Notes: generated from the letters alone by a model not told the origin. A DNA stretch of 64,000 bases from Phallusia mammillata (GCA_965637545.1 OZ281495.1:22940001-23004000), one strand, 5' to 3'; counted from the stretch's first letter, positions 1 through 64,000 are shown. Translations and numbers: made by a program.

Positions 1-180
1 GTTGGGAATCACTCCAATAAATGATTTTTTTCACCAAAATGTTTGTGTCGGTTTATTAAATGGCCCTCAGCTAAATTAAAAATACAAATTGTGCCCCATT
101 GCGATAAACAGCACGCCCTTCGCCTTCACCCTATCATACCATTAATGTACAACGAAGAGAATATTTTGTTCTATTTTCAG

Positions 181-515
181 AGTGAGATTTAATTTTACCG
201 CAAATCAAAAGAGGCTCTTGTCAATGGCTTCCTTTTTGCTGAGGAGTCGAATTTTATTCAAACATTTAAAAGCTCGTGGAATAGCGGTAAATCAAAGTAT
301 TGCTTTCATTTTATTTCACATCTTTTAATATATTTTATACTTGTCAATTATAGACATATTTATGGGTTTTAAACGAAGAAGAAGATTTTAAAGATGCCTT
401 TGAACTTGGTGCAGAAGGTGTTATGACTGATTGTCCAACCAAGTTATCAACATGGCTAAATGAAAATCCGCAATATTGGATAGGAAAAAGAAACGTTGAA
501 GAACAATTGTCGTAA
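181..515 (+). CDS. GDPD1: Glycerophosphodiester phosphodiesterase GDPD1/GDPD3 (lysophospholipase D), last two coding exons; gene starts upstream of the window
   Basis: Exons 181-286 and 354-515 with GT-AG ends splice to ...RILFKHLKARGIA|TYLWVLNEEEDFKDAFELGAEGVMTDCPTKLSTWL...*, matching the GDPD1 C-terminus (HLTARGIQVYIWVLNEE...FDLGATGVMTDYPTKL). Confidence 0.9.
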
Positions 516-3500
516 CTTTTTTAAGTGCCCCACCTGTTTAAAATGCACCCCTGCCTGATATTTTGTATCAAGTTATATTGTAAGATGTGTTCTTTTGTAC
601 CAGTACGAAGTTCATTTGTTGCAATTAGTGCGCTACCTTCAGTATACAAATTCACTTCGTTTTATGTGTCACGTTTTACCGCTCCTTTGTTCAAAATACT
701 GTGACTCAATTGATTGTTGGCTGACTTTACCTGTGGGATTGACTCTACAAGTTAAGTCAGGTAAAGGGTTAAACACTAAAACTGGCGGTTTTAACGCACT
801 TTTTGAGATTTTGTTTGTTGTCTTTAGTCGCAGTTGTTGCTTGTGATTTTTGCGAACGTAGGTTTTCATGCAATTAGGCAGTGTATCTTGAGTTAAAATT
901 GACAAAGCCGCATACAATTCTCTACGATTGCTGTGATTAATTATGCCCACCAAAGTTTTGAATAAAGTTTACGAAACCTCGTTACCATAAATACGCTTTT
1001 AACTTGTCCTATCATAATATTTATGGTTTATACCGCAAACTTTAGACTGTAGTTGACTATACACTTGCTTGTTTTGCAATGCACTGTTGGTTTTTGGCTT
1101 TTACTGCATTCAATTTTATCGTAATCGACCATTAATTGTGCACACACTTAAAAATTCGCTTGCATTTTTTTGCACACCCGGCCGAAAATAACTACCGCGA
1201 GACGTCGGTAGAGATTATTATAGTGCATCTTTTGAAGGTGGTGCCGAAACTTAGACTTGGTTTGCCGAACTCATTGACATTTGCACTTTGCAGTAGCAAC
1301 CTGTTTTGTATTTATGTTTCTTAAAACTTTTAGCAGTTGGGTTAAGGCCTATCAAGTCAGAAAGCTTGACAAATTTCATTGTTTATGTTTTTTAGTGCAT
1401 CAAAAGGTTTTACAGGAAACTTATTAATTATTATTGTTTGCTTTTCAAAAAACAATTTTAGTAGTACTCCAAAACCAACATAACGTACAGTAGATTTTTT
1501 AAATAGTGCATTGCGATAAGTTGCCAAATATGTCGATATTATGCCGATCTAGCACCAAAGTTGTGCGCGGGGTACGTTTATGTTTCTATTCTTAGGTCGC
1601 AACAGTACAATTCTAAATTGGCGCCTTTACATAATTGATGTCTAATAGATTTACATTCTGCTATTCGCAAGTTGTTTCATGACAAGCGGATACTCAGCAA
1701 CACACAGTTTTGTTTTCAACTGTGGCAAAACTCGCACCGTGACCTACATCGTACTGAGAAGGGTGCTTCCGCCCACTCTTTGCAGCGGCAGCGCAGGCGT
1801 GATCGCACTTTCTAGTTCAGAGGACACGGAACAGCTGACCCAAAAGACAAGCTCCTGTCGACGAGTCACGCTCTGGTGCGCACGATAAGTAGCTAGGGAC
1901 AATAGAACGAAAACGCAACGGCGGGCGGCACACGCCCACGCTCTGGACGCGAATACGTGGGTTGTGCGCAAGGGTTCTTCATTCAGGTGTTTACTTACGC
2001 GCTCGGTCGTTTTCAGCAGTGGTAATCCAAGCCACCGTGTAGTTGTTAACTACTCAGCGATGGTGAACAGTTTGGTTAAAGTTTAAACGCTGCGTGTTTT
2101 GCTTTTCATAAGAGTGCCTGTTGAGCCGCTCAATGAACAAACTATTTAGTTGCCGCAAACAAGACTTGAAACTAGCAGACGAGTCACCGTCCAAACAGCA
2201 AGCAGCGGCATAACATTAGAAATCTGTGCAATTGGCACAAAGGTGATGCGGTGTTGCTCGAGCCTTCTGTCAGTCCAGTCAATAACTAATTACAGACAGC
2301 ATCCACGTGGATGACCCAGGAGACCTCATGAAATTTCAATTCATCGTGCCTGTAACGCAGCTTATTGAAACAGGACAATCAATGTAAACAAAGGATTTTG
2401 TAATTAGCCATACACGTCCCTCCGGACGATTACCAGAGGCGCGAGATTCTCTCTGTTTTCTAGGTAGGACCTGGCATGAAATAAATCGATGTGCTATTGA
2501 TGTCTATGGAAAAACAGGGTTTTTAGGGGGTTGTCTGTATATAGTGACCGCAATATTATTTTACTATATGGCGTTAATATAGCGTCCACTTAAGTGGAGA
2601 TCTGGCGTCCGCGAGCAGATGGTCGCGTACTTAATATAAGGGGGCGATAAGAACCGTTGAAAAGTAATCTGGTAAACAGGTCCAGTTTCCACTTATCACT
2701 GCTTACGAATATGAAAAAGGTAATGAAAGCTATCCAAAACAACTAGCGGCTGACCGAAGTTCTGTAAAGTGCAGACACAACCGGCGTGTGGACGCTCATC
2801 GACTGGTACACAGGCACTTTTGAGGGCTAGGTTTCAATAGCACATTTATTGATGTACGACTGCTGGGCGCTATACGAACCTTTATGTTGTTAGATACGTA
2901 ACGCGTTTGATGCATTTTCAATAAACAAATCTAGGTCATAATAAAAAAGTTGCAGCCCTACAACTGCGACAAGGGGCCATAAAAGAGGTATGACACTACA
3001 TTGGAAACAAAGACCATTGTGCGCCGCATCATTGCCCGTTACAGGCGAGAAGAACTTTCTCTTTTTCGCCTTTTTTCGTCGGCTATTAGTTCTCCGCTCC
3101 AGCGAGAAACTGTTCATTAGTTCAGACAATGAAACGAATCAACTTAGAACGCAGTTCGGAGGAAATGTGTGCTAAGATTATCCCCAGCTTTTCTTGTTGA
3201 TTAGAAGATTTACTTTGGGCGTCGAAAGTATAGCTGTACTTGCCAAACCACTTTACTGCAAAGGACAGAAGACGAAGTAAGGTATTGCGGAATGTTCAAA
3301 TATTAGCAAAGCTACAATGTAAACATTACGCAAAGGTATTGTTTTGTGAGTTGCGACAGCCAGCATAGCGCAATAGTTTGCAGTGCTTAGGAACAGAATA
3401 TGTTCAATGTGTAAATTAAAATAGTGGAGTTACCGCGTTTATCAAAGGAAGACAATAGTTTGGCGTTAAGGAAACAGTAGCTTGTTTGTAAATTTTACAC

Positions 3501-3728
3501 AGTTGCAACCAGTGCCTCATTCTAAAAATAGGAATGTCGATTTGCCTTCTGATCTTTAAATTATCTAACTGAAAATATTGACAGATTCTGAAAAGTGTAT
3601 TAGAATAAAAAGTGCAATCCTACAAGTTTACTCTGTGTTTCAGGATTAAGGTCATCTGTAATTCTGTATAACACACTAAGCTTTTTCGAATTGCTTGAGA
3701 ACGAACCTCGTGTTTCCGTCGTTGAAAC

Positions 3729-6700
3729 ATGCCTGGTTATCAAACAAAGTTTGTCGATAAGGTCCGCAAGCGACATCAGTGTCCGTTATGTCATCTCCCT
3801 ATGCGAGATCCAGTACAGATAACGACTTGCAGACATCGCTACTGCGACACTTGCCTGCAAAACTTTCTCGGGTAAGTGACATCATAATATTTATTGTTCT
3901 ATCTTTAGATCTGTGGTTGACTGTGTTGCATTAAGTTTAGTTTTGAAAAAGAAGAAACATGTAGCCTACTCGATTTTGTAAACCTTTATAGCGCACATGC
4001 AAAGCGATTTGTATTTTGCCTAATGTACAACCGGCCAACAATTGGAATGTGCATTGTGAATGAGGGCCTCTGAGTTGATAAGTGACGATTCACTTTTTTG
4101 CGGTTACATTTCCATTTATGCGTACCACGCACCGGTTGTGCCCGAGGAATGCAGCTGCCCACTGTGCATGAGGACTTGCTCGTAAAACGCGAAGTGAGCA
4201 AACGTCCTGAACGAATCGCCCGGAGTGGTTTTGCGGATAAAGCTACACATTTCGGTATTGACCTGACTCCACTCAACACGCACCATATCCGCGTGTCCAT
4301 TGAAACCTGCACTTGTCGACAGCCGCATTGGGCTACAATAACAAACCGTGTCCAACACGATTGGGTCTCCGACTCATCCGACATTAAAAATTGGTCACTT
4401 TTCCCAACGCAGATGCGTTGTGATTGTTGTCTGCAGCCTGGAGGGCTTCGGCGAACGGCCGACCAGGAATGCCTTTGTTGAAATTCAAAACGTCACATTC
4501 GATACTTGTATCTGGGTTGAAACTTTAGCTTGTTTTCACAAATGCAAACACTTTTGCTTTCTTAGTCCGCTTTTGAGCGGCACTATCCCGGTGCGCTAAA
4601 AAATGCAGTCTTTCATTGCTTTTTTGGTTTTGTTGATAAATTCCTCGACTGACGTGAAAGGTGAAAGTTATGCAGATATGTCATATGTGCCTTCCACGTC
4701 GGCGTTAAAGCCAAAGACATTTTGCAAAAAATGTCAGTGGTCCACATAAAACGCGTTCTCTCTGATGTTAACGCTTATCTTAAAATTAAAAATTAGTCAT
4801 TGCCCTTGCGATTACACAAAAAAAAACAGGGGTGTACATTTATCGAATGTTTGGGTATTTAAGTTCACATTAAACTTTGAAACACGTGTATGTCAATGAG
4901 TCAACGGCGCGTATCTGAATAATCTCTCAAGGCTGTGGGAAAACGGGATAAGTTGGTCCTCGCGACTGGCAAGTATCAGCTTACATAACAAATCAACTAT
5001 GTGTGTGTTGGATTCACACGAGCCACAAGCGTTTGTATGCGGCGTGGGAAGCTTACCTTCTGATGTTAACGTTGTCTGTTCCGCCCATACCTGTTACGAC
5101 ATTTCTGACATTAAGTGGATTGCGATATGGATTGGGTGTTAACATGATCCTGCTTTCCCATGCAAGTTGGGCAATCTGTTCAGCGATAAGAGCCTATTTA
5201 AAACTTCCTGTCACACTCATGAGCAAATCTTCCAACGAAGTCGTTTTCGTCCCCATTTTTTAAACCGTTACATCTTTCGAGTATCCACTGCCCCGTGTGA
5301 TTAATTCAGATCTGTCAACAACCATTTACGTGGGGTTTCCAACAGTCGAAGCTGATGTTAATAGTGAGGTGTATTGCAAACATTTCCATGTATTATCCAC
5401 AGGATCTGTTGGTATTCACATGTCTCGGCAACGTAAATGCGACACTGTTTCTATTCATTTAGAAGTTGTAAAGTGTGATTGTGACCTTTGTCAAAGAACA
5501 GTGGGTGTGAGAGCATTGTGTTAATCACCGCCTTTTGCGTTAATGAATTCCGTCCTTTTGCCTTGATGTTTCGTTGTCGTTTTGACGACGGACACCAACA
5601 CAAAGATAGTTTCACACGTAATGGCCAAAGTGCTATGATCGCGCAACGAGAATCGCGGCGTCGCTTAATAAGAGGTCTACCAGCTTTTCGTTTACGAGCA
5701 CTCGTTTTCGAGAGCAATTTGATCGCGGTGAGCTGTTAATTAACGAACTCAACACTTTTCCGAACAAGTTGTCCTTACAAGCTTTGCTGTTTGACGTTTC
5801 AACGACTTTTGGAGCCGCTTGGCATTTGCCAAACACCGCTGACGTAAAAGTCGCGTCGCCTACTGGCTAAGTCTGGCCTACTGCAGGTTCAAAGGTCAAT
5901 GGGTTCCGTAGCGAAGGAAGCACGGTGATTCTAGCTGGAGCAGTGACTTAAACACCAAGAACGCGGAACGAACCAAACCGCTGGGTTGATATTTGAACGC
6001 TGAATCATACATTGATATGTGGTCTTTATTAAACCTTTCTCAAACACCTGTTTCCAAGTTGGTGGGCACGCATTCGCTTATCGCAAACATTATAAGTTTC
6101 GGTAAACATAAATCTTGTTCTCTCCCAAGTGAACCAACACTTGGTTTTTCAGCTTTTAAGCATGTGTTATAGGTTTATTTATAGACTACAGATGCATATG
6201 CTATATGAATGGCAACATTGTGGACGATATTTTGTGTTGCTGTGTTGATGTTTCCGCACTAAGTAACGCTTCGTTGCCAAACGGCTCGCCATGATGCTTT
6301 GAAACTTAACCTGTATTCGTTCTAACACAAATACATACAAAGTGTCGAAATAGTTCCCCTTGAACAAGTCATTGTACGCTGCTGTATCCCTTGTCACGGG
6401 CTAATGCTTCTCTGAAACATCAGGTGCACTTGCGTTTAAAGTTCAGTGGATTGTGGTATTGAAAATACCGATGGATTTTACTTCCATAGTTGGTTTTGAT
6501 ATTTACGCGTTTTTGGGGCTGTTGCTGCAAACCGTTAGACCAGAAGATTGGGCAAACAAACTTTTTTCACCATAACCTTTCGCAGGGTTATCGTATCGAC
6601 ATATAGTTACAAAGAAAGCTTGCCCGTAGCATGGCGAGTAGCGCTTGACAAATTGTCTCCCAACTGAGGGGTAACAACCGTAAAAATCATAATCGCACTC

Positions 6701-9700
6701 TGATTGGGTTCTGAATAGTTTTGAAGACCGAAGGGTTTGTTTTCCTACGTTGTGTTAATCCGCGAGTGACGCGACAACTCGACCGTCAAAATCCGATTAA
6801 AAAGGTTAAACGGCCTAAAATTGGCCTCAATCTGAAACATGTGCCGCTCATAAATATCGACGCGTTTGTCAAGGCCTCTGCGCGGAAGATCGTGAGAAAA
6901 CTTAGCGGCACGTAAAGCACCACAATGAGCATGCCTGGGTAAAATCGGGGTATGAAAGAGGCGATTTATTTTTAACAATAAAAATGTTTGGTTTGATTTG
7001 GATTGTGACGCGTATCTAAGTTGTGTACAATGACTGGCGACCGTCTGCCAGTCTCATCGGCATCCCGTTCGCTTTGGGTTACGGATACTCGGTCACGTGA
7101 TCACCCTGTCTTGCCGATGAGGCGACGTAATCTCAGCGAAGGTTTTGTTTCTCGTCCAGTGTGACGTCAAAACTCCATTGTCTCCCGGCTTCCGATGTCG
7201 CGATGATAGAAGTTGATGAACGCCGTCGGGGCGCGAAGTTTGTTTGAGCTATAGATCTACCAGGGAATATTTTGAGCTTGGCGACGACCAGTCAATTGTC
7301 GACCAGCCAAACTTTCGCACCATAGGAAACCTAAGCGCTCCCATAAGCATTCCTCCCCAATGACGGGCCTTTGCTACTATAAGTGTGAAGTAATGCCAAA
7401 TTTGGTCGCATTATAAAGGTCAGCAACGCCTAGCTAAACTTCAAACGAATGATTTCGTTAGCTTCAAGTAGACGAAGTTTTCAACGTGGAAAAGTAGTAA
7501 ACATTAATTTAGATCAGAATGTTCGTGGAACGCATGCATGGTGGAGGCCGTGATCGGATTATTGCTGTTCAAACTTTGTTTAAATCGTTTCGGAGTAAAA
7601 TCCGATGTTTGCGTTACGCCGATGGAAGTGGTGCAGATGCATTAGGCACAAAGCGCGCGCGAGGCACGTGGATTGGATTAAGGTCGATTGGCGAGCAATG
7701 GGTGCTCTTCTAGCTGTGATGTTTAGTGATGTTGAAGGACGCGCGCTAAAACAAACGTTCTTGGACCGTAAAATTACTCGCGCTTTGATGAAAAGATAGC
7801 GCCAATAGGCCTGCTGCTTTTAAGCCAGTGTACAAAGAAACGTGTAAGTAATACCGAACCATTGACCTGCTACAACGTTTGTAACCTACATTTCCCGTTG
7901 TCAACGTTCACTTTCGCCAAAGATTACTTAAAGGGGGCGACGTTTCCTGTTTACAATACAGGCACAGCGTGGCATATTTTTCGTTGCCTACTTGGTCACC
8001 CTTTCTACCTGAAGGATTTTCTTGCTTTTTGCCACTATCTAATGGCGTGACAAACAAGAAATTAAACTCAAACGGCGGCCGCAAACGATTTGTAAGGTTA
8101 CAACCGCAGTCAACAAAAGGTCACAAGAGGTGCGAAGGGCACTTTGTAAGAGAAAAAACGAAGTAAGGGGTGTTTCGCACCTGCAGGTTTATCTTTGGGC
8201 GTCTTAACTTGTCACGATATATCACACCGACGTAAAACCGAAACCCAAGCTGAACATCGGGACTGTGAGCTTGATCTTGTTTTTGTCAAATCAGCAATTT
8301 GGAGATTGTATAAGAAGGTTGTGCTTTCATCCCAGCTTTCGTCTGTATAAGGCGCTGCGTTAAGGCCGCGAAATGAAAACCGAGGATTAATCATCCTGCA
8401 ATTTAACACGAAGGGCGTGCAAATGTGCCGCGCGATAAATATTAATGCAGAAGCAGGAAAACCGATCCTGCGGCACACACCGCTATATAATTTCACCGAT
8501 AAGCGGCCACCGCGGGTATTATCTCCGTTTGATTGCGGTTCGATAAATTAGCAACTTGATCCCCTTGTGTGTCACTCAACCGTCATCCTGCGTGTTTATT
8601 GCGCCTCGATACGCTATCGAGATCGTCGCGATTCCACATAACGGCCTGAGGCGATGGTATAGCTGTAACTGTTACTGATCCGAAAGTAATAATTCTTTAA
8701 CGATATTTTATCGCCAGTGCACGGGTGAAGTATGATTACGTAGGTGTATCAACTTATTTACTATAGGATGTAGTTTCAATCTAGCATTAGCGCTTTGCTC
8801 GTCCAGTCGGTGACAATGTATCGCTGGTGTGTTTGTAAACATCGCCTCCTCGTGTAATTTACAATGTCCGAAATGAGTGGGAGAAACTTATTTCTAGCGA
8901 CAATTATGGTAAACAGACGAAAGGTTTGCCTGGTGAGCTTGCGGGGGTGTGTTACAACCGAACACGTAGTAGTTTGAAAAATCAAACAAATCTCCCTGTC
9001 ATACTTCCGTCATAGCAAAGATTATTTTAAAGGCCACTGTTGTCGCAATGACGTTATTTCTAGTCATAAGTAGGGCGTTTGCCTATGTTTTACCTGAACT
9101 GGATAACGAGTGAGAAGGCCTCATTGGTTTCCTTAGAAAACCAATCATCCTATCCGATTTCGTTAAGTGGCAGTAGGAATGCTTTGTGTATTTTCGTTGC
9201 CCGGCTCGGGTTTAATAACGAGGTACATACCCCGACCGACACCGCAGATCATTCAGCCGTAGGGCATTGCAGCTTCTGCGGTGGTTAACATTAAATAAAC
9301 TTTAACACGAAATATTTTGACTTGAATCAGATTTCAAATATGTACTGCGTGAAAAAATGTAAATGGAAAGCCGTGTTTTTTGAAAGTCATGTATACAAAA
9401 CATTTCCACATCTGGATTAAATATACCTTTGTTCTCGGGCTATATCTGCATACCTCATCGGTGACTTACGTAAACTATTGTGAATGCGACAGCGTGCAAT
9501 TTAGCCGGCTTGAGATCGGAGACAAAGCGACGGCAGAAGTGCACCGCACCATATAAGGGTGCCGAATTACAACCGGACAAACCACCGAATTAGCCAACCA
9601 AATTTGCTTGGCTGTAGCCCGGAATTAAATCGCAACTGAAGACGATTAACCACTTCACACGATCTCTTTGCGCACATTACACACGTTTGCGGTTGGTTAG

Positions 9701-12700
9701 ACTTTAAATATTACAGCTTTCAGTGGGTAACGCTGATAGTTAACATAAAGATCATAAACGTTACAAAAAAAGAAACAATAATTAGAACGTGCACAATTCT
9801 AGAAATCCTATGGTGAAATTGTGAAAATTAGTTGTCTGTTCTGACATGGCAAAGTTTTGGCGTTCGTTGTGGACTTTAGTACAGGTGTATCGTAGCTTGA
9901 GAAAGTGGAAGGTTTCGGTTCGTTATGGCAGCTTATGAGCTACTAGAGCAGTGTGGTGTTAGCAAAATTATAATCTTTTAATGAAACGTCGTTCGGCGAA
10001 AAGCAATCACCGAAATCCTTCGCTCGCTTTGTTCAGCGCGTACCTGCGCCAGTGTAATCCCAGCCGCTGGTCGTGAACCGGATTTTCGCGCTTGTTTTCT
10101 GATGCGACAACAACACGAGATGCGTCATTCCGGCGCTCGGTTGGCGAGGCCGAGATAAAGTTGTTAGAAAATCTCCCAGTAGATGTTTTTTGACCTAAAA
10201 GAACCGAAAAAACAAGCTTCGAAAGTTTTCACTGACGTTCGTGCTCTTTATTAGTGATTAAATCGATCGACATCGAGGGTTTATTCACCAGCAGCCTGAG
10301 TCATCATGTGCGTCTTCCTTGCACAAGTCGTTGACTAATTAGGGGGTCAAGTACACTACAAAGTTCGTTAACGCTGGTGGCAACAAAGGAGAAAAGCTCG
10401 CCTGCTCTTGATTGATACACGAATGTTTGTTTTGTAGGGAGTCGACACATTCCGTGTAATTGTAACCGCCGCGCTGACAATACGCGATGTGTGTACATTC
10501 GTACGACGTTTGTCTGGGACGCCCAACTTCACACTGTGTATTGTGCTATTCGTGTCGTTGCAATATTGACGTTTTCCTTGACAAATTATTATACTATCAT
10601 GGTTAAATCGCGGTCTAAAACCTTTGACAATTACATAACGCAGCGGGTTACCGCTTGGCTTAATTCAGACATGCCCAGGCAAGCCCATGACGCCAATAAA
10701 CCAATATGCAGTGAACGTGAAAATTCTTTCAAATTACGTCATATTTTATTTGACTGATTAAAATTTGATTGACGGTCGGTTGTCTAATTATTAATCGAAT
10801 ATTGTTTTCTTTTCAGGGAAGGAGTTTTTAATTGCCCTGTTGACCACCTTTCACTGGATTATGCAAAGGTAAGATTTGTTTTTCTTCTTTACACTTTTAA
10901 GCATAAGCAAACAAACCTATTCGATGTCCACGAAAGTTCCATATTAAAAGCGCTTTTTGATGTAAGCTCATGACACGAAAGACATTAATCTATTTTCTCC
11001 GACAATGAACGCTAAATTGCAAGTTACGACAAGATAAGTCAAAAACGTAATAAGGTTATCACTGCTAAGCATGATGGTTCTCGAAGAATGTTGTCGTTTC
11101 AAACACAGTCAGCGGTATCTGAAAACCTGGCCGTCCGCCCATGCAAATTTGCACCTGCTAATTTTCGGATTGACCATCGCCCAGTAGTGTTGACAAGTGC
11201 CGTTTGGGTGAAATGAAACAAGGGTAAGGCTCTAAAATCCGCCGTCAACACAGACTTCTGCGGTGTTGGCTTACCGTGCCCGTTTTCCCATAACCCCAAG
11301 ACAGACATTACAACAAGAATGTGTGGTTGTCACCGCGGCTCCCACACTGCTAGAAGTCATGCACGTGGCTATGGTATAAGGGTGAATGGTGCAATTCTGA
11401 GGAAACCGGTTTTTGCATGCATGGAGAGGCCTCGACAACGCGCTGCTTAAAACCTAGATCGCCTATCCAAATTTAGAAAACGAACCTTCTTATCTGAGAA
11501 CATTTTCGTTCACTGAACTGTGTCAAATATGGGAGCTTAGTAGGGACGTGACCTTGCAAAGTAATTTTCGTGTTGCCAATTGTAGCGAGTTGCCGACGTT
11601 AAGTCGCCTTTCAGTCGATGATAAACTGTTTTCGTGGCAGACGAGATCTGTGTGTGGTTGCTAAGTACCAAAGGCGAAGGTTAGTTCGTTAGCGTTTCGG
11701 CATAACGCGGTTAACGTTCTCCATCATCTTGCCTTTAGAGTTGTTTAAACCGTTTGTTGTGTGTTGCTCGGTCGGTTAATTTTATTGGAATGTACTGTAG
11801 AAAAAAAAATATGTTAAGTTTTGTTACGAGTTTCAAATTTAAACCCAGGACGCCCCCGCGAATAATTTATGCCATGGGTTACCCACCTTTTATAGGATTC
11901 TAACCAAAGCACTCCCACTCCTACCTCAAAAACAATTTGAAGAAAATCCAAACCTACGACTTTTAGTGTAAAATGTCAAGTTGGGTGATACACAAGTGCC
12001 GGTGATTTGTTCTCAACGACAATACCTTGCGATTGGAGCGTAAACTCTGCGTGGGATCTCGAAAGGTTTTGGTCTTGACGCATACCAAGACCCGCCAGTC
12101 GCGATTACACGCACTGGTGACTTGCTGACTACTGGCCGTCAGTTGTGCGTCTCCGGACGTCATATTGAACGATTGTGGCGCAATAAAAGTTTTTTTGCCA
12201 AATGGCGCAAGACTTCTAGAATCTAAATCTCGTATCTTACGATAACATCAAGATTTTTTCCCTGTATTTTCTGGAAAATGTGCAGTGCATAAACTGGTGG
12301 TACAACTTTTGCGCAACAAAGCGGTTTATTAAAGTCACATTACATAACTGCTTTTGACGTTGACTTAATATGTAATGAATTGAAGTGGCAGTTCACTAAC
12401 ATGTAAAAAATAAGACCAGTTTGGGCGCAAGCGTCCCAGGAATGTCTCCAGTAAACGCCAGCAGGTGTCAGGCGCGCTCGCACATTCTCACAAATATTTA
12501 CCTTCACCATTCGGCGAGAGAATAATTTATCTGCCGGATCTAATTTTCGATTAGCAGTGCAGAATTAAATATCAAAGACCCGCGCCTTTGTTTATGTTTA
12601 AATTCATCGCGGTGCCATATGCCGCGGCTCGCTTCTAAAACAGAATCGACCCGAATTGCATTAAAGCCGGCCTCGTTGTAGAATTCTGATTGTCAGTAGG

Positions 12701-15700
12701 CATTAAGTTCAAGGTTTAAGGCCGGAAAACAGCTTGGAATTCTAAGCAAAACGAAAGTGAAGTATTGCTGATGTCGCTCATTAAACGCTCGTCTCCTGCT
12801 AACGACATGCGCGTCGACAACACAATGCCCGTGCGAATCGGAAATCTGTCAGGAATTTGACAGACGCTGCGTGACGATTCTCGTAGGGATTGACTTACTG
12901 CGTTCGGCGTATATGCCATAACCACCGGGGACTTTTATTTCCGAGCTTATCCCCTGTCAAATATACTTTGTCGCCCAAAAGATTATGTTCACTTTTGACA
13001 CGTTGAATTGCCCAGGGTTAATCCGCCTGTGATGTTTTAGATTTATCCTGATCCGGATTTAGAAAGTGACATTATGTCGTTGACTACACACTGCAACAAC
13101 TACCCGTCCGGATGTAAATGGACCGGAAAACTTCACCATCTTAAGGTAAGATTACACTCCACCCTAAAATCTTTTTATACCTTCGACAAACCGGTGCTCT
13201 TGGTGGTCCTAAATTTTATAAGTTTCCTTTACAATTGCTTTATTTTAGGCTCACCAAGACAAGTGCAGCCACAGCGAGCGAGACTGCCCGAACCGATGTG
13301 GCGCTCGTGTGCGAACGATGAAGCTCGCCGATCATTTGGAATTCGAATGCCTTAAAAGACGAGTGACTTGCAATTTTTGCGCAAAAGACTTCAACGGAGA
13401 ACAGGTATTCCTTTTGTTCATTCACATCCATCAGCGCTTTCTTTGTTTGTTTGCGCTTCGTAGGAATCAAATAAGATGTCGGTTTGTGTATTTTCTCAAA
13501 GTCATTGAGTAGCAAGCGATTGGTTATTGGCGTCCTTTAAAATCAATTAACCACAGAAAAAGAGCTTAGTTGTAACAAAGGATGTTTGTATGGCGCATAT
13601 TTAACTAAATAAACCGAAGATAACCATAATGAAATTGTTTTAAATGCTTTGTTGTATAGGACTAATCTTGGTCTTTTGTTTATAGATGGAAGAACACGAG
13701 GGTTCATGTCCAATGGAAAGCATACACTGCGAGAACAAATGTGGCGCAAAAATGCTTCGCAAATACCTCACACGTCACACGACTGGCGACTGCCCCAAGC
13801 GAGCAACGAAGTGCACTTACTGTGCCAAAGACTTTAATTACGACATACTGCAGGTATAATTCCTTAGTTATTATCTCGGGTATTTAAGGGCAGCAACAGA
13901 ATCTAAGCTTGGTAAAGCGTTCAGTTTAGGTATATTTATAGAACAATTAATTTTTTTGACACATTGCCAATTTATGCTTCATCTATTTGTACGTTTCCTT
14001 TCAATAACGTTATGTGTGCACTAAACTTAACAACAAACATTTATTTTGATCGAAACAGACACATCTTGGAAATTGTCCTCGCTACCCGATCGGCTGTCCA
14101 AACCGATGCGACGTTATGAAGATACCCAGAGAGGAGTTAGAGCTACATTTAAAGGAGCAATGCAAGTCCGCTCTAACAACTTGCCCATTCAAAGAAGCCG
14201 GCTGCAAACACAAGGTATGTGCACTTACGCACTTTCCATTTGTGTATGTCTATTGTTTTGTGTATCTGGAGGTTGGAAGTTGATATCTTTTTGCGGCGTT
14301 TGCAAAACAATAAGGTTAAATGCCTGCTACGGCTAGTTGTGATTTGGAGAAACCAGAAGCGCCGCTTAGTCGCACCACAACCACTTTGTTCGCCGTTTTG
14401 TTAGTCCATTTATACATTGCGTGGAGCACAAGTCCAAAGTTGTTTCCTGCAAAATATTTCCGGTACTGAATGGTACCTGGTTTTTGTCTGAAACGCATTT
14501 GCGGGCAATATGTTTCAGTTTGGGCGTACAGCAGACAACCCCACAAAATCAACTTTGATTTTTTATCTTTTGAGGATAACACTAAAACAACGTTTAACAA
14601 TTACATCTGTCAACAACTAGACGCTTTGCTTCTACGCCAAATTGTACAATGTTGAAAGACCATTATTTACCCCAACAAGTGAACGGAAACGTCGCACCGC
14701 AATCTTGAAAACGTTGTTGTATCAACACACGCATCACTAAGTAGGCGGCAAAAAGCGGAAACCCGACGTATTTTCAGCAAACATGATTCCTGGGCTTTGG
14801 GTCGCGATGCTTTGAACTATAAACTCACATTTCCTCAATACACAATTTCGACACACGCACCTTGGCCAATTAAAATGTTCGTCCATACACAAGATTGGTC
14901 AAAACGACTCGAGAAGTAATCGTGGTTTACAAATGGGCTAAGTCAGTGCACCCAAGCATAAATAGTGATGATAGTTTTTACCCTGTAGTTATACGACGTG
15001 TGCAGTCGGAGGTCTATTGTTGGCTTTGAAAATTAGAATGATTCACGCACTTAAACGCCTTTAGTAAATCCTTTCTCGCTTTTGTCACAACAAAGCGGTA
15101 TAAAATGGCTTTTGTTAACCCCGTATGTGTTTAAGTGAGAAACAATAAAACTTACTGCCCTTTTGTATTCGCTTTTTATTTTAACATGAGCAAGCATGTT
15201 AGCAGTTCTCGCTTTCTAACTTTTATTCTGTATTCTAGTGTCCTCGATACCACCTCGATCGCCATCTAGCGGAAGCAAACACCACCCACATTCGAAGTAT
15301 GTTCGAGCTTGTGAAATCACAGCGACTACAGATTGCCGAGCTTCAGCGCCAAGTCGGCGAAATGAGCGTCAACAACAAGGGCACATTACTATGGAAAATC
15401 GCCGACTACTCGAAAAAGTTACAAGCGGCACAAAACGACCAGTTGATCGAAATCAAAAGTCCACCTTTTTACACTCATCGATACGGTTACAAGCTTCAGT
15501 TGTCTGCCTTCCTTAATGGTAATGGAAGCGGAATTAACTCCCACCTGTCGTTATACATTCGAGTTCTGCCTGGTGATTACGATTCCTTGCTTGAGTGGCC
15601 GTTTTCGCACGATATCACGTTCAATATCCTTGACCAAGGAGATCCGCTCTCTTCCAAGCGAAGCCACATCAATGTGCGTTTCACACCTGACCCGACGTGG

Positions 15701-15865
15701 AAAAATTTTCAGCAACCAAATCCAGACTGTGACGACGATTCAACCCTTGGATTTGGCTATCCCAAGTTTGTTTCTCACAAAGAACTCAAGGACAACAACT
15801 ATTTAAAGGGAAATGCTCTTTTCATTAAAGCTACCGTCGACACATCGCGTATCATCATACCATAA
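3729..15865 (+). CDS. TRAF4: TNF receptor-associated factor 4 (RING, TRAF zinc fingers, MATH/TRAF-C domain), 468 aa
   Basis: join(3729..3871,10817..10868,13041..13145,13249..13404,13686..13853,14059..14214,15239..15865); all GT-AG and phase-consistent. N-terminus MPGYQTKFVDK...CPLCHLPMRDPVQITTCRHRYCDTCLQ; MATH domain with FYTHRYGYKL, FLNGNGSG, LLEWPF, PDPTWKNFQ, GFGYPKF. Confidence 0.96.
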
Positions 15866-16445
15866 TAGAACTTTTGTTTATCATAGCTTCAACTTTTCTC
15901 TTAGCGATGCCTTGTTACAAATCCATCATGATATAGTAATCATTTCTACCTATCATAAAAAATGTGCAGAACATGCTGGATGTGTTTTGCTGCAAATGGA
16001 TAGGCTAGCCTATTTATGCTTTGCTTATGATCTTATTGTTGCTTTCCTATTTTGACATCACTTTGTTTATTTTTTATTTCTTTAATGCGTAATGAATGTT
16101 GTTTTGTGCTCCTGTGAAAGTTTTATTATGTCGTGTGACCATTTCAGTTCCGTTTATTTTTAGCATATGTCATGGAGTTGAACATTCGAAAAAACACTGC
16201 ATGGAATTTCTGTTTTAATGTTTTATACATGGTTAGTGGTGGAACTTTGTTTTCTCCATGAACAATGTCAACCTTTTTGACAGTTCTTTTGTTTTGTTTA
16301 AGTTTGTTTGTATATTAGTCGAATCGCCAATTGACCCGACTGAAATAAATCAAGCAAAAAAACTTTTTGTGTTTCCATAATTGAAGTTTATGAAAAGGTT
16401 TCCTCATAGATGACATTTGTAGGATGCTAGTTTTAGTGGACTGAT

Positions 16446-16533
16446 AAACTGTTTCTGCAACCGAGGTGTCAAAAAGCAGTATATTGCGGAAATAGCCCAG
16501 TACTTTTTGACACTTTGGTTGCAGAAACAGTTT
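16446..16533 (+). repeat. 31-bp inverted repeat / long hairpin with 26-nt loop
   Basis: 16446-16476 (aaactgtttctgcaaccgaggtgtcaaaaag) pairs with 16503-16533 (ctttttgacactttggttgcagaaacagttt); the only two DNA mismatches are G:U pairs on the + strand. Confidence 0.9.
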
Positions 16534-16943
16534 ACAAAGTTAACCGTGTGTCATTTATAAATAATAATCAGAGAAAAAAGAGAGCGATTAGGCTTTACCC
16601 AAATTCTACTAGGTTCTTGTGAGTCACCCTTTAACTTATTTCGAGTAAAAATTGCAAACGATAAAGTCGTAAAACGGTAGGTAGGATAATAAATTTGGTC
16701 TTTATTTAATCGGCTTGTATCATTTTCCCAATGATTTTAAAACTTTTAAAATCATTGATTTTCCAACATAAAGAAAATATTTCCGTTGAATTAAATTGAC
16801 ACCCTTGACCGACTTTCGCACGCGACGTGTGAATTTATTTCGAAGTTGTCAACAACAGACGTTTACAGCTAAACAGAATTGTAATGAATGTTTTTGTTTA
16901 CAATTTAACCTGTAAATAATATTCACAGTAAGTAGTTGTTTAA

Positions 16944-17198
16944 ATGGCGAGTAAATTACCAACTGGAGTTCCTAGTTTAAAGGCCTTCATGAAACGGAAA
17001 GAGGTCTTGCAGTTGTACAAGGACATTTTAAAATGCATCTACAGAATTGATACACCAACGGACAGAAAATTTTATTTGAAGTGGGCAAAAGATGAATTTC
17101 AAAAGTACAAACACGAGACAGATGTGGAAGTGATCAACTTTCATATTAACCGTGGAAAACAGCAACTCAAACAACTTCGTGCAGGCTTGGGTGGATGA
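16944..17198 (+). CDS. LYRM2: LYR motif-containing protein 2 (mitochondrial), intronless CDS
   Basis: 84-aa ORF: LKAFMKRKEVLQLYKDIL...DRKFYLKWAKDEFQKYK...GKQQLKQL matches LYRM2 (LKQFVRRQQVLLLYRRIL...DWAREEFRRNK). Confidence 0.9.
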   Translation: MASKLPTGVPSLKAFMKRKEVLQLYKDILKCIYRIDTPTDRKFYLKWAKDEFQKYKHETDVEVINFHINRGKQQLKQLRAGLGG

Positions 17199-17693
17199 AA
17201 GTAAAAACTCTGTTTTCACAGCTTTATTGGCAAAGTCTAGGCAACTTTAATTCTAATGGTCCACAACAATGAACAAGTATTCATTGATGGATTCAGCCCC
17301 GAAGACTTTATGCAGACCAGCGGGCGTGGGACACTTAATTAAAAATCACAGTATGCCAGGCCTTCACCTTGCATGAAGCTGCTAACTCAACCATATTTTG
17401 GCTGCTTTGGCGACTGGCTTGCCCATGATGATCTAATATACCTTTTGTACCTTAATCAAATTCTAAATGGTCAGTGGAAACTGTAGTAAAAAATGTTTTT
17501 ATAGAAGATTGATGCCTAATTCTGTTTGTAGTATGTATTGTCATTTCAATGTCCTTGAAAATTTAATGAAATGATGTGAATGAAATTGATGAGCATGAAT
17601 GAAAAGAGTTTTACTAAATAGTACATGTAAATGTTTAAAATACATATTTTTGGCAGAAAAATATTTTCCAGTAGGCCAGTGTAAGAAAAAAAA

Positions 17694-18479
17694 ATGTTTG
17701 AACAGTTTGTTTGGTTGTTGGTATGTCTTGTAAATGTGGATGCCTTAAACTGGGACTCATGTACAAAGAGTTCCTGTTCGGAAGGAGTGAAGTCAATTAC
17801 CACTTCTATATGCAATGTTGACCGGAGAGGTAAAATATCACAGACGGAATTTCTTGAAAAATATGCATTTACCAAACCAGTGATTTTGACTGGTGTGTCT
17901 GATAATGCGGAATTTCAGAAGCTTTGTGAGAATGAGAGATTACTTAAAGACCATGGAAACAAAGTAGTTACTCTGAGTACTGCTAATACACACTCTTATG
18001 AAAAATTTCAAATGACATTTGCTGACTACATGGAAAAGGTTTTTGCTCATCAAGAGTACAACAAAACCGGTCCGGATACCTTGTACTGGTTCGGTAACCA
18101 TGACTACGCTGAATGGGATAGCTTGTTTAAACATTATAAGACACCACCTTATGAACTTCCTGGAAAAACCATTGCACTAAGTTTTGGTGTTGCAGGGCCG
18201 GGTACAGGTGTACCATTTCACTTTCATGGTCCAGGATTTTCAGAAGTGATTCATGGAAGCAAGAGGTGGTTTTTGCTTCCATTTGAGCAAAAACCAGATT
18301 TTGACCCCAACAAGACCACACTACGTTGGTTGTTGGAAGACTATGTTCACTTAGATGAAAGTGAAAAACCATTTGAATGTGTCATAAAACCAGGCGAAGT
18401 TTTGTATTTTCCAGATAAATGGTGGCATGCCACTTTAAATATAGAAGAGTCTGTATTTATATCATCCTTTTTAGGTTAA
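17694..18479 (+). CDS. JMJD8: JmjC domain-containing protein 8, secretory-pathway JmjC protein, intronless CDS
   Basis: 261-aa ORF with N-terminal signal peptide and JmjC motifs LSTANTHSY, LSFGVAGPGTGVPFHFHGPGFSEVIHGSKRWFL, PGEVLYFPDKWWHATLN. Confidence 0.93.
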   Translation: MFEQFVWLLVCLVNVDALNWDSCTKSSCSEGVKSITTSICNVDRRGKISQTEFLEKYAFTKPVILTGVSDNAEFQKLCENERLLKDHGNKVVTLSTANTHSYEKFQMTFADYMEKVFAHQEYNKTGPDTLYWFGNHDYAEWDSLFKHYKTPPYELPGKTIALSFGVAGPGTGVPFHFHGPGFSEVIHGSKRWFLLPFEQKPDFDPNKTTLRWLLEDYVHLDESEKPFECVIKPGEVLYFPDKWWHATLNIEESVFISSFLG

Positions 18480-18684
18480 CTGTTACTGGTCACTTATACA
18501 GTTTATTTCATACATATTTATTTTGAAAAGAGATTTTAATATTGAATGCTTTGTTTAGTGCAGTACTCAACAAGTGAAATTATGTTTATTTTTTAAAGGC
18601 TGAAATAAGTTTAAATGTTTTTAATATTGAATTTCAATGGATGGAGCATTATTGTGTTTTTTTAAAGATTGAGCATTGTAATTT

Positions 18685-18704
18685 AATAAATACATTCCTT
18701 TTAG
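18685..18704 (+). promoter_or_regulatory. JMJD8 polyadenylation signal abutting a putative trans-splice acceptor for TOP3B
   Basis: AATAAA at 18685-18690 followed by tacattccttttAG (AG at 18703-18704); TOP3B ATG at 18873. Confidence 0.45.
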
Positions 18705-18872
18705 CCTAAAAAATCTACCATTTGCTGATGGTGTTTGTAACTTTCTCATGGTTGGTTTGGTGAACAAAAATGAATCAATAATTTTGTGTAATAGAAAACT
18801 ACTTTCAATTTAGATTTGTACATAAGATTACATAACTGAACAATGAAAATGATAAATTAACAAAACAAGAAA

Positions 18873-21800
18873 ATGAGATCGGTTTTGATGGTAGCTGAGA
18901 AGCCATCTTTGGCACTGTCCATTGCTAAAATCTTGTCACGCGGGGCCCTCAATTCCAGAAAAGGTCTAAGCAATGCTTGTTCTGTCCATGAATATTCAGG
19001 TACTAAATCTATTTCAGTACAACTCACTTACGCTTTGGATTGAAATTATGCAAATAATATTTGGCATTTTATTTTTAACACATAAATTATATTTTATCAT
19101 GAACTATACATTTTTTAAATGGTTGTTTTTAGGAAAATTCCAAGGAGACATGGTGTTGTTTAAAGTCACATCAGTTTGTGGCCATGTCATGGCATTGGAC
19201 TTTGAGGGCAAGTACAACAATTGGGAGAAGGTAGATCCATCGGAACTCTTTCTTGCTCCCACATACAAAAAGGAATCTAACCCAAAACTCAACATCATTA
19301 AGTAGGAGCAGTTACAAACATTTACTTGTAAAAATGATTAGTTAATGCATTGAGTTTGCTTCCCAGATTTCTTGAGAAAGAAGCACGGAATGTTGATAGT
19401 GTTGTTCTCTGGCTTGATTGTGATAAGGAAGGGGAAAATATTTGCTTTGAGGTTTTGGACATAGTTCTTCCTATAATGAAATCAGTAAGTTGGACAAAAT
19501 ACTGCTGTTATGTAGTAATTTTACACAACACAATAATCAATGATCCACATTAAATGAAACTGCATAAACATATTTAATGCAATTATTATATACTTGTTTT
19601 ATGAAAACAGAGTGGAGCAAGCAACAAACAAAATGTATTTAGAGCCCACTTCAGTGCAATTACAGACAAAGATATACATGCTGCAATGAATTCCCTAGGT
19701 TCACCAAATGAAAATGAAGCACTCTCAGTGGATGCAAGACAAGAACTTGATTTAAGAGTGGGATGTGCTTTCACACGATTTCAGACCAAATATTTTCAGG
19801 TAGGAGTTTAATAGAAGCTAAGGTAGTTGAGATTTAAGCTTCTGTATATTGCTACTCTGATCTTTGCAAAATTTATAAAGGGCAAGTATGGAAACCTTGA
19901 TAGTTCTCTCATTTCTTATGGACCTTGTCAAACACCTACTTTGGGGTTCTGTGTTGAAAGACATGATAAAATACAATCTTTCAAACCCGAAACTTTCTGG
20001 CAAATTGATGTGGATGCCAAATGCCCAGATGATGGACCATCAATCAGACTAGATTGGGCTAGGTAGGTCATGTACAATTTCTCTATCATTCTACAAATCT
20101 AATAGTTGTTTTACCCAAAAGAAGCAGAACAGAAATAAAATTTCCAACTCAACCTTATGTACATAAAGAAATATTACATAAATTTGTTAAAAGTTCAGAA
20201 AAACTTTTTGCTCATAGCTATGTATATTTTTGTTGTACTTCACTTTTTTGTCGCGCAAAGTAAAGATTGCCGAGTGGTTAACACAAGTGCCTTTGGTTGA
20301 CAAGGTTGGAGGTATAATCCTATCTCAGTCACTTTTGTTCCTTATTGTTTAACTAAATTGTCACCAAAGTCGAAAAATGAAAAATAAAATAACTGGCAAT
20401 AAAACAGGCAATGGCGGACTCATTGTGAGCATAATGCATTCAGGCATTGCCCCTTCACTGAGCATAAAAATAAAACAAACACACATTTATTTTTCTTCAA
20501 AGGGTACGAGTTTTTGACCAACATGTTGCAAACATGTATTTGAGTTTTGTAAAAGACAAAACAAAGGCTGTTGTACAAGCTGTCAAATCTAGTGAGAAGA
20601 AGAAGGCAAGGCCAAATGCATTAAATACAGTTGAATTACTAAGAACTGCCAGCTCAGCACTTGGGATTGGACCACAGCAAACCATGCAGGTGCATTCAGT
20701 TCGAAACAAACTTAGCATTTTTTCTGTACAAAACTCACATGAAATAAAATATTATTTGCAAATTTTACAGATTGCTGAACAACTATATACCCAGGGTTAC
20801 ATCAGTTACCCTAGAACAGAAACAACCCATTATCCAGAAAATTTTGACTTCCGCGCACCTCTTAATCAACAAACAGGCAGTTCATCATGGGGCCAGTATG
20901 CAAAGATGCTGTTGCAAAATGGACCTAATAAGCCTAAAAAGGGCCATGATGCTGGTGACCATCCCCCTATTACTCCCATGAGAAGTGCATCTGAAAATGA
21001 ACTTGGTGGGGAAGATTTTACACATTAACTTAGTCAGGTTCTAAAAGAGGCTTTATTCATTGACTATAAACAGTGTTTGTTTTTATACCCGAACACAATT
21101 ACATGTTTCTTTAAAATAACACAATTATATTTAATTGCCTATTGGTTCTGTGAGTTCTGAGGAAATGTTGACATGTCATGTTAACTGAAAAGTGTGTGAT
21201 ATTTGCAGGTCATGACCACTGGAGATTGTATGACTATATTGTGAGGCATTTCTTGGCAACTCTAAGTGATGACTGCACATATCTTCACACTGAAATTGTT
21301 TTCAAAATTGGTGACGAGACATTTACATGCACAGGCAATGCTCCACTTAAACCAGGATTTACAGAGGTAACTTACACAGCTCAGACATCTTTAAAAAAAT
21401 GTTTAAGTAGACATTCTATTGATCGAAGTTCTAAATCAGGGGTGGGGAACCTTTTTGTTTATATAGGCCACCTAACGGTTTATCCACACTCGTTTAGGCC
21501 GCTTAGACAATTTCCGAGGCCAAGGATAGTTCAAAATTTTTGACTTACATAATGGTCGTTTTGCTGTTCCCTCGTAGAGTTGTAGAACTTACGGTTCAAG
21601 CTGAATAAAATTCATTACTACAACATTCAGGATTTATTTCACCTAGAAACTCGCTTGTTTACAAATATCAATGATCTAAGAACAGCTTGTGACATCACAG
21701 ACGAGTTTAAGACATTCGATTATGAGCAAACAATTGTTCTTTTTCAACACAAATAAGATTGGAGAACCTTAGGCTTTTAGTACTTCTGTTGAAATCACTT

Positions 21801-24800
21801 TGTGTACCACCACAGGGCCATTTGGCTCTAGTTTAAAAACCACTGCCCTAGAACTAATCAAATAATAATGTGGAATAAAGATCAAAAAATACGTTTCTGA
21901 CTACTTTTCAGCGCCTGGTGCAGTCTGTAATATCAACATTCTAAAATGTATTTTGACATCAAAGGGCGCACTTAGTGTCCTTTAACCCGCAGGTTCCCCA
22001 CCCCTGTTCTAAATGGTTTTAATGTTACATGTCATTTCTTTTACCAAATACTTGCTTCTGTAACTTAACTGACCTTCAAAGTTTCTTGTTCTACTGTGTC
22101 TCATCTTAACTACAATGTATTTTTGTGATTTCTTAAGGTTATGCAATGGCAGTCTATCACTGATCATCAGACTGTACCAAAACTGAACAAGGGTGATGAA
22201 TGCCCTATTGAGAAGGTCTATCTCACTGAAAAGAAGACAGGGCCCCCAGACTACTTGACAGAAAGTGAATTGATATCACTGATGGAGAAACATGGTATCG
22301 GCACAGATGCAAGCATCCCGACACACATCAACAACATTGTGCAAAGAAATTATGTGACCGTTGTGCCTGGAAGAAAACTCCAGCCCACAAACTTGGGTAA
22401 ACCAATAATAAAGTAGTATTCGCTTTTGTTTCACTGTAAAATTTTAGGTATTGTGCTGGTTCATGGATACAAGAAAATTGATCCAGATTTAGCTCTGCCA
22501 ACCATGAGGTCTGCAGTTGAGAAGCAGCTTAGTCTCATATCCCAAGGTAAGCAATTCCTTCTTGTTCAACATTCCTTGTGTGTCTAAAGATCACTTTTGT
22601 ATTGTAGGTAAAGCACACCAGCGAGATGTGTTAAAGCATGCCACTACAATTTTTCAACAAAAGTTTCATTTCTTTGTGGATAAAGTTCTTTCCATGGACA
22701 AACTATTTGAAGTTTCCTTCACACCTTTGTCTGAAAGTGGAAAATCCATGTCAAGGTATATATAACTTCCTATAACACGGCTTCTCAAACTTTTTTGCTC
22801 TGCGACCCCATTTTGGAAAAGAAATTTCTATGTGACCCATTGTCTCTCCATGTCTCCTAATCTTCTAGTAGATGTAACAAATGTCTCCTAATAGATCATA
22901 GATATGCATAAAAACCAATCTGTAGGTAAAATAAATCCTGAATGCTGTAGTGGGAAATTTATTTAGGTTTAACATACATTCAGCTTTGACCGTGCTATTT
23001 GAAAAAATTACAAAAGACCATTATGTAAACAAAAATGTTTGGAAACTACTGTTTTAAACTTAGACACTGCGGCCTACACGAGTATCGACAAAACGTTGGG
23101 TGGCCTTTATGAATCAAAAGGTTCCCCACCCCTGGCATAGGTGATAACTAGGGCGATTATTTTTTGACCTAAAAAAAGAAAAATTTTGATCTACAAATTG
23201 AAAATTGTGACTTTAAAAAGCTTTTTTTTGACAAAATTTTGACCTATGAAGAATTCACGTAGCTAAAGTACGCATTATTGTACAAAAAGTTAAAATATGG
23301 CTGTAGGCTAATCTAACTAGAGATAAAGTATGTGTAAAAGTCTAACAGAAGGGCAAAAATCTGAACACAGACCTATCCTATTCTGAAAAGGGAAATGAGC
23401 TAACTAAAAAACACTGCCAAAAAAACTGCAGCTAAGACACAACGAAAATTGTTCAATACATTTTTTAAACGAAAGATACATGAAGTATCCAAAGCAGAAC
23501 GTAAGCAAGAGCTGCACGTAACCTACAGTTGCCGTAAAATGATTAGGGACCTACCAAAATTTTTCACGTTTTGAGGTGTGTTGAGCATCACGCCATGTCA
23601 ACCTAAATATTTCACTCACTTGATGGTTTATGATTCACAATAAGTAGATAATGGACCATTTACAACAGTGTAATGTAGGCTACAAGGTGTAAAATGAAAA
23701 GTTCACTGATAGTGCAACCTCTACAACACCACGACAATGCAGCTTGCACACAATTTTAACTTTGCAAAAAATTTTGACTTTGTAAACAATTTTGACAATT
23801 TTTGACCTATACTACAAATTTTGACAAATTTTTGACTTTTTTTGACAAGTCAAAAAATAATCGCCCTAATGACAACTTAACATACATTGTTTAAAAAATG
23901 ATGGTTCTTTGGGCTTTTTTGTACAGGTGCATATTTTAATTGCAATAGAAGGTGTGAAAATACCCAAAGCAAACGTCTTCTGTGTTTGAATTTTTGTAGG
24001 TGTGGAAAGTGTAGACGATTCATGAAATTTATTGCCACTGCCCCGCCACGCCTGCACTGCAGTACATGTGATGAAACATATGACCTGCCCGCTCGGACCA
24101 ACATCAAACTGTACAAAGAGCTCAAATGTCCACTTGATGAGTTTGAACTCCTTATGTGTTCAACTGGTAAAAAACAAATAGCGTTTACTCTACACACAGA
24201 TAACTCAAGATATACCACATTTTTAGGAACCCAAGGCAAAAACTATACTTTGTGCCCCTACTGCTACAACCATCCCCCGTTCAGGGATATGAAACGCGGA
24301 TCAGGGTGCAACGCTTGTACTCACCCAGGCTGTATACATTCGCGGTACACGTTAGGCGTAGCGTCGTGCATATCATGCGAAAACGGCATACTGGTGCTGG
24401 ACATGGCCTCTGCACCAAAGTGGAAAATGGCGTGCAATGACAACCGTTGTTCCACTGTTGTGCAGTTATTTGAGAATGCCCATCGGGTTTGTATTTGTTT
24501 AAGCCTGATACTTCTGGGTCGTAAAATGTTAAGCACACATTGTCTATGTCCCCTATCTCGCATATATGCCAGTATTGGTTCCTTTCTATGTTTTTTCGTT
24601 AACTGTACTCCTTACGTGGGTTGTTGTTGTCAGATAACTGTCACTGAAGAAGCCTGCGAAAAGTGTAGCGCCTACGAATTGTCGGTGGATTTCCATAAAG
24701 ACAAAACACCTCTAGAGACAAAGGAAACAAAGCACACGGGTGCGCATGGGTTTGTTGTTCGTGTTGAAATTGTGTATTCAAGCGAAAACCGTTCTACACC

Positions 24801-25037
24801 TTAGAAACCACAAAAATGTAGTGACGGCCTGCGTTTACAAGTTGTAGCCTAATTCTTGCTTTTACAGGTTGCGTATTTTGCGACGACGTGTTCTCGAATC
24901 TTATAAAGTTAAAGCAAGCACGTTTGACAGTCAAGCGACCTCCATCTAACCGCGGACGCGGACGTGGTCGTTCCAGAGGACGGGGAAGAAAAGCACCCAA
25001 AGATAAAATGTCACAGCTTGCGGCTTATTTTGTCTGA
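18873..25037 (+). CDS. TOP3B: DNA/RNA topoisomerase III beta, 857 aa, 15 coding exons
   Basis: join(18873..18999,19133..19301,19367..19484,19611..19799,19881..20062,20503..20689,20771..21005,21209..21366,22138..22396,22448..22546,22608..22755,24000..24166,24227..24486,24634..24739,24868..25037). [11 protein letters not shown]; [17 protein letters not shown]; catalytic [10 protein letters not shown]; zinc ribbons; RG-rich tail; ends [12 protein letters not shown] as in human TOP3B. Confidence 0.97.
20263..20485 (+). mobile_element. tRNA-derived SINE (degenerate) in TOP3B intron 5
   Basis: Pol III A-box-like TGCCGAGTGG (20268-20277), B-box-like GGTATAATCC (20311-20320), unrelated body and an A-rich tail (ataaaaataaaacaaac). 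Confidence 0.55.
21437..22006. mobile_element. Non-autonomous hAT (Buster-type) MITE, 570 bp, in TOP3B intron 8
   Basis: Perfect 16-bp TIRs CAGGGGTGGGGAACCT / AGGTTCCCCACCCCTG and a perfect 8-bp TSD ttctaaat (21429-21436, 22007-22014) with central TA. Confidence 0.93.
22776..23134. mobile_element. Composite remnant of two hAT/Buster MITE ends in TOP3B intron 11
   Basis: Left end cacggcttctcaaactt (Charlie/Buster-like TIR); right end aggttccccacccctg, identical to the right TIR of the 21437 element. The flanking 8-mers differ (tcctataa / gcataggt) but both have the nnnTAnnn form. Confidence 0.6.
23149..23868. mobile_element. hAT-like MITE, 720 bp, with TAGGGCGATTATTTTTTGAC TIRs
   Basis: TIRs tagggcgattattttttgac / gtcaaaaaataatcgcccta; near-matching 8-bp TSD gtgataac / atgacaac; many subterminal (aa)ttttgac motifs. 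Confidence 0.85.
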
Positions 25038-25567
25038 ATACAAGATGTTGTGTTGTACCTTCTGGTCAAAATTGTAAAACACACTGAACCCTGGGCAAAA
25101 ATATAGTCGAAGCGAGATTGCTGTCACATCATGCATTTCTGTAAGGTTGAATTGGTAACGAAATAAAACTGTTGTCCCAAAGTTTTTCCTAAATACTGGT
25201 AATCGTGCTTGAACATATTTTTTATTACGGAGATGTGGTTGCTGACGATCTGACATACTAGCAGAGAGGAAAGCAGCTCACAAACAAACACCTGCACAGG
25301 TTTAAGCTTTAACAAGTATCCACTCAAGTTATATTTTTTGACCTGGAAATGGTCAGGAGTTCATTATATTTGCCCGCAGCGACTCATCAATATAAATTAC
25401 AAAATTTGCAAATGAAACACATAAAATGATGCAAGAGAACACAATATTTACAGTGTAGTGTTTCACTGAAGAGGAACAACACAATGGATCAATAAAACTC
25501 CATTTGGATTATTAAGCTTGATAACAAGGGCTATATAAACAACAAACACATTAGTAAATCCAGAGGT

Positions 25568-26952
25568 TTACAATTCATCTTTCTTTTTCTGGTCAAATGA
25601 CAGTGATGCACTGTTGATGCAATATCTCTCACCAGTTGGTGCTGGGCCATCATTGAAGACATGTCCAAGATGAGCTTTGCACTGCATTAAAAAAGTAAAA
25701 TTGTTTTTTATGTAGCCCAATCTCATTTAATTGTAAACTGTGTTTGCTTACTTTGTTGCAAACCACTTCAGTTCTGGATCTTCCTAGACTTTTATCTGTC
25801 CGCTCTTCTACTGCCTCTTTGCCAGATGGTTGGTAAAATGATGGCCAACCAGAACCAGAATCATATTTGTGGCCAGACCTTAAAATTATTGATGAGTTTA
25901 ACAAGCCATAATTTTATCAGTCCCAATTGTATTCATACTTCAGGGGTGCAGTGGGTTGTAATTAAGTTAGAGCATTTAAACATTGCGACAACATTTTGAA
26001 AAACTAATTTACTGCACAAGCAATCAACTACATTTTGATTTACTATATATATATACACACACAGTGTTTGTTTGTGGTGCACAACCGGTAATAACCTAAA
26101 AGTCTAAGGACAACTTGCAGGGGAAAAAACAAGTTACTCTCCCATAAAAAAAACGAAAACTAGAAGAAGACCCATTTGCCAATACAACATAAAGATTTGA
26201 AAAAGCATATGTCAACCAAAAAACACTGCAAATTTACTTGAAGAGCTCTGTACCACACACGATGCATTTGTATGTTCCTTCTTTCTTGTTTTTCTCATAC
26301 TTCCCTGTAAATGGTCTGTAATACAATACAGGTGTTATTTAAACCATGCAATATATTCAGCTATGCAATTTAACATACGGTTCGGTTCCATGTTCTTGGG
26401 TAACACGATACTGCAAAGTTGTAAGTCGTTTTTTCAGTTCCTCATCTGAATACAATGAGTTGTTTGAATACACAATATCAACAAGACCTGTTGTTACTAT
26501 CATCCACAATATCCATTTACATTTCATACTGCTATTTTTACTGCTTGGTAAATAGGTTGAGTGAATACATTGATTGTGTTGAATAAAAAACAGTTACACA
26601 AAACAAGGGGTAGCACAAATGCACACCTGGGCAATAACTGTCTTAAATCATTATATTTATGACAACTTGGAGATATTTCATACAACAGTGCATAGACTGA
26701 CACTAAATGAAAAGCGACTGCATGAGCCTCCTTAGCAAAGTCCGGATGGTGCCGCACTGCCGCGCCACAAATTTCGGCCAACATATGGAAAACAAACAAA
26801 ATCATCAGATACATTTATTTCTTACCGTTTTGTGCCATTTTAATTGTTCCGCTTGATATTAAGACTCGAGGTAACACAGCGCTTGCAACAGGAACCAAAG
26901 AACCGTCTACTTTTGTCAGCCGCACAACAGTTCGCAAACAGAACCTGTACAT
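25568..26952 (-). CDS. MSRB3: Methionine-R-sulfoxide reductase B (MsrB3-like, Cys-type) with C-terminal KDEL; mitochondrial-leader isoform
   Basis: complement(join(26826..26952,26379..26487,26238..26315,25752..25878,25568..25681)). [24 protein letters not shown], zinc ligands CIVC and [39 protein letters not shown]; ends QKKKDEL*. Confidence 0.93.
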
Positions 26953-27008
26953 ACCGCGCAGGAAACGACGTATAACAGAGGAAGAAGAACCGTGAATTCG
27001 CTAGTCAT
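26945..27008 (-). CDS. MSRB3: Putative alternative first coding exon of MsrB encoding an ER signal peptide
   Basis: ATG at 27008 reads [22 protein letters not shown]; the donor CAG|gttctg after 26945 is phase 1 and fits exon 2; the protein ends in KDEL. Confidence 0.55.
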
Positions 27009-27306
27009 TGTGACACCATACCTATTTACAGACGAAAACAGAATGACGAAGCGTTTTATATTTAACGAGCTTCATATACAATGTATAATTTTGCTGTTTT
27101 CACACACACGTTAAACGTAAATTGTTGGTTTTGGTAACAAATCTGCTTTATAGGCCCTCCGAAACGCAAAAATATATTGTTAGTACTTGTATTAGTTATT
27201 GGCAACATTTGCAAAAGGTTGCTGCTATTTTTTATATTTTGTCGTTTTAAAATTAAAATTTTTCGTTACAATCCCATTTAGGACCCACCCAGATAGGACA
27301 CGTCGC

Positions 27307-27988
27307 CAAGGATGGCAGAACGGTACGGTACGTACTGGGTTGACCGTACCACGCAACTCGTTACGAACAGCGTAGCCTACTGCAAAACCGTACCGTACCA
27401 AATGTACAAAATCAAAACGTTCCGTACCACCGTACCGTACCAAAGTCTTACTTTGTAGTTTGTACCGTACATGAGGTACGAGATGGTACCTAAAGGGGGC
27501 TGCCCCTCTACAAAACTCGCTCATTCGAAATAAAAGGTGGATGCATTTACTTTTTTACGATAGGCTCGTGAACACTGATCTCTATTTATAAAAAAAACAC
27601 TGATCTCTATCGTGAACACTGATCTCCATTGCCGAGTTAATCTCTGTTATTGTCATGTGCGTGTTTTAGTAATAGGCCCACAGTGCATGTAACCCTCATT
27701 TTGCTTAGCGGTCAGCCCCGTAAGCACTAAATATTAGGCAGTGACGTCATCAACTTTTTGAATTCTCTTTTGGTACAGTGACATTGTGATGAAATCATGT
27801 CATAAACAATTTAAATTCGAGTTTCAGGCAATTTCAATATTATTTATAAACACTTATAATGCGTCAGTACGGTGGTACGGTACGCTTTTGGTACGGTGGT
27901 ACACTTTGGTGGAGGACCGTAACATCGTACCGTGTCTGTACCTTTTGCCTCTGCTTTCTTTGTGTACCATGCCATACTGCCATCTTTG
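27307..27988. mobile_element. hAT-like MITE (682 bp) rich in inverted GGTACGGTAC motifs, between the divergent MsrB and USP48 starts
   Basis: TIRs CAAGGATGGCAG / CTGCCATCTTTG; 8-bp TSD cacgtcgc (27299-27306) / cccgtcgc (27989-27996); subterminal gtacc/ggtac arrays; three internal copies of aacactgatctc (~27570-27625). Confidence 0.85.
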
Positions 27989-28496
27989 CCCGTCGCATGT
28001 AGGACCCGCCCACTGCTGGATCAAACCAGACTTAATCAAATCGTTTGGGATCAATGATGCCATTGGCAGCAAATCAACGAACTGCAGTTTTTTTTGCTTT
28101 TTAATCTTTTTAATCACAACTTAGGAATGTAAATAAAACTTGACTGTTTAAAATGGCATTTGCTTTTTCTTGAAAAAGTCATATCTTGAAAAAGTGTGAA
28201 AACCGGCCTTGTTTGATATCTATGTAATTGTTATGGAAAGCTATTTTATTTTTTTTTAACGTAGCAAAATAGTTTTGAAAACGTACATTTCTGGAAAAAG
28301 GGTGTTTATAAACATAGCAAGCCGAAAGCAGTAACTATTTGTAATTTTGTAGCAAAAAAGCGAATATTGCAGTTGGTTACATGAGTTGCTTTCTTACTGA
28401 TTTTGACTTTATTTTTCGGTGCTTTAGTGACATATGATACTGATACTTACCTCTGTTTTTGATAAACAAAAAACAGCTACGTAACACTTTCTTGGA

Positions 28497-31400
28497 ATGG
28501 GGAAAAAGGGCTCTGCAGCCAAATCAACTGAAGCTCAGTTTTGGCAATGGACAGAGGCAAAAGACTTGACACAGATTACAGAGGATAACATTTTAACATC
28601 CTACAGATTGAAAACTCCCTCTTGTCAAAATCCTAAAAAGAATTGCCAAGGAAATCCAAAGTGCTTGCATGCATTAGGTCAGTCATATTGGACAAATTCG
28701 AATATAAGCCTGATCAATGAACAGGAAGTTGCTAAAGTCCAAAAGGAAATTGAAGCTGAGCAAAGAAAGCCAGGTGATCTTGTTGGGCTAAAAAACCTTG
28801 GAGCAACTTGTTATGTAAACACATATTTGCAGTTATGGTTGCACAATGTCAACTTTCGAAATGCAATATATTCTTTAAATGAAAGTGACTGCGACATTAC
28901 TGGCAATTATCAGCAAGTCGTTTGTGGGCAGCTCCAGTTGGTGTTCGGACTTCTTGGTGGCAGCATATGCAAAAGTATTGACCCATCTTCATTCATTCAA
29001 AGTTTAGGACTTCCCACTGATTTGCAGCAAGATGCCCAGGAGTTTTCCAAGCTGTTTATGGGTGTTTTGGAAACAAACTCCACACTTTCATCTGTCATTC
29101 AGCACCAGTTTTGTGGGGAATATGAATACCAGACTAAATGCTTGTCTTGCCAAACAATCACATCACGACCATCAAGGTTCTATGAACTTGACCTCAATAT
29201 ACAAGGCCACAAAGAATTAAAAGAGTGCATCATGGAGTTTTTAAAAAAAGAAATGCTTTGTGGTGAAAATCAATATCACTGTGATGCATGTACATGCAAA
29301 AGGGATGCTGTTAGGCAAATTTTCCTCAAAAAACTTCCACAAACATTAAGTCTGCAGCTTCTTAGGTTTGTTTATGATAAATCCTCCCAACAGAGACACA
29401 AAATTGTGACAAGTTTAACCTTTCCTGACACGCTGGATTTTTCATCAATATTAAATGGAAATGAAAATATGAGCAACTTGGAGCAAAGAGAACTACAGTA
29501 TCAGTTGTCTGCAGTCCTAATTCACAGGGGCCCAAGCGCTTCATCAGGACATTACATTGCACACATAAAAGATACTGCAAATGAAAACTGGTATAAATTT
29601 AATGATGAATCAGTGGTAAAAATGAAGACCGGCACAAAGCTTGATCTTGATGCTAACAAGGGGGAAGAAAATCTCTGGAGTGAAGCTTATGGCCCTTTAC
29701 CGAAAAAGCAACGTCTTTCAAAGGGTCACCATTCATCCAAGGATGTCTATATGCTGGTGTATGTTCAAACAAGCAGTTTATTACCCAGTAACAGATGTGT
29801 AGCAATTCCAGAAAGAATAAAGCACATGGTTGATGAGCACAACATCCAATTCCAACAACAAGCAACAGTAAGATTAACTGCGGTCCATGAAGACCAACTG
29901 AAGGCTCTAAATTACCGCAAAAGCATGCTGAATTTTGTAAAAACTTTGGAGACTGAGAGCGATGATCATGAATGGATTCATGTATCTCAGCTTAAATACT
30001 ACCTCAACCCTAACCGGCCACACAAGGGTTTGTTAAAAAATGCTAACTCATTAATTTGTTGCCATGGAAATTTGCATGTTGACAAAGTTCCTACAATGAA
30101 ATACATTCCTAAGCAGGCAGCAGATATACTGTTTGCTGAATGTAATGATCTACCAAGGTTCAAATTGAATGTGTGTAAGCCTTGTGTTGAAAACCGATGC
30201 CTACTATTGCGTAAGAAACGGCAATTGGTGAGTGATTCAGAAGTTATAGGTCAATTCATCAAAAACCTAGGCATACAATCTGATACAAAAAACTGTTTTT
30301 ATGTTGGCAAGGTATCCCTACGCAAATGGAAATCCATGGCTCTTAAAAATATACGTCTCCAACATGCAACCAAGATGTCTGATATTCCTGATGTGAATGG
30401 TTCAGCTTCAGAGAACAGTGATTCAGATGAATTTGTATTTAATTCTGATATTTTATGCTTGCATGGAAGTTTATCCACATTGGCAGCAAGTTATCAGCTT
30501 GTACCAGAATATGTATGGAAAATTTTGAGCACCTACTTTCCAGACTGTCATCAAATTAAAGGCGATTCTGATTCTTGTGCTTCTTGTATGAAAGAATCTC
30601 AGCTAGAAGAAGAAAAACTGCTTGCAATTAAAAAACTTTCACAAGAGCAGAAGTCAGACTTACATCAATTGTTTCTCAATAAAAACCGACCGCAGATAAA
30701 TGCATTTCTTTCCAATTCGTCAGATGAAAGCTGTCAAACAATCTATGTTTTGTCTGCAAATGCATTGGAAGAGTGGCGGGAGTTTGTGCGCCAACCCACA
30801 AGGCATGAACCTATATCTAAAATGAGCAACGTTGAGTTTTTGTGCCAACATTTTAGGCTACTTTACAATCCTTTGGATATGGTAAATTGTTTTCCAAGTA
30901 ATGAAGCCAACATGCCACAGTTGGTTTTGGTTTGGAGTGAAGAGTGGAAAAAGGTGAAAAAACACTTTGTCATTGACTATGCCATTAAATTATCCAAGCC
31001 TTCCATGATGGAGTGTTCTGTTATGCTCCATAAAATTGATGATCCTGCAGTAAATAATGTTCAGAATAAGGAACTTCAAAAACAAAATCCCACTGCTGAA
31101 ATGTCAGTCTTGATCCAATCAAATGTATCACAAAAGTGCAAGAAAAAAGTCTGCAATGCTGCAGAATCACACAAAACATATGATAAGTCACAGATTCTCT
31201 ACAGTCCTGAACTTTGTGCAGAATGCATAAACGATCTTGCCAACAAACAGAAGCAGTTGCTTTATGAATACAATAATGCTGATGTGTACATCCAGAAAGT
31301 TTCTGGTATCCAGACAGAAGAAACAAATTCAGGCACCAGTTTTACATGTGAATCTGCAGAAGGAAAACCCTCTCGTAGAGCTCGGAGATGTACCCGCGGT

Positions 31401-31688
31401 GAAAAGAAACTTTCTGACATTTCATCTTCCATGACCCTCAGGGATCTTAAACTGAAAATCATGAGTTTTTACTCTGTTCCACCTTTTGACCAAAATCTAT
31501 GGTTCAATGGAAAATTGCTTTCTGATGATACTGCCTCATTAGGTAGCCTGTTTATTTATCCAAATTGCACAATAACATTGATTGAGGATGAACCCAATCC
31601 TGACAATTTGCCTGTTATACTTGAATCGGTAAAAAATGTTGAACCAGAAAGGGGCTTTAAAGGAACTGGGCTAATGGGATTTCAGTAG
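28497..31688 (+). CDS. USP48: Ubiquitin carboxyl-terminal hydrolase 48, single-exon 1063-aa ORF
   Basis: Cys box GLKNLGATCYVN, QQDAQEF, His box HRGPSASSGHYIAHIKD...WYKFNDE, DUSP-type region, C-terminal Ubl (TLRDLKLKIM...PFDQNL); ends PERGFKGTGL like USP48. Confidence 0.96.
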   Translation: MGKKGSAAKSTEAQFWQWTEAKDLTQITEDNILTSYRLKTPSCQNPKKNCQGNPKCLHALGQSYWTNSNISLINEQEVAKVQKEIEAEQRKPGDLVGLKNLGATCYVNTYLQLWLHNVNFRNAIYSLNESDCDITGNYQQVVCGQLQLVFGLLGGSICKSIDPSSFIQSLGLPTDLQQDAQEFSKLFMGVLETNSTLSSVIQHQFCGEYEYQTKCLSCQTITSRPSRFYELDLNIQGHKELKECIMEFLKKEMLCGENQYHCDACTCKRDAVRQIFLKKLPQTLSLQLLRFVYDKSSQQRHKIVTSLTFPDTLDFSSILNGNENMSNLEQRELQYQLSAVLIHRGPSASSGHYIAHIKDTANENWYKFNDESVVKMKTGTKLDLDANKGEENLWSEAYGPLPKKQRLSKGHHSSKDVYMLVYVQTSSLLPSNRCVAIPERIKHMVDEHNIQFQQQATVRLTAVHEDQLKALNYRKSMLNFVKTLETESDDHEWIHVSQLKYYLNPNRPHKGLLKNANSLICCHGNLHVDKVPTMKYIPKQAADILFAECNDLPRFKLNVCKPCVENRCLLLRKKRQLVSDSEVIGQFIKNLGIQSDTKNCFYVGKVSLRKWKSMALKNIRLQHATKMSDIPDVNGSASENSDSDEFVFNSDILCLHGSLSTLAASYQLVPEYVWKILSTYFPDCHQIKGDSDSCASCMKESQLEEEKLLAIKKLSQEQKSDLHQLFLNKNRPQINAFLSNSSDESCQTIYVLSANALEEWREFVRQPTRHEPISKMSNVEFLCQHFRLLYNPLDMVNCFPSNEANMPQLVLVWSEEWKKVKKHFVIDYAIKLSKPSMMECSVMLHKIDDPAVNNVQNKELQKQNPTAEMSVLIQSNVSQKCKKKVCNAAESHKTYDKSQILYSPELCAECINDLANKQKQLLYEYNNADVYIQKVSGIQTEETNSGTSFTCESAEGKPSRRARRCTRGEKKLSDISSSMTLRDLKLKIMSFYSVPPFDQNLWFNGKLLSDDTASLGSLFIYPNCTITLIEDEPNPDNLPVILESVKNVEPERGFKGTGLMGFQ

Positions 31689-31988
31689 GTTACACTGTGA
31701 TATCATTATGGTGCTTACTTTTGTGTCTCTTGTCAACAACGTTGTGTGCACGGACTGGTGTATTTTAAAGGTGTAATCTTACAGATAATTTTCAAACAAT
31801 GAAAAACGGATTTTTTTGCTTGCTTTTGAAAACATATTGACACGTTTCGTACAAAGTATATTTATGTACGGTATTTTGTGTTGTCTTTTGACATAAACAT
31901 TATACTTACTGCCTGTTCAATCATACTTCATTTCCAAATTTTACTGTTTTTGCAGATTTACCTAAATAGGCAATTTAATTTTAAAAAT

Positions 31989-32399
31989 ATGGCAGAAAGA
32001 AAGCAACATGCTAAGATTTTAAGGACACAACCCACCATGCAGTCAGTTCCTGAAGAGGGGGTACCATCTTCTCAGGGCAACTGTTCTTTTCCAGACATGC
32101 AGTTAATGAAACAGGATCTTCAAGACTTACTTTTTGCATTTCGAAGTGGAAAAATAAAGGCTTTTGGAGATGATAATGTGATACAAAAAATGGAGAACAT
32201 TCGTAGTAAGCAAGGAAAATTGGCTCGGTTGCACTTTGGGTTAGATAGTCAGATTGATTATAATGATGCTGAGGACTCACCGGCCAATCAGAAGCAACGT
32301 CAAGAAAACATGTCAACGTTGCTAGAAAACCTGGAGGATTTAAGCTCAACTATTAAGTCGTTAAACACTTCTGCAACCACATCTGGCAAATCTAATTGA
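31989..32399 (+). CDS. CCDC28: Coiled-coil domain-containing protein 28, intronless; first in-frame ATG at 31989
   Basis: LLFAFRSGKIKAFG...ENIRSKQGKLARLHFGL...MSTLLENLEDLSSTI matches the CCDC28A/B core (FHSGKLQAFG...QEKLARLHF). Confidence 0.88.
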   Translation: MAERKQHAKILRTQPTMQSVPEEGVPSSQGNCSFPDMQLMKQDLQDLLFAFRSGKIKAFGDDNVIQKMENIRSKQGKLARLHFGLDSQIDYNDAEDSPANQKQRQENMSTLLENLEDLSSTIKSLNTSATTSGKSN

Positions 32400-34402
32400 A
32401 GACACGTTCTAGTTGACATTTTAATGCTAACCCCAAACACTGCTGCTTTTGTAAATATATTTTTTTGAAACTTCTTGCAGCTCATCTATTTTTCTTGGAT
32501 GTAAGTGATTTCATTTGTTTATGTTTAAACCAGAGTATCCAATAATGTTAAAAGTTTAAAAAGGAATTTCCTTTTGATCAGAAAATTATGTTCAAAAATG
32601 ATCTAGAATCTTTTTTCATTGTTGGCAAAACATATTTTCTCCTTCTTGCCAAACTCATATATTAAATAAAGTTCAAACAGAGGGGTCATACTGTAGTATC
32701 TTAATTATCAATAAAGAGAATGAAGTGTATTGCGATTGCAATCTGGAGAATTCAACCCTAGTTATTGTTTGTAAGAAAATGTAAAAGTTTTTTTAGACTA
32801 TAATTCATAATGGGGAATAATTGAATTGTGTATGATATCACATTGAAGTGTTAAAATTATTATGATCCCATTATTACTGTTTACAAGTGTACTGCAACAA
32901 AGCCATATATGTCATAGTTACACCACAAAGCACTGCTCTTAAATAATTACAGGCCTGGTTACTTGTAGGTGGCACACTGGTCTGAGGAGAAGCGGCGCAA
33001 GGGAGCAATTACATACTACTCCTGGTGTTCAGATATCATGACATGTTAAATGCTGGCCATCATGACAATCAAGTAAGCTTGAAAGGAAATGAGTGTGATA
33101 TAAATTGCCTGCCTACTCTACCAAGCAAAGCAGTTGTGCTTTGTGGTGGTAGTTATAGTTAAGCAGTGTCATGTTTAGAATGTACCTTGTATCTGCTGTA
33201 TTGTTATAGTAGGGAATGTAAACATGTGCTTCCCTGAATGAAACAGCCACTGGTAGAACATGTTTTAGTGTACATGCACACAAAACTTATCAGTATTAAA
33301 TCATACTGACAAATTGAACTAAATGGAATTAGAAGTTAGTTACCAGTTCAAATTTATGTTTGGATACAAGGTGTAAGCTATGTGACTAATTGTAGAACAG
33401 TTAGATTGTTAGCACTAAAAGAAGTAGGTTTACGACACTCAAATAAAACAAGCAGTAAAGAGTTCAACAAAGTTGACATAAAACAGGTCAGCAAAGTGTT
33501 AGTTCCTTATACCTAAACAATGACATGACCTGCATGTTTGCAATGACGCCTGTCCTATTTCAGTGTTAGCACTGGAATGTACAACCAATCAACATGGTGT
33601 AGTTGGACTGTTGAACCTTTCATAGTTAAATTAATTTGTTATCAATACCAGTTTTTGTATTGTTGCCCTTTAGTACTTCGGATAAAAGGTTGAAGTTTTA
33701 ATGACTAATTAATGTTAACAGTGCATGCACACACATGGTGGTTTAGTGCACAGGAAGTACTAGTCACGTCCCATTGTTTTTCCCTCAGTCAGACAGTAAT
33801 TATAAATGCTAGTGAACTGGCAGCAAATCCCTGCTAGATACCAGCTGCTAATATGGAATGGAAGGCAATCAAATTTCCTGCTGTGATTTTCACTATTGAG
33901 TCTGGCAGGTAGATGTTTTGTTGCTATGTGCCCTGGTGTATTTTTTCAAGGCTCAGTGACATTATTAGATTTTGCCTGTTGGCAAGTGAATTAGTATTGG
34001 TCAGGTGCCTGTGTTTTTTCAAGTCAGCGTCTTGTTGATGTGGCATGTGGGTGTGAAAGAGATTGTGGTTGGTGGTCTAAGGCATACATCTCATGTCATC
34101 AGGATTTAATCTGCTTAGCAGTGAGCAAGTGTTTATTTGTGGCCTGCATTGCCTATTAGCTTGAGTCTGAGTCTCCTGCTGAGAAGTTTAGTGGTGATCA
34201 AAGATAATTACACTTCCTTTGTTTGCCCTGTACAGGGAATTAAGTTGCATTTTTTTTCTTTGACCCTCTGAGACACCTCTGCTGTGCACTGTAGTTGTTA
34301 TCTTGCACAGTAGTTAGAGGGATGATTTCACTTTCATTGTGCAACTGAGATAAGCAGATAATCGCAGATTGCAAAAAAGAAATCCAGAAAAGTCAGATAA
34401 AG

Positions 34403-37400
34403 ATGGAAAGGAAGAGAAGTACCAAAAGTATTAGGAGACTGTCATTGAGAAGGCCTAAACCAGCTGAAATGAATCAACCGAACATGCCATTGCCCAATGT
34501 GGAATTTGAAGATGTTCTCGGTAAACAATGTGGATGTACATATGATAAGCTTATGTAATTTTCTAGCAAGATATCATTTTTGAGGAAGATTTGTCTAAAC
34601 GTAGAAAACAAACTGTTTATAGTTGCAACAAATGATTACAACAACTAACAACTGATAGTGTGATCAGTAAATTAAATGTTCAGCTTTGTAAGTTTAAGTT
34701 TTCTCAGTATGTATGGAGTAGTCACATCATTGATGTAAACGACTTTTTAGTATATTGTGTTCTTTATACTGTTACATATTTTCTCAGCATCTCAACTGCA
34801 AGTGTCAGATGTGATTAACAACAGTGTGTTGGGTGATGGAAGCATGCACAATCTCACCAATAACTCACATTCTTCACCACACTTTCGAAGACACCAGTCC
34901 TGCCTCTATCACCGTTGCTATCACAACACTACCTTGGTTCCACTGTGGCAAGCCTTTGCTGCCCTTGACACCCGAAACTCAGGAAAATTACTGTTAGGTC
35001 GACTTATGGTAAGTTTGAAAGAATTAGGGGTTAAAATTATGCGGATTGAAAGACTTATTTTCATTGTGTTTTATAGCGCATGTCATCTGTGATGTCCAGT
35101 GTTCTTGGTGTTGAACAGCACAGTGATCAAGCCATTCAGAAGTATTTTATTCAGTTTTCACAAATTACTTTTCCCAAATACAAAAGTTATGTAATGGTAG
35201 GTTTGAATTTGTATTAAAGTGTCTGTAATACAACGTTCAAATAAAATGCATGTCGTTGGTTGTTATCAACTTTAAAACGGTTATGTTACATAACTAACCT
35301 TTTTTAGGACACAACAGCAGGAAAAATACTGGATCCTGAAGCACTGTCTGCTTATAGTTGGAGTATTTGCAAGGATCGCTATCTTAACAATCCTCTTGTG
35401 GATAACCTAGACTCAGTTGTCCCTCCTGAACTAGCTCAGGCAATCTATTGGTTGTATTGTATTTTTAACAACCTTACAGAGCCAGACACCTATCCTCCAA
35501 GCATGGATTATGAAGAGGTATGTTTTCTTTTCGTTTGACTGGAAATTACTTCTTTGCTGATTTAAAAAATACAATCTGTGCTTGCAGACCGATCTTTTGT
35601 TGCGAAAATTATTTGCTGCTCTGGGGTTGGCATGGACGTCAAATGATTTAGATTCTCAACATTATGATGATGCCAGCTCAGATTCAAACAGCAATTTTGA
35701 GCCTTCTTACCCACCTCATGTAAGTTGTATATTTTTTGTTTGCATAAAATGTCTTTTTACAACAATTCTTAAAATCGGTACATAAAAAATGATCAGTATG
35801 AATTACTTTGTGAATACAAATATTTTTTTTAATTACAAACGCATTATGTGACTTATACAGGGGAAAAATTGACCATTACGTAAAATATGGTGTCCAAATT
35901 TGTTATGTTAATGTAAAATTTTGTGCGCATATTTAAACATTTTCCTCGCAAATTCGATCGTCTCAAAATGAACAAAGAGTACGAACGGTATCTAGGAATC
36001 CCAATGTGCCGATTTCCTTTTTAGTGCAAACATCTCACATCAAAACGCTTCCTCCCTCCGCAGGTTACCTTCCAGCAGCTCTTATCAATTATCGCCGACC
36101 TGATCGGCACCGAACTTGCCAGATCCCACGCTTTTTATCGCGCCGTGCAACGCCTCTGCTTGTCCGAATACATGGAAGTGATGAAAACGGTAAGTAGGGA
36201 AATTGCACCGCGGGATATCAAATTCCCACTGTGGTTAGAATGTACTTTTGCAAGTTGCTGCTGGATTTTTATTTGCACATGACGGCCCGTCCTAGGGGAC
36301 ACCATACAGTAGGCGTGATTTTTGCTTGTATTGTTTATGCGTTTGGAAATCGAGCTTAGAAAACAAAGTGCACAAAGACTACTCAACTCGTTTTGGTTGG
36401 TGTTTCCACAACAACGTGACTCATTGTTTGTCACCGTGCCACTATGCATTACAGTTAATTGCTTCCAATAGTTGGTCCAAAATACCGATTAAAACCGTAT
36501 TTGCTGATCGAATATGTTTTCGCAAAAGTTTACTCGGGGTCATTATTCCAACGCGTTAGCAGTACGTCAGATTGCATTATGGGAGTAACTTAGCTTAGAA
36601 AACCTAATCATATTTTGTTAGTTTTGCTAAATAATGAAACTTGAATATCAAAGCATACAAGTCAATGAGCACTTTGACACAATCAACTATGCACTTTAGA
36701 TGCCGTGTGATCTGCTATTATGATCATCACTAGTCGTCTGTAACATTTTCCATTCATCTCTGCGTGCATTGCAGCGAATTTCAACCTTACACGATCAGAT
36801 GCCTCATCACACATTTGTCACGTGTTTATCTCTTTAATTCAAAGTATCCAGTTTGACAATTGTGCAAAGTGCTGTTGCACAGTTTTGACACTCGATAAAA
36901 AAGGTGAATCACTACCAAGAGTTCACCGCTAACTAAAATGCCACCAACTTCCTTTTTGAACCCTTTGCAATTTACCGATTACATTTTTGTGTTTGTGAAA
37001 AAACACGATTTTATGATACAGTAAATCTCGGCTAATACGGATCTTCGCCTAATTCGGACAAAACTCGAGATGTAAATGATTTGTAAAGTGATATAACTTG
37101 AACTAATCGACATCTGTTAATTCGGATCTTTGCAAAAAATGGACTTTTTTCTGGTCCAAACGGGTCCGGATTTGAGTTAAACATGACATGTTATTGTTTG
37201 CCACGATTTCTCAATGTTTGTATTCATGGTGTATAACATGATGTGATATGTGATACAGGGTTGGATCAACGTCCGCAAGCCTGAAACCGATGTGTGGAAG
37301 AAACGATGGGCCGCACTTCACGGGTCAAAGTTCACGCTTTACTCCGGCCAAACTTGTCTGGACTCGAAGGAGGAGATTAACCTATCCCATCACATGCATA

Positions 37401-40335
37401 TTGAGGTTAGCACTTATTGTAATCAGATTGTTTAGTGACTTTGGTCGCAACCCGAAAAAACGTCTACAATGGCCACGACCCATCATTTTGTCACAAAAGT
37501 TGTACACCTTAGCAGAATTGCGTAGTGATGTGATACAGTGGTTCATCTCGTGCACAAAACGGTACCTACAGTAGCAGTGCCAGTCTCCCTATCATTGTAT
37601 TGTTATCATTGCCTTGTGCTATTTTGGTTGCTGACGGCCGATCAGTCAATCATTGGCTTGCAACGCACGTCCGGAGTGCGCTAACATGGAAGACAAACTG
37701 CCAAACTTGTTGGTGACATGACTCTTTGCTTGTGCACATAGCACACCCACCTAATCTCACGCGCTCTTCTCACAGCTTTTGTGTATTGCCACCTCGTAGG
37801 CAATTCTCGTATTGTTTGTTGTGCAGTTTTGCAGGCTATTTTAAAGTATTGCTGACTTCTACGAAGATTATGTACAACACAGTCAATAATAATGGCTGTG
37901 TTTAAAATAACTCTATATGGGATTGACGCAGCGTTATAAAAGTTCTCAGAAGGTACACCGCAGTGCTATAAGCAGCCACAATACAATTAGTAACCACCAC
38001 AAACAATTGGTTTTTATAACTTAGTTTGTTTTTGCAGGCACTTCCAGCTACTGGTTCACAAAAGCACCGATTTCGAATTGTCGAGAAGGAAGGTGACTTT
38101 AGTATTACGTCAGAGCACGAGTTCTCAACTGCTACTCAGAAATCGTGTCTCTCCTGGCTGACGCTTCTCAGTGTTGCGATTAAAGTTACTGAAACAGGTG
38201 GGTTGATGAAACATATCTACTAAATACTAGCGTAACATTTGGTATCTTCGTGTCAGTGCCCTCATATGCAAGACTGGGTAATTTAGTAAAATTCAATTCA
38301 CTAAACCGATTAGATTTGACGAACACTTGGCATACATTATGCTGGAAAAAGGACATTACAATCGTTTGCCAGTAATAACTAGAAAACGAACACCAAAAAA
38401 CTTACATCAGAATACGTTTTTCTGTTTGATGCGTGCTTTTAGGTGAAAAAAATTAAATTAACCGGCAATCGTGCTTTTAGGGATGTCGGCGAAAACATGC
38501 GAAATTTCCGAGCGACGTTTGGAGAGGTTTCAGAGGCGGGAAAGTGAACGGGAAGTTTACAGGAAAAAGCGGGATGTCCTTGAAACATTTGATCGCCTGC
38601 AAGAAGCAAAAAAGGTAAACCACGAAATACACGTAAATAATGCATCCACATTTCTGCTGAAAAATTTACAAATTTTCATTGGACCAAAAGTATGTCTGCT
38701 TTATAAATGCATTGAAATGCGCTGTCGTAAATTTTAAAATGCCCGTTTGGCTTGTATGAACTTTGGCACAGTGAGAAGCAACAAAAACGAATGCTTAACC
38801 TTCAACGAAAAATGAAATATTTTTTACAAAGCATTTGTGAGAAGCACGTTTTGGAATTCATAGTAAACGAAACCCTTTGTTTCTTGAAGGCACGCAGTGA
38901 AGTCGAGGATGCCTTGGCCCAACGCTCACAACTCCGGGAAGCAAAAATGATTCACCTGCTCAAGATGGACAAAATTTATGAGCGACTCGAGTCGATCCAA
39001 TTCCAGCAGAGTCTCTGTAACAAAGCCGAACGCGAAAGAGGATTGCTCCGATTGTAAGTGAAAAAAACAACGTTTGTTAAACTTAGGCTTCGGGCATGTA
39101 ATGGAAGATTTGGATCGTTTGGTAACAAAGATCTTAAGATAGCTGAAACTATACCCAAGTTTGAACCCCTTGTCCCAAATATCAGCCGTTATGTGTACAT
39201 TTGCAAGGTAAAGCAATAATGCGCCAAACAATAGGCATGAAATTAACCCAGCAGAACCTAGACCAGGGGTTCTTAACCTTGGGTCCATGAACCCCCAAGG
39301 GGTCCGAGAAGATGCATTAAGGGGTCCATGAAACGAAATAGAATTATTCCGAAAATCCACATATTAAGGTTTCCACTTGATCAGGCCACAACGGCAGCCA
39401 AACATGCACCTCGAATAGTTTGAGCAATTGCAAAACCGACTTTGTGATGCAATAATGCATAACAGCTACTCTACTATTGCAAGTCTGGCATTGAAGTATA
39501 TGTGCTTTCTGCTGTGAAAGGTTACATTAAGCAGGCAAGGTTAGTAAGTTAAAAAATTTAGCAGATCATAGAAGGAATGTCGAAGAAGAGAAAGTATAAT
39601 GAAGACTATGTTGCCTTTGGTTTCACCTTCATTACTGGCAGTGAAAGACCACAATGTTTTTTCGACCTTTGCAATGTGTTTCATGCAAAGGGGTCCGTAG
39701 CTTTTCAAAGAATGATTTAGGGGTTCGTGATCCAAAAAAGGTTAAGAAACCAGCGGGATTCATCGAACTTTGTGCACTGCACTGACATAATGTGTTTTGT
39801 TCTGTGTCCTTGTGATTTCTTTCAGTTTGTTTGTTTCTGGATATATTCTACAGCCGTTACATTTTTTTGCAGACTAACCAGTTTTGAGCGAAAACTCCAC
39901 GGCGAGGATAGAACAGGGAACAGTGCGCCCAACTCCCCAGAAAAATCCGACCAGAAGAGTATGTTGACCCGCCTGGCGGCCGAAAGAGACCAACTGGAAC
40001 ATGCGCTAGAGGTCGCCATTGTTACATAAACAATTGCTCATAGTATTAAGCTTTGAAATTTAGTTAAGGCCTACCCTAAAGGTCAATACTACCATAAAAT
40101 TCGCAGCCTATGTATTTAACTTTGATTGTCGTGACAACAGGAATTGCGTATGACGCCCAGCCACCCGCCAGCCAATCACAACACGTCTAGTCGCAAACCG
40201 TCCCTGGTCATACACAGGGTCGAGTCTCTGCCACTTGAAGGGTCGTTTGATTATCGATCATCGTCGGAAAACATGTCGACCACCTCGACCGACTTCTCAC
40301 ATCTCACCCTGCCCGACATTACATTGCACACGTGA
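34403..40335 (+). CDS. SWAP70: SWAP70/DEF6 family protein (EF-hand-like N-region, PH domain, coiled coil)
   Basis: join(34403..34520,34788..35008,35077..35196,35308..35517,35588..35719,36064..36189,37259..37405,38038..38197,38481..38614,38890..39053,39873..40011,40141..40335), phase-consistent. LWQAFAALDTRNSGK resembles SWAP70 IWHAFTALDQDHSGK; IYWLYCIFNNL...LLLRKLFAALGLAW; PH domain GWINVRK...WKKRWAAL. Confidence 0.82.
37019..37170. mobile_element. Degenerate pogo/Tigger-like MITE
   Basis: TA followed by CAGTAAATCTCGGCTAATACGGA, repeated taattcgga motifs and a decayed right end (ggtccggatt). Confidence 0.45.
39264..39755 (+). mobile_element. Internally deleted Buster/Charlie hAT transposon retaining a transposase N-terminus fragment (SWAP70 intron 10)
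   Basis: TIR CAGGGGTTCTTAACCT with degenerate right TIR aggttaagaaaccagcg; left target acctagac (nnnTAnnn); 39577 onward reads MSKKRKYNEDYVAFGFTFITGSERPQC, typical of the Buster/ZBED5 BED-finger start. Confidence 0.85.
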
Positions 40336-41050
40336 CCGATCTTCGCCACCTGATTGGTTGAGGTCGAAGCCTGCACAGTGCCGAGGGTTTGTGCGTTGCT
40401 CAGTTAATGAATGTTCGCGAAGGAGGAGTTTGAAGCCGAAAAAGAGATTTGAATGGGATTGAGGAGTTTTACAATCAGCTGCCGTATGTGCCGTTCTTGT
40501 TTAGAGTTTATTTCATGTATTTGACCAGTTATTATGTAACGGAGATATGTTTTTCGACATGCATTGCGCCAGCGTTTCATGTCGCAGTTTTAACGAGAAT
40601 TTCGACCCAATTTGCAATACAAGTCAATGTGGCTTTGGAATACCACCCGATGCAGGGGTTTTAGACAGCAAAATTTATTTCAAGAACTTCACAGCGAGGC
40701 GAGAACACAAATACGAACAGTATGCACAAACTAGGACAAAAATCCAGTTTCAAGTTTGACTGCAAATTTCCAACGGGAATCCCTATGTTTGGTTTAGATT
40801 TGCCAAATCGAAAGTCTGGTTAAAAAGGGTTAAAAAAAAATTTCATCACATAACAAAAAACAATTCTTAAAAATTTGATATGGTTGTACTGGTGGTGGAA
40901 ATTTGTTTTTGTTGACTATCTAAAAAATATGAGAGCTGCATTCTATATTTGGTCGGTAAAAAATATCAAGACGGATAACACAATAGAAAATCAAAAATGT
41001 ACGTTGATATAAATCGAAACAAAAAACAGTTCATGGTCATTGTAAGTGTT

Positions 41051-42936
41051 TCACTGCGCAAAGTCATAACTTGCTGGAACATAATCAAACTCGTCTTCGT
41101 AAGGCTCCATAATTTGGTCAGCTACTCCTTGTATCTGATAACCAGCTTTTTCTCCTGTATTTGTCTCGTCGAGGTTGTCTTGTGAGCTGAAAAGTGACGG
41201 CATTTTGGCGCTAAACATTCTGGGCTGGGACCCCATAGTCGTGCGCAATTCTTGTCCAACGAGGGCTTTCAGATCTATGAAAAAAAACAAGTTTATAAGT
41301 TCTCGGTCTTTTTCATGTCCACCATTTTGAAATAAATTTGAAATATTTTTTAATCATATTTTTCGGGCGGAGAGAAATGGGTACGACAGAAATGGCGTCA
41401 CAAAATTTAAACTCATTTGTAAAGCGACACTAATTTTAATTGTTTCGTAAACGAAATTATTATTATTTTAATTTTTATTCATACCAATTAGAATAAAATA
41501 ATTGATTTGAGACCCAATTGTATTTAGTAAAATCCTATCCATTCACCAGACATTGCTAATAAAAAAAAAAATTTTTTCTATCAAATTGAAAAATTACTCA
41601 CAAATTACCCAAAAAAAAAAAAAATATTTTATTTGTAGGGTAGACCTTACTGATTTAATTGATTAATTATTTTACGGCTATTTTATTAAACTTTCTCATT
41701 GAGAAACGTTTATACCTTGAACGCGTGACATGAGATCTCTTTTGTAATCGATCAGTCGATAAACCTCATCAGTGGGAGCGCCTACGATAAAAAAAGTTTT
41801 CGTAAAATTAGGCACAAGACGCGGAATTGAAGAGCAGCATAATTAACAAATTTCCGTACGCTACTTATTTATTGATTAGATATAAAGCACGGTCAGTTTT
41901 GTAACTTAGTTTATGCAGCGTATCTCATAAATATTGTAAGATCCCAAGTTTTGTTTGAGAGCATAGCAGCAATCTTTAGGTTTATCTTCGATTTGTTGCA
42001 TTTCTAGATTTTGTCATATACTCTAAATCTTTTAAACTCATAGCTTTTAAAAAATATGAAGTTACACTACAAAATTTGCATATAAATTAGCACGCATATG
42101 TATATACAATCGGCCCATAAATAATCTTGCTTTCGTGCAAGCTGTAAAGTGTGTCAACATATCAAATCATCTCGATATTATCGCAGTGCATATGACATTG
42201 CATGTACTCGGCTGCCCCACGGCACGCTACTTAAAAACCACAGATACGCCTTACTGGCTTTCGTTGTAACGGCGCTGGTCTTCGACATTGGGATGCTGGT
42301 AGTTGCCCGTTTCGTCATGTTCTCGAGAAGTCTATGGAGCACGAGCTGCCGCAACAAACCCTGGAGTTTTCGGTTGTTGTGCTCAGTAATGGCTATGTCG
42401 GCGTTTGAAGCTCCTCTGCGTTCTCTGTAACAAAATGACGCGCTTGACGGTCCGGGGTTTATATATTGATTTTTTGATTATCTGTTTTGTCCGTACGCAA
42501 CTTCATAAAAAATCGCAAGGGTGTAGAAATTTTGTTTTAATTTTAGAAATTATTAAATTTTTAGCATATTTTATAGCGAAACAAAATTTAACTCTAAAAT
42601 TAAAAATAAATAAATGAGAGTCACAAACAAAAGAATAAACGAATTTCAAATGGCAATTTTTTTTTATCAAATCAAAATTAACAAATGTTACGTTAAACCT
42701 CAAATTTTTGTCAAAAACAGTTGCTGTCATCTAGTTCAATTAAGTTCTGTTTCAACGAGTGCGCGAGCTTAGCGCCAATATGCAATAATTATTTGATCCG
42801 CGTTTTTGTCTTTAAAAAAGCTTACTTACCTCGTTATAACTTTCCCGATGCGATTGACGTTATTCGTATTTTCCAGACTTCGGCCCGAAACTTCCCACAC
42901 AATCAAGCAAATCGCAAATAATATGGTACACTGCAT
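41051..42936 (-). CDS. Secreted prepropeptide, PTH/PTHrP/TIP39-family-like hormone precursor, 166 aa
   Basis: complement(join(42830..42936,42255..42424,41051..41274)); strong splice sites, phases 2 and 1 consistent. MQCTILFAICLIVWEVSG (signal) RSLENTNNVNRIGKVIT-RERR-GASNADIAITEHNNRKLQGLLRQLVLHRLLENMT-KR-ATTSIPM...YDFAQ*. The gene model is well supported; family assignment is by manual alignment. Confidence 0.8.
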
Positions 42937-43043
42937 TGTTTTCTTTCTAACAAGATACAGATAAATGAGTTAATACCAAAACACAAACTTTAAATATTTA
43001 ACAATGGAAAAAATATATGCCTAGAAAAAATCCAGTGACTCAC

Positions 43044-43125
43044 CTTGGCTATCTCTCGTGATTTGTTGCCGCGGTAATTTTTACACCGAAATATGATGGA
43101 GTGAAGCGTCAACGGGCACTTTATA
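43044..43125 (-). promoter_or_regulatory. TATA box, predicted TSS and non-coding first exon of the PTH-like gene
   Basis: TATAAAG at 43125-43119 (-); Inr-like TCA about 31 nt downstream (~43094); donor AAG|gtgagt after 43044; acceptor ttgttAG shortly before the ATG at 42936. Confidence 0.7.
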
Positions 43126-43367
43126 TCGGGACCCTTGTAACTTTGATTGACAGCTCTTTTTTTCAGGTCGCCCCCAATAAAGAAGAATTTCTAAACGTCC
43201 TTCCACGTAACCAACCTTGTTTTTCTTACACGCTTTTGTCTTGCTCAGTTCATGCGGGAGAATTTTACTGGCATTTTCACTGACGGTTCAAAGCGAGGTG
43301 ACAATTAACATGAGTGACATTAAGAAAAGAATACATGTTTTGTATTTTTAAATTCCTTTGTCCCTGA

Positions 43368-43387
43368 CAACAATGACGTCATTGTTG
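43368..43387. promoter_or_regulatory. Perfect 20-bp palindrome: full CRE flanked by two Sox-type sites
   Basis: CAACAATGACGTCATTGTTG contains TGACGTCA plus AACAAT and ATTGTT, about 250 bp upstream of the TATA box. Confidence 0.55.
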
Positions 43388-46300
43388 CCCCGTGGTTTTG
43401 TGTTCGATTTTGGTCAGGTGTTTATCGGACAATTCGACGTCCATACAGAAGTGGCCCCTCCGCAGTGGCCGAGTGCCTTTGGGGACTCTTCTAAGCTTCC
43501 AAAATTTGTTGTCTTCGCATTTTTCTTGTGTTATATATGAATGGTAAGCAGCCAGCGGGATTAAACTCTTCATTGACTTCCGGCCAAAGGTTGTTTGAGG
43601 GTCATCAAGGCATAAAATCACACAAACACATTTCCATGGCTGTTATCTAACACTCGAGTTTTTGCATTATATGATCACTTTTATAAAGAATTCGACAATA
43701 TCGAAAATATTTGAAGAGCATTTGGAAACCAAAATTGCAATCTTACTTTCAACGTGAGGCCTTAAGTATTATGACACGGTAAAATTGGGCATTAAAACCC
43801 TTCTGGTATTATACGAATGTGTTGGGAACTGCCATTTGGCAAACAAACTTAAAAACCACATTACCACATAGTTTCCGCGGTTTCTCAATCGCAATTATAG
43901 GTGAGAGGTTGCCAACTCGATGAGTTTATTGCCTGTTTTGAGTCGCAGCGAGACTTTTTAACTCTAAGGTGTCAACGAACCACGTCGCTCTGGTTTACCA
44001 AAAATCCGTTTAGCTGCTTCTCCGCTATAATAAACAGTCGCTTCGTTGTGATAGCCGAGGCGTCAGTCAAAGAGGTCGGCTGAAGTGCCTATTTAGGTTA
44101 AATGCCAGCCGTCAAAAACGACTGGCCATTGCGGTAAACTTTTCAACTGCCTAATGGCTTTTTGCGCAGCATCAACAGGGACGCCTTTCTCACGCATCGC
44201 ACTGCGTAGAACGCAACACCAAAAAAATGCAGCGGTAAAAATAATAAAAATAAAAAAACTTTGCGTGGGTGAAGTGGAGCATTAAGCAGGACAACAAAAC
44301 TTCGGGTCACCTGGCGGCTGAGTCCGCATTTCGATCATCAGTTATGTCACTTATCGCCGTGGCATGTAGCTAGCAATCCCAAGAGAAGGAAATCACCGAC
44401 CACGTGCCTTCAAATGGTGCTTAAGGCTGACTATCGACGATCACATGTTTCGTGTAATGATCGACATGAAGCATCGGGTCAAAGCAGGTCGCCATTTGTC
44501 CCGAACATTCCCTACCGCTGGAAGCAAGACGGACATAAATGTTGATTCAAACGCACTGTTGACGGGTCATGCGACCACATTGATCCGCATAGGACAATAA
44601 AAAGTCAATATCAAGTCGCGTTGTATATCTGTTTCCGTTTTTTTAACAACATTACAAAACACTTAAACCAACTTTCAGGCCTAGCAGAAGTCCAAGCTAA
44701 ATTCTCTTCTCAATTTTACGTTTAGCGTAACATGTGTATTCATTGGATTACACCATCCATCGTGGCGTTTGCAGACAAAGGAGCTCTTTCGCAATCATAT
44801 CGACCAGTGTTTTTAGACCTAACTGGAAACGGACGGACATTTTTTACCAGATTTCGAGGATCTGTTCTGCGATAAATCGGAAGCAACGATCCATTAGGGC
44901 GGGTGTCAACGCCATATATCTTTTGTACATCAATTATTAATCAAGTATAATCTTGGGCAAAGTACAACAGAATCTTGTGGTCTTTTTAATGCGTCAAAGA
45001 AATTCTGTCGGCTGTGGGATGTTACCTTGAACTTTTTCTTTGGTAATTACTTTTAATTTGGTACATTTTACACAGAAGATATATTGGGTAGCGTTCAAGC
45101 AACTTAATAGCTTTGAAGTTTATGTGGTATAATACAATTTGAATCAATCATTTAAAACTAGTTACTTGCACCTGTCAGGCAGAATTTGGCGATTAACTGC
45201 ACATACGATTAGGGAAACAAAAACGAGAAAAATTGGTTACATTCTTACACGTTTTAATGAACAGTTTTGAAATTTTAATGCAACATAAGGCTTTCCCTCG
45301 TGCCAGACCCTGCCTTAGTCATTGTTGATTTACCACTTACTGCGGCACGGGTTGGAGGTTTTTGCGGTTGTTCACAAAATTATCTTCAAAATTATATGCT
45401 GCATAGCCTGCGCATCTGCATGGTTCATCCCTTACCTAACAGGTGGTCGTCATTGCGCAACGATTAAACAAAACACGACGGGGTCAATATCTGGCATTTT
45501 AGGAGACATTTTCTGAATGAGCACCAAAATATCACACATTTTGTTTGATAAATTTTGATAATGATAATGACATATTCACAACCCATACGGTATGTGGTAA
45601 TTTTAAAGAACAACTTCTGAGTGCAATAAAATATCTTTAACTTGACTTACAGCAGCATTTTCTGTCGATCGTGCACGCTCAGTACATGAAAGCCATATAA
45701 CGATTGATCCTGCTTTGATTTCTATTGGATGCAATTGCTATCACGTCAACTTGAATGTTTCGCTACTGATATTGTATGTTTAATGTATTCGGGACTAAAC
45801 ACATTTTGAAATGTTTTCTCTGCACATTCTCTGTTTCCAAACATAAAGCCTTTTGAATTGAAGGCAAACTATTCTACATTACATGTTAGTTCAGTTGTCG
45901 TGATGCAGCTTATCTTGATTTATGTATGACGCAATTGGACCTCTTAACCCAGCTAATCTTAATGGCATTTTTTTCCTAATTTAGGCTACGATATTAAAAA
46001 AACAAACAATTCACATCAAGTACTTCAAGAGTGCAAACAAAGTGCTGTGTTGGTTCTGTAAATCAACAACAAATCATTTGGATGTAAGTTGGATAAATAG
46101 TTTTTGAGGAATCAAACTGAAGACCGAACTTTGATAAAGCCGAAAATTGTATTCCTCACTTTTACCCACGCTTTAGCGCCCACTGGTGTGTTTTCTCATA
46201 CACATATGCTAATCGAGTCAAAAAAGTAAATCAACTACATTTCGCAGTCATTGCTATAACTTTAACAAACGCCTAGGAACAATGTCTACGCCAAAAGTGG

Positions 46301-47262
46301 TGCAATCACAGCCAACACTTCAACTAAGCTTTAGGTTAAGCTGCTCTTGTGCACCGACAAAGCGAGACGATCTAAAGCAGAAAGCACAAGACCACACGTA
46401 CAAGTTTGTCATATATTTCATCTTTCGATTTAGGCACATTACGACCAACGACAGCACATGATACAAACGTTTTTCTACCCACCAGATCTGATGATTATGA
46501 AAGCATAGAATTCATTTGAAGTTTGGTTTCACATTTGCAATTCATTAATATTTTGCACAACAAACTTGCCTGACCCGTATTAAATTGAGGGCAGGCAAGA
46601 CAATACAGAATTCATTTTACGAAGAATTCTAACGCAGTTCCTGAGTAAAACAGTAGTGCTGGTGATTGCAGCTCTTTACAGCCTGCGCTGCATTGGTTTA
46701 GGGGTGCATTTAAATGCAAGGTCGCATTTGCGCTAACAGAGTAAAACGTCAAAGCTTTATGACATAGTAAGAGTGGTAAAAAAATAATTCGCTTTCGTAG
46801 CTCGTAGCTGCCGATAAAAAATATCGTGGCATAAAACGTAAAACCGGTGAAACTTACAATGAAGAACGGTTGTTGTTTTGCGACATTGGTATTTATGTAC
46901 ACTATTGTTGTAGTTAGCCACCTACCTAACTCACAGATATGTTAGTCTTCATTACCCAAACCAATGTACAGAACAATAGGACAAAAATATAAAATTGGCC
47001 ACCGTTCAAGACAGAAAAAAAGCCGTTTTAGACAAATTCTTGAAACATACCCTATCAAAAACTTTTAATAAAAGTGAGTAACGCACCCAAAGGGCGTAGT
47101 TGTTAAGGCATCCCGGTGACTTATGTACATAACGCTCAATAAAACAACTAATAATCAAAAAACGCAATTAAAAGTTCACGTGGTATATGACGTGTTATCA
47201 CAATAAGCCTGTTCGTGTATTAATCATAACGTTTGTATGTTAAATCAAAACTTTGTTGAAGT

Positions 47263-50013
47263 TCAATTACCTTGGGATTGTACAAACAAATCCCATATCA
47301 GTTTTCCGACAAAATCCAAATCAATCTTATACTTTTCCTGCAACTCCTGCAGTTGCGCAAGCGAAAATTTACTCAACTCTTCTCGGCCGTACGTCTGATG
47401 CAATAATGGACAAACTTGTGGTCCGCCCTCCTTGCGCTCCATCACCGTATTCAGTTGCTGTTCTAGGAACCTACACCTTTCCATAGCCATATTTCTGCGG
47501 TCCTCTGACAATCGTGCCCGCTCATTAGCCTCGGTAGCTTCCCTTTTCCAAGCGTCGCAAGCTATTTTCGCCTGATTCCACGAGTCTTCCCACTGTTTGC
47601 ACTTCTGCTGCATGCGCTCAAAGTCGCCCCCTCCAGTCATCATGTTTCCCAAGGAGGTGCTCATAATAGAACCTGGTAAACTGCCAGGAGTTCCAACGCT
47701 GATTGGAAACTGCCCCACCGGAAATGGAACGGACGATGCCAAGCTAGGATGCGGCGCCTCGGCTCCAAGCGCATTAGATAGTGAAGTTGGCGAAATGGAG
47801 GACATCGGGTTACGTTGCATATTAGCTCGCAAAGCATCCTGTGGAATACTAACTGGATCCGACATAGGAAACTGCTGCTGTGCCCAAATACCCTCTGTAT
47901 TCATTTTCGGCTCAGTTTTCCCGTTCTTATCGCGCTTGTTGTCATCTAGATCTAGATCATCCAATGCGTTGCCCACAACCGAGTCCACGGTCTCATCAGG
48001 CGGATAAAACGGGACTGCATCGCTGTTAAGTGAGTTGCGTTTTCTGGACAGAACCCCTTGAGATTGTCCATCTGAAGGTATGGGCCAAGCCGAAGTGGTG
48101 CTGTAGCTGTTCAGAAACGGACTCTCACCACTAATACGTTCTGATCCCGGTGCCTTCGAGTAGTTGTCGCCTTTACCGTTGCTGAGAGAAGTGGTGCGCT
48201 GTTTTGAGATGGGAGACGGACACTTAGGAAAGCTGCGACTCATATTGTACTCGGTTAACATGGACTGATTTGGCATGCTCCTACTATACTCGCTGTTATC
48301 TCCGCCAAAATTACGTGCAAATTCGCTCCACATATGATTTCCAGATGGGGTATCATGCATTGACACCGATTCGTAGGCACCCATTAATGAACTGTATGCA
48401 CTTCTCTGTTCACGAGGATCCGTCAAACTGCCAACACTACTTTCCATTGTAATTTGATTAGGTATAGGGCCACTTGGGTCCTCAATGATCCGAATTTCCT
48501 GTTCTACATGGGCAAATGCACAGAATGGGCCACGAGGGCAGTAACCAGTCTGGGTCATATCATGGCATTTTGTGCTCTTGTATATCTCCGGGTGAAATTG
48601 CTGCTCAGTGCGTGTGTGGCAAAACTGGCAACTGTCACCCTTCTCACAACAGGATGGATCTTTCCAGTCATCACCTTGTTTCACAATCGGACAGGGGCTG
48701 GATCTAAAACAATATTATAACCATAAAATTTTTGACAAAACCAGAGTTGGAACCCATAACACTGGGAGGGCAAAGCCATTTCAGTAACCACTATGCCAGT
48801 TTGGAAAAAGAATATAACATTTTGATGGAATCATTCATACTTGTACCTGTATTTGTACTTTTTTGGATTCCGACGTCTATCTTTAGCATTGTGATATTGA
48901 GGACATGCATAACCTTGCCGGCACAAGCGAGGTGGCCTCTTGCACAGCTCTGTTTTATAGTTGGCTAGAACATAATTCGCATCTTGCCACTTTGGATCAT
49001 CATTAACAATTTTCTCTGACAGATTTATGCTTTCCTGCATGGTGGGCAGCTCAGCCACAGGACTTGATTGATTTTGTTGCACTTGGTCATTGCACTGTTG
49101 TTCTCTTATGTCATACACAGGGGGGCGCAAATCATTAGCACCATGTGCAAAAGCACAGTGAGGCCCATTTTTCACACAATTTCCTCTGGAATCTGTTTCA
49201 TGGATACAAGTTCCAGTTTTATAATAACGCAAATGATATCTTCTTTCTGTGTCACCAGTGTTTCTAAAAAAGTCGTATGTTGAAAAAGTTGTTTGGGTAC
49301 AACAGTCTTGAAACAACTACTCACATCTGACAAAATAGCGACATCAATTAAATAAATAAGTTTCTTTTTAATGCAAAACAGTTTACTTTATGTCAAAAAC
49401 CCATAACAGCAAAAGTTGCCTATTAAGTTGACCCCTTATTGATTTTGGCTCTTTCTCCTATGTTAACTTATTATTAAATTTGACTCTTTTCATAAGCAAG
49501 CAAATAACGTTTTTTTAAATTTTAGGTTATTTAACAAAAACTCACTCATTTATCGATTGCTTTTGGTGTGTACAACACACTAAATAGACTGTTAATTGAT
49601 TGGGTATTTTTTTAACTGATGATTGTAACCGAGCTTTAGTCAAATCCTAAAGGTTTGAATGAGCAACCTCTACAGTTCGGATAAGAATATAGACCTGCCA
49701 GATGGTTTATTTGCTATGCAACAGTAATGTTTATGGCAAACCTGTGAATATATGTGCAATCATCTCCATCTGGACATATACCAGTGGTTTCATCATATTT
49801 ACTGCAATAAACATCTGCACTGTAGTTAAAAGTTCCATCTCGCCTTCGAACTGGCCGCCTTCTGCGCTGATTTGAAAAGTGCCAATGAAAACAGGTAAAG
49901 GGACGATGCTGAGTGCATTTGTGTTGCAAAAATAAAGGACATTGATTAACTCTGAACTCCTTCAGATATGTGTAATGGAATGGCTTTTCAGTTTGAGGCG
50001 GTGTGGAAGCCAT
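47263..50013 (-). CDS. UNK: Unkempt CCCH zinc-finger RNA-binding protein (UNK/UNKL); no RING found
   Basis: complement(join(49742..50013,48847..49263,47263..48703)). EKPFHYTYLKEFRVNQCPLFLQHKCTQHRPFTCFHWHF, YYKTGTCIHETDSRGNCVKNGPHCAFAHG, YKTELCKRPPRLCRQGYACPQYHN, HPEIYKSTKC, C-terminal coiled coil. A possible 62-nt intron (47270-47209) would give the ending ...QSQGLL* at 47198. Confidence 0.95.
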
Positions 50014-50899
50014 GGTCTAACTATGATACAGATCACAAGTCAAAAAGTTGTTTTAACATTAGAGCTACATCTAAAAATAAAGGCTGTTTTGATAAATTTC
50101 ATCACAGGCTGTTTTCAGTATACTTCATTGCATTTAGAAGCAGGACCTTTCTATCATAGGCTGTTTCCATCTAATACATACAGATAATACCTCCTAATGA
50201 CCTGGCAGGTATACTGTAATTGTTGAACAGGTTATGCTTTACAAGTCATCATAGATTTTGGCTATTAAAAAGGTCTGGCTATATAGAACCAACCATATGC
50301 AAAATTGAAACTTATGTATCAACACAATAATAATTTATATGTGTCATAGCAAGGTGTTAGGACTGTTAGCTAACTTCAAAAAAATGTTTTGCACAACATG
50401 ATGAAAGTGGCATAGGCAACAATCCAATATTCGGCAACATCAGTATAAAGACAACATAACCAGTAACCTCTTAAGCACACTTTCTATGGTTCATATATGA
50501 ACCAATAGCAATGTAAAAGTTTTGCATAAAACTTTATGTTACATCATCAAAGCTCGAAGGCAACAAAAACAATTTTATGTTCTCAAATTCTAATGTCAGA
50601 CTCATGTTGTTAACTTCAGTTCCAACTATGTGTTAAATGTCTTTCAAAAGGTATGTTGTATCGTATACGAAAAATAGGTTTAATTTGTGGTCAAAATCAA
50701 AACTCAATGGCGACAAATTAAGTCAAATTGTTTCACCAAAGCATACAGTTCAGTTTCAACAAAATCTAAAATACCGTATACATGTATATAAATAACCGTA
50801 ACAACAAAACCATGTCTCGCAATTCACGTCATTTAGAACATTTTCAACTTTGCATTTCTACTTTTTTAAGTTGCAATCCGCGCAGTCAACTTTGCTAAT

Positions 50900-51430
50900 C
50901 ATACGGTTGACCTGTTTCCCCTGCTGTGCTTGCGACGTCACAAAAACAAATATTTTTTGAAAGTTTTGTTGTGCAAAATAGTCTGAACGCAACGTTAGAA
51001 TTCTGTTCAAAACCCAAAACGGAAGTTTTTTTGCAATTATTGATAAATGTTGTGGCCCTAACGTCGTAAAAATTAGTATGCTACGTTTTTTTGTCAAACT
51101 GTAAACAGTTGTAGACATCACGTTTCAAAGTCTGATTGATTCTAACAATTCACATTTTCATTTACAATAAACTTTAACATTTAACGTTTGGTATTAAAAT
51201 ATTAAATTTTAAAAAATAAAGCGTTCAAGCGCATCTGCAAAAATGTAAACAACATGGTCACGTGAAAAACGTTAAAAAGCAACGTGTTGTGGAAAAAACG
51301 AACGTCAGGTCGGTCCACGAGTCCTGGTTCGGAAGCGTTGGCGCAGTGTTGTTTTTTCAGGAGCGAGTGCATTTGGGTTGGAAAGTTTATTCGTTATAAC
51401 AACCCTTGTCGTTGTACACGTAGGTCGGAC
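50900..51430. promoter_or_regulatory. Probable bidirectional promoter of UNK and the copine gene
   Basis: CpG-rich segment between divergent CpG-poor genes; GTCACGTG E-box at 51257-51264; candidate 5' UTR splice donors on both strands. Confidence 0.4.
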
Positions 51431-51684
51431 ATATCGGAGGGCAGAACGGAATTATGAACATAAATGCCAATTGCCAATCATTGTTTTGTATGATGACCTA
51501 ATTACCTTTAAATTACATGCGGTTTCACGTGTGATTGGGAAGATTTTTGTTTAGGTCTGTCATAAATGTTTTGTAACAGCGCAAGATGTAACGAGTAGCA
51601 TTTAACTGTGGTGTGGTGTAAGTTAGATAAATTATTTGTGTCTTGTAGGTCTATGTTAGGGAATGTGAGAATAATTTGTTTGGC

Positions 51685-52761
51685 ATGTCCTTGCTCCTGT
51701 TTTTATTTGGTTCAGCCTGTCTTTTCTATCTCTATGTGACCTATAATTCCAAGGGAAACAAGGATGAATTAAAGGAGGCAAGTGATAACCATCAATCTTC
51801 AATACGGAATAAAAGACCTCAGTTGAGTTCAATCTTCAAAGCATTTATTAAAACCCTAATAGACCCTGCTAACAACAATTATCTTGAATGGGGAAATGGA
51901 AACCCAGATCCATTTGTTTTTCGTGCATTCGTTGATAGATTTCAGTCTTTTGATGACATCACTAATGCAATGAGAGAAGCAGGGCTAGAAAAGTGCCAAC
52001 TTATTTTGGGCATTGATTTTACAGCAAGCAACGAATGGCAGGGTAGAACATCAAATCGGGGATTTTCCTTGCATAATGTAACTTCCAAAGTGTTGCATAA
52101 CCCTTACCAACATATCATCACAGTTTTAGGACACACCTTGAAAGACTTTGTTACCATAAGTCAATTTCACTACAATGGAAATGAACAGAAAAAGACCATG
52201 GGAATACATGCATATGGATTTGGTGATTCAATTACAAAGGACCAATCAACATTTCCACTTCAGAAAAACCATGAACCTTGTGTTGATTTTCACGAAGTGT
52301 TAACATCATACCGGGAATGTGCATCCCGGGTGGTGTTAGGAGGTCCGACCAGCTATGCACCTGTGATCTACAAAGCAATAGACATTGTAGAAAAGACAAA
52401 ACAGTTTCATTTATTGGTGATAATAGCAGATGGCCAGTTTGTAAATGAAGAACCCACAGCAAAAGCCATTGTGGCTGCATCATTTTATCCTCTTAGTATT
52501 GTTGTGGTTGGTGTTGGTGATGGACCTTGGTCAATTTTGCACCAATTTGATGACTGGCTTCCACAACGACACTTTGACAATTTTCAGTTTGTGGAATATG
52601 CAGACATTGTAAAAGAGAGCCATGGAAAGAATGCGGAAGCTGCTCTGGCTCTGCAGATTCTAATGGAAGTACCTGACCAGTACAAAATGGTACAAAAACT
52701 TGGCTTCATTTCACAGAAGCTAAATGGTGGCAAAACTTTGAGTAATACAACAGAACTGTGA
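51685..52761 (+). CDS. Atypical copine: N-terminal hydrophobic anchor plus copine-type vWA domain (RGLG/CPNA-like), no C2 domains, intronless
   Basis: First ATG at 51685: MSLLLFLFGSACLFYLYVTY; LGIDFTASNEWQG, LGGPTSYAPVIYKAI, LLVIIADGQ, YPLSIVVVGVGDGPW, FDDWLPQRHFDNFQFV are copine/RGLG vWA motifs. Confidence 0.88.
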   Translation: MSLLLFLFGSACLFYLYVTYNSKGNKDELKEASDNHQSSIRNKRPQLSSIFKAFIKTLIDPANNNYLEWGNGNPDPFVFRAFVDRFQSFDDITNAMREAGLEKCQLILGIDFTASNEWQGRTSNRGFSLHNVTSKVLHNPYQHIITVLGHTLKDFVTISQFHYNGNEQKKTMGIHAYGFGDSITKDQSTFPLQKNHEPCVDFHEVLTSYRECASRVVLGGPTSYAPVIYKAIDIVEKTKQFHLLVIIADGQFVNEEPTAKAIVAASFYPLSIVVVGVGDGPWSILHQFDDWLPQRHFDNFQFVEYADIVKESHGKNAEAALALQILMEVPDQYKMVQKLGFISQKLNGGKTLSNTTEL

Positions 52762-53696
52762 GCAATAGACGGGTTTGTAACCTTCCTGGTGCTTAAAGTA
52801 CTGTGTGACATATTCCATTGTGCCCTTTTTGGATCTTTTTGTATTTTTGGGCATTTAGCCTGTTGGGTAACAAAATGCATGTACAGTGTGCAGGCTTTAT
52901 TTATAAGAAGCATGTATAGTATTAGCATGTATATATTCAGGAAATTGTCAGCAGTGTATGAATCTTGTTTGTTATTCATTCAGGCAAGTCATCCCATGTT
53001 CATCCTCTTTGTTATCATTAGCTTAAACAATGTTTGTCTGTGGGTACCCAGCTTTGGTACATAACTCACTGTAATTCCAGTGATAACCTTGTTTCATAGT
53101 TTGTATTGTAGTTCACCTTTTGATATGTGTAGTGTGTTTGCACTTGATTTCCATTGTGATTTAACATTATCATATGTATGTTCGAAATTTGTACAGTAAT
53201 GCTTTTGCCTCATATGCATATGTACTCTATTACCATTTATTTTATTTTATGCACATGTTAGTGGCAATTATGTGGTATAGATTAACAGACCTATAGCTAT
53301 TGGCCTGGTGTACTTCTGAACACCTTTGTATCAAAATATTGAATCATTATTTTTTTGACCAAAGTCTGCACATTCAATTTAATAATTTTATTATTTTTTG
53401 GATTCCTATTTAAATAATATAAAAAGCTTATTTTTTCATTGGTCCACATTGCCTTTGTGACTGGTGCAGCACATGCACATTTAATTTATGTCAGAGATGT
53501 TCCAATGCATATTTTTGAACTTTTTAAGGAATGTAGGAAATGCGAACAATAGGCTGAAACAGCCTGCAGCTGTTGCCAAGCAATCAGAACGAAAAGATTA
53601 AGTCGGTGGGATTTTGGGAGCCTTAATGGTGAGTTGGTGTTATTTTTAAATGAATTATGCATCTGCCAATTTGTAACCCTAGTCTTGTATTTGCAG

Positions 53697-56600
53697 ATGG
53701 TGCACTGGTGGAAACCTCTCGCACTTTCAGCAATTCGTGGAGTTTGCTACGGCACTGTCATTTTCACAGTCATGGACAGTGTTGGCGGCTTGTTATACTT
53801 TATTGGGCCTTCTATGGAACCGACGGTGCACGAGAACGAAATAGGGTTGTGCGAAAAAGTGACTTCCTACCAGAACTTTCAACGGTAAAATTTCCCCCTG
53901 GCAATTTCAATCTTTAGATGAGACAATCGCCTGTGGACATTGTAATTTATTTACCGGTTTGGCGTTGTATAACTTCAAACCGGTTAGGTAGATGTTGCAA
54001 CGAATGCTAACATATACTTGATTGTACTTTCGATACAGAATAAGTTTCCCCAAAGACGCATTTCCAACACACACGTCTAAACAAACCGTGACCCTTTTCG
54101 TCGCATGATCGTGTGAATTTAACATATTTATGTTAATTGCTCAGCAAACTTGCGCAAAATTTCCGGAAACGCTGACGCTGGGGGCGCGACGTCAGCACAA
54201 CAAAGCGCAAAGTCTTGATTGCGGCGTATCTTTAAATACGTGCAATGATGGCTTAAGCTGTCAGAACCAAATGAGAAGTATGAATAAAACATAAAAGGAA
54301 CTCAGTCCGGAAACGCATGGAAATAATTTTAAACCTTAAATGTGCTTTTCGGTACTTCGCTAAATGGAAAATATTTGCAGTCGCTTTTACCTTTTAACTG
54401 CTCATTAGGGCAGTCAACGATCGGGTCGATGGCAGACCTTTGTGTGAAGATGGTTTCTACTATTTTGTGGTCCCAAGAGGCTCTATGGGCCAGAGCGTTG
54501 ATCAGCACCCTCTCTTATTGATAATGGTTAATGTTTTATGACTTCTTCATATTTTAAGCTCATTGTCCAACATGAGTAGACCTGGTGAAGTTTGTCTGCA
54601 AACACGAGGCAAGATTTTTCAAATTTTATCGCTTATTGACTTGTGCGAATGAATTGATTGATAGGCCATGTAAACATGAATTAATAATTCAGGCAAGGCA
54701 GGTTATTTTTGACTAGTTGTGTCTGTCTTTGTATCCTGTGTTCGTGCTCGATACGGACATGACTGCTAAATATAAATCTTGCAAGGCTCGTGATTATTAT
54801 CCCCGCTCTACGTATGTATATACTTGGCCCAATTAAACAAGGCAGATCACCTAAAACGACTGTGTTGCTTTTTGTAGGGGAGACATAGTAATTGCGCTGC
54901 AACCAGATGAACCGACCACGCAAATTTGCAAACGAATTATGGGCCTTGAAGGAGAACAAATAAATAACAGCAAGAACCCGATTAACAATACCAGGTAAGT
55001 TGTTTCGCGAAAGTTACGACCCTAGTTATCGTACTGATTGATTTTATCGCCACTTGTGTACACAAAGTGATGAATTCCCAAACCGACCGACTGAAGAACT
55101 TCGTTTGAAAAGCATTGGGCGAGTAATGGACACAAAAGCCTGGTGTGAACAAAGTCGAGTGTAGCTGAAATTGTGCAGCCAGCTTACAGTTACACAATAC
55201 GATTTTGGGGGCTTTTGGGTGTAAACTTCTGGTTACTTGATCTGACCTTGCTGACCTCACTTGAAAACTTATAGCACACATATAAACCAAGCAAAATACA
55301 AGGTTCTTACTGGGTAAAATCACTCATCTCGTGCTGCAACTAAACAAACATCATGTTACCCAAACACCAACACCGGTATGTCATTACACTGTTATTTTTG
55401 CTACAACTTTTTTTCAGTATCTCGCATAGTCACAGGTCAAGACCAACAATATTTAAAACGGTCTATTCCAGTGATAATGTGGCATATGAATTGACAGTAG
55501 GTTTAGAAATTTTTTAGTGCTTTTTGGACGTGTTTTGAAGGTTTTGGATTTTTTTAATTCTTAGTCGGTAATAATAATATAAGAATAACATGTCACAATA
55601 ATAAAAGTTTTCTACTTTACTTACACTGGCGCAGAGTTGTATGCGGGCCCGAGAATGGAGCCTGTATTTAAAAGTAAAACCAGAAATCAGGCTTTCAAAA
55701 ATAAAGTAGGAATTGTGCCCTACAGTTACTTTTACAAAGTTAATATTACAAAACAAATGTGACCGAGTGAGAAGTCAGGCCCGTATCAAGCCTGTTTTTT
55801 GAAACTTAAGCCCGGGACCTGAAAGGCTGACCTGGCCTACAACTCTACAATGTTCTCGTCCGAAAAACGTTAGGTATACAAGCAAAAAGTCGAATTTCTA
55901 ATTGTCAATCAATAAAACTATATCTACATGTAATACACAAATATCTACATGTAAACTTTTCATACATAACTAGGCGCAAAAGCTTTACATTTTCTTTCAG
56001 TGGTGGAAAGTATTTCGGAGGTATTGTGCCACGTGGCCACGTCTGGTTGGAAGGAGACAACAAATCCTCCTCACGTGACTCGAGACACTTCGGACCTGTT
56101 CCTCTCGCGCTCGTCCACGGCAGAGTTTTTGCCAAGGTCCGTATTTGATTGGCATGTAGTTAACCTTTGGGTCATCGTGTTTAACTTTCGTGCCACTTTC
56201 GCTTGACACTTTCGGTAACAACCCGTTGTATTGACATCTTCCTGTCAGTTTATTGTCAAAGGTTTACGCTGTTGTGTGAAACGAAACAAGTAGGTAAACT
56301 GAAACGGTGATAATTTGAAACCACATGAGTCAAAAGGCTATAGCATTGTATTGCAGTTTCAGATGGCTTTCTTTGGCATGTGAAAACCTCTGCATCATTG
56401 TCACGAACACAGGGTCAAATCGTACGTGAACCGAAATCTTATGAGGGCACACTTGTCACATGAATGTGTTTAATAGTTCAGCTAACCACAATAATGTTTC
56501 AGACGACTTCCTTTGTATGTAGAAACACGGGTCACTTTAGTTTAGGCCCAATTAAAATACCACGACGCCGTCACGTCAAAACACTAAGGCGTTTTAGTTA

Positions 56601-58042
56601 CAAGGGTACAATACAGCATGTGTTGTGCTCTAATGCAACTGTGTTGTGGTTTTACTGTTAATCTAACGTGGGATATAAAGAATTATACCACACTTACCAA
56701 TATGCTTAGCTTTAATCTCATTACCAACTTTACTACCCATTGAAGTCAACCATAGCACTAAAACCACTCTACGATTTTGCCTCATGTACTTTAAAAGCTT
56801 GGTTGGATTTAACCTATTGTGAAGCATACTGGTCATCAGGTCACGTTTAGTCAAATGAACTGCTATCAATCAAGGCTGAAAACAATAAAACCGTACAGGG
56901 AAATCTTATGCACCCCATTCCGCTTAGCCTGATGCGTTGTTGCTCACATCATTAAGATTTGTAGGCTAATTTCTGCGTACGCAAATCGACTGATTGGTGT
57001 TATTCGCTAAGTTTGAATCGGAGGAAAAATCAATGGCTCTTATACGTAAACATTATCAACTGAAATGTATCTCTTCATAAAGTAGCAATAATAGTTTTGT
57101 TGCGAATGAACGAATACTCAGACCTATACCACTCATTTATTCATTATTGTGATTTGATACCTGTAAGTCCATCCTATCGGGACGCAATTACAACGGTAGC
57201 AGTAATTACGTTCGAGCGGTCTCATTACCGCAATTTCGAAAGCACCTGTAAGCAATTTCAAAAAACGCCTGCATGTTAGGTTTCATCAGTAAAAGTCGAT
57301 TGTAATCCCCTCGCCTAGTTTTTCAGAGCCTAAGTAGAGGTTTGTAAATTCTGTTGAATTTATCTTGTGGACATTTAGTATCACTCCAACCTTTCTATTT
57401 TTGTCGTTTATAAGTATCCAATGAGTAAAATTCTGTCTTTAACAAAAACACGATTTTTCATTAATTGCAAAAACATGGAGCAAACTTGGGCCAAGAATAA
57501 CATCATGTAGTCTTTACATTAAAGTTTCAAAGTATGCTCTGCTACATAGTGGAAAATTTATTGACCCGCACTTTCTAATAGTCGAACTGTAATCAGGCTT
57601 TGAATTATTAGGCGTGACGAATTATATCCACACTTACATGCTTGGCTTAATGCTCAATACCGCTATCCAGGCAAAGCAATAATTCCTCATACAATCCCCA
57701 AAATACGCATTGGTGCCAAACAGGAGGTAAATTGAATTCAATGACATTGCTGTCGACATGAAACAGTTGATACGTTATGCAATCTGTCGTATTTTGATTG
57801 TGCACTCGAGGTGCATGGGAATGAATAGCTGAATGACAAAAGAGCATCTATGCCACGATTAACCTTTGTGACACCTATTTCCGGATACTGCAATAATGGA
57901 TAGAAACGTTGTGTGACGTGTGACAGATAATTTTGTTTATACACTGGAGAATGGGTAGTTAACCTCCTTTTTCGATTTTTCTTAGATTTATCCCTTTCCG
58001 GAAATGACGTGGTTTCGGAGATCTCCAAAGCCAACCACGTGA
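53697..58042 (+). CDS. IMMP1L: Mitochondrial inner membrane protease subunit 1
   Basis: join(53697..53884,54878..54994,56001..56136,57986..58042): GPSMEPT (catalytic Ser), GDIVI...[10 protein letters not shown] (catalytic Lys), [12 protein letters not shown]...[13 protein letters not shown]. Confidence 0.92.
55632..55847. mobile_element. Small MITE-like element in IMMP1L intron 2
   Basis: Imperfect TIRs CAGAGTTGTATGCGGGCC / GGCCTACAACTCTA and internal ggcccg/aagcccg motifs; no clear TSD. Confidence 0.45.
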
Positions 58043-59652
58043 CATCCGATCAATTGTCACCGCAGGTTGTGTGACAATGATGACTGACGCCATATTTTGA
58101 CCATTGAATGGATTTTGAAACGTCGCTTTACTGTGGGGTTTCTGTGAAGCGACGAGAATAGATGCAACATATTTTTATTTTTTGTGCGAAAAAATTCTGA
58201 TGGCTTTTTGTTCTTTTATTTATTGGGAAAAACACACAATGTTTGATATTTTTGCAAGCTAAACTTTATAGCAGACCCACTACACCTCAACTGCTGCCAA
58301 GTGCATGACATAAGCCTATATTAGAGAATCTCAACCGAGGGTGAATTTGCCCCTTATCTACATTATATTTTTTTGCCCACCCCCCAAAAAACACTTGGAA
58401 TTTGCTGGATTTGTTTCTTTTCTTGGTCGTCGTAGTGGCACATTTTATCTTTAAAAATACCCAAGTGGTAAACGATACAATAAGGGCTGAGAACCTCTTC
58501 TCTGTGTGGTAAAACAACACGCAATGGTAAGATAAAGTGCTTAATAACAACGTTCAACTTTAGACCAATGTTTGTAATTCAGAACGATTTCTTTACGAAT
58601 CACACTTTTGGGCTTTTTTGCCTTCTCAAAGACCAAAAGTGTTTAAAACAACGTTGTATTAAAGAACTGTCTCTGACTCTCTGCAATTCAGAACGATTTC
58701 TGTACAAATTACACATATAAGCTCCTTTACTTTCTAAAAGAACAAATAGGGGCTCGCAGTAGAAATCTGACCTTGAACCTTAACTTAAAAATAGACCAGA
58801 ATAAGAGTGGTAAAAAATATATTAAAAAGTCGACGTGCGTCGCAGTACGAAACCAGAAAAAGAAAAAAACACAAGTCACGTGATGTAACACGGATGGGAA
58901 GGAAGTTCTTGTACAAATTCGCAAACGTGGGCGAACAGGAAGGCTGCGAAAACGTACAGCAATGTTGAAGTGATAAGCTGGTTGAAGAAAATATTACTTA
59001 GAGGTTACAGAGGGTCAAGTTGGAATGCGGAAAGACTGGAAACGTGGCTAATGGCAATTGGACGGTTAAGTGGACCTATAGGAATGTGCTGTTCTGGAGT
59101 TTTGCCAGATATTAATGTTTGAACACGTTAAGGTATCGGTGTATGCTGCTATGTGGCCCTTAAAACAGTGCCGAAAGGTGCCAAAAAACGGGTTACAGGG
59201 AACAAGGGGGCAAGTAGTCGTAAGGAAACTAAATCACAGTCGCGAGGAAGCCAATACACACACAAAGAGAAGCGAATGAAGAAGAAACCAAAAGAGAGAA
59301 AAAACACAAAAAGGAAAAAAACTGCAACGGAGTGGGGGCGCTAAAGGGCAGCGGATCGAATGATTGTGCTGGAAAATCTCTTTAAGTCAGTGAAGGCCAA
59401 TATGAGTGCGCGAAAAACTAGATTCTGCTCAGTGTCTAAAAACATAGGCTCAGCGCCAAAGCGCGGCGTCCAGTCGGCAAAGTAAAGGCTACGTATATAA
59501 GAAGAAGTCGGGTATGGCACATTGCGTACGGAAATAATACTCGGTGTAACAAACAGCCCTGACTGAAAGCGTGATTAATGGATACCCGTAAATGGTTTGA
59601 TCATAGCAGTAGCTGTTATGGCACAGTGAGGAAAATGGCACATATCGCCCGG

Positions 59653-62600
59653 TTATCTCCCCTCGGTGGACGGAAACACAAAATGTGTGCAGTTATTGAG
59701 CGGCGTCGCAGGCTTGCCACTGCCAGGTGGTGAAGTTTCACAATATGGAGATGGCGGTTTGCTGCCACCGTTACACAAGGTGGTATTTTGGCCGCGCGAC
59801 AATCCAAGGTCAAAGGAGAAGCGGTGCGACGGAGAGTGATTGTTGTTGTTCAAGACCTCGTTTTCGTCGCTTTTTCGTGCCCGCGCTCGGCCGCCAGGTG
59901 GTGCTCGTAAGGCGTCGTCCAGCGCGGCAGTCCTGCCCGGTTCAGGCCATTCAAACTTTACAGAAGATGCGGGTGATGCGCTCCGGTTTAAGTCCTTTGC
60001 CTGGAGACAGAGTCGCGCAAACGGTGAACGTATTGTGGGTGAAGAAACGCTTTTCACGACACCGAGACGTGGAGATGGCGCTTCATCGTTGGGTAGAGGG
60101 GAAGGTGGCGCAGTATTGTTATCTCGCAGCTTCCCAAGTCGGAGTTTAGGTTTCCTTCTAGAGCTGCGTGTGCGCTCTGGAGACGAACCGGAGGAGTTAT
60201 TAGCCTCCGGCGGGTTAGTACAGACTTTCAGTTCTTTCGGTGCCGGCAGACTGTTGCCGGACAACGAGCGTCGATGTTTTGGGGTTTGAGGACGTGGTGG
60301 GTCAGCCGCTGGGGGCGCGGTTACAATTGGGGCCGGAGGACTACGGATGGACCCATTCGTGGATGGGGTGGTGACGTTTTCGCCCGCGAGAATACGAGCG
60401 TAGCGACTCAAAGCTTGATGGACAAACTGGTATTGCTCCCATGTCTGGATCATACCACCTCTGCAAACAAAATGCGATGATTAAACGCTAAAGTAAAAGA
60501 TCACGCTATTCAGTACAAGCAGTTGAAAATAGAAGTCCGTTATTTTCAACACAAAATTTTAAATATTTATTTGGATTTTTTTGACATCCAAATAACTGAC
60601 TAGTCGGACATGAAACTCTGAATACATTATCATAATCAAAGTTAAGGAAACTCCCATAATACCTGTCAAGCCGCATTTGAGACACGATCCGGAGAATATC
60701 GACTTTGCCGGTTTTCAGTAGTTGTTCACAGCCTACTGACACCGCAATGTAGCAACCTGTTCGACCAATGCCAGCACTGTAACAAAAAATGGTGGTCACA
60801 ACCAGTTCATCCATAGGCAAAGTTCGGGTCTGTGTACTCTTAAAAATTTCAAATAAAGTCCCTAGCGCCAAAATATCAATTGCATCATTTAGTTTCATTA
60901 GAAATGCTAGCCTTTTTCAAAATTGTTTAAGCCTGAAATGGAACTAGCTAAAGAAAAAATGTCCAGATCAAAACTTTCGGAACTTTTACCAACTGAAACT
61001 TTAACAAACAAAATCATTCAAATTTATATTAGTTCCTAAACATACACTAGTATTGCAATTTGCGTTGATATACCTGCAATGCACAGCAATCGGTCCATGA
61101 CTGTCCTTCTTCCATCTCGTGACCTCCTGGACGAGTTCAAGCAAACCTCGCGTCTTTTCAGGCGTCTCATGGTCCATCCACGTTGTGTACCAATAATGGT
61201 TTACCGATCTTGATTCGCCGTCAGTGTTAGTCAGAGTCAGCTGTACAATATAACAGTTCATTAAAGTCGTTGATTTTACGAGTAGAAAAGACATTGCTTG
61301 TCATATCAGAAGAATTTTACTTAATTGAAAATTGCTGACATGGCAATTTTGCTATTATGTCTATTCTAAACCATACATTGACAGAAAAAAGACGACGTAC
61401 CGATCGCACACTGAAGTGTTCAAACTGTCGGATTGATTCTACTTTGACAGTTACACCACCGAAGCATTCGCTTTGGCCAACATTAATTGGAAGGTAGCGG
61501 CTGCATTTCTGCAAATAAAAAACAGGTTTAGCTCTGCCCCTTGTTAATTATCCCCAACACAGTAATTAGTTTGTGAAGAAAAAAAAACATTTCGTTGCAA
61601 CTAAAAGTAAATTACATATTTTAGTATATTGCATAACAACCCACTAGAGGAGAAAAATCAGTTTGGCGAGGATTTTTGATGCAGTACATAGGTTAAAATG
61701 CCCAACCAAGCCCCGTGAGACAGGGAAAATTTCATTTAGATCGATTGAACCTGGTTATGCCTCTTACCTCTTTCCGTTCCATCAGCTTAGTGATCATTAT
61801 GATGCTTCGAACTCGTTGTTGCCACGTCATACGCCAAAAGTCGTCAATCGTGTTTGCCATTGGCCCCTGCGCGACAGACAAACTTGACAGGTCGAACGGG
61901 TATATATGTGTGGTTATTTATAGCTAGACAGCACAAGGGAATAGTTTTCGAGCCAAAATGTCAACGTCCATGTATGCGACAGGTTTTGGCCCAGCGACAA
62001 ACGTGCTTAAAAGCAGACCACAAGTCACACCACGTTGGTGGTCACACATTATATTGTTCTTCTGCTTAAAAAGATCTAGACATAAACGTTAACATTCACG
62101 CATGGTGAAATCAAGATTTGGTAAACAATACAACGACAAACAATGCTAAAACCGACATTACTCTGGGCTTTTTCAGCTTGGAAGCAGTAGAACTAATTCA
62201 CCAGCAAACCCTTGGTGAAAACAAAATCGACTCTAGTCAAGCTTTATCAAAGAAATTGCATTCGAAGAAGCTGATGCTAAATAGGCGAAATGTATGTGCC
62301 TTATAACTAGAACTGGCTGACTTCTTTTTAACTTTCATTGGCTTTTACACGGTAACGCAAGGTCTTTAATACGACAAAAATTCAGAGGGAAATATGTTAT
62401 TCGTACCTGTGTGGCAATGAAGGCGGAATTTTTCAATGTCACAGGTACTGCTGAGGATGGAACGTCACGTACAGCTTTGCTTGGGGATTTGAGAAACGCG
62501 CAGTTCCTCACGTAATTCGCGTTAATGTAGGTCGAGAGTGCGTCGTCCTCTTCATCACCGGGACAGCTTTCCAAAACCACTCGGCTATGTTCGTCTGTAG

Positions 62601-63710
62601 AAACATATTAAGGGTTAAAATAATTTTTGTTAGAGGACATCTAAATTGAAACTGATAGTCGCTGGCTATAAACAAGTTTTAGTGAGGAGTTGGTAAACTT
62701 TTATTTTTGTTTAACAACGCGAAAAATGACTATTAGGTGCAGAGGGAGAAAAGTAAAACAAAGTAATCTAACCAAAAGTTATGAAATACACTGCACTGAT
62801 ATATTATAGAACTTTAAGAGCTTTTTATTTGCTCAAAATAAACGTTTAACATTTTGTTCGTCTGTGGGTCAACTGAGCACAGTTTCAAATGCCTATTTGT
62901 CATGCATGATATTTGTTTTCATTTGTTTCCTTTTGGTGCGCGGTACTTTCGATGATACTATTATTTCCCGTAAAATCCCTTGGTTAACAGCAGTGTCGCG
63001 TTTTCGGTATTTATTCACACATTATAAATAACCACGCCTATAGTGTGATTCAAACTCTCAACGCCAACGTCAGTTCTTCCCAATAGGGAAAGTCCCGCGT
63101 GGTCGTGACGTACTTGGCAAAATTGTGCGGTAGCGATTCTTAGTGCCGTGGCCGGCGATGCTAAAGTGTTTCTCCGAAGGATGGTTCATAGGTATTTCCC
63201 AGAATTCCTTCTGCAGTCGCGTAAGGTCACACGCCTTGTTCTGAATCTCGTCCGGCAGAAGCGGAGATGAGGCTTGTTGGAGATAGGTCAATGGCTTGCT
63301 GCAGAACAAAAGCAACGTATTTTGATCACACCCATAAAAAACTTAATCACAATATTGATTTTGCACTCAAAATGCATATTTCTGCATGTTTACATTCAAA
63401 AAAACAGCCGATCATTTAAAACCATTTTAAGACAGTATATTGCTCCCATACAAATGGACTTCAAAATATTTTTAATTACAATAAAATCAACCTTTCAGGG
63501 CTCGTTTGGCAAGTATATACAAGGTTAATATTATGCCTGACAGCAACAGCTTATAGGCTACATATTGCAAGAAATTGCTACCTGTTTTAGTAATTTTAAA
63601 TTTTAGTTACTTTTGAGTATACTTACGGTGATTTTGAGGTAGCAGGATTGGAAGAATTGGATTTCTCGCCAGCTCTTAGTGAAATTGTCAACGCAACATT
63701 TGATCCTCTT
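59653..63710 (-). CDS. PTPRR: KIM-containing (MAPK-binding) protein tyrosine phosphatase of the PTPRR/PTPN5/PTPN7 family; 5' part beyond the window
   Basis: complement(join(63627..63710,63114..63298,62407..62594,61768..61866,61401..61508,61074..61240,60663..60776,59653..60460)). KIM (R)[11 protein letters not shown]; EFWEIPMN...[13 protein letters not shown]; YINANY; FIATQGP; DFWRM; [10 protein letters not shown]; [12 protein letters not shown]. Confidence 0.93.
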
Positions 63711-64000
63711 CTGCTCAACAAAATAAAAGTGTTAACATTATCAGTAAACATGTGCAAGTTTTTAAACAGAAAATCTTATAGTATGCACCTATGAATTAGG
63801 CTAAAACCAAGATGACTCAATTTGTAGGTAAACATGTCATCTTTTCACAAATATATGTTGAATTGGATAATTGTTAATGTTGTTTGACTTGTTTAAACTT
63901 ATTTTATAAGAAACTATGTATTAAACTGCAGTTATTCATCACAACCTTAGCTGAGTTGCTCCTTTTGAAAAAAAAACATGCATACAAAAGAAACAGCATC

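Follow-up and report, generated by a model that had tools for sequence, protein, structure and literature searches.

Gene structure and expression

The window, that is, the whole stretch of 64,000 nucleotides that was analysed, contains TRAF-like, JmjC, TOP3B, MsrB, USP48, CCDC28, PH-domain, UNK and copine genes as neighbours of a candidate peptide-precursor gene of five exons, which lies on the minus strand from about 43117 to 40653. The source organism can be read from the single-exon USP48 gene at 28497-31685, whose product is 100% identical to the UniProt entry of Phallusia mammillata, and the earlier note on this DNA was right to place it in an invertebrate chordate. The next best tunicate USP48 proteins (Clavelina and Ciona) are only 46-48% identical, and any orthologue of the peptide precursor would therefore be expected to be very diverged across tunicates. 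The features of the gene are as follows.

43120-43125, minus strand: TATAAA box, from the sequence, bordering the transcribed region on its 5' side
43044-43117, minus strand: exon 1, non-coding, with no ATG; from the sequence and the RNA joint 42946/43044
42830-42946, minus strand: exon 2, with 10 bases of 5'UTR and the ATG at 42936; from sequence and RNA. Its coding part holds the signal peptide M1-G18 (42936-42883), the pro-segment R19-T35 and the first two bases of codon R36
42255-42424, minus strand: exon 3, which completes the furin-type RERR site and continues through the 34-aa peptide and KR into a Ser/Thr-rich linker; from sequence and RNA
41716-41781, minus strand: exon 4, containing the second KR (K106-R107, 41743-41738); from sequence and RNA
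40653-41274, minus strand: exon 5, with the acidic Tyr/Phe-rich C-terminal part and the 3'UTR; from sequence and RNA

All four introns run from GT to AG, the coding exons all stay in frame on joining, and the five joined exons give a single open frame of 188 codons, with its stop (TGA at 41053-41051) in exon 5 and an AATAAA at 40679-40674. RNA contigs aligned to 40700-43300 showed zero mismatches to the window. The joints 41274/41716, 41781/42255 and 42424/42830 were present in contigs of all four runs (X1, X2, X4 and X12, from three studies), and the joint 42946/43044 in three of the four (X1, X2 and X4). As these contigs carry the predicted joints, the candidate gene is real, expressed and spliced over its exons as the earlier note had proposed, and four canonical in-frame splices with RNA support are far beyond chance. 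In addition, of the words sampled from the 2.15-kb stretch, nine RNA-type runs from the same organism contained 0.07-0.30, approximately the exonic share of the stretch, with 0.22-0.30 for the RNA runs considered with the joints.

The RNA contigs begin between 43117 and 43074, with the X2 contig reaching 43117, and for this reason the main transcription start probably lies some 25-30 bases downstream of the TATAAA box, with some reads beginning right after the box. At the other end, contigs stop near 40699 (X4) and 40653 (X12), 20-25 bases past the AATAAA. The first coding intron cuts the R36 codon after its second base, four residues ahead of the cleavage point; this phase-2 intron and the non-coding exon 1, both of which had been claimed from the sequence, are seen in sequence and RNA.

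Precursor and predicted peptide

The encoded precursor of 188 amino acids consists of a signal peptide, a pro-segment, RERR, a 34-residue peptide, KR and a tail that contains another KR, and the translation reads exactly as had been claimed from the signal peptide through the 34-mer (42414-42313) to the C-terminal extension. Read from the sequence, the signal has the hydrophobic core CTILFAICLIVW followed by V-S-G ahead of the predicted cleavage. The pro-segment of 21 residues ends in R-E-R-R39. Three features lie at and directly behind the predicted peptide.

42313-42414, minus strand: predicted mature 34-aa peptide G40-T73, a class-B1-ligand-like helix; from the register score and AlphaFold2
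42313-42321, minus strand: N-M-T sequon at peptide residues 32-34; from the translation
42307-42312, minus strand: KR dibasic site (K74-R75) after the peptide; from the sequence

Behind K74-R75 come a Ser/Thr-rich stretch of 30 residues, the second KR (106-107) and an acidic, Tyr/Phe-rich tail of 81 residues. As no Gly stands ahead of the first KR, amidation of the 34-mer is not expected. AlphaFold2 modelled the exon-3 product as a single continuous helix over RERR, peptide and KR, with a core pLDDT of 96-98, and as coil afterwards. The sequon at N71 could carry a glycan at the end of the helix, which is a caveat for receptor binding. The product is very probably a processed secretory precursor, and its candidate peptide sits directly behind a basic pro-site of a secreted prepro-peptide, as active peptides of the parathyroid hormone (PTH) family do.

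Similarity to PTH-family peptides

The 34-mer was compared with the PTH family by ungapped alignment anchored at peptide residue 1, with offsets from -12 to +12, and with human TIP39, PTHrP(1-36) and PTH(1-34) sequences that had been checked against PDB chains (TIP39 = 7f16_P). An ungapped, N-terminally anchored comparison is meaningful because receptors read class-B1 ligands from the free N-terminus. Recomputation showed that a shift of +2 is required to align PTH and PTHrP with TIP39. The same register is seen in the cryo-EM structure of PTH2R, in which TIP39 Asp6 corresponds to PTH Glu4, Ala5/Ala9 to Ser3/Leu7 and Trp25 to Trp23, and in which Asp6/Glu4 makes a salt bridge with Arg2.60b and is hydrogen-bonded to Tyr1.47b (10.1101/2021.06.09.447485).

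Aligned from residue 1, the candidate scored 16 against TIP39, 28 against PTHrP and 17 against PTH, a sum of +61, and the remaining 24 offsets against the PTH-family alignment were all negative, the next best at -12. Shuffled sequences gave p of 1-2e-5 in register (BLOSUM62, BLOSUM45 and PAM250), 4e-4 to 6e-4 with any offset allowed and 0.001-0.0025 with the hydrophobic/polar pattern fixed, and the last of these values means that the signal exceeds that of an amphipathic pattern. These p-values should be discounted for selection, as the peptide was singled out from a very large scan. Fourteen other class-B ligands scored at most 20 against the same alignment, and the six-frame translation of the window yields 24,566 stop-free 34-mers, among which 61 was reached just by the one that starts right after RERR. 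Among roughly 36,500 34-mers from six tunicate loci, ranked by a combined PTH-family-plus-candidate score, the best four listed per locus had PTH-family scores of at most 27. Against PTH plus PTHrP, the candidate scored 45 and TIP39 42; by this sequence comparison, the candidate resembles the PTH family about as much as does TIP39, the most distant member of that family.

The matching columns are D6, I7, I9, R15, L17, L20, R22, L26, L30 and M33, which in PTH numbering are E4, I5, L7, K13, L15, M18/L18, R20, L24, L28 and V31. The acidic D6 with the hydrophobic I7 and I9 corresponds to the receptor-activating residues of the PTH family, and R22, L26, L30 and M33 stand where the binding helix of PTH has Arg20, Leu24, Leu/Ile28 and Val/Ile31. 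V2, Q6 and H9 of PTH are absent from the candidate. At PTH position 23, which is Trp or Phe in the family, the candidate has Val25, hydrophobic and non-aromatic, and the claim to membership is lowered because of this replacement. The comparisons bore out what the earlier note had read from the alignments. The best TIP39 register is indeed gapless from residue 1 (the score of 16 above), the eight shared TIP39 positions (A5, D6, A8, R15, L17, L20, R22 and L26) are correct against 7f16_P, and the likeness of the C-terminal half to PTHrP is seen in a score of 31 for L17-M33 against PTHrP 15-31. The resemblance of the candidate peptide to the PTH family is statistically real in the register set by the PTH1R and PTH2R complex structures.

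Profile and database searches

Checked against profiles, the earlier assignment to the PTH family found no backing, as Pfam searches with exons 2, 3 and 5 at E<=10 returned no family, with the models for PTH, TIP39, secretin-type peptides and CRF among those that gave no match, in searches comparable to those that miss TIP39 itself. A phmmer search with exon 3 against 1.84 billion cluster representatives found nothing real; its sole match, a bacterial-type repeat protein, was rejected as spurious since its score was the sum of eight weak repeats. The candidate had no match by phmmer in the PDB, none in a metagenome scan and no meaningful neighbour in the ESM Atlas (scores <=0.54), and word-indexed protein searches with the stop-free frames around exons 3 and 5 (subjects of 54-175 aa, a range below the 188 aa of the precursor) yielded no homologue. 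None of the protein collections searched appears to contain the gene, and present annotations of Phallusia mammillata therefore probably lack it.

With the same tools (phmmer, PDB), human PTH misses natural PTHrP and TIP39 finds neither. Blank homology searches carry little weight here, because these tools miss true members of the PTH family, TIP39 included. An HMM of PTH and PTHrP gave 6.9 bits to TIP39 and 5.3 to the candidate, and the candidate received only 5 bits (shuffle p ~0.016) from a three-sequence HMM, whose power does not suffice even for TIP39.

Conservation of the locus

In Ciona (GCA_018327825.2), the gene order is TOP3B, USP48, CCDC28, the PH-domain gene and then a convergent minus-strand gene, which starts just past position 2,039,880 of AP043570.1 and encodes a product of 207 aa with no Pfam match. 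Phallusia shares this order, with PH-domain exons recognisable in both and the candidate in the place of the convergent gene. The last 35 codons (105 bases) of the Ciona gene were compared; the C-termini are S-Y-D-F-A-Q in Phallusia and Q-Y-D-L-T-Q in Ciona, and the last 34 residues, anchored at their ends, share seven identities (shuffle p ~5e-4). An ordinary local alignment of the two C-termini was not significant. Because the gene order is conserved and the C-termini are alike, the Ciona convergent gene is probably an orthologue, and gene order and tail show the candidate gene to be apparently old within phlebobranch ascidians; the 34-mer lies outside the comparison on which both statements rest. 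The Clavelina locus covered reaches as far as the interior of the PH-domain gene. In the ENA assembly of a different tunicate, CCDC28 is followed immediately by UNK, with no PTH-like 34-mer among the best listed there, and the 34-mer scan of a further tunicate locus, which covered that locus before its extension, gave no PTH-like peptide among the best listed. Transposon-type ORFs were observed in the extension. None of the window neighbours indicates shared synteny with the vertebrate PTH loci (11p15, 12p11 and 19q13).

The conservation with Ciona seen so far is that of the C-terminal tail, no profile or sequence search found a relative, the HMM p is only ~0.016, and very many windows and families were scanned. 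All of this would fit a lineage-specific secreted peptide or protein outside the class-B ligands, whose likeness to PTH would come from an amphipathic helix and from selection in the scan, and whose function may reside in the acidic Tyr-rich tail or in the protein as a whole. We consider this rather unlikely, since the register score remains significant with the hydrophobic pattern fixed (p ~0.002), its optimum coincides precisely with the first residue behind the furin site, the equivalents of the critical D6, R22 and L26 are all there, and the length and flanking basic sites of the 34-mer are typical of a processed peptide.

Relation to secretin-type and CRF-type peptides

Against a matrix of seven secretin-superfamily members, the candidate peaked at offset -3 (p 0.002), with scores of 22 for secretin, 19 for VIP and 14 for GHRH (each p ~0.001; sequences checked against the PDB). 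This offset places D6 of the candidate on the conserved Asp3 of secretin-superfamily peptides, which the PTH2R structure paper equates with TIP39 Asp6 (10.1101/2021.06.09.447485). PTH, PTHrP and TIP39 peak weakly against the secretin matrix at the same structural register, and for five of the seven secretin-family peptides the peak against the PTH matrix lies at +3. The candidate reaches 9.6 against the secretin-superfamily matrix, whereas vertebrate PTH-family peptides reach at most 3.7, and its N-terminal half scores 13 against VIP, 6 against PTH and 3 against TIP39.

These scores, the A-D-x-x-I-T of the candidate where GHRH has A-D-A-I-F-T, and the naming of both Ciona receptors as GCGR-like (Cardoso 2020) would agree with a class-B1 ligand of the secretin/glucagon/PACAP or an undivided ancestral kind that acts on GCGR-like receptors and is no orthologue of the PTH family. 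Secretin/glucagon peptides have a free His/Tyr1, Asp/Glu3, Gly4, Phe6 and Thr7, of which the candidate at offset -3 retains the Asp and the Thr; Gly4 and Phe6 are absent, and at position 1, which must be the free N-terminus, it has Asn4 preceded by three residues. Together with the lack of a Pfam Hormone_2 match, a C-terminal half that is clearly PTHrP-like (31) and a mean score per member half that of the PTH family (9.6 vs 20.3), this makes such an assignment outside the PTH family distinctly unlikely.

Among the other class-B families that might have fitted better, the secretin family thus comes close, but at half the mean score, and CRF was rejected. A CRF/urocortin/DH44-type peptide is highly improbable: H-N-N-R-K-L recalls the H-S-N-R-K-L of CRF, the local ungapped match scores 32 (p ~0.01) and urocortin 1 shares 8/34 residues with the candidate at register 0 (p 0.01), but the likeness is local only, these two matches stand in incompatible registers, p is 0.3-0.6 with the CRF-family matrices when every offset is allowed, no Pfam CRF match was found, and the motif lies mid-peptide in a 34-mer with no Gly before KR, against an N-R-x-[LI] near the amidated C-terminus of a peptide of 38-41 residues.

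In these sequence comparisons, the candidate behaves as a class-B1 ligand, with a C-terminal half that is PTHrP-like and an N-terminal half that is equally VIP/GHRH-like, and the overall closest family of the candidate is PTH, with the N-terminal length of TIP39. The family is not fixed, because secretin, VIP and GHRH match nearly as well at offset -3. The PTH-family identity claimed in the earlier note was upheld in part: the register-specific similarity and the retained D6, R22 and L26 speak for it, and the lack of a profile match, Val25 and the near-equal secretin-family match speak against it. A candidate class-B1 GPCR ligand, closest to PTH/PTHrP/TIP39, is supported, but firm membership in the PTH family is not.

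Proposed mode of action

That the 34-mer is a class-B1 ligand of some kind is fairly probable, and we lean, with some caution, towards a secreted prohormone gene whose 34-mer would be the ligand of a PTH-type class-B1 receptor. On this PTH-type reading, the signal peptide would be removed after G18, furin or a prohormone convertase would cut after R-E-R-R39 and at K74-R75, and a carboxypeptidase would trim the basic residues. A non-amidated 34-mer, folded as one long amphipathic helix, would be released, with a Ser/Thr-rich linker peptide of 30 aa and an acidic C-terminal peptide of 81 aa as by-products or further products.

The 34-mer would then bind and activate a PTH-receptor-type GPCR of class B1 (secretin-type). 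The residues A5, D6, I7 and I9 of its N-terminal part would enter the transmembrane pocket, where D6 may take the role of TIP39 Asp6/PTH Glu4 in the salt bridge to Arg2.60b and the hydrogen bond to Tyr1.47b. The C-terminal hydrophobic face of R22, V25, L26, L30 and M33, which matches R20, W23, L24, L28 and V31 of PTH, would dock on the receptor extracellular domain, and signalling would proceed via Gs and cAMP.

It is unlikely, though worth stating, that a class-B1 ligand of ancestral type, not yet divided between the PTH and secretin/glucagon families, survives in this peptide as a living intermediate. In favour of this are its secretin-superfamily score, above that of every vertebrate PTH-family peptide, and a likeness to PTH equal to that of TIP39. 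On this view, its target would be one or both of the tunicate receptors called PTHR-like or GCGR-like, and the peptide would be direct sequence evidence that the two ligand families, like their receptors, have a common origin.

Significance

Tunicates are the closest living relatives of vertebrates and have neither bone nor a parathyroid gland. Amphioxus bfPTH1/2 are reportedly the subject of On et al. 2015, and to our knowledge the predictions in that work and in Mirabeau and Joly 2013 are older than any Phallusia genome. The 34-mer and tail sequences were not found in the literature searched (outside which Mirabeau and Joly 2013 and On et al. 2015 lie), nor was a pairing of a tunicate PTH-like ligand with a receptor. 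Two PTHR-like receptors have been described in Ciona, where BLAST at that time gave no PTH or TIP39 gene (PMC3483286), and the same two receptors were termed GCGR-like by Cardoso 2020. In two later reviews (PMC4354418, PMC5640766), PTH-like peptide genes in tunicates and amphioxus are credited to Mirabeau and Joly 2013. The novelty of the present gene is softened accordingly, because tunicate PTH-like peptides were already predicted in 2013 and have been cited since.

The locus supplies an exact, RNA-supported precursor and a defined 34-mer as a candidate ligand for the tunicate PTH-type receptors, and it opens to testing the question of what role PTH-type signalling had before skeletons. The match of a single peptide to PTH and to secretin/VIP/GHRH in one structurally consistent register bears on the question whether both families go back to a single ancestor.

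Comparison with known systems

The earlier note likened the gene to PTH and PTHLH for its non-coding exon 1, its pre-pro exon and the intron immediately ahead of the basic cleavage site. The candidate gene differs in having two further coding exons, which are absent from PTH. Set beside the secretin/VIP/GHRH peptides, the candidate shares the offset -3 match and a Leu/Arg/Gln-rich C-terminal half that resembles secretin, but its scores lie below those with the PTH family, and it has no free His/Tyr1, no Gly4 and no Phe6.

TIP39 resembles the candidate in its gapless alignment from residue 1 (8/34 identities), in having two extra N-terminal residues relative to PTH and in standing directly behind a basic pro-site. 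The TIP39 peptide ends its precursor and has 39 residues, whereas the candidate has 34, behind which the precursor continues with KR and another 113 residues that extend over two further exons; Trp25 and Phe10 of TIP39 are Val and Thr in the candidate, which has no Pfam TIP39 match.

PTHrP and PTH differ from the candidate, which is two residues longer N-terminally, lacks V2, Q6, H9 and the aromatic residue 23, has no Pfam Parathyroid match and has no neighbours seen to be shared with the vertebrate loci. Kept in the candidate are the equivalents of R20, L24, L28/I28 and V31/I31 and, towards the N-terminus, of E4 (D6), I5 (I7) and L7 (I9), and the precursor runs on with further basic sites, as in PTHrP. 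The PTH-like peptides of tunicates and amphioxus can be set beside the candidate by description, and have in common with it the idea of a PTH-type ligand in invertebrate chordates that possess PTHR-like receptors.

Gene order around the peptide gene

The order TOP3B, (MsrB), USP48, CCDC28, PH-domain gene and small convergent gene is common to Phallusia mammillata (window 20500-49300) and Ciona (locus L001), and is present in part at the Clavelina locus (L004); in Phallusia the next gene is UNK, on the minus strand. For tunicates, this microsynteny is preserved unusually well. The PH-domain gene (plus strand, window 34400-40650) converges on the peptide gene (minus strand, 3' part at 40653-41050), and their 3' ends in the Phallusia window are separated by a few hundred bases at most. 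The PH-domain gene and the small gene of Ciona are likewise convergent, with approximately 400 bases from stop codon to stop codon.

In the ENA assembly of another tunicate (L005), whose USP48 is 45% identical, positions 13168-19789 contain CCDC28 and then the last exon of UNK, and no PH-domain gene or peptide gene was recognisable between the two. The block comprising the PH-domain gene and the peptide gene has been lost or moved in this lineage.

Transcript variants and upstream sequence

A second, separate contig from the public RNA run X1 (window 42091-42256) was unspliced from intron 3 into exon 3 of the peptide gene. The depth of this contig is low (4.2 versus 24). It represents pre-mRNA or a retained intron; read-through of intron 3 would terminate the protein 29 residues beyond exon 3. 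The contig from a further public run, X12, lacked four bases of the 3'UTR relative to the window, at 40838; this indel is polymorphic among individuals.

Approximately 260 bases upstream of the 5' end of the peptide gene, at window 43374-43381, is a cAMP-response element that forms a perfect palindrome, TGACGTCA. The window contains three such elements, compared to approximately one expected; as at least three were also reached in 8 of 100 shuffles, the upstream element is weak evidence by itself.

Acidic C-terminal tail

The C-terminal tail of the precursor (window 41054-41130) is very acidic, with several tyrosines adjoining Asp or Glu, in the stretches E-P-Y-E-D-E-F-D-Y and S-Y-D-F. Tyrosine beside Asp or Glu in an acidic stretch is the usual setting for tyrosine sulfation. 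In Ciona, the tail shares this acidic, tyrosine-beside-Asp/Glu character.
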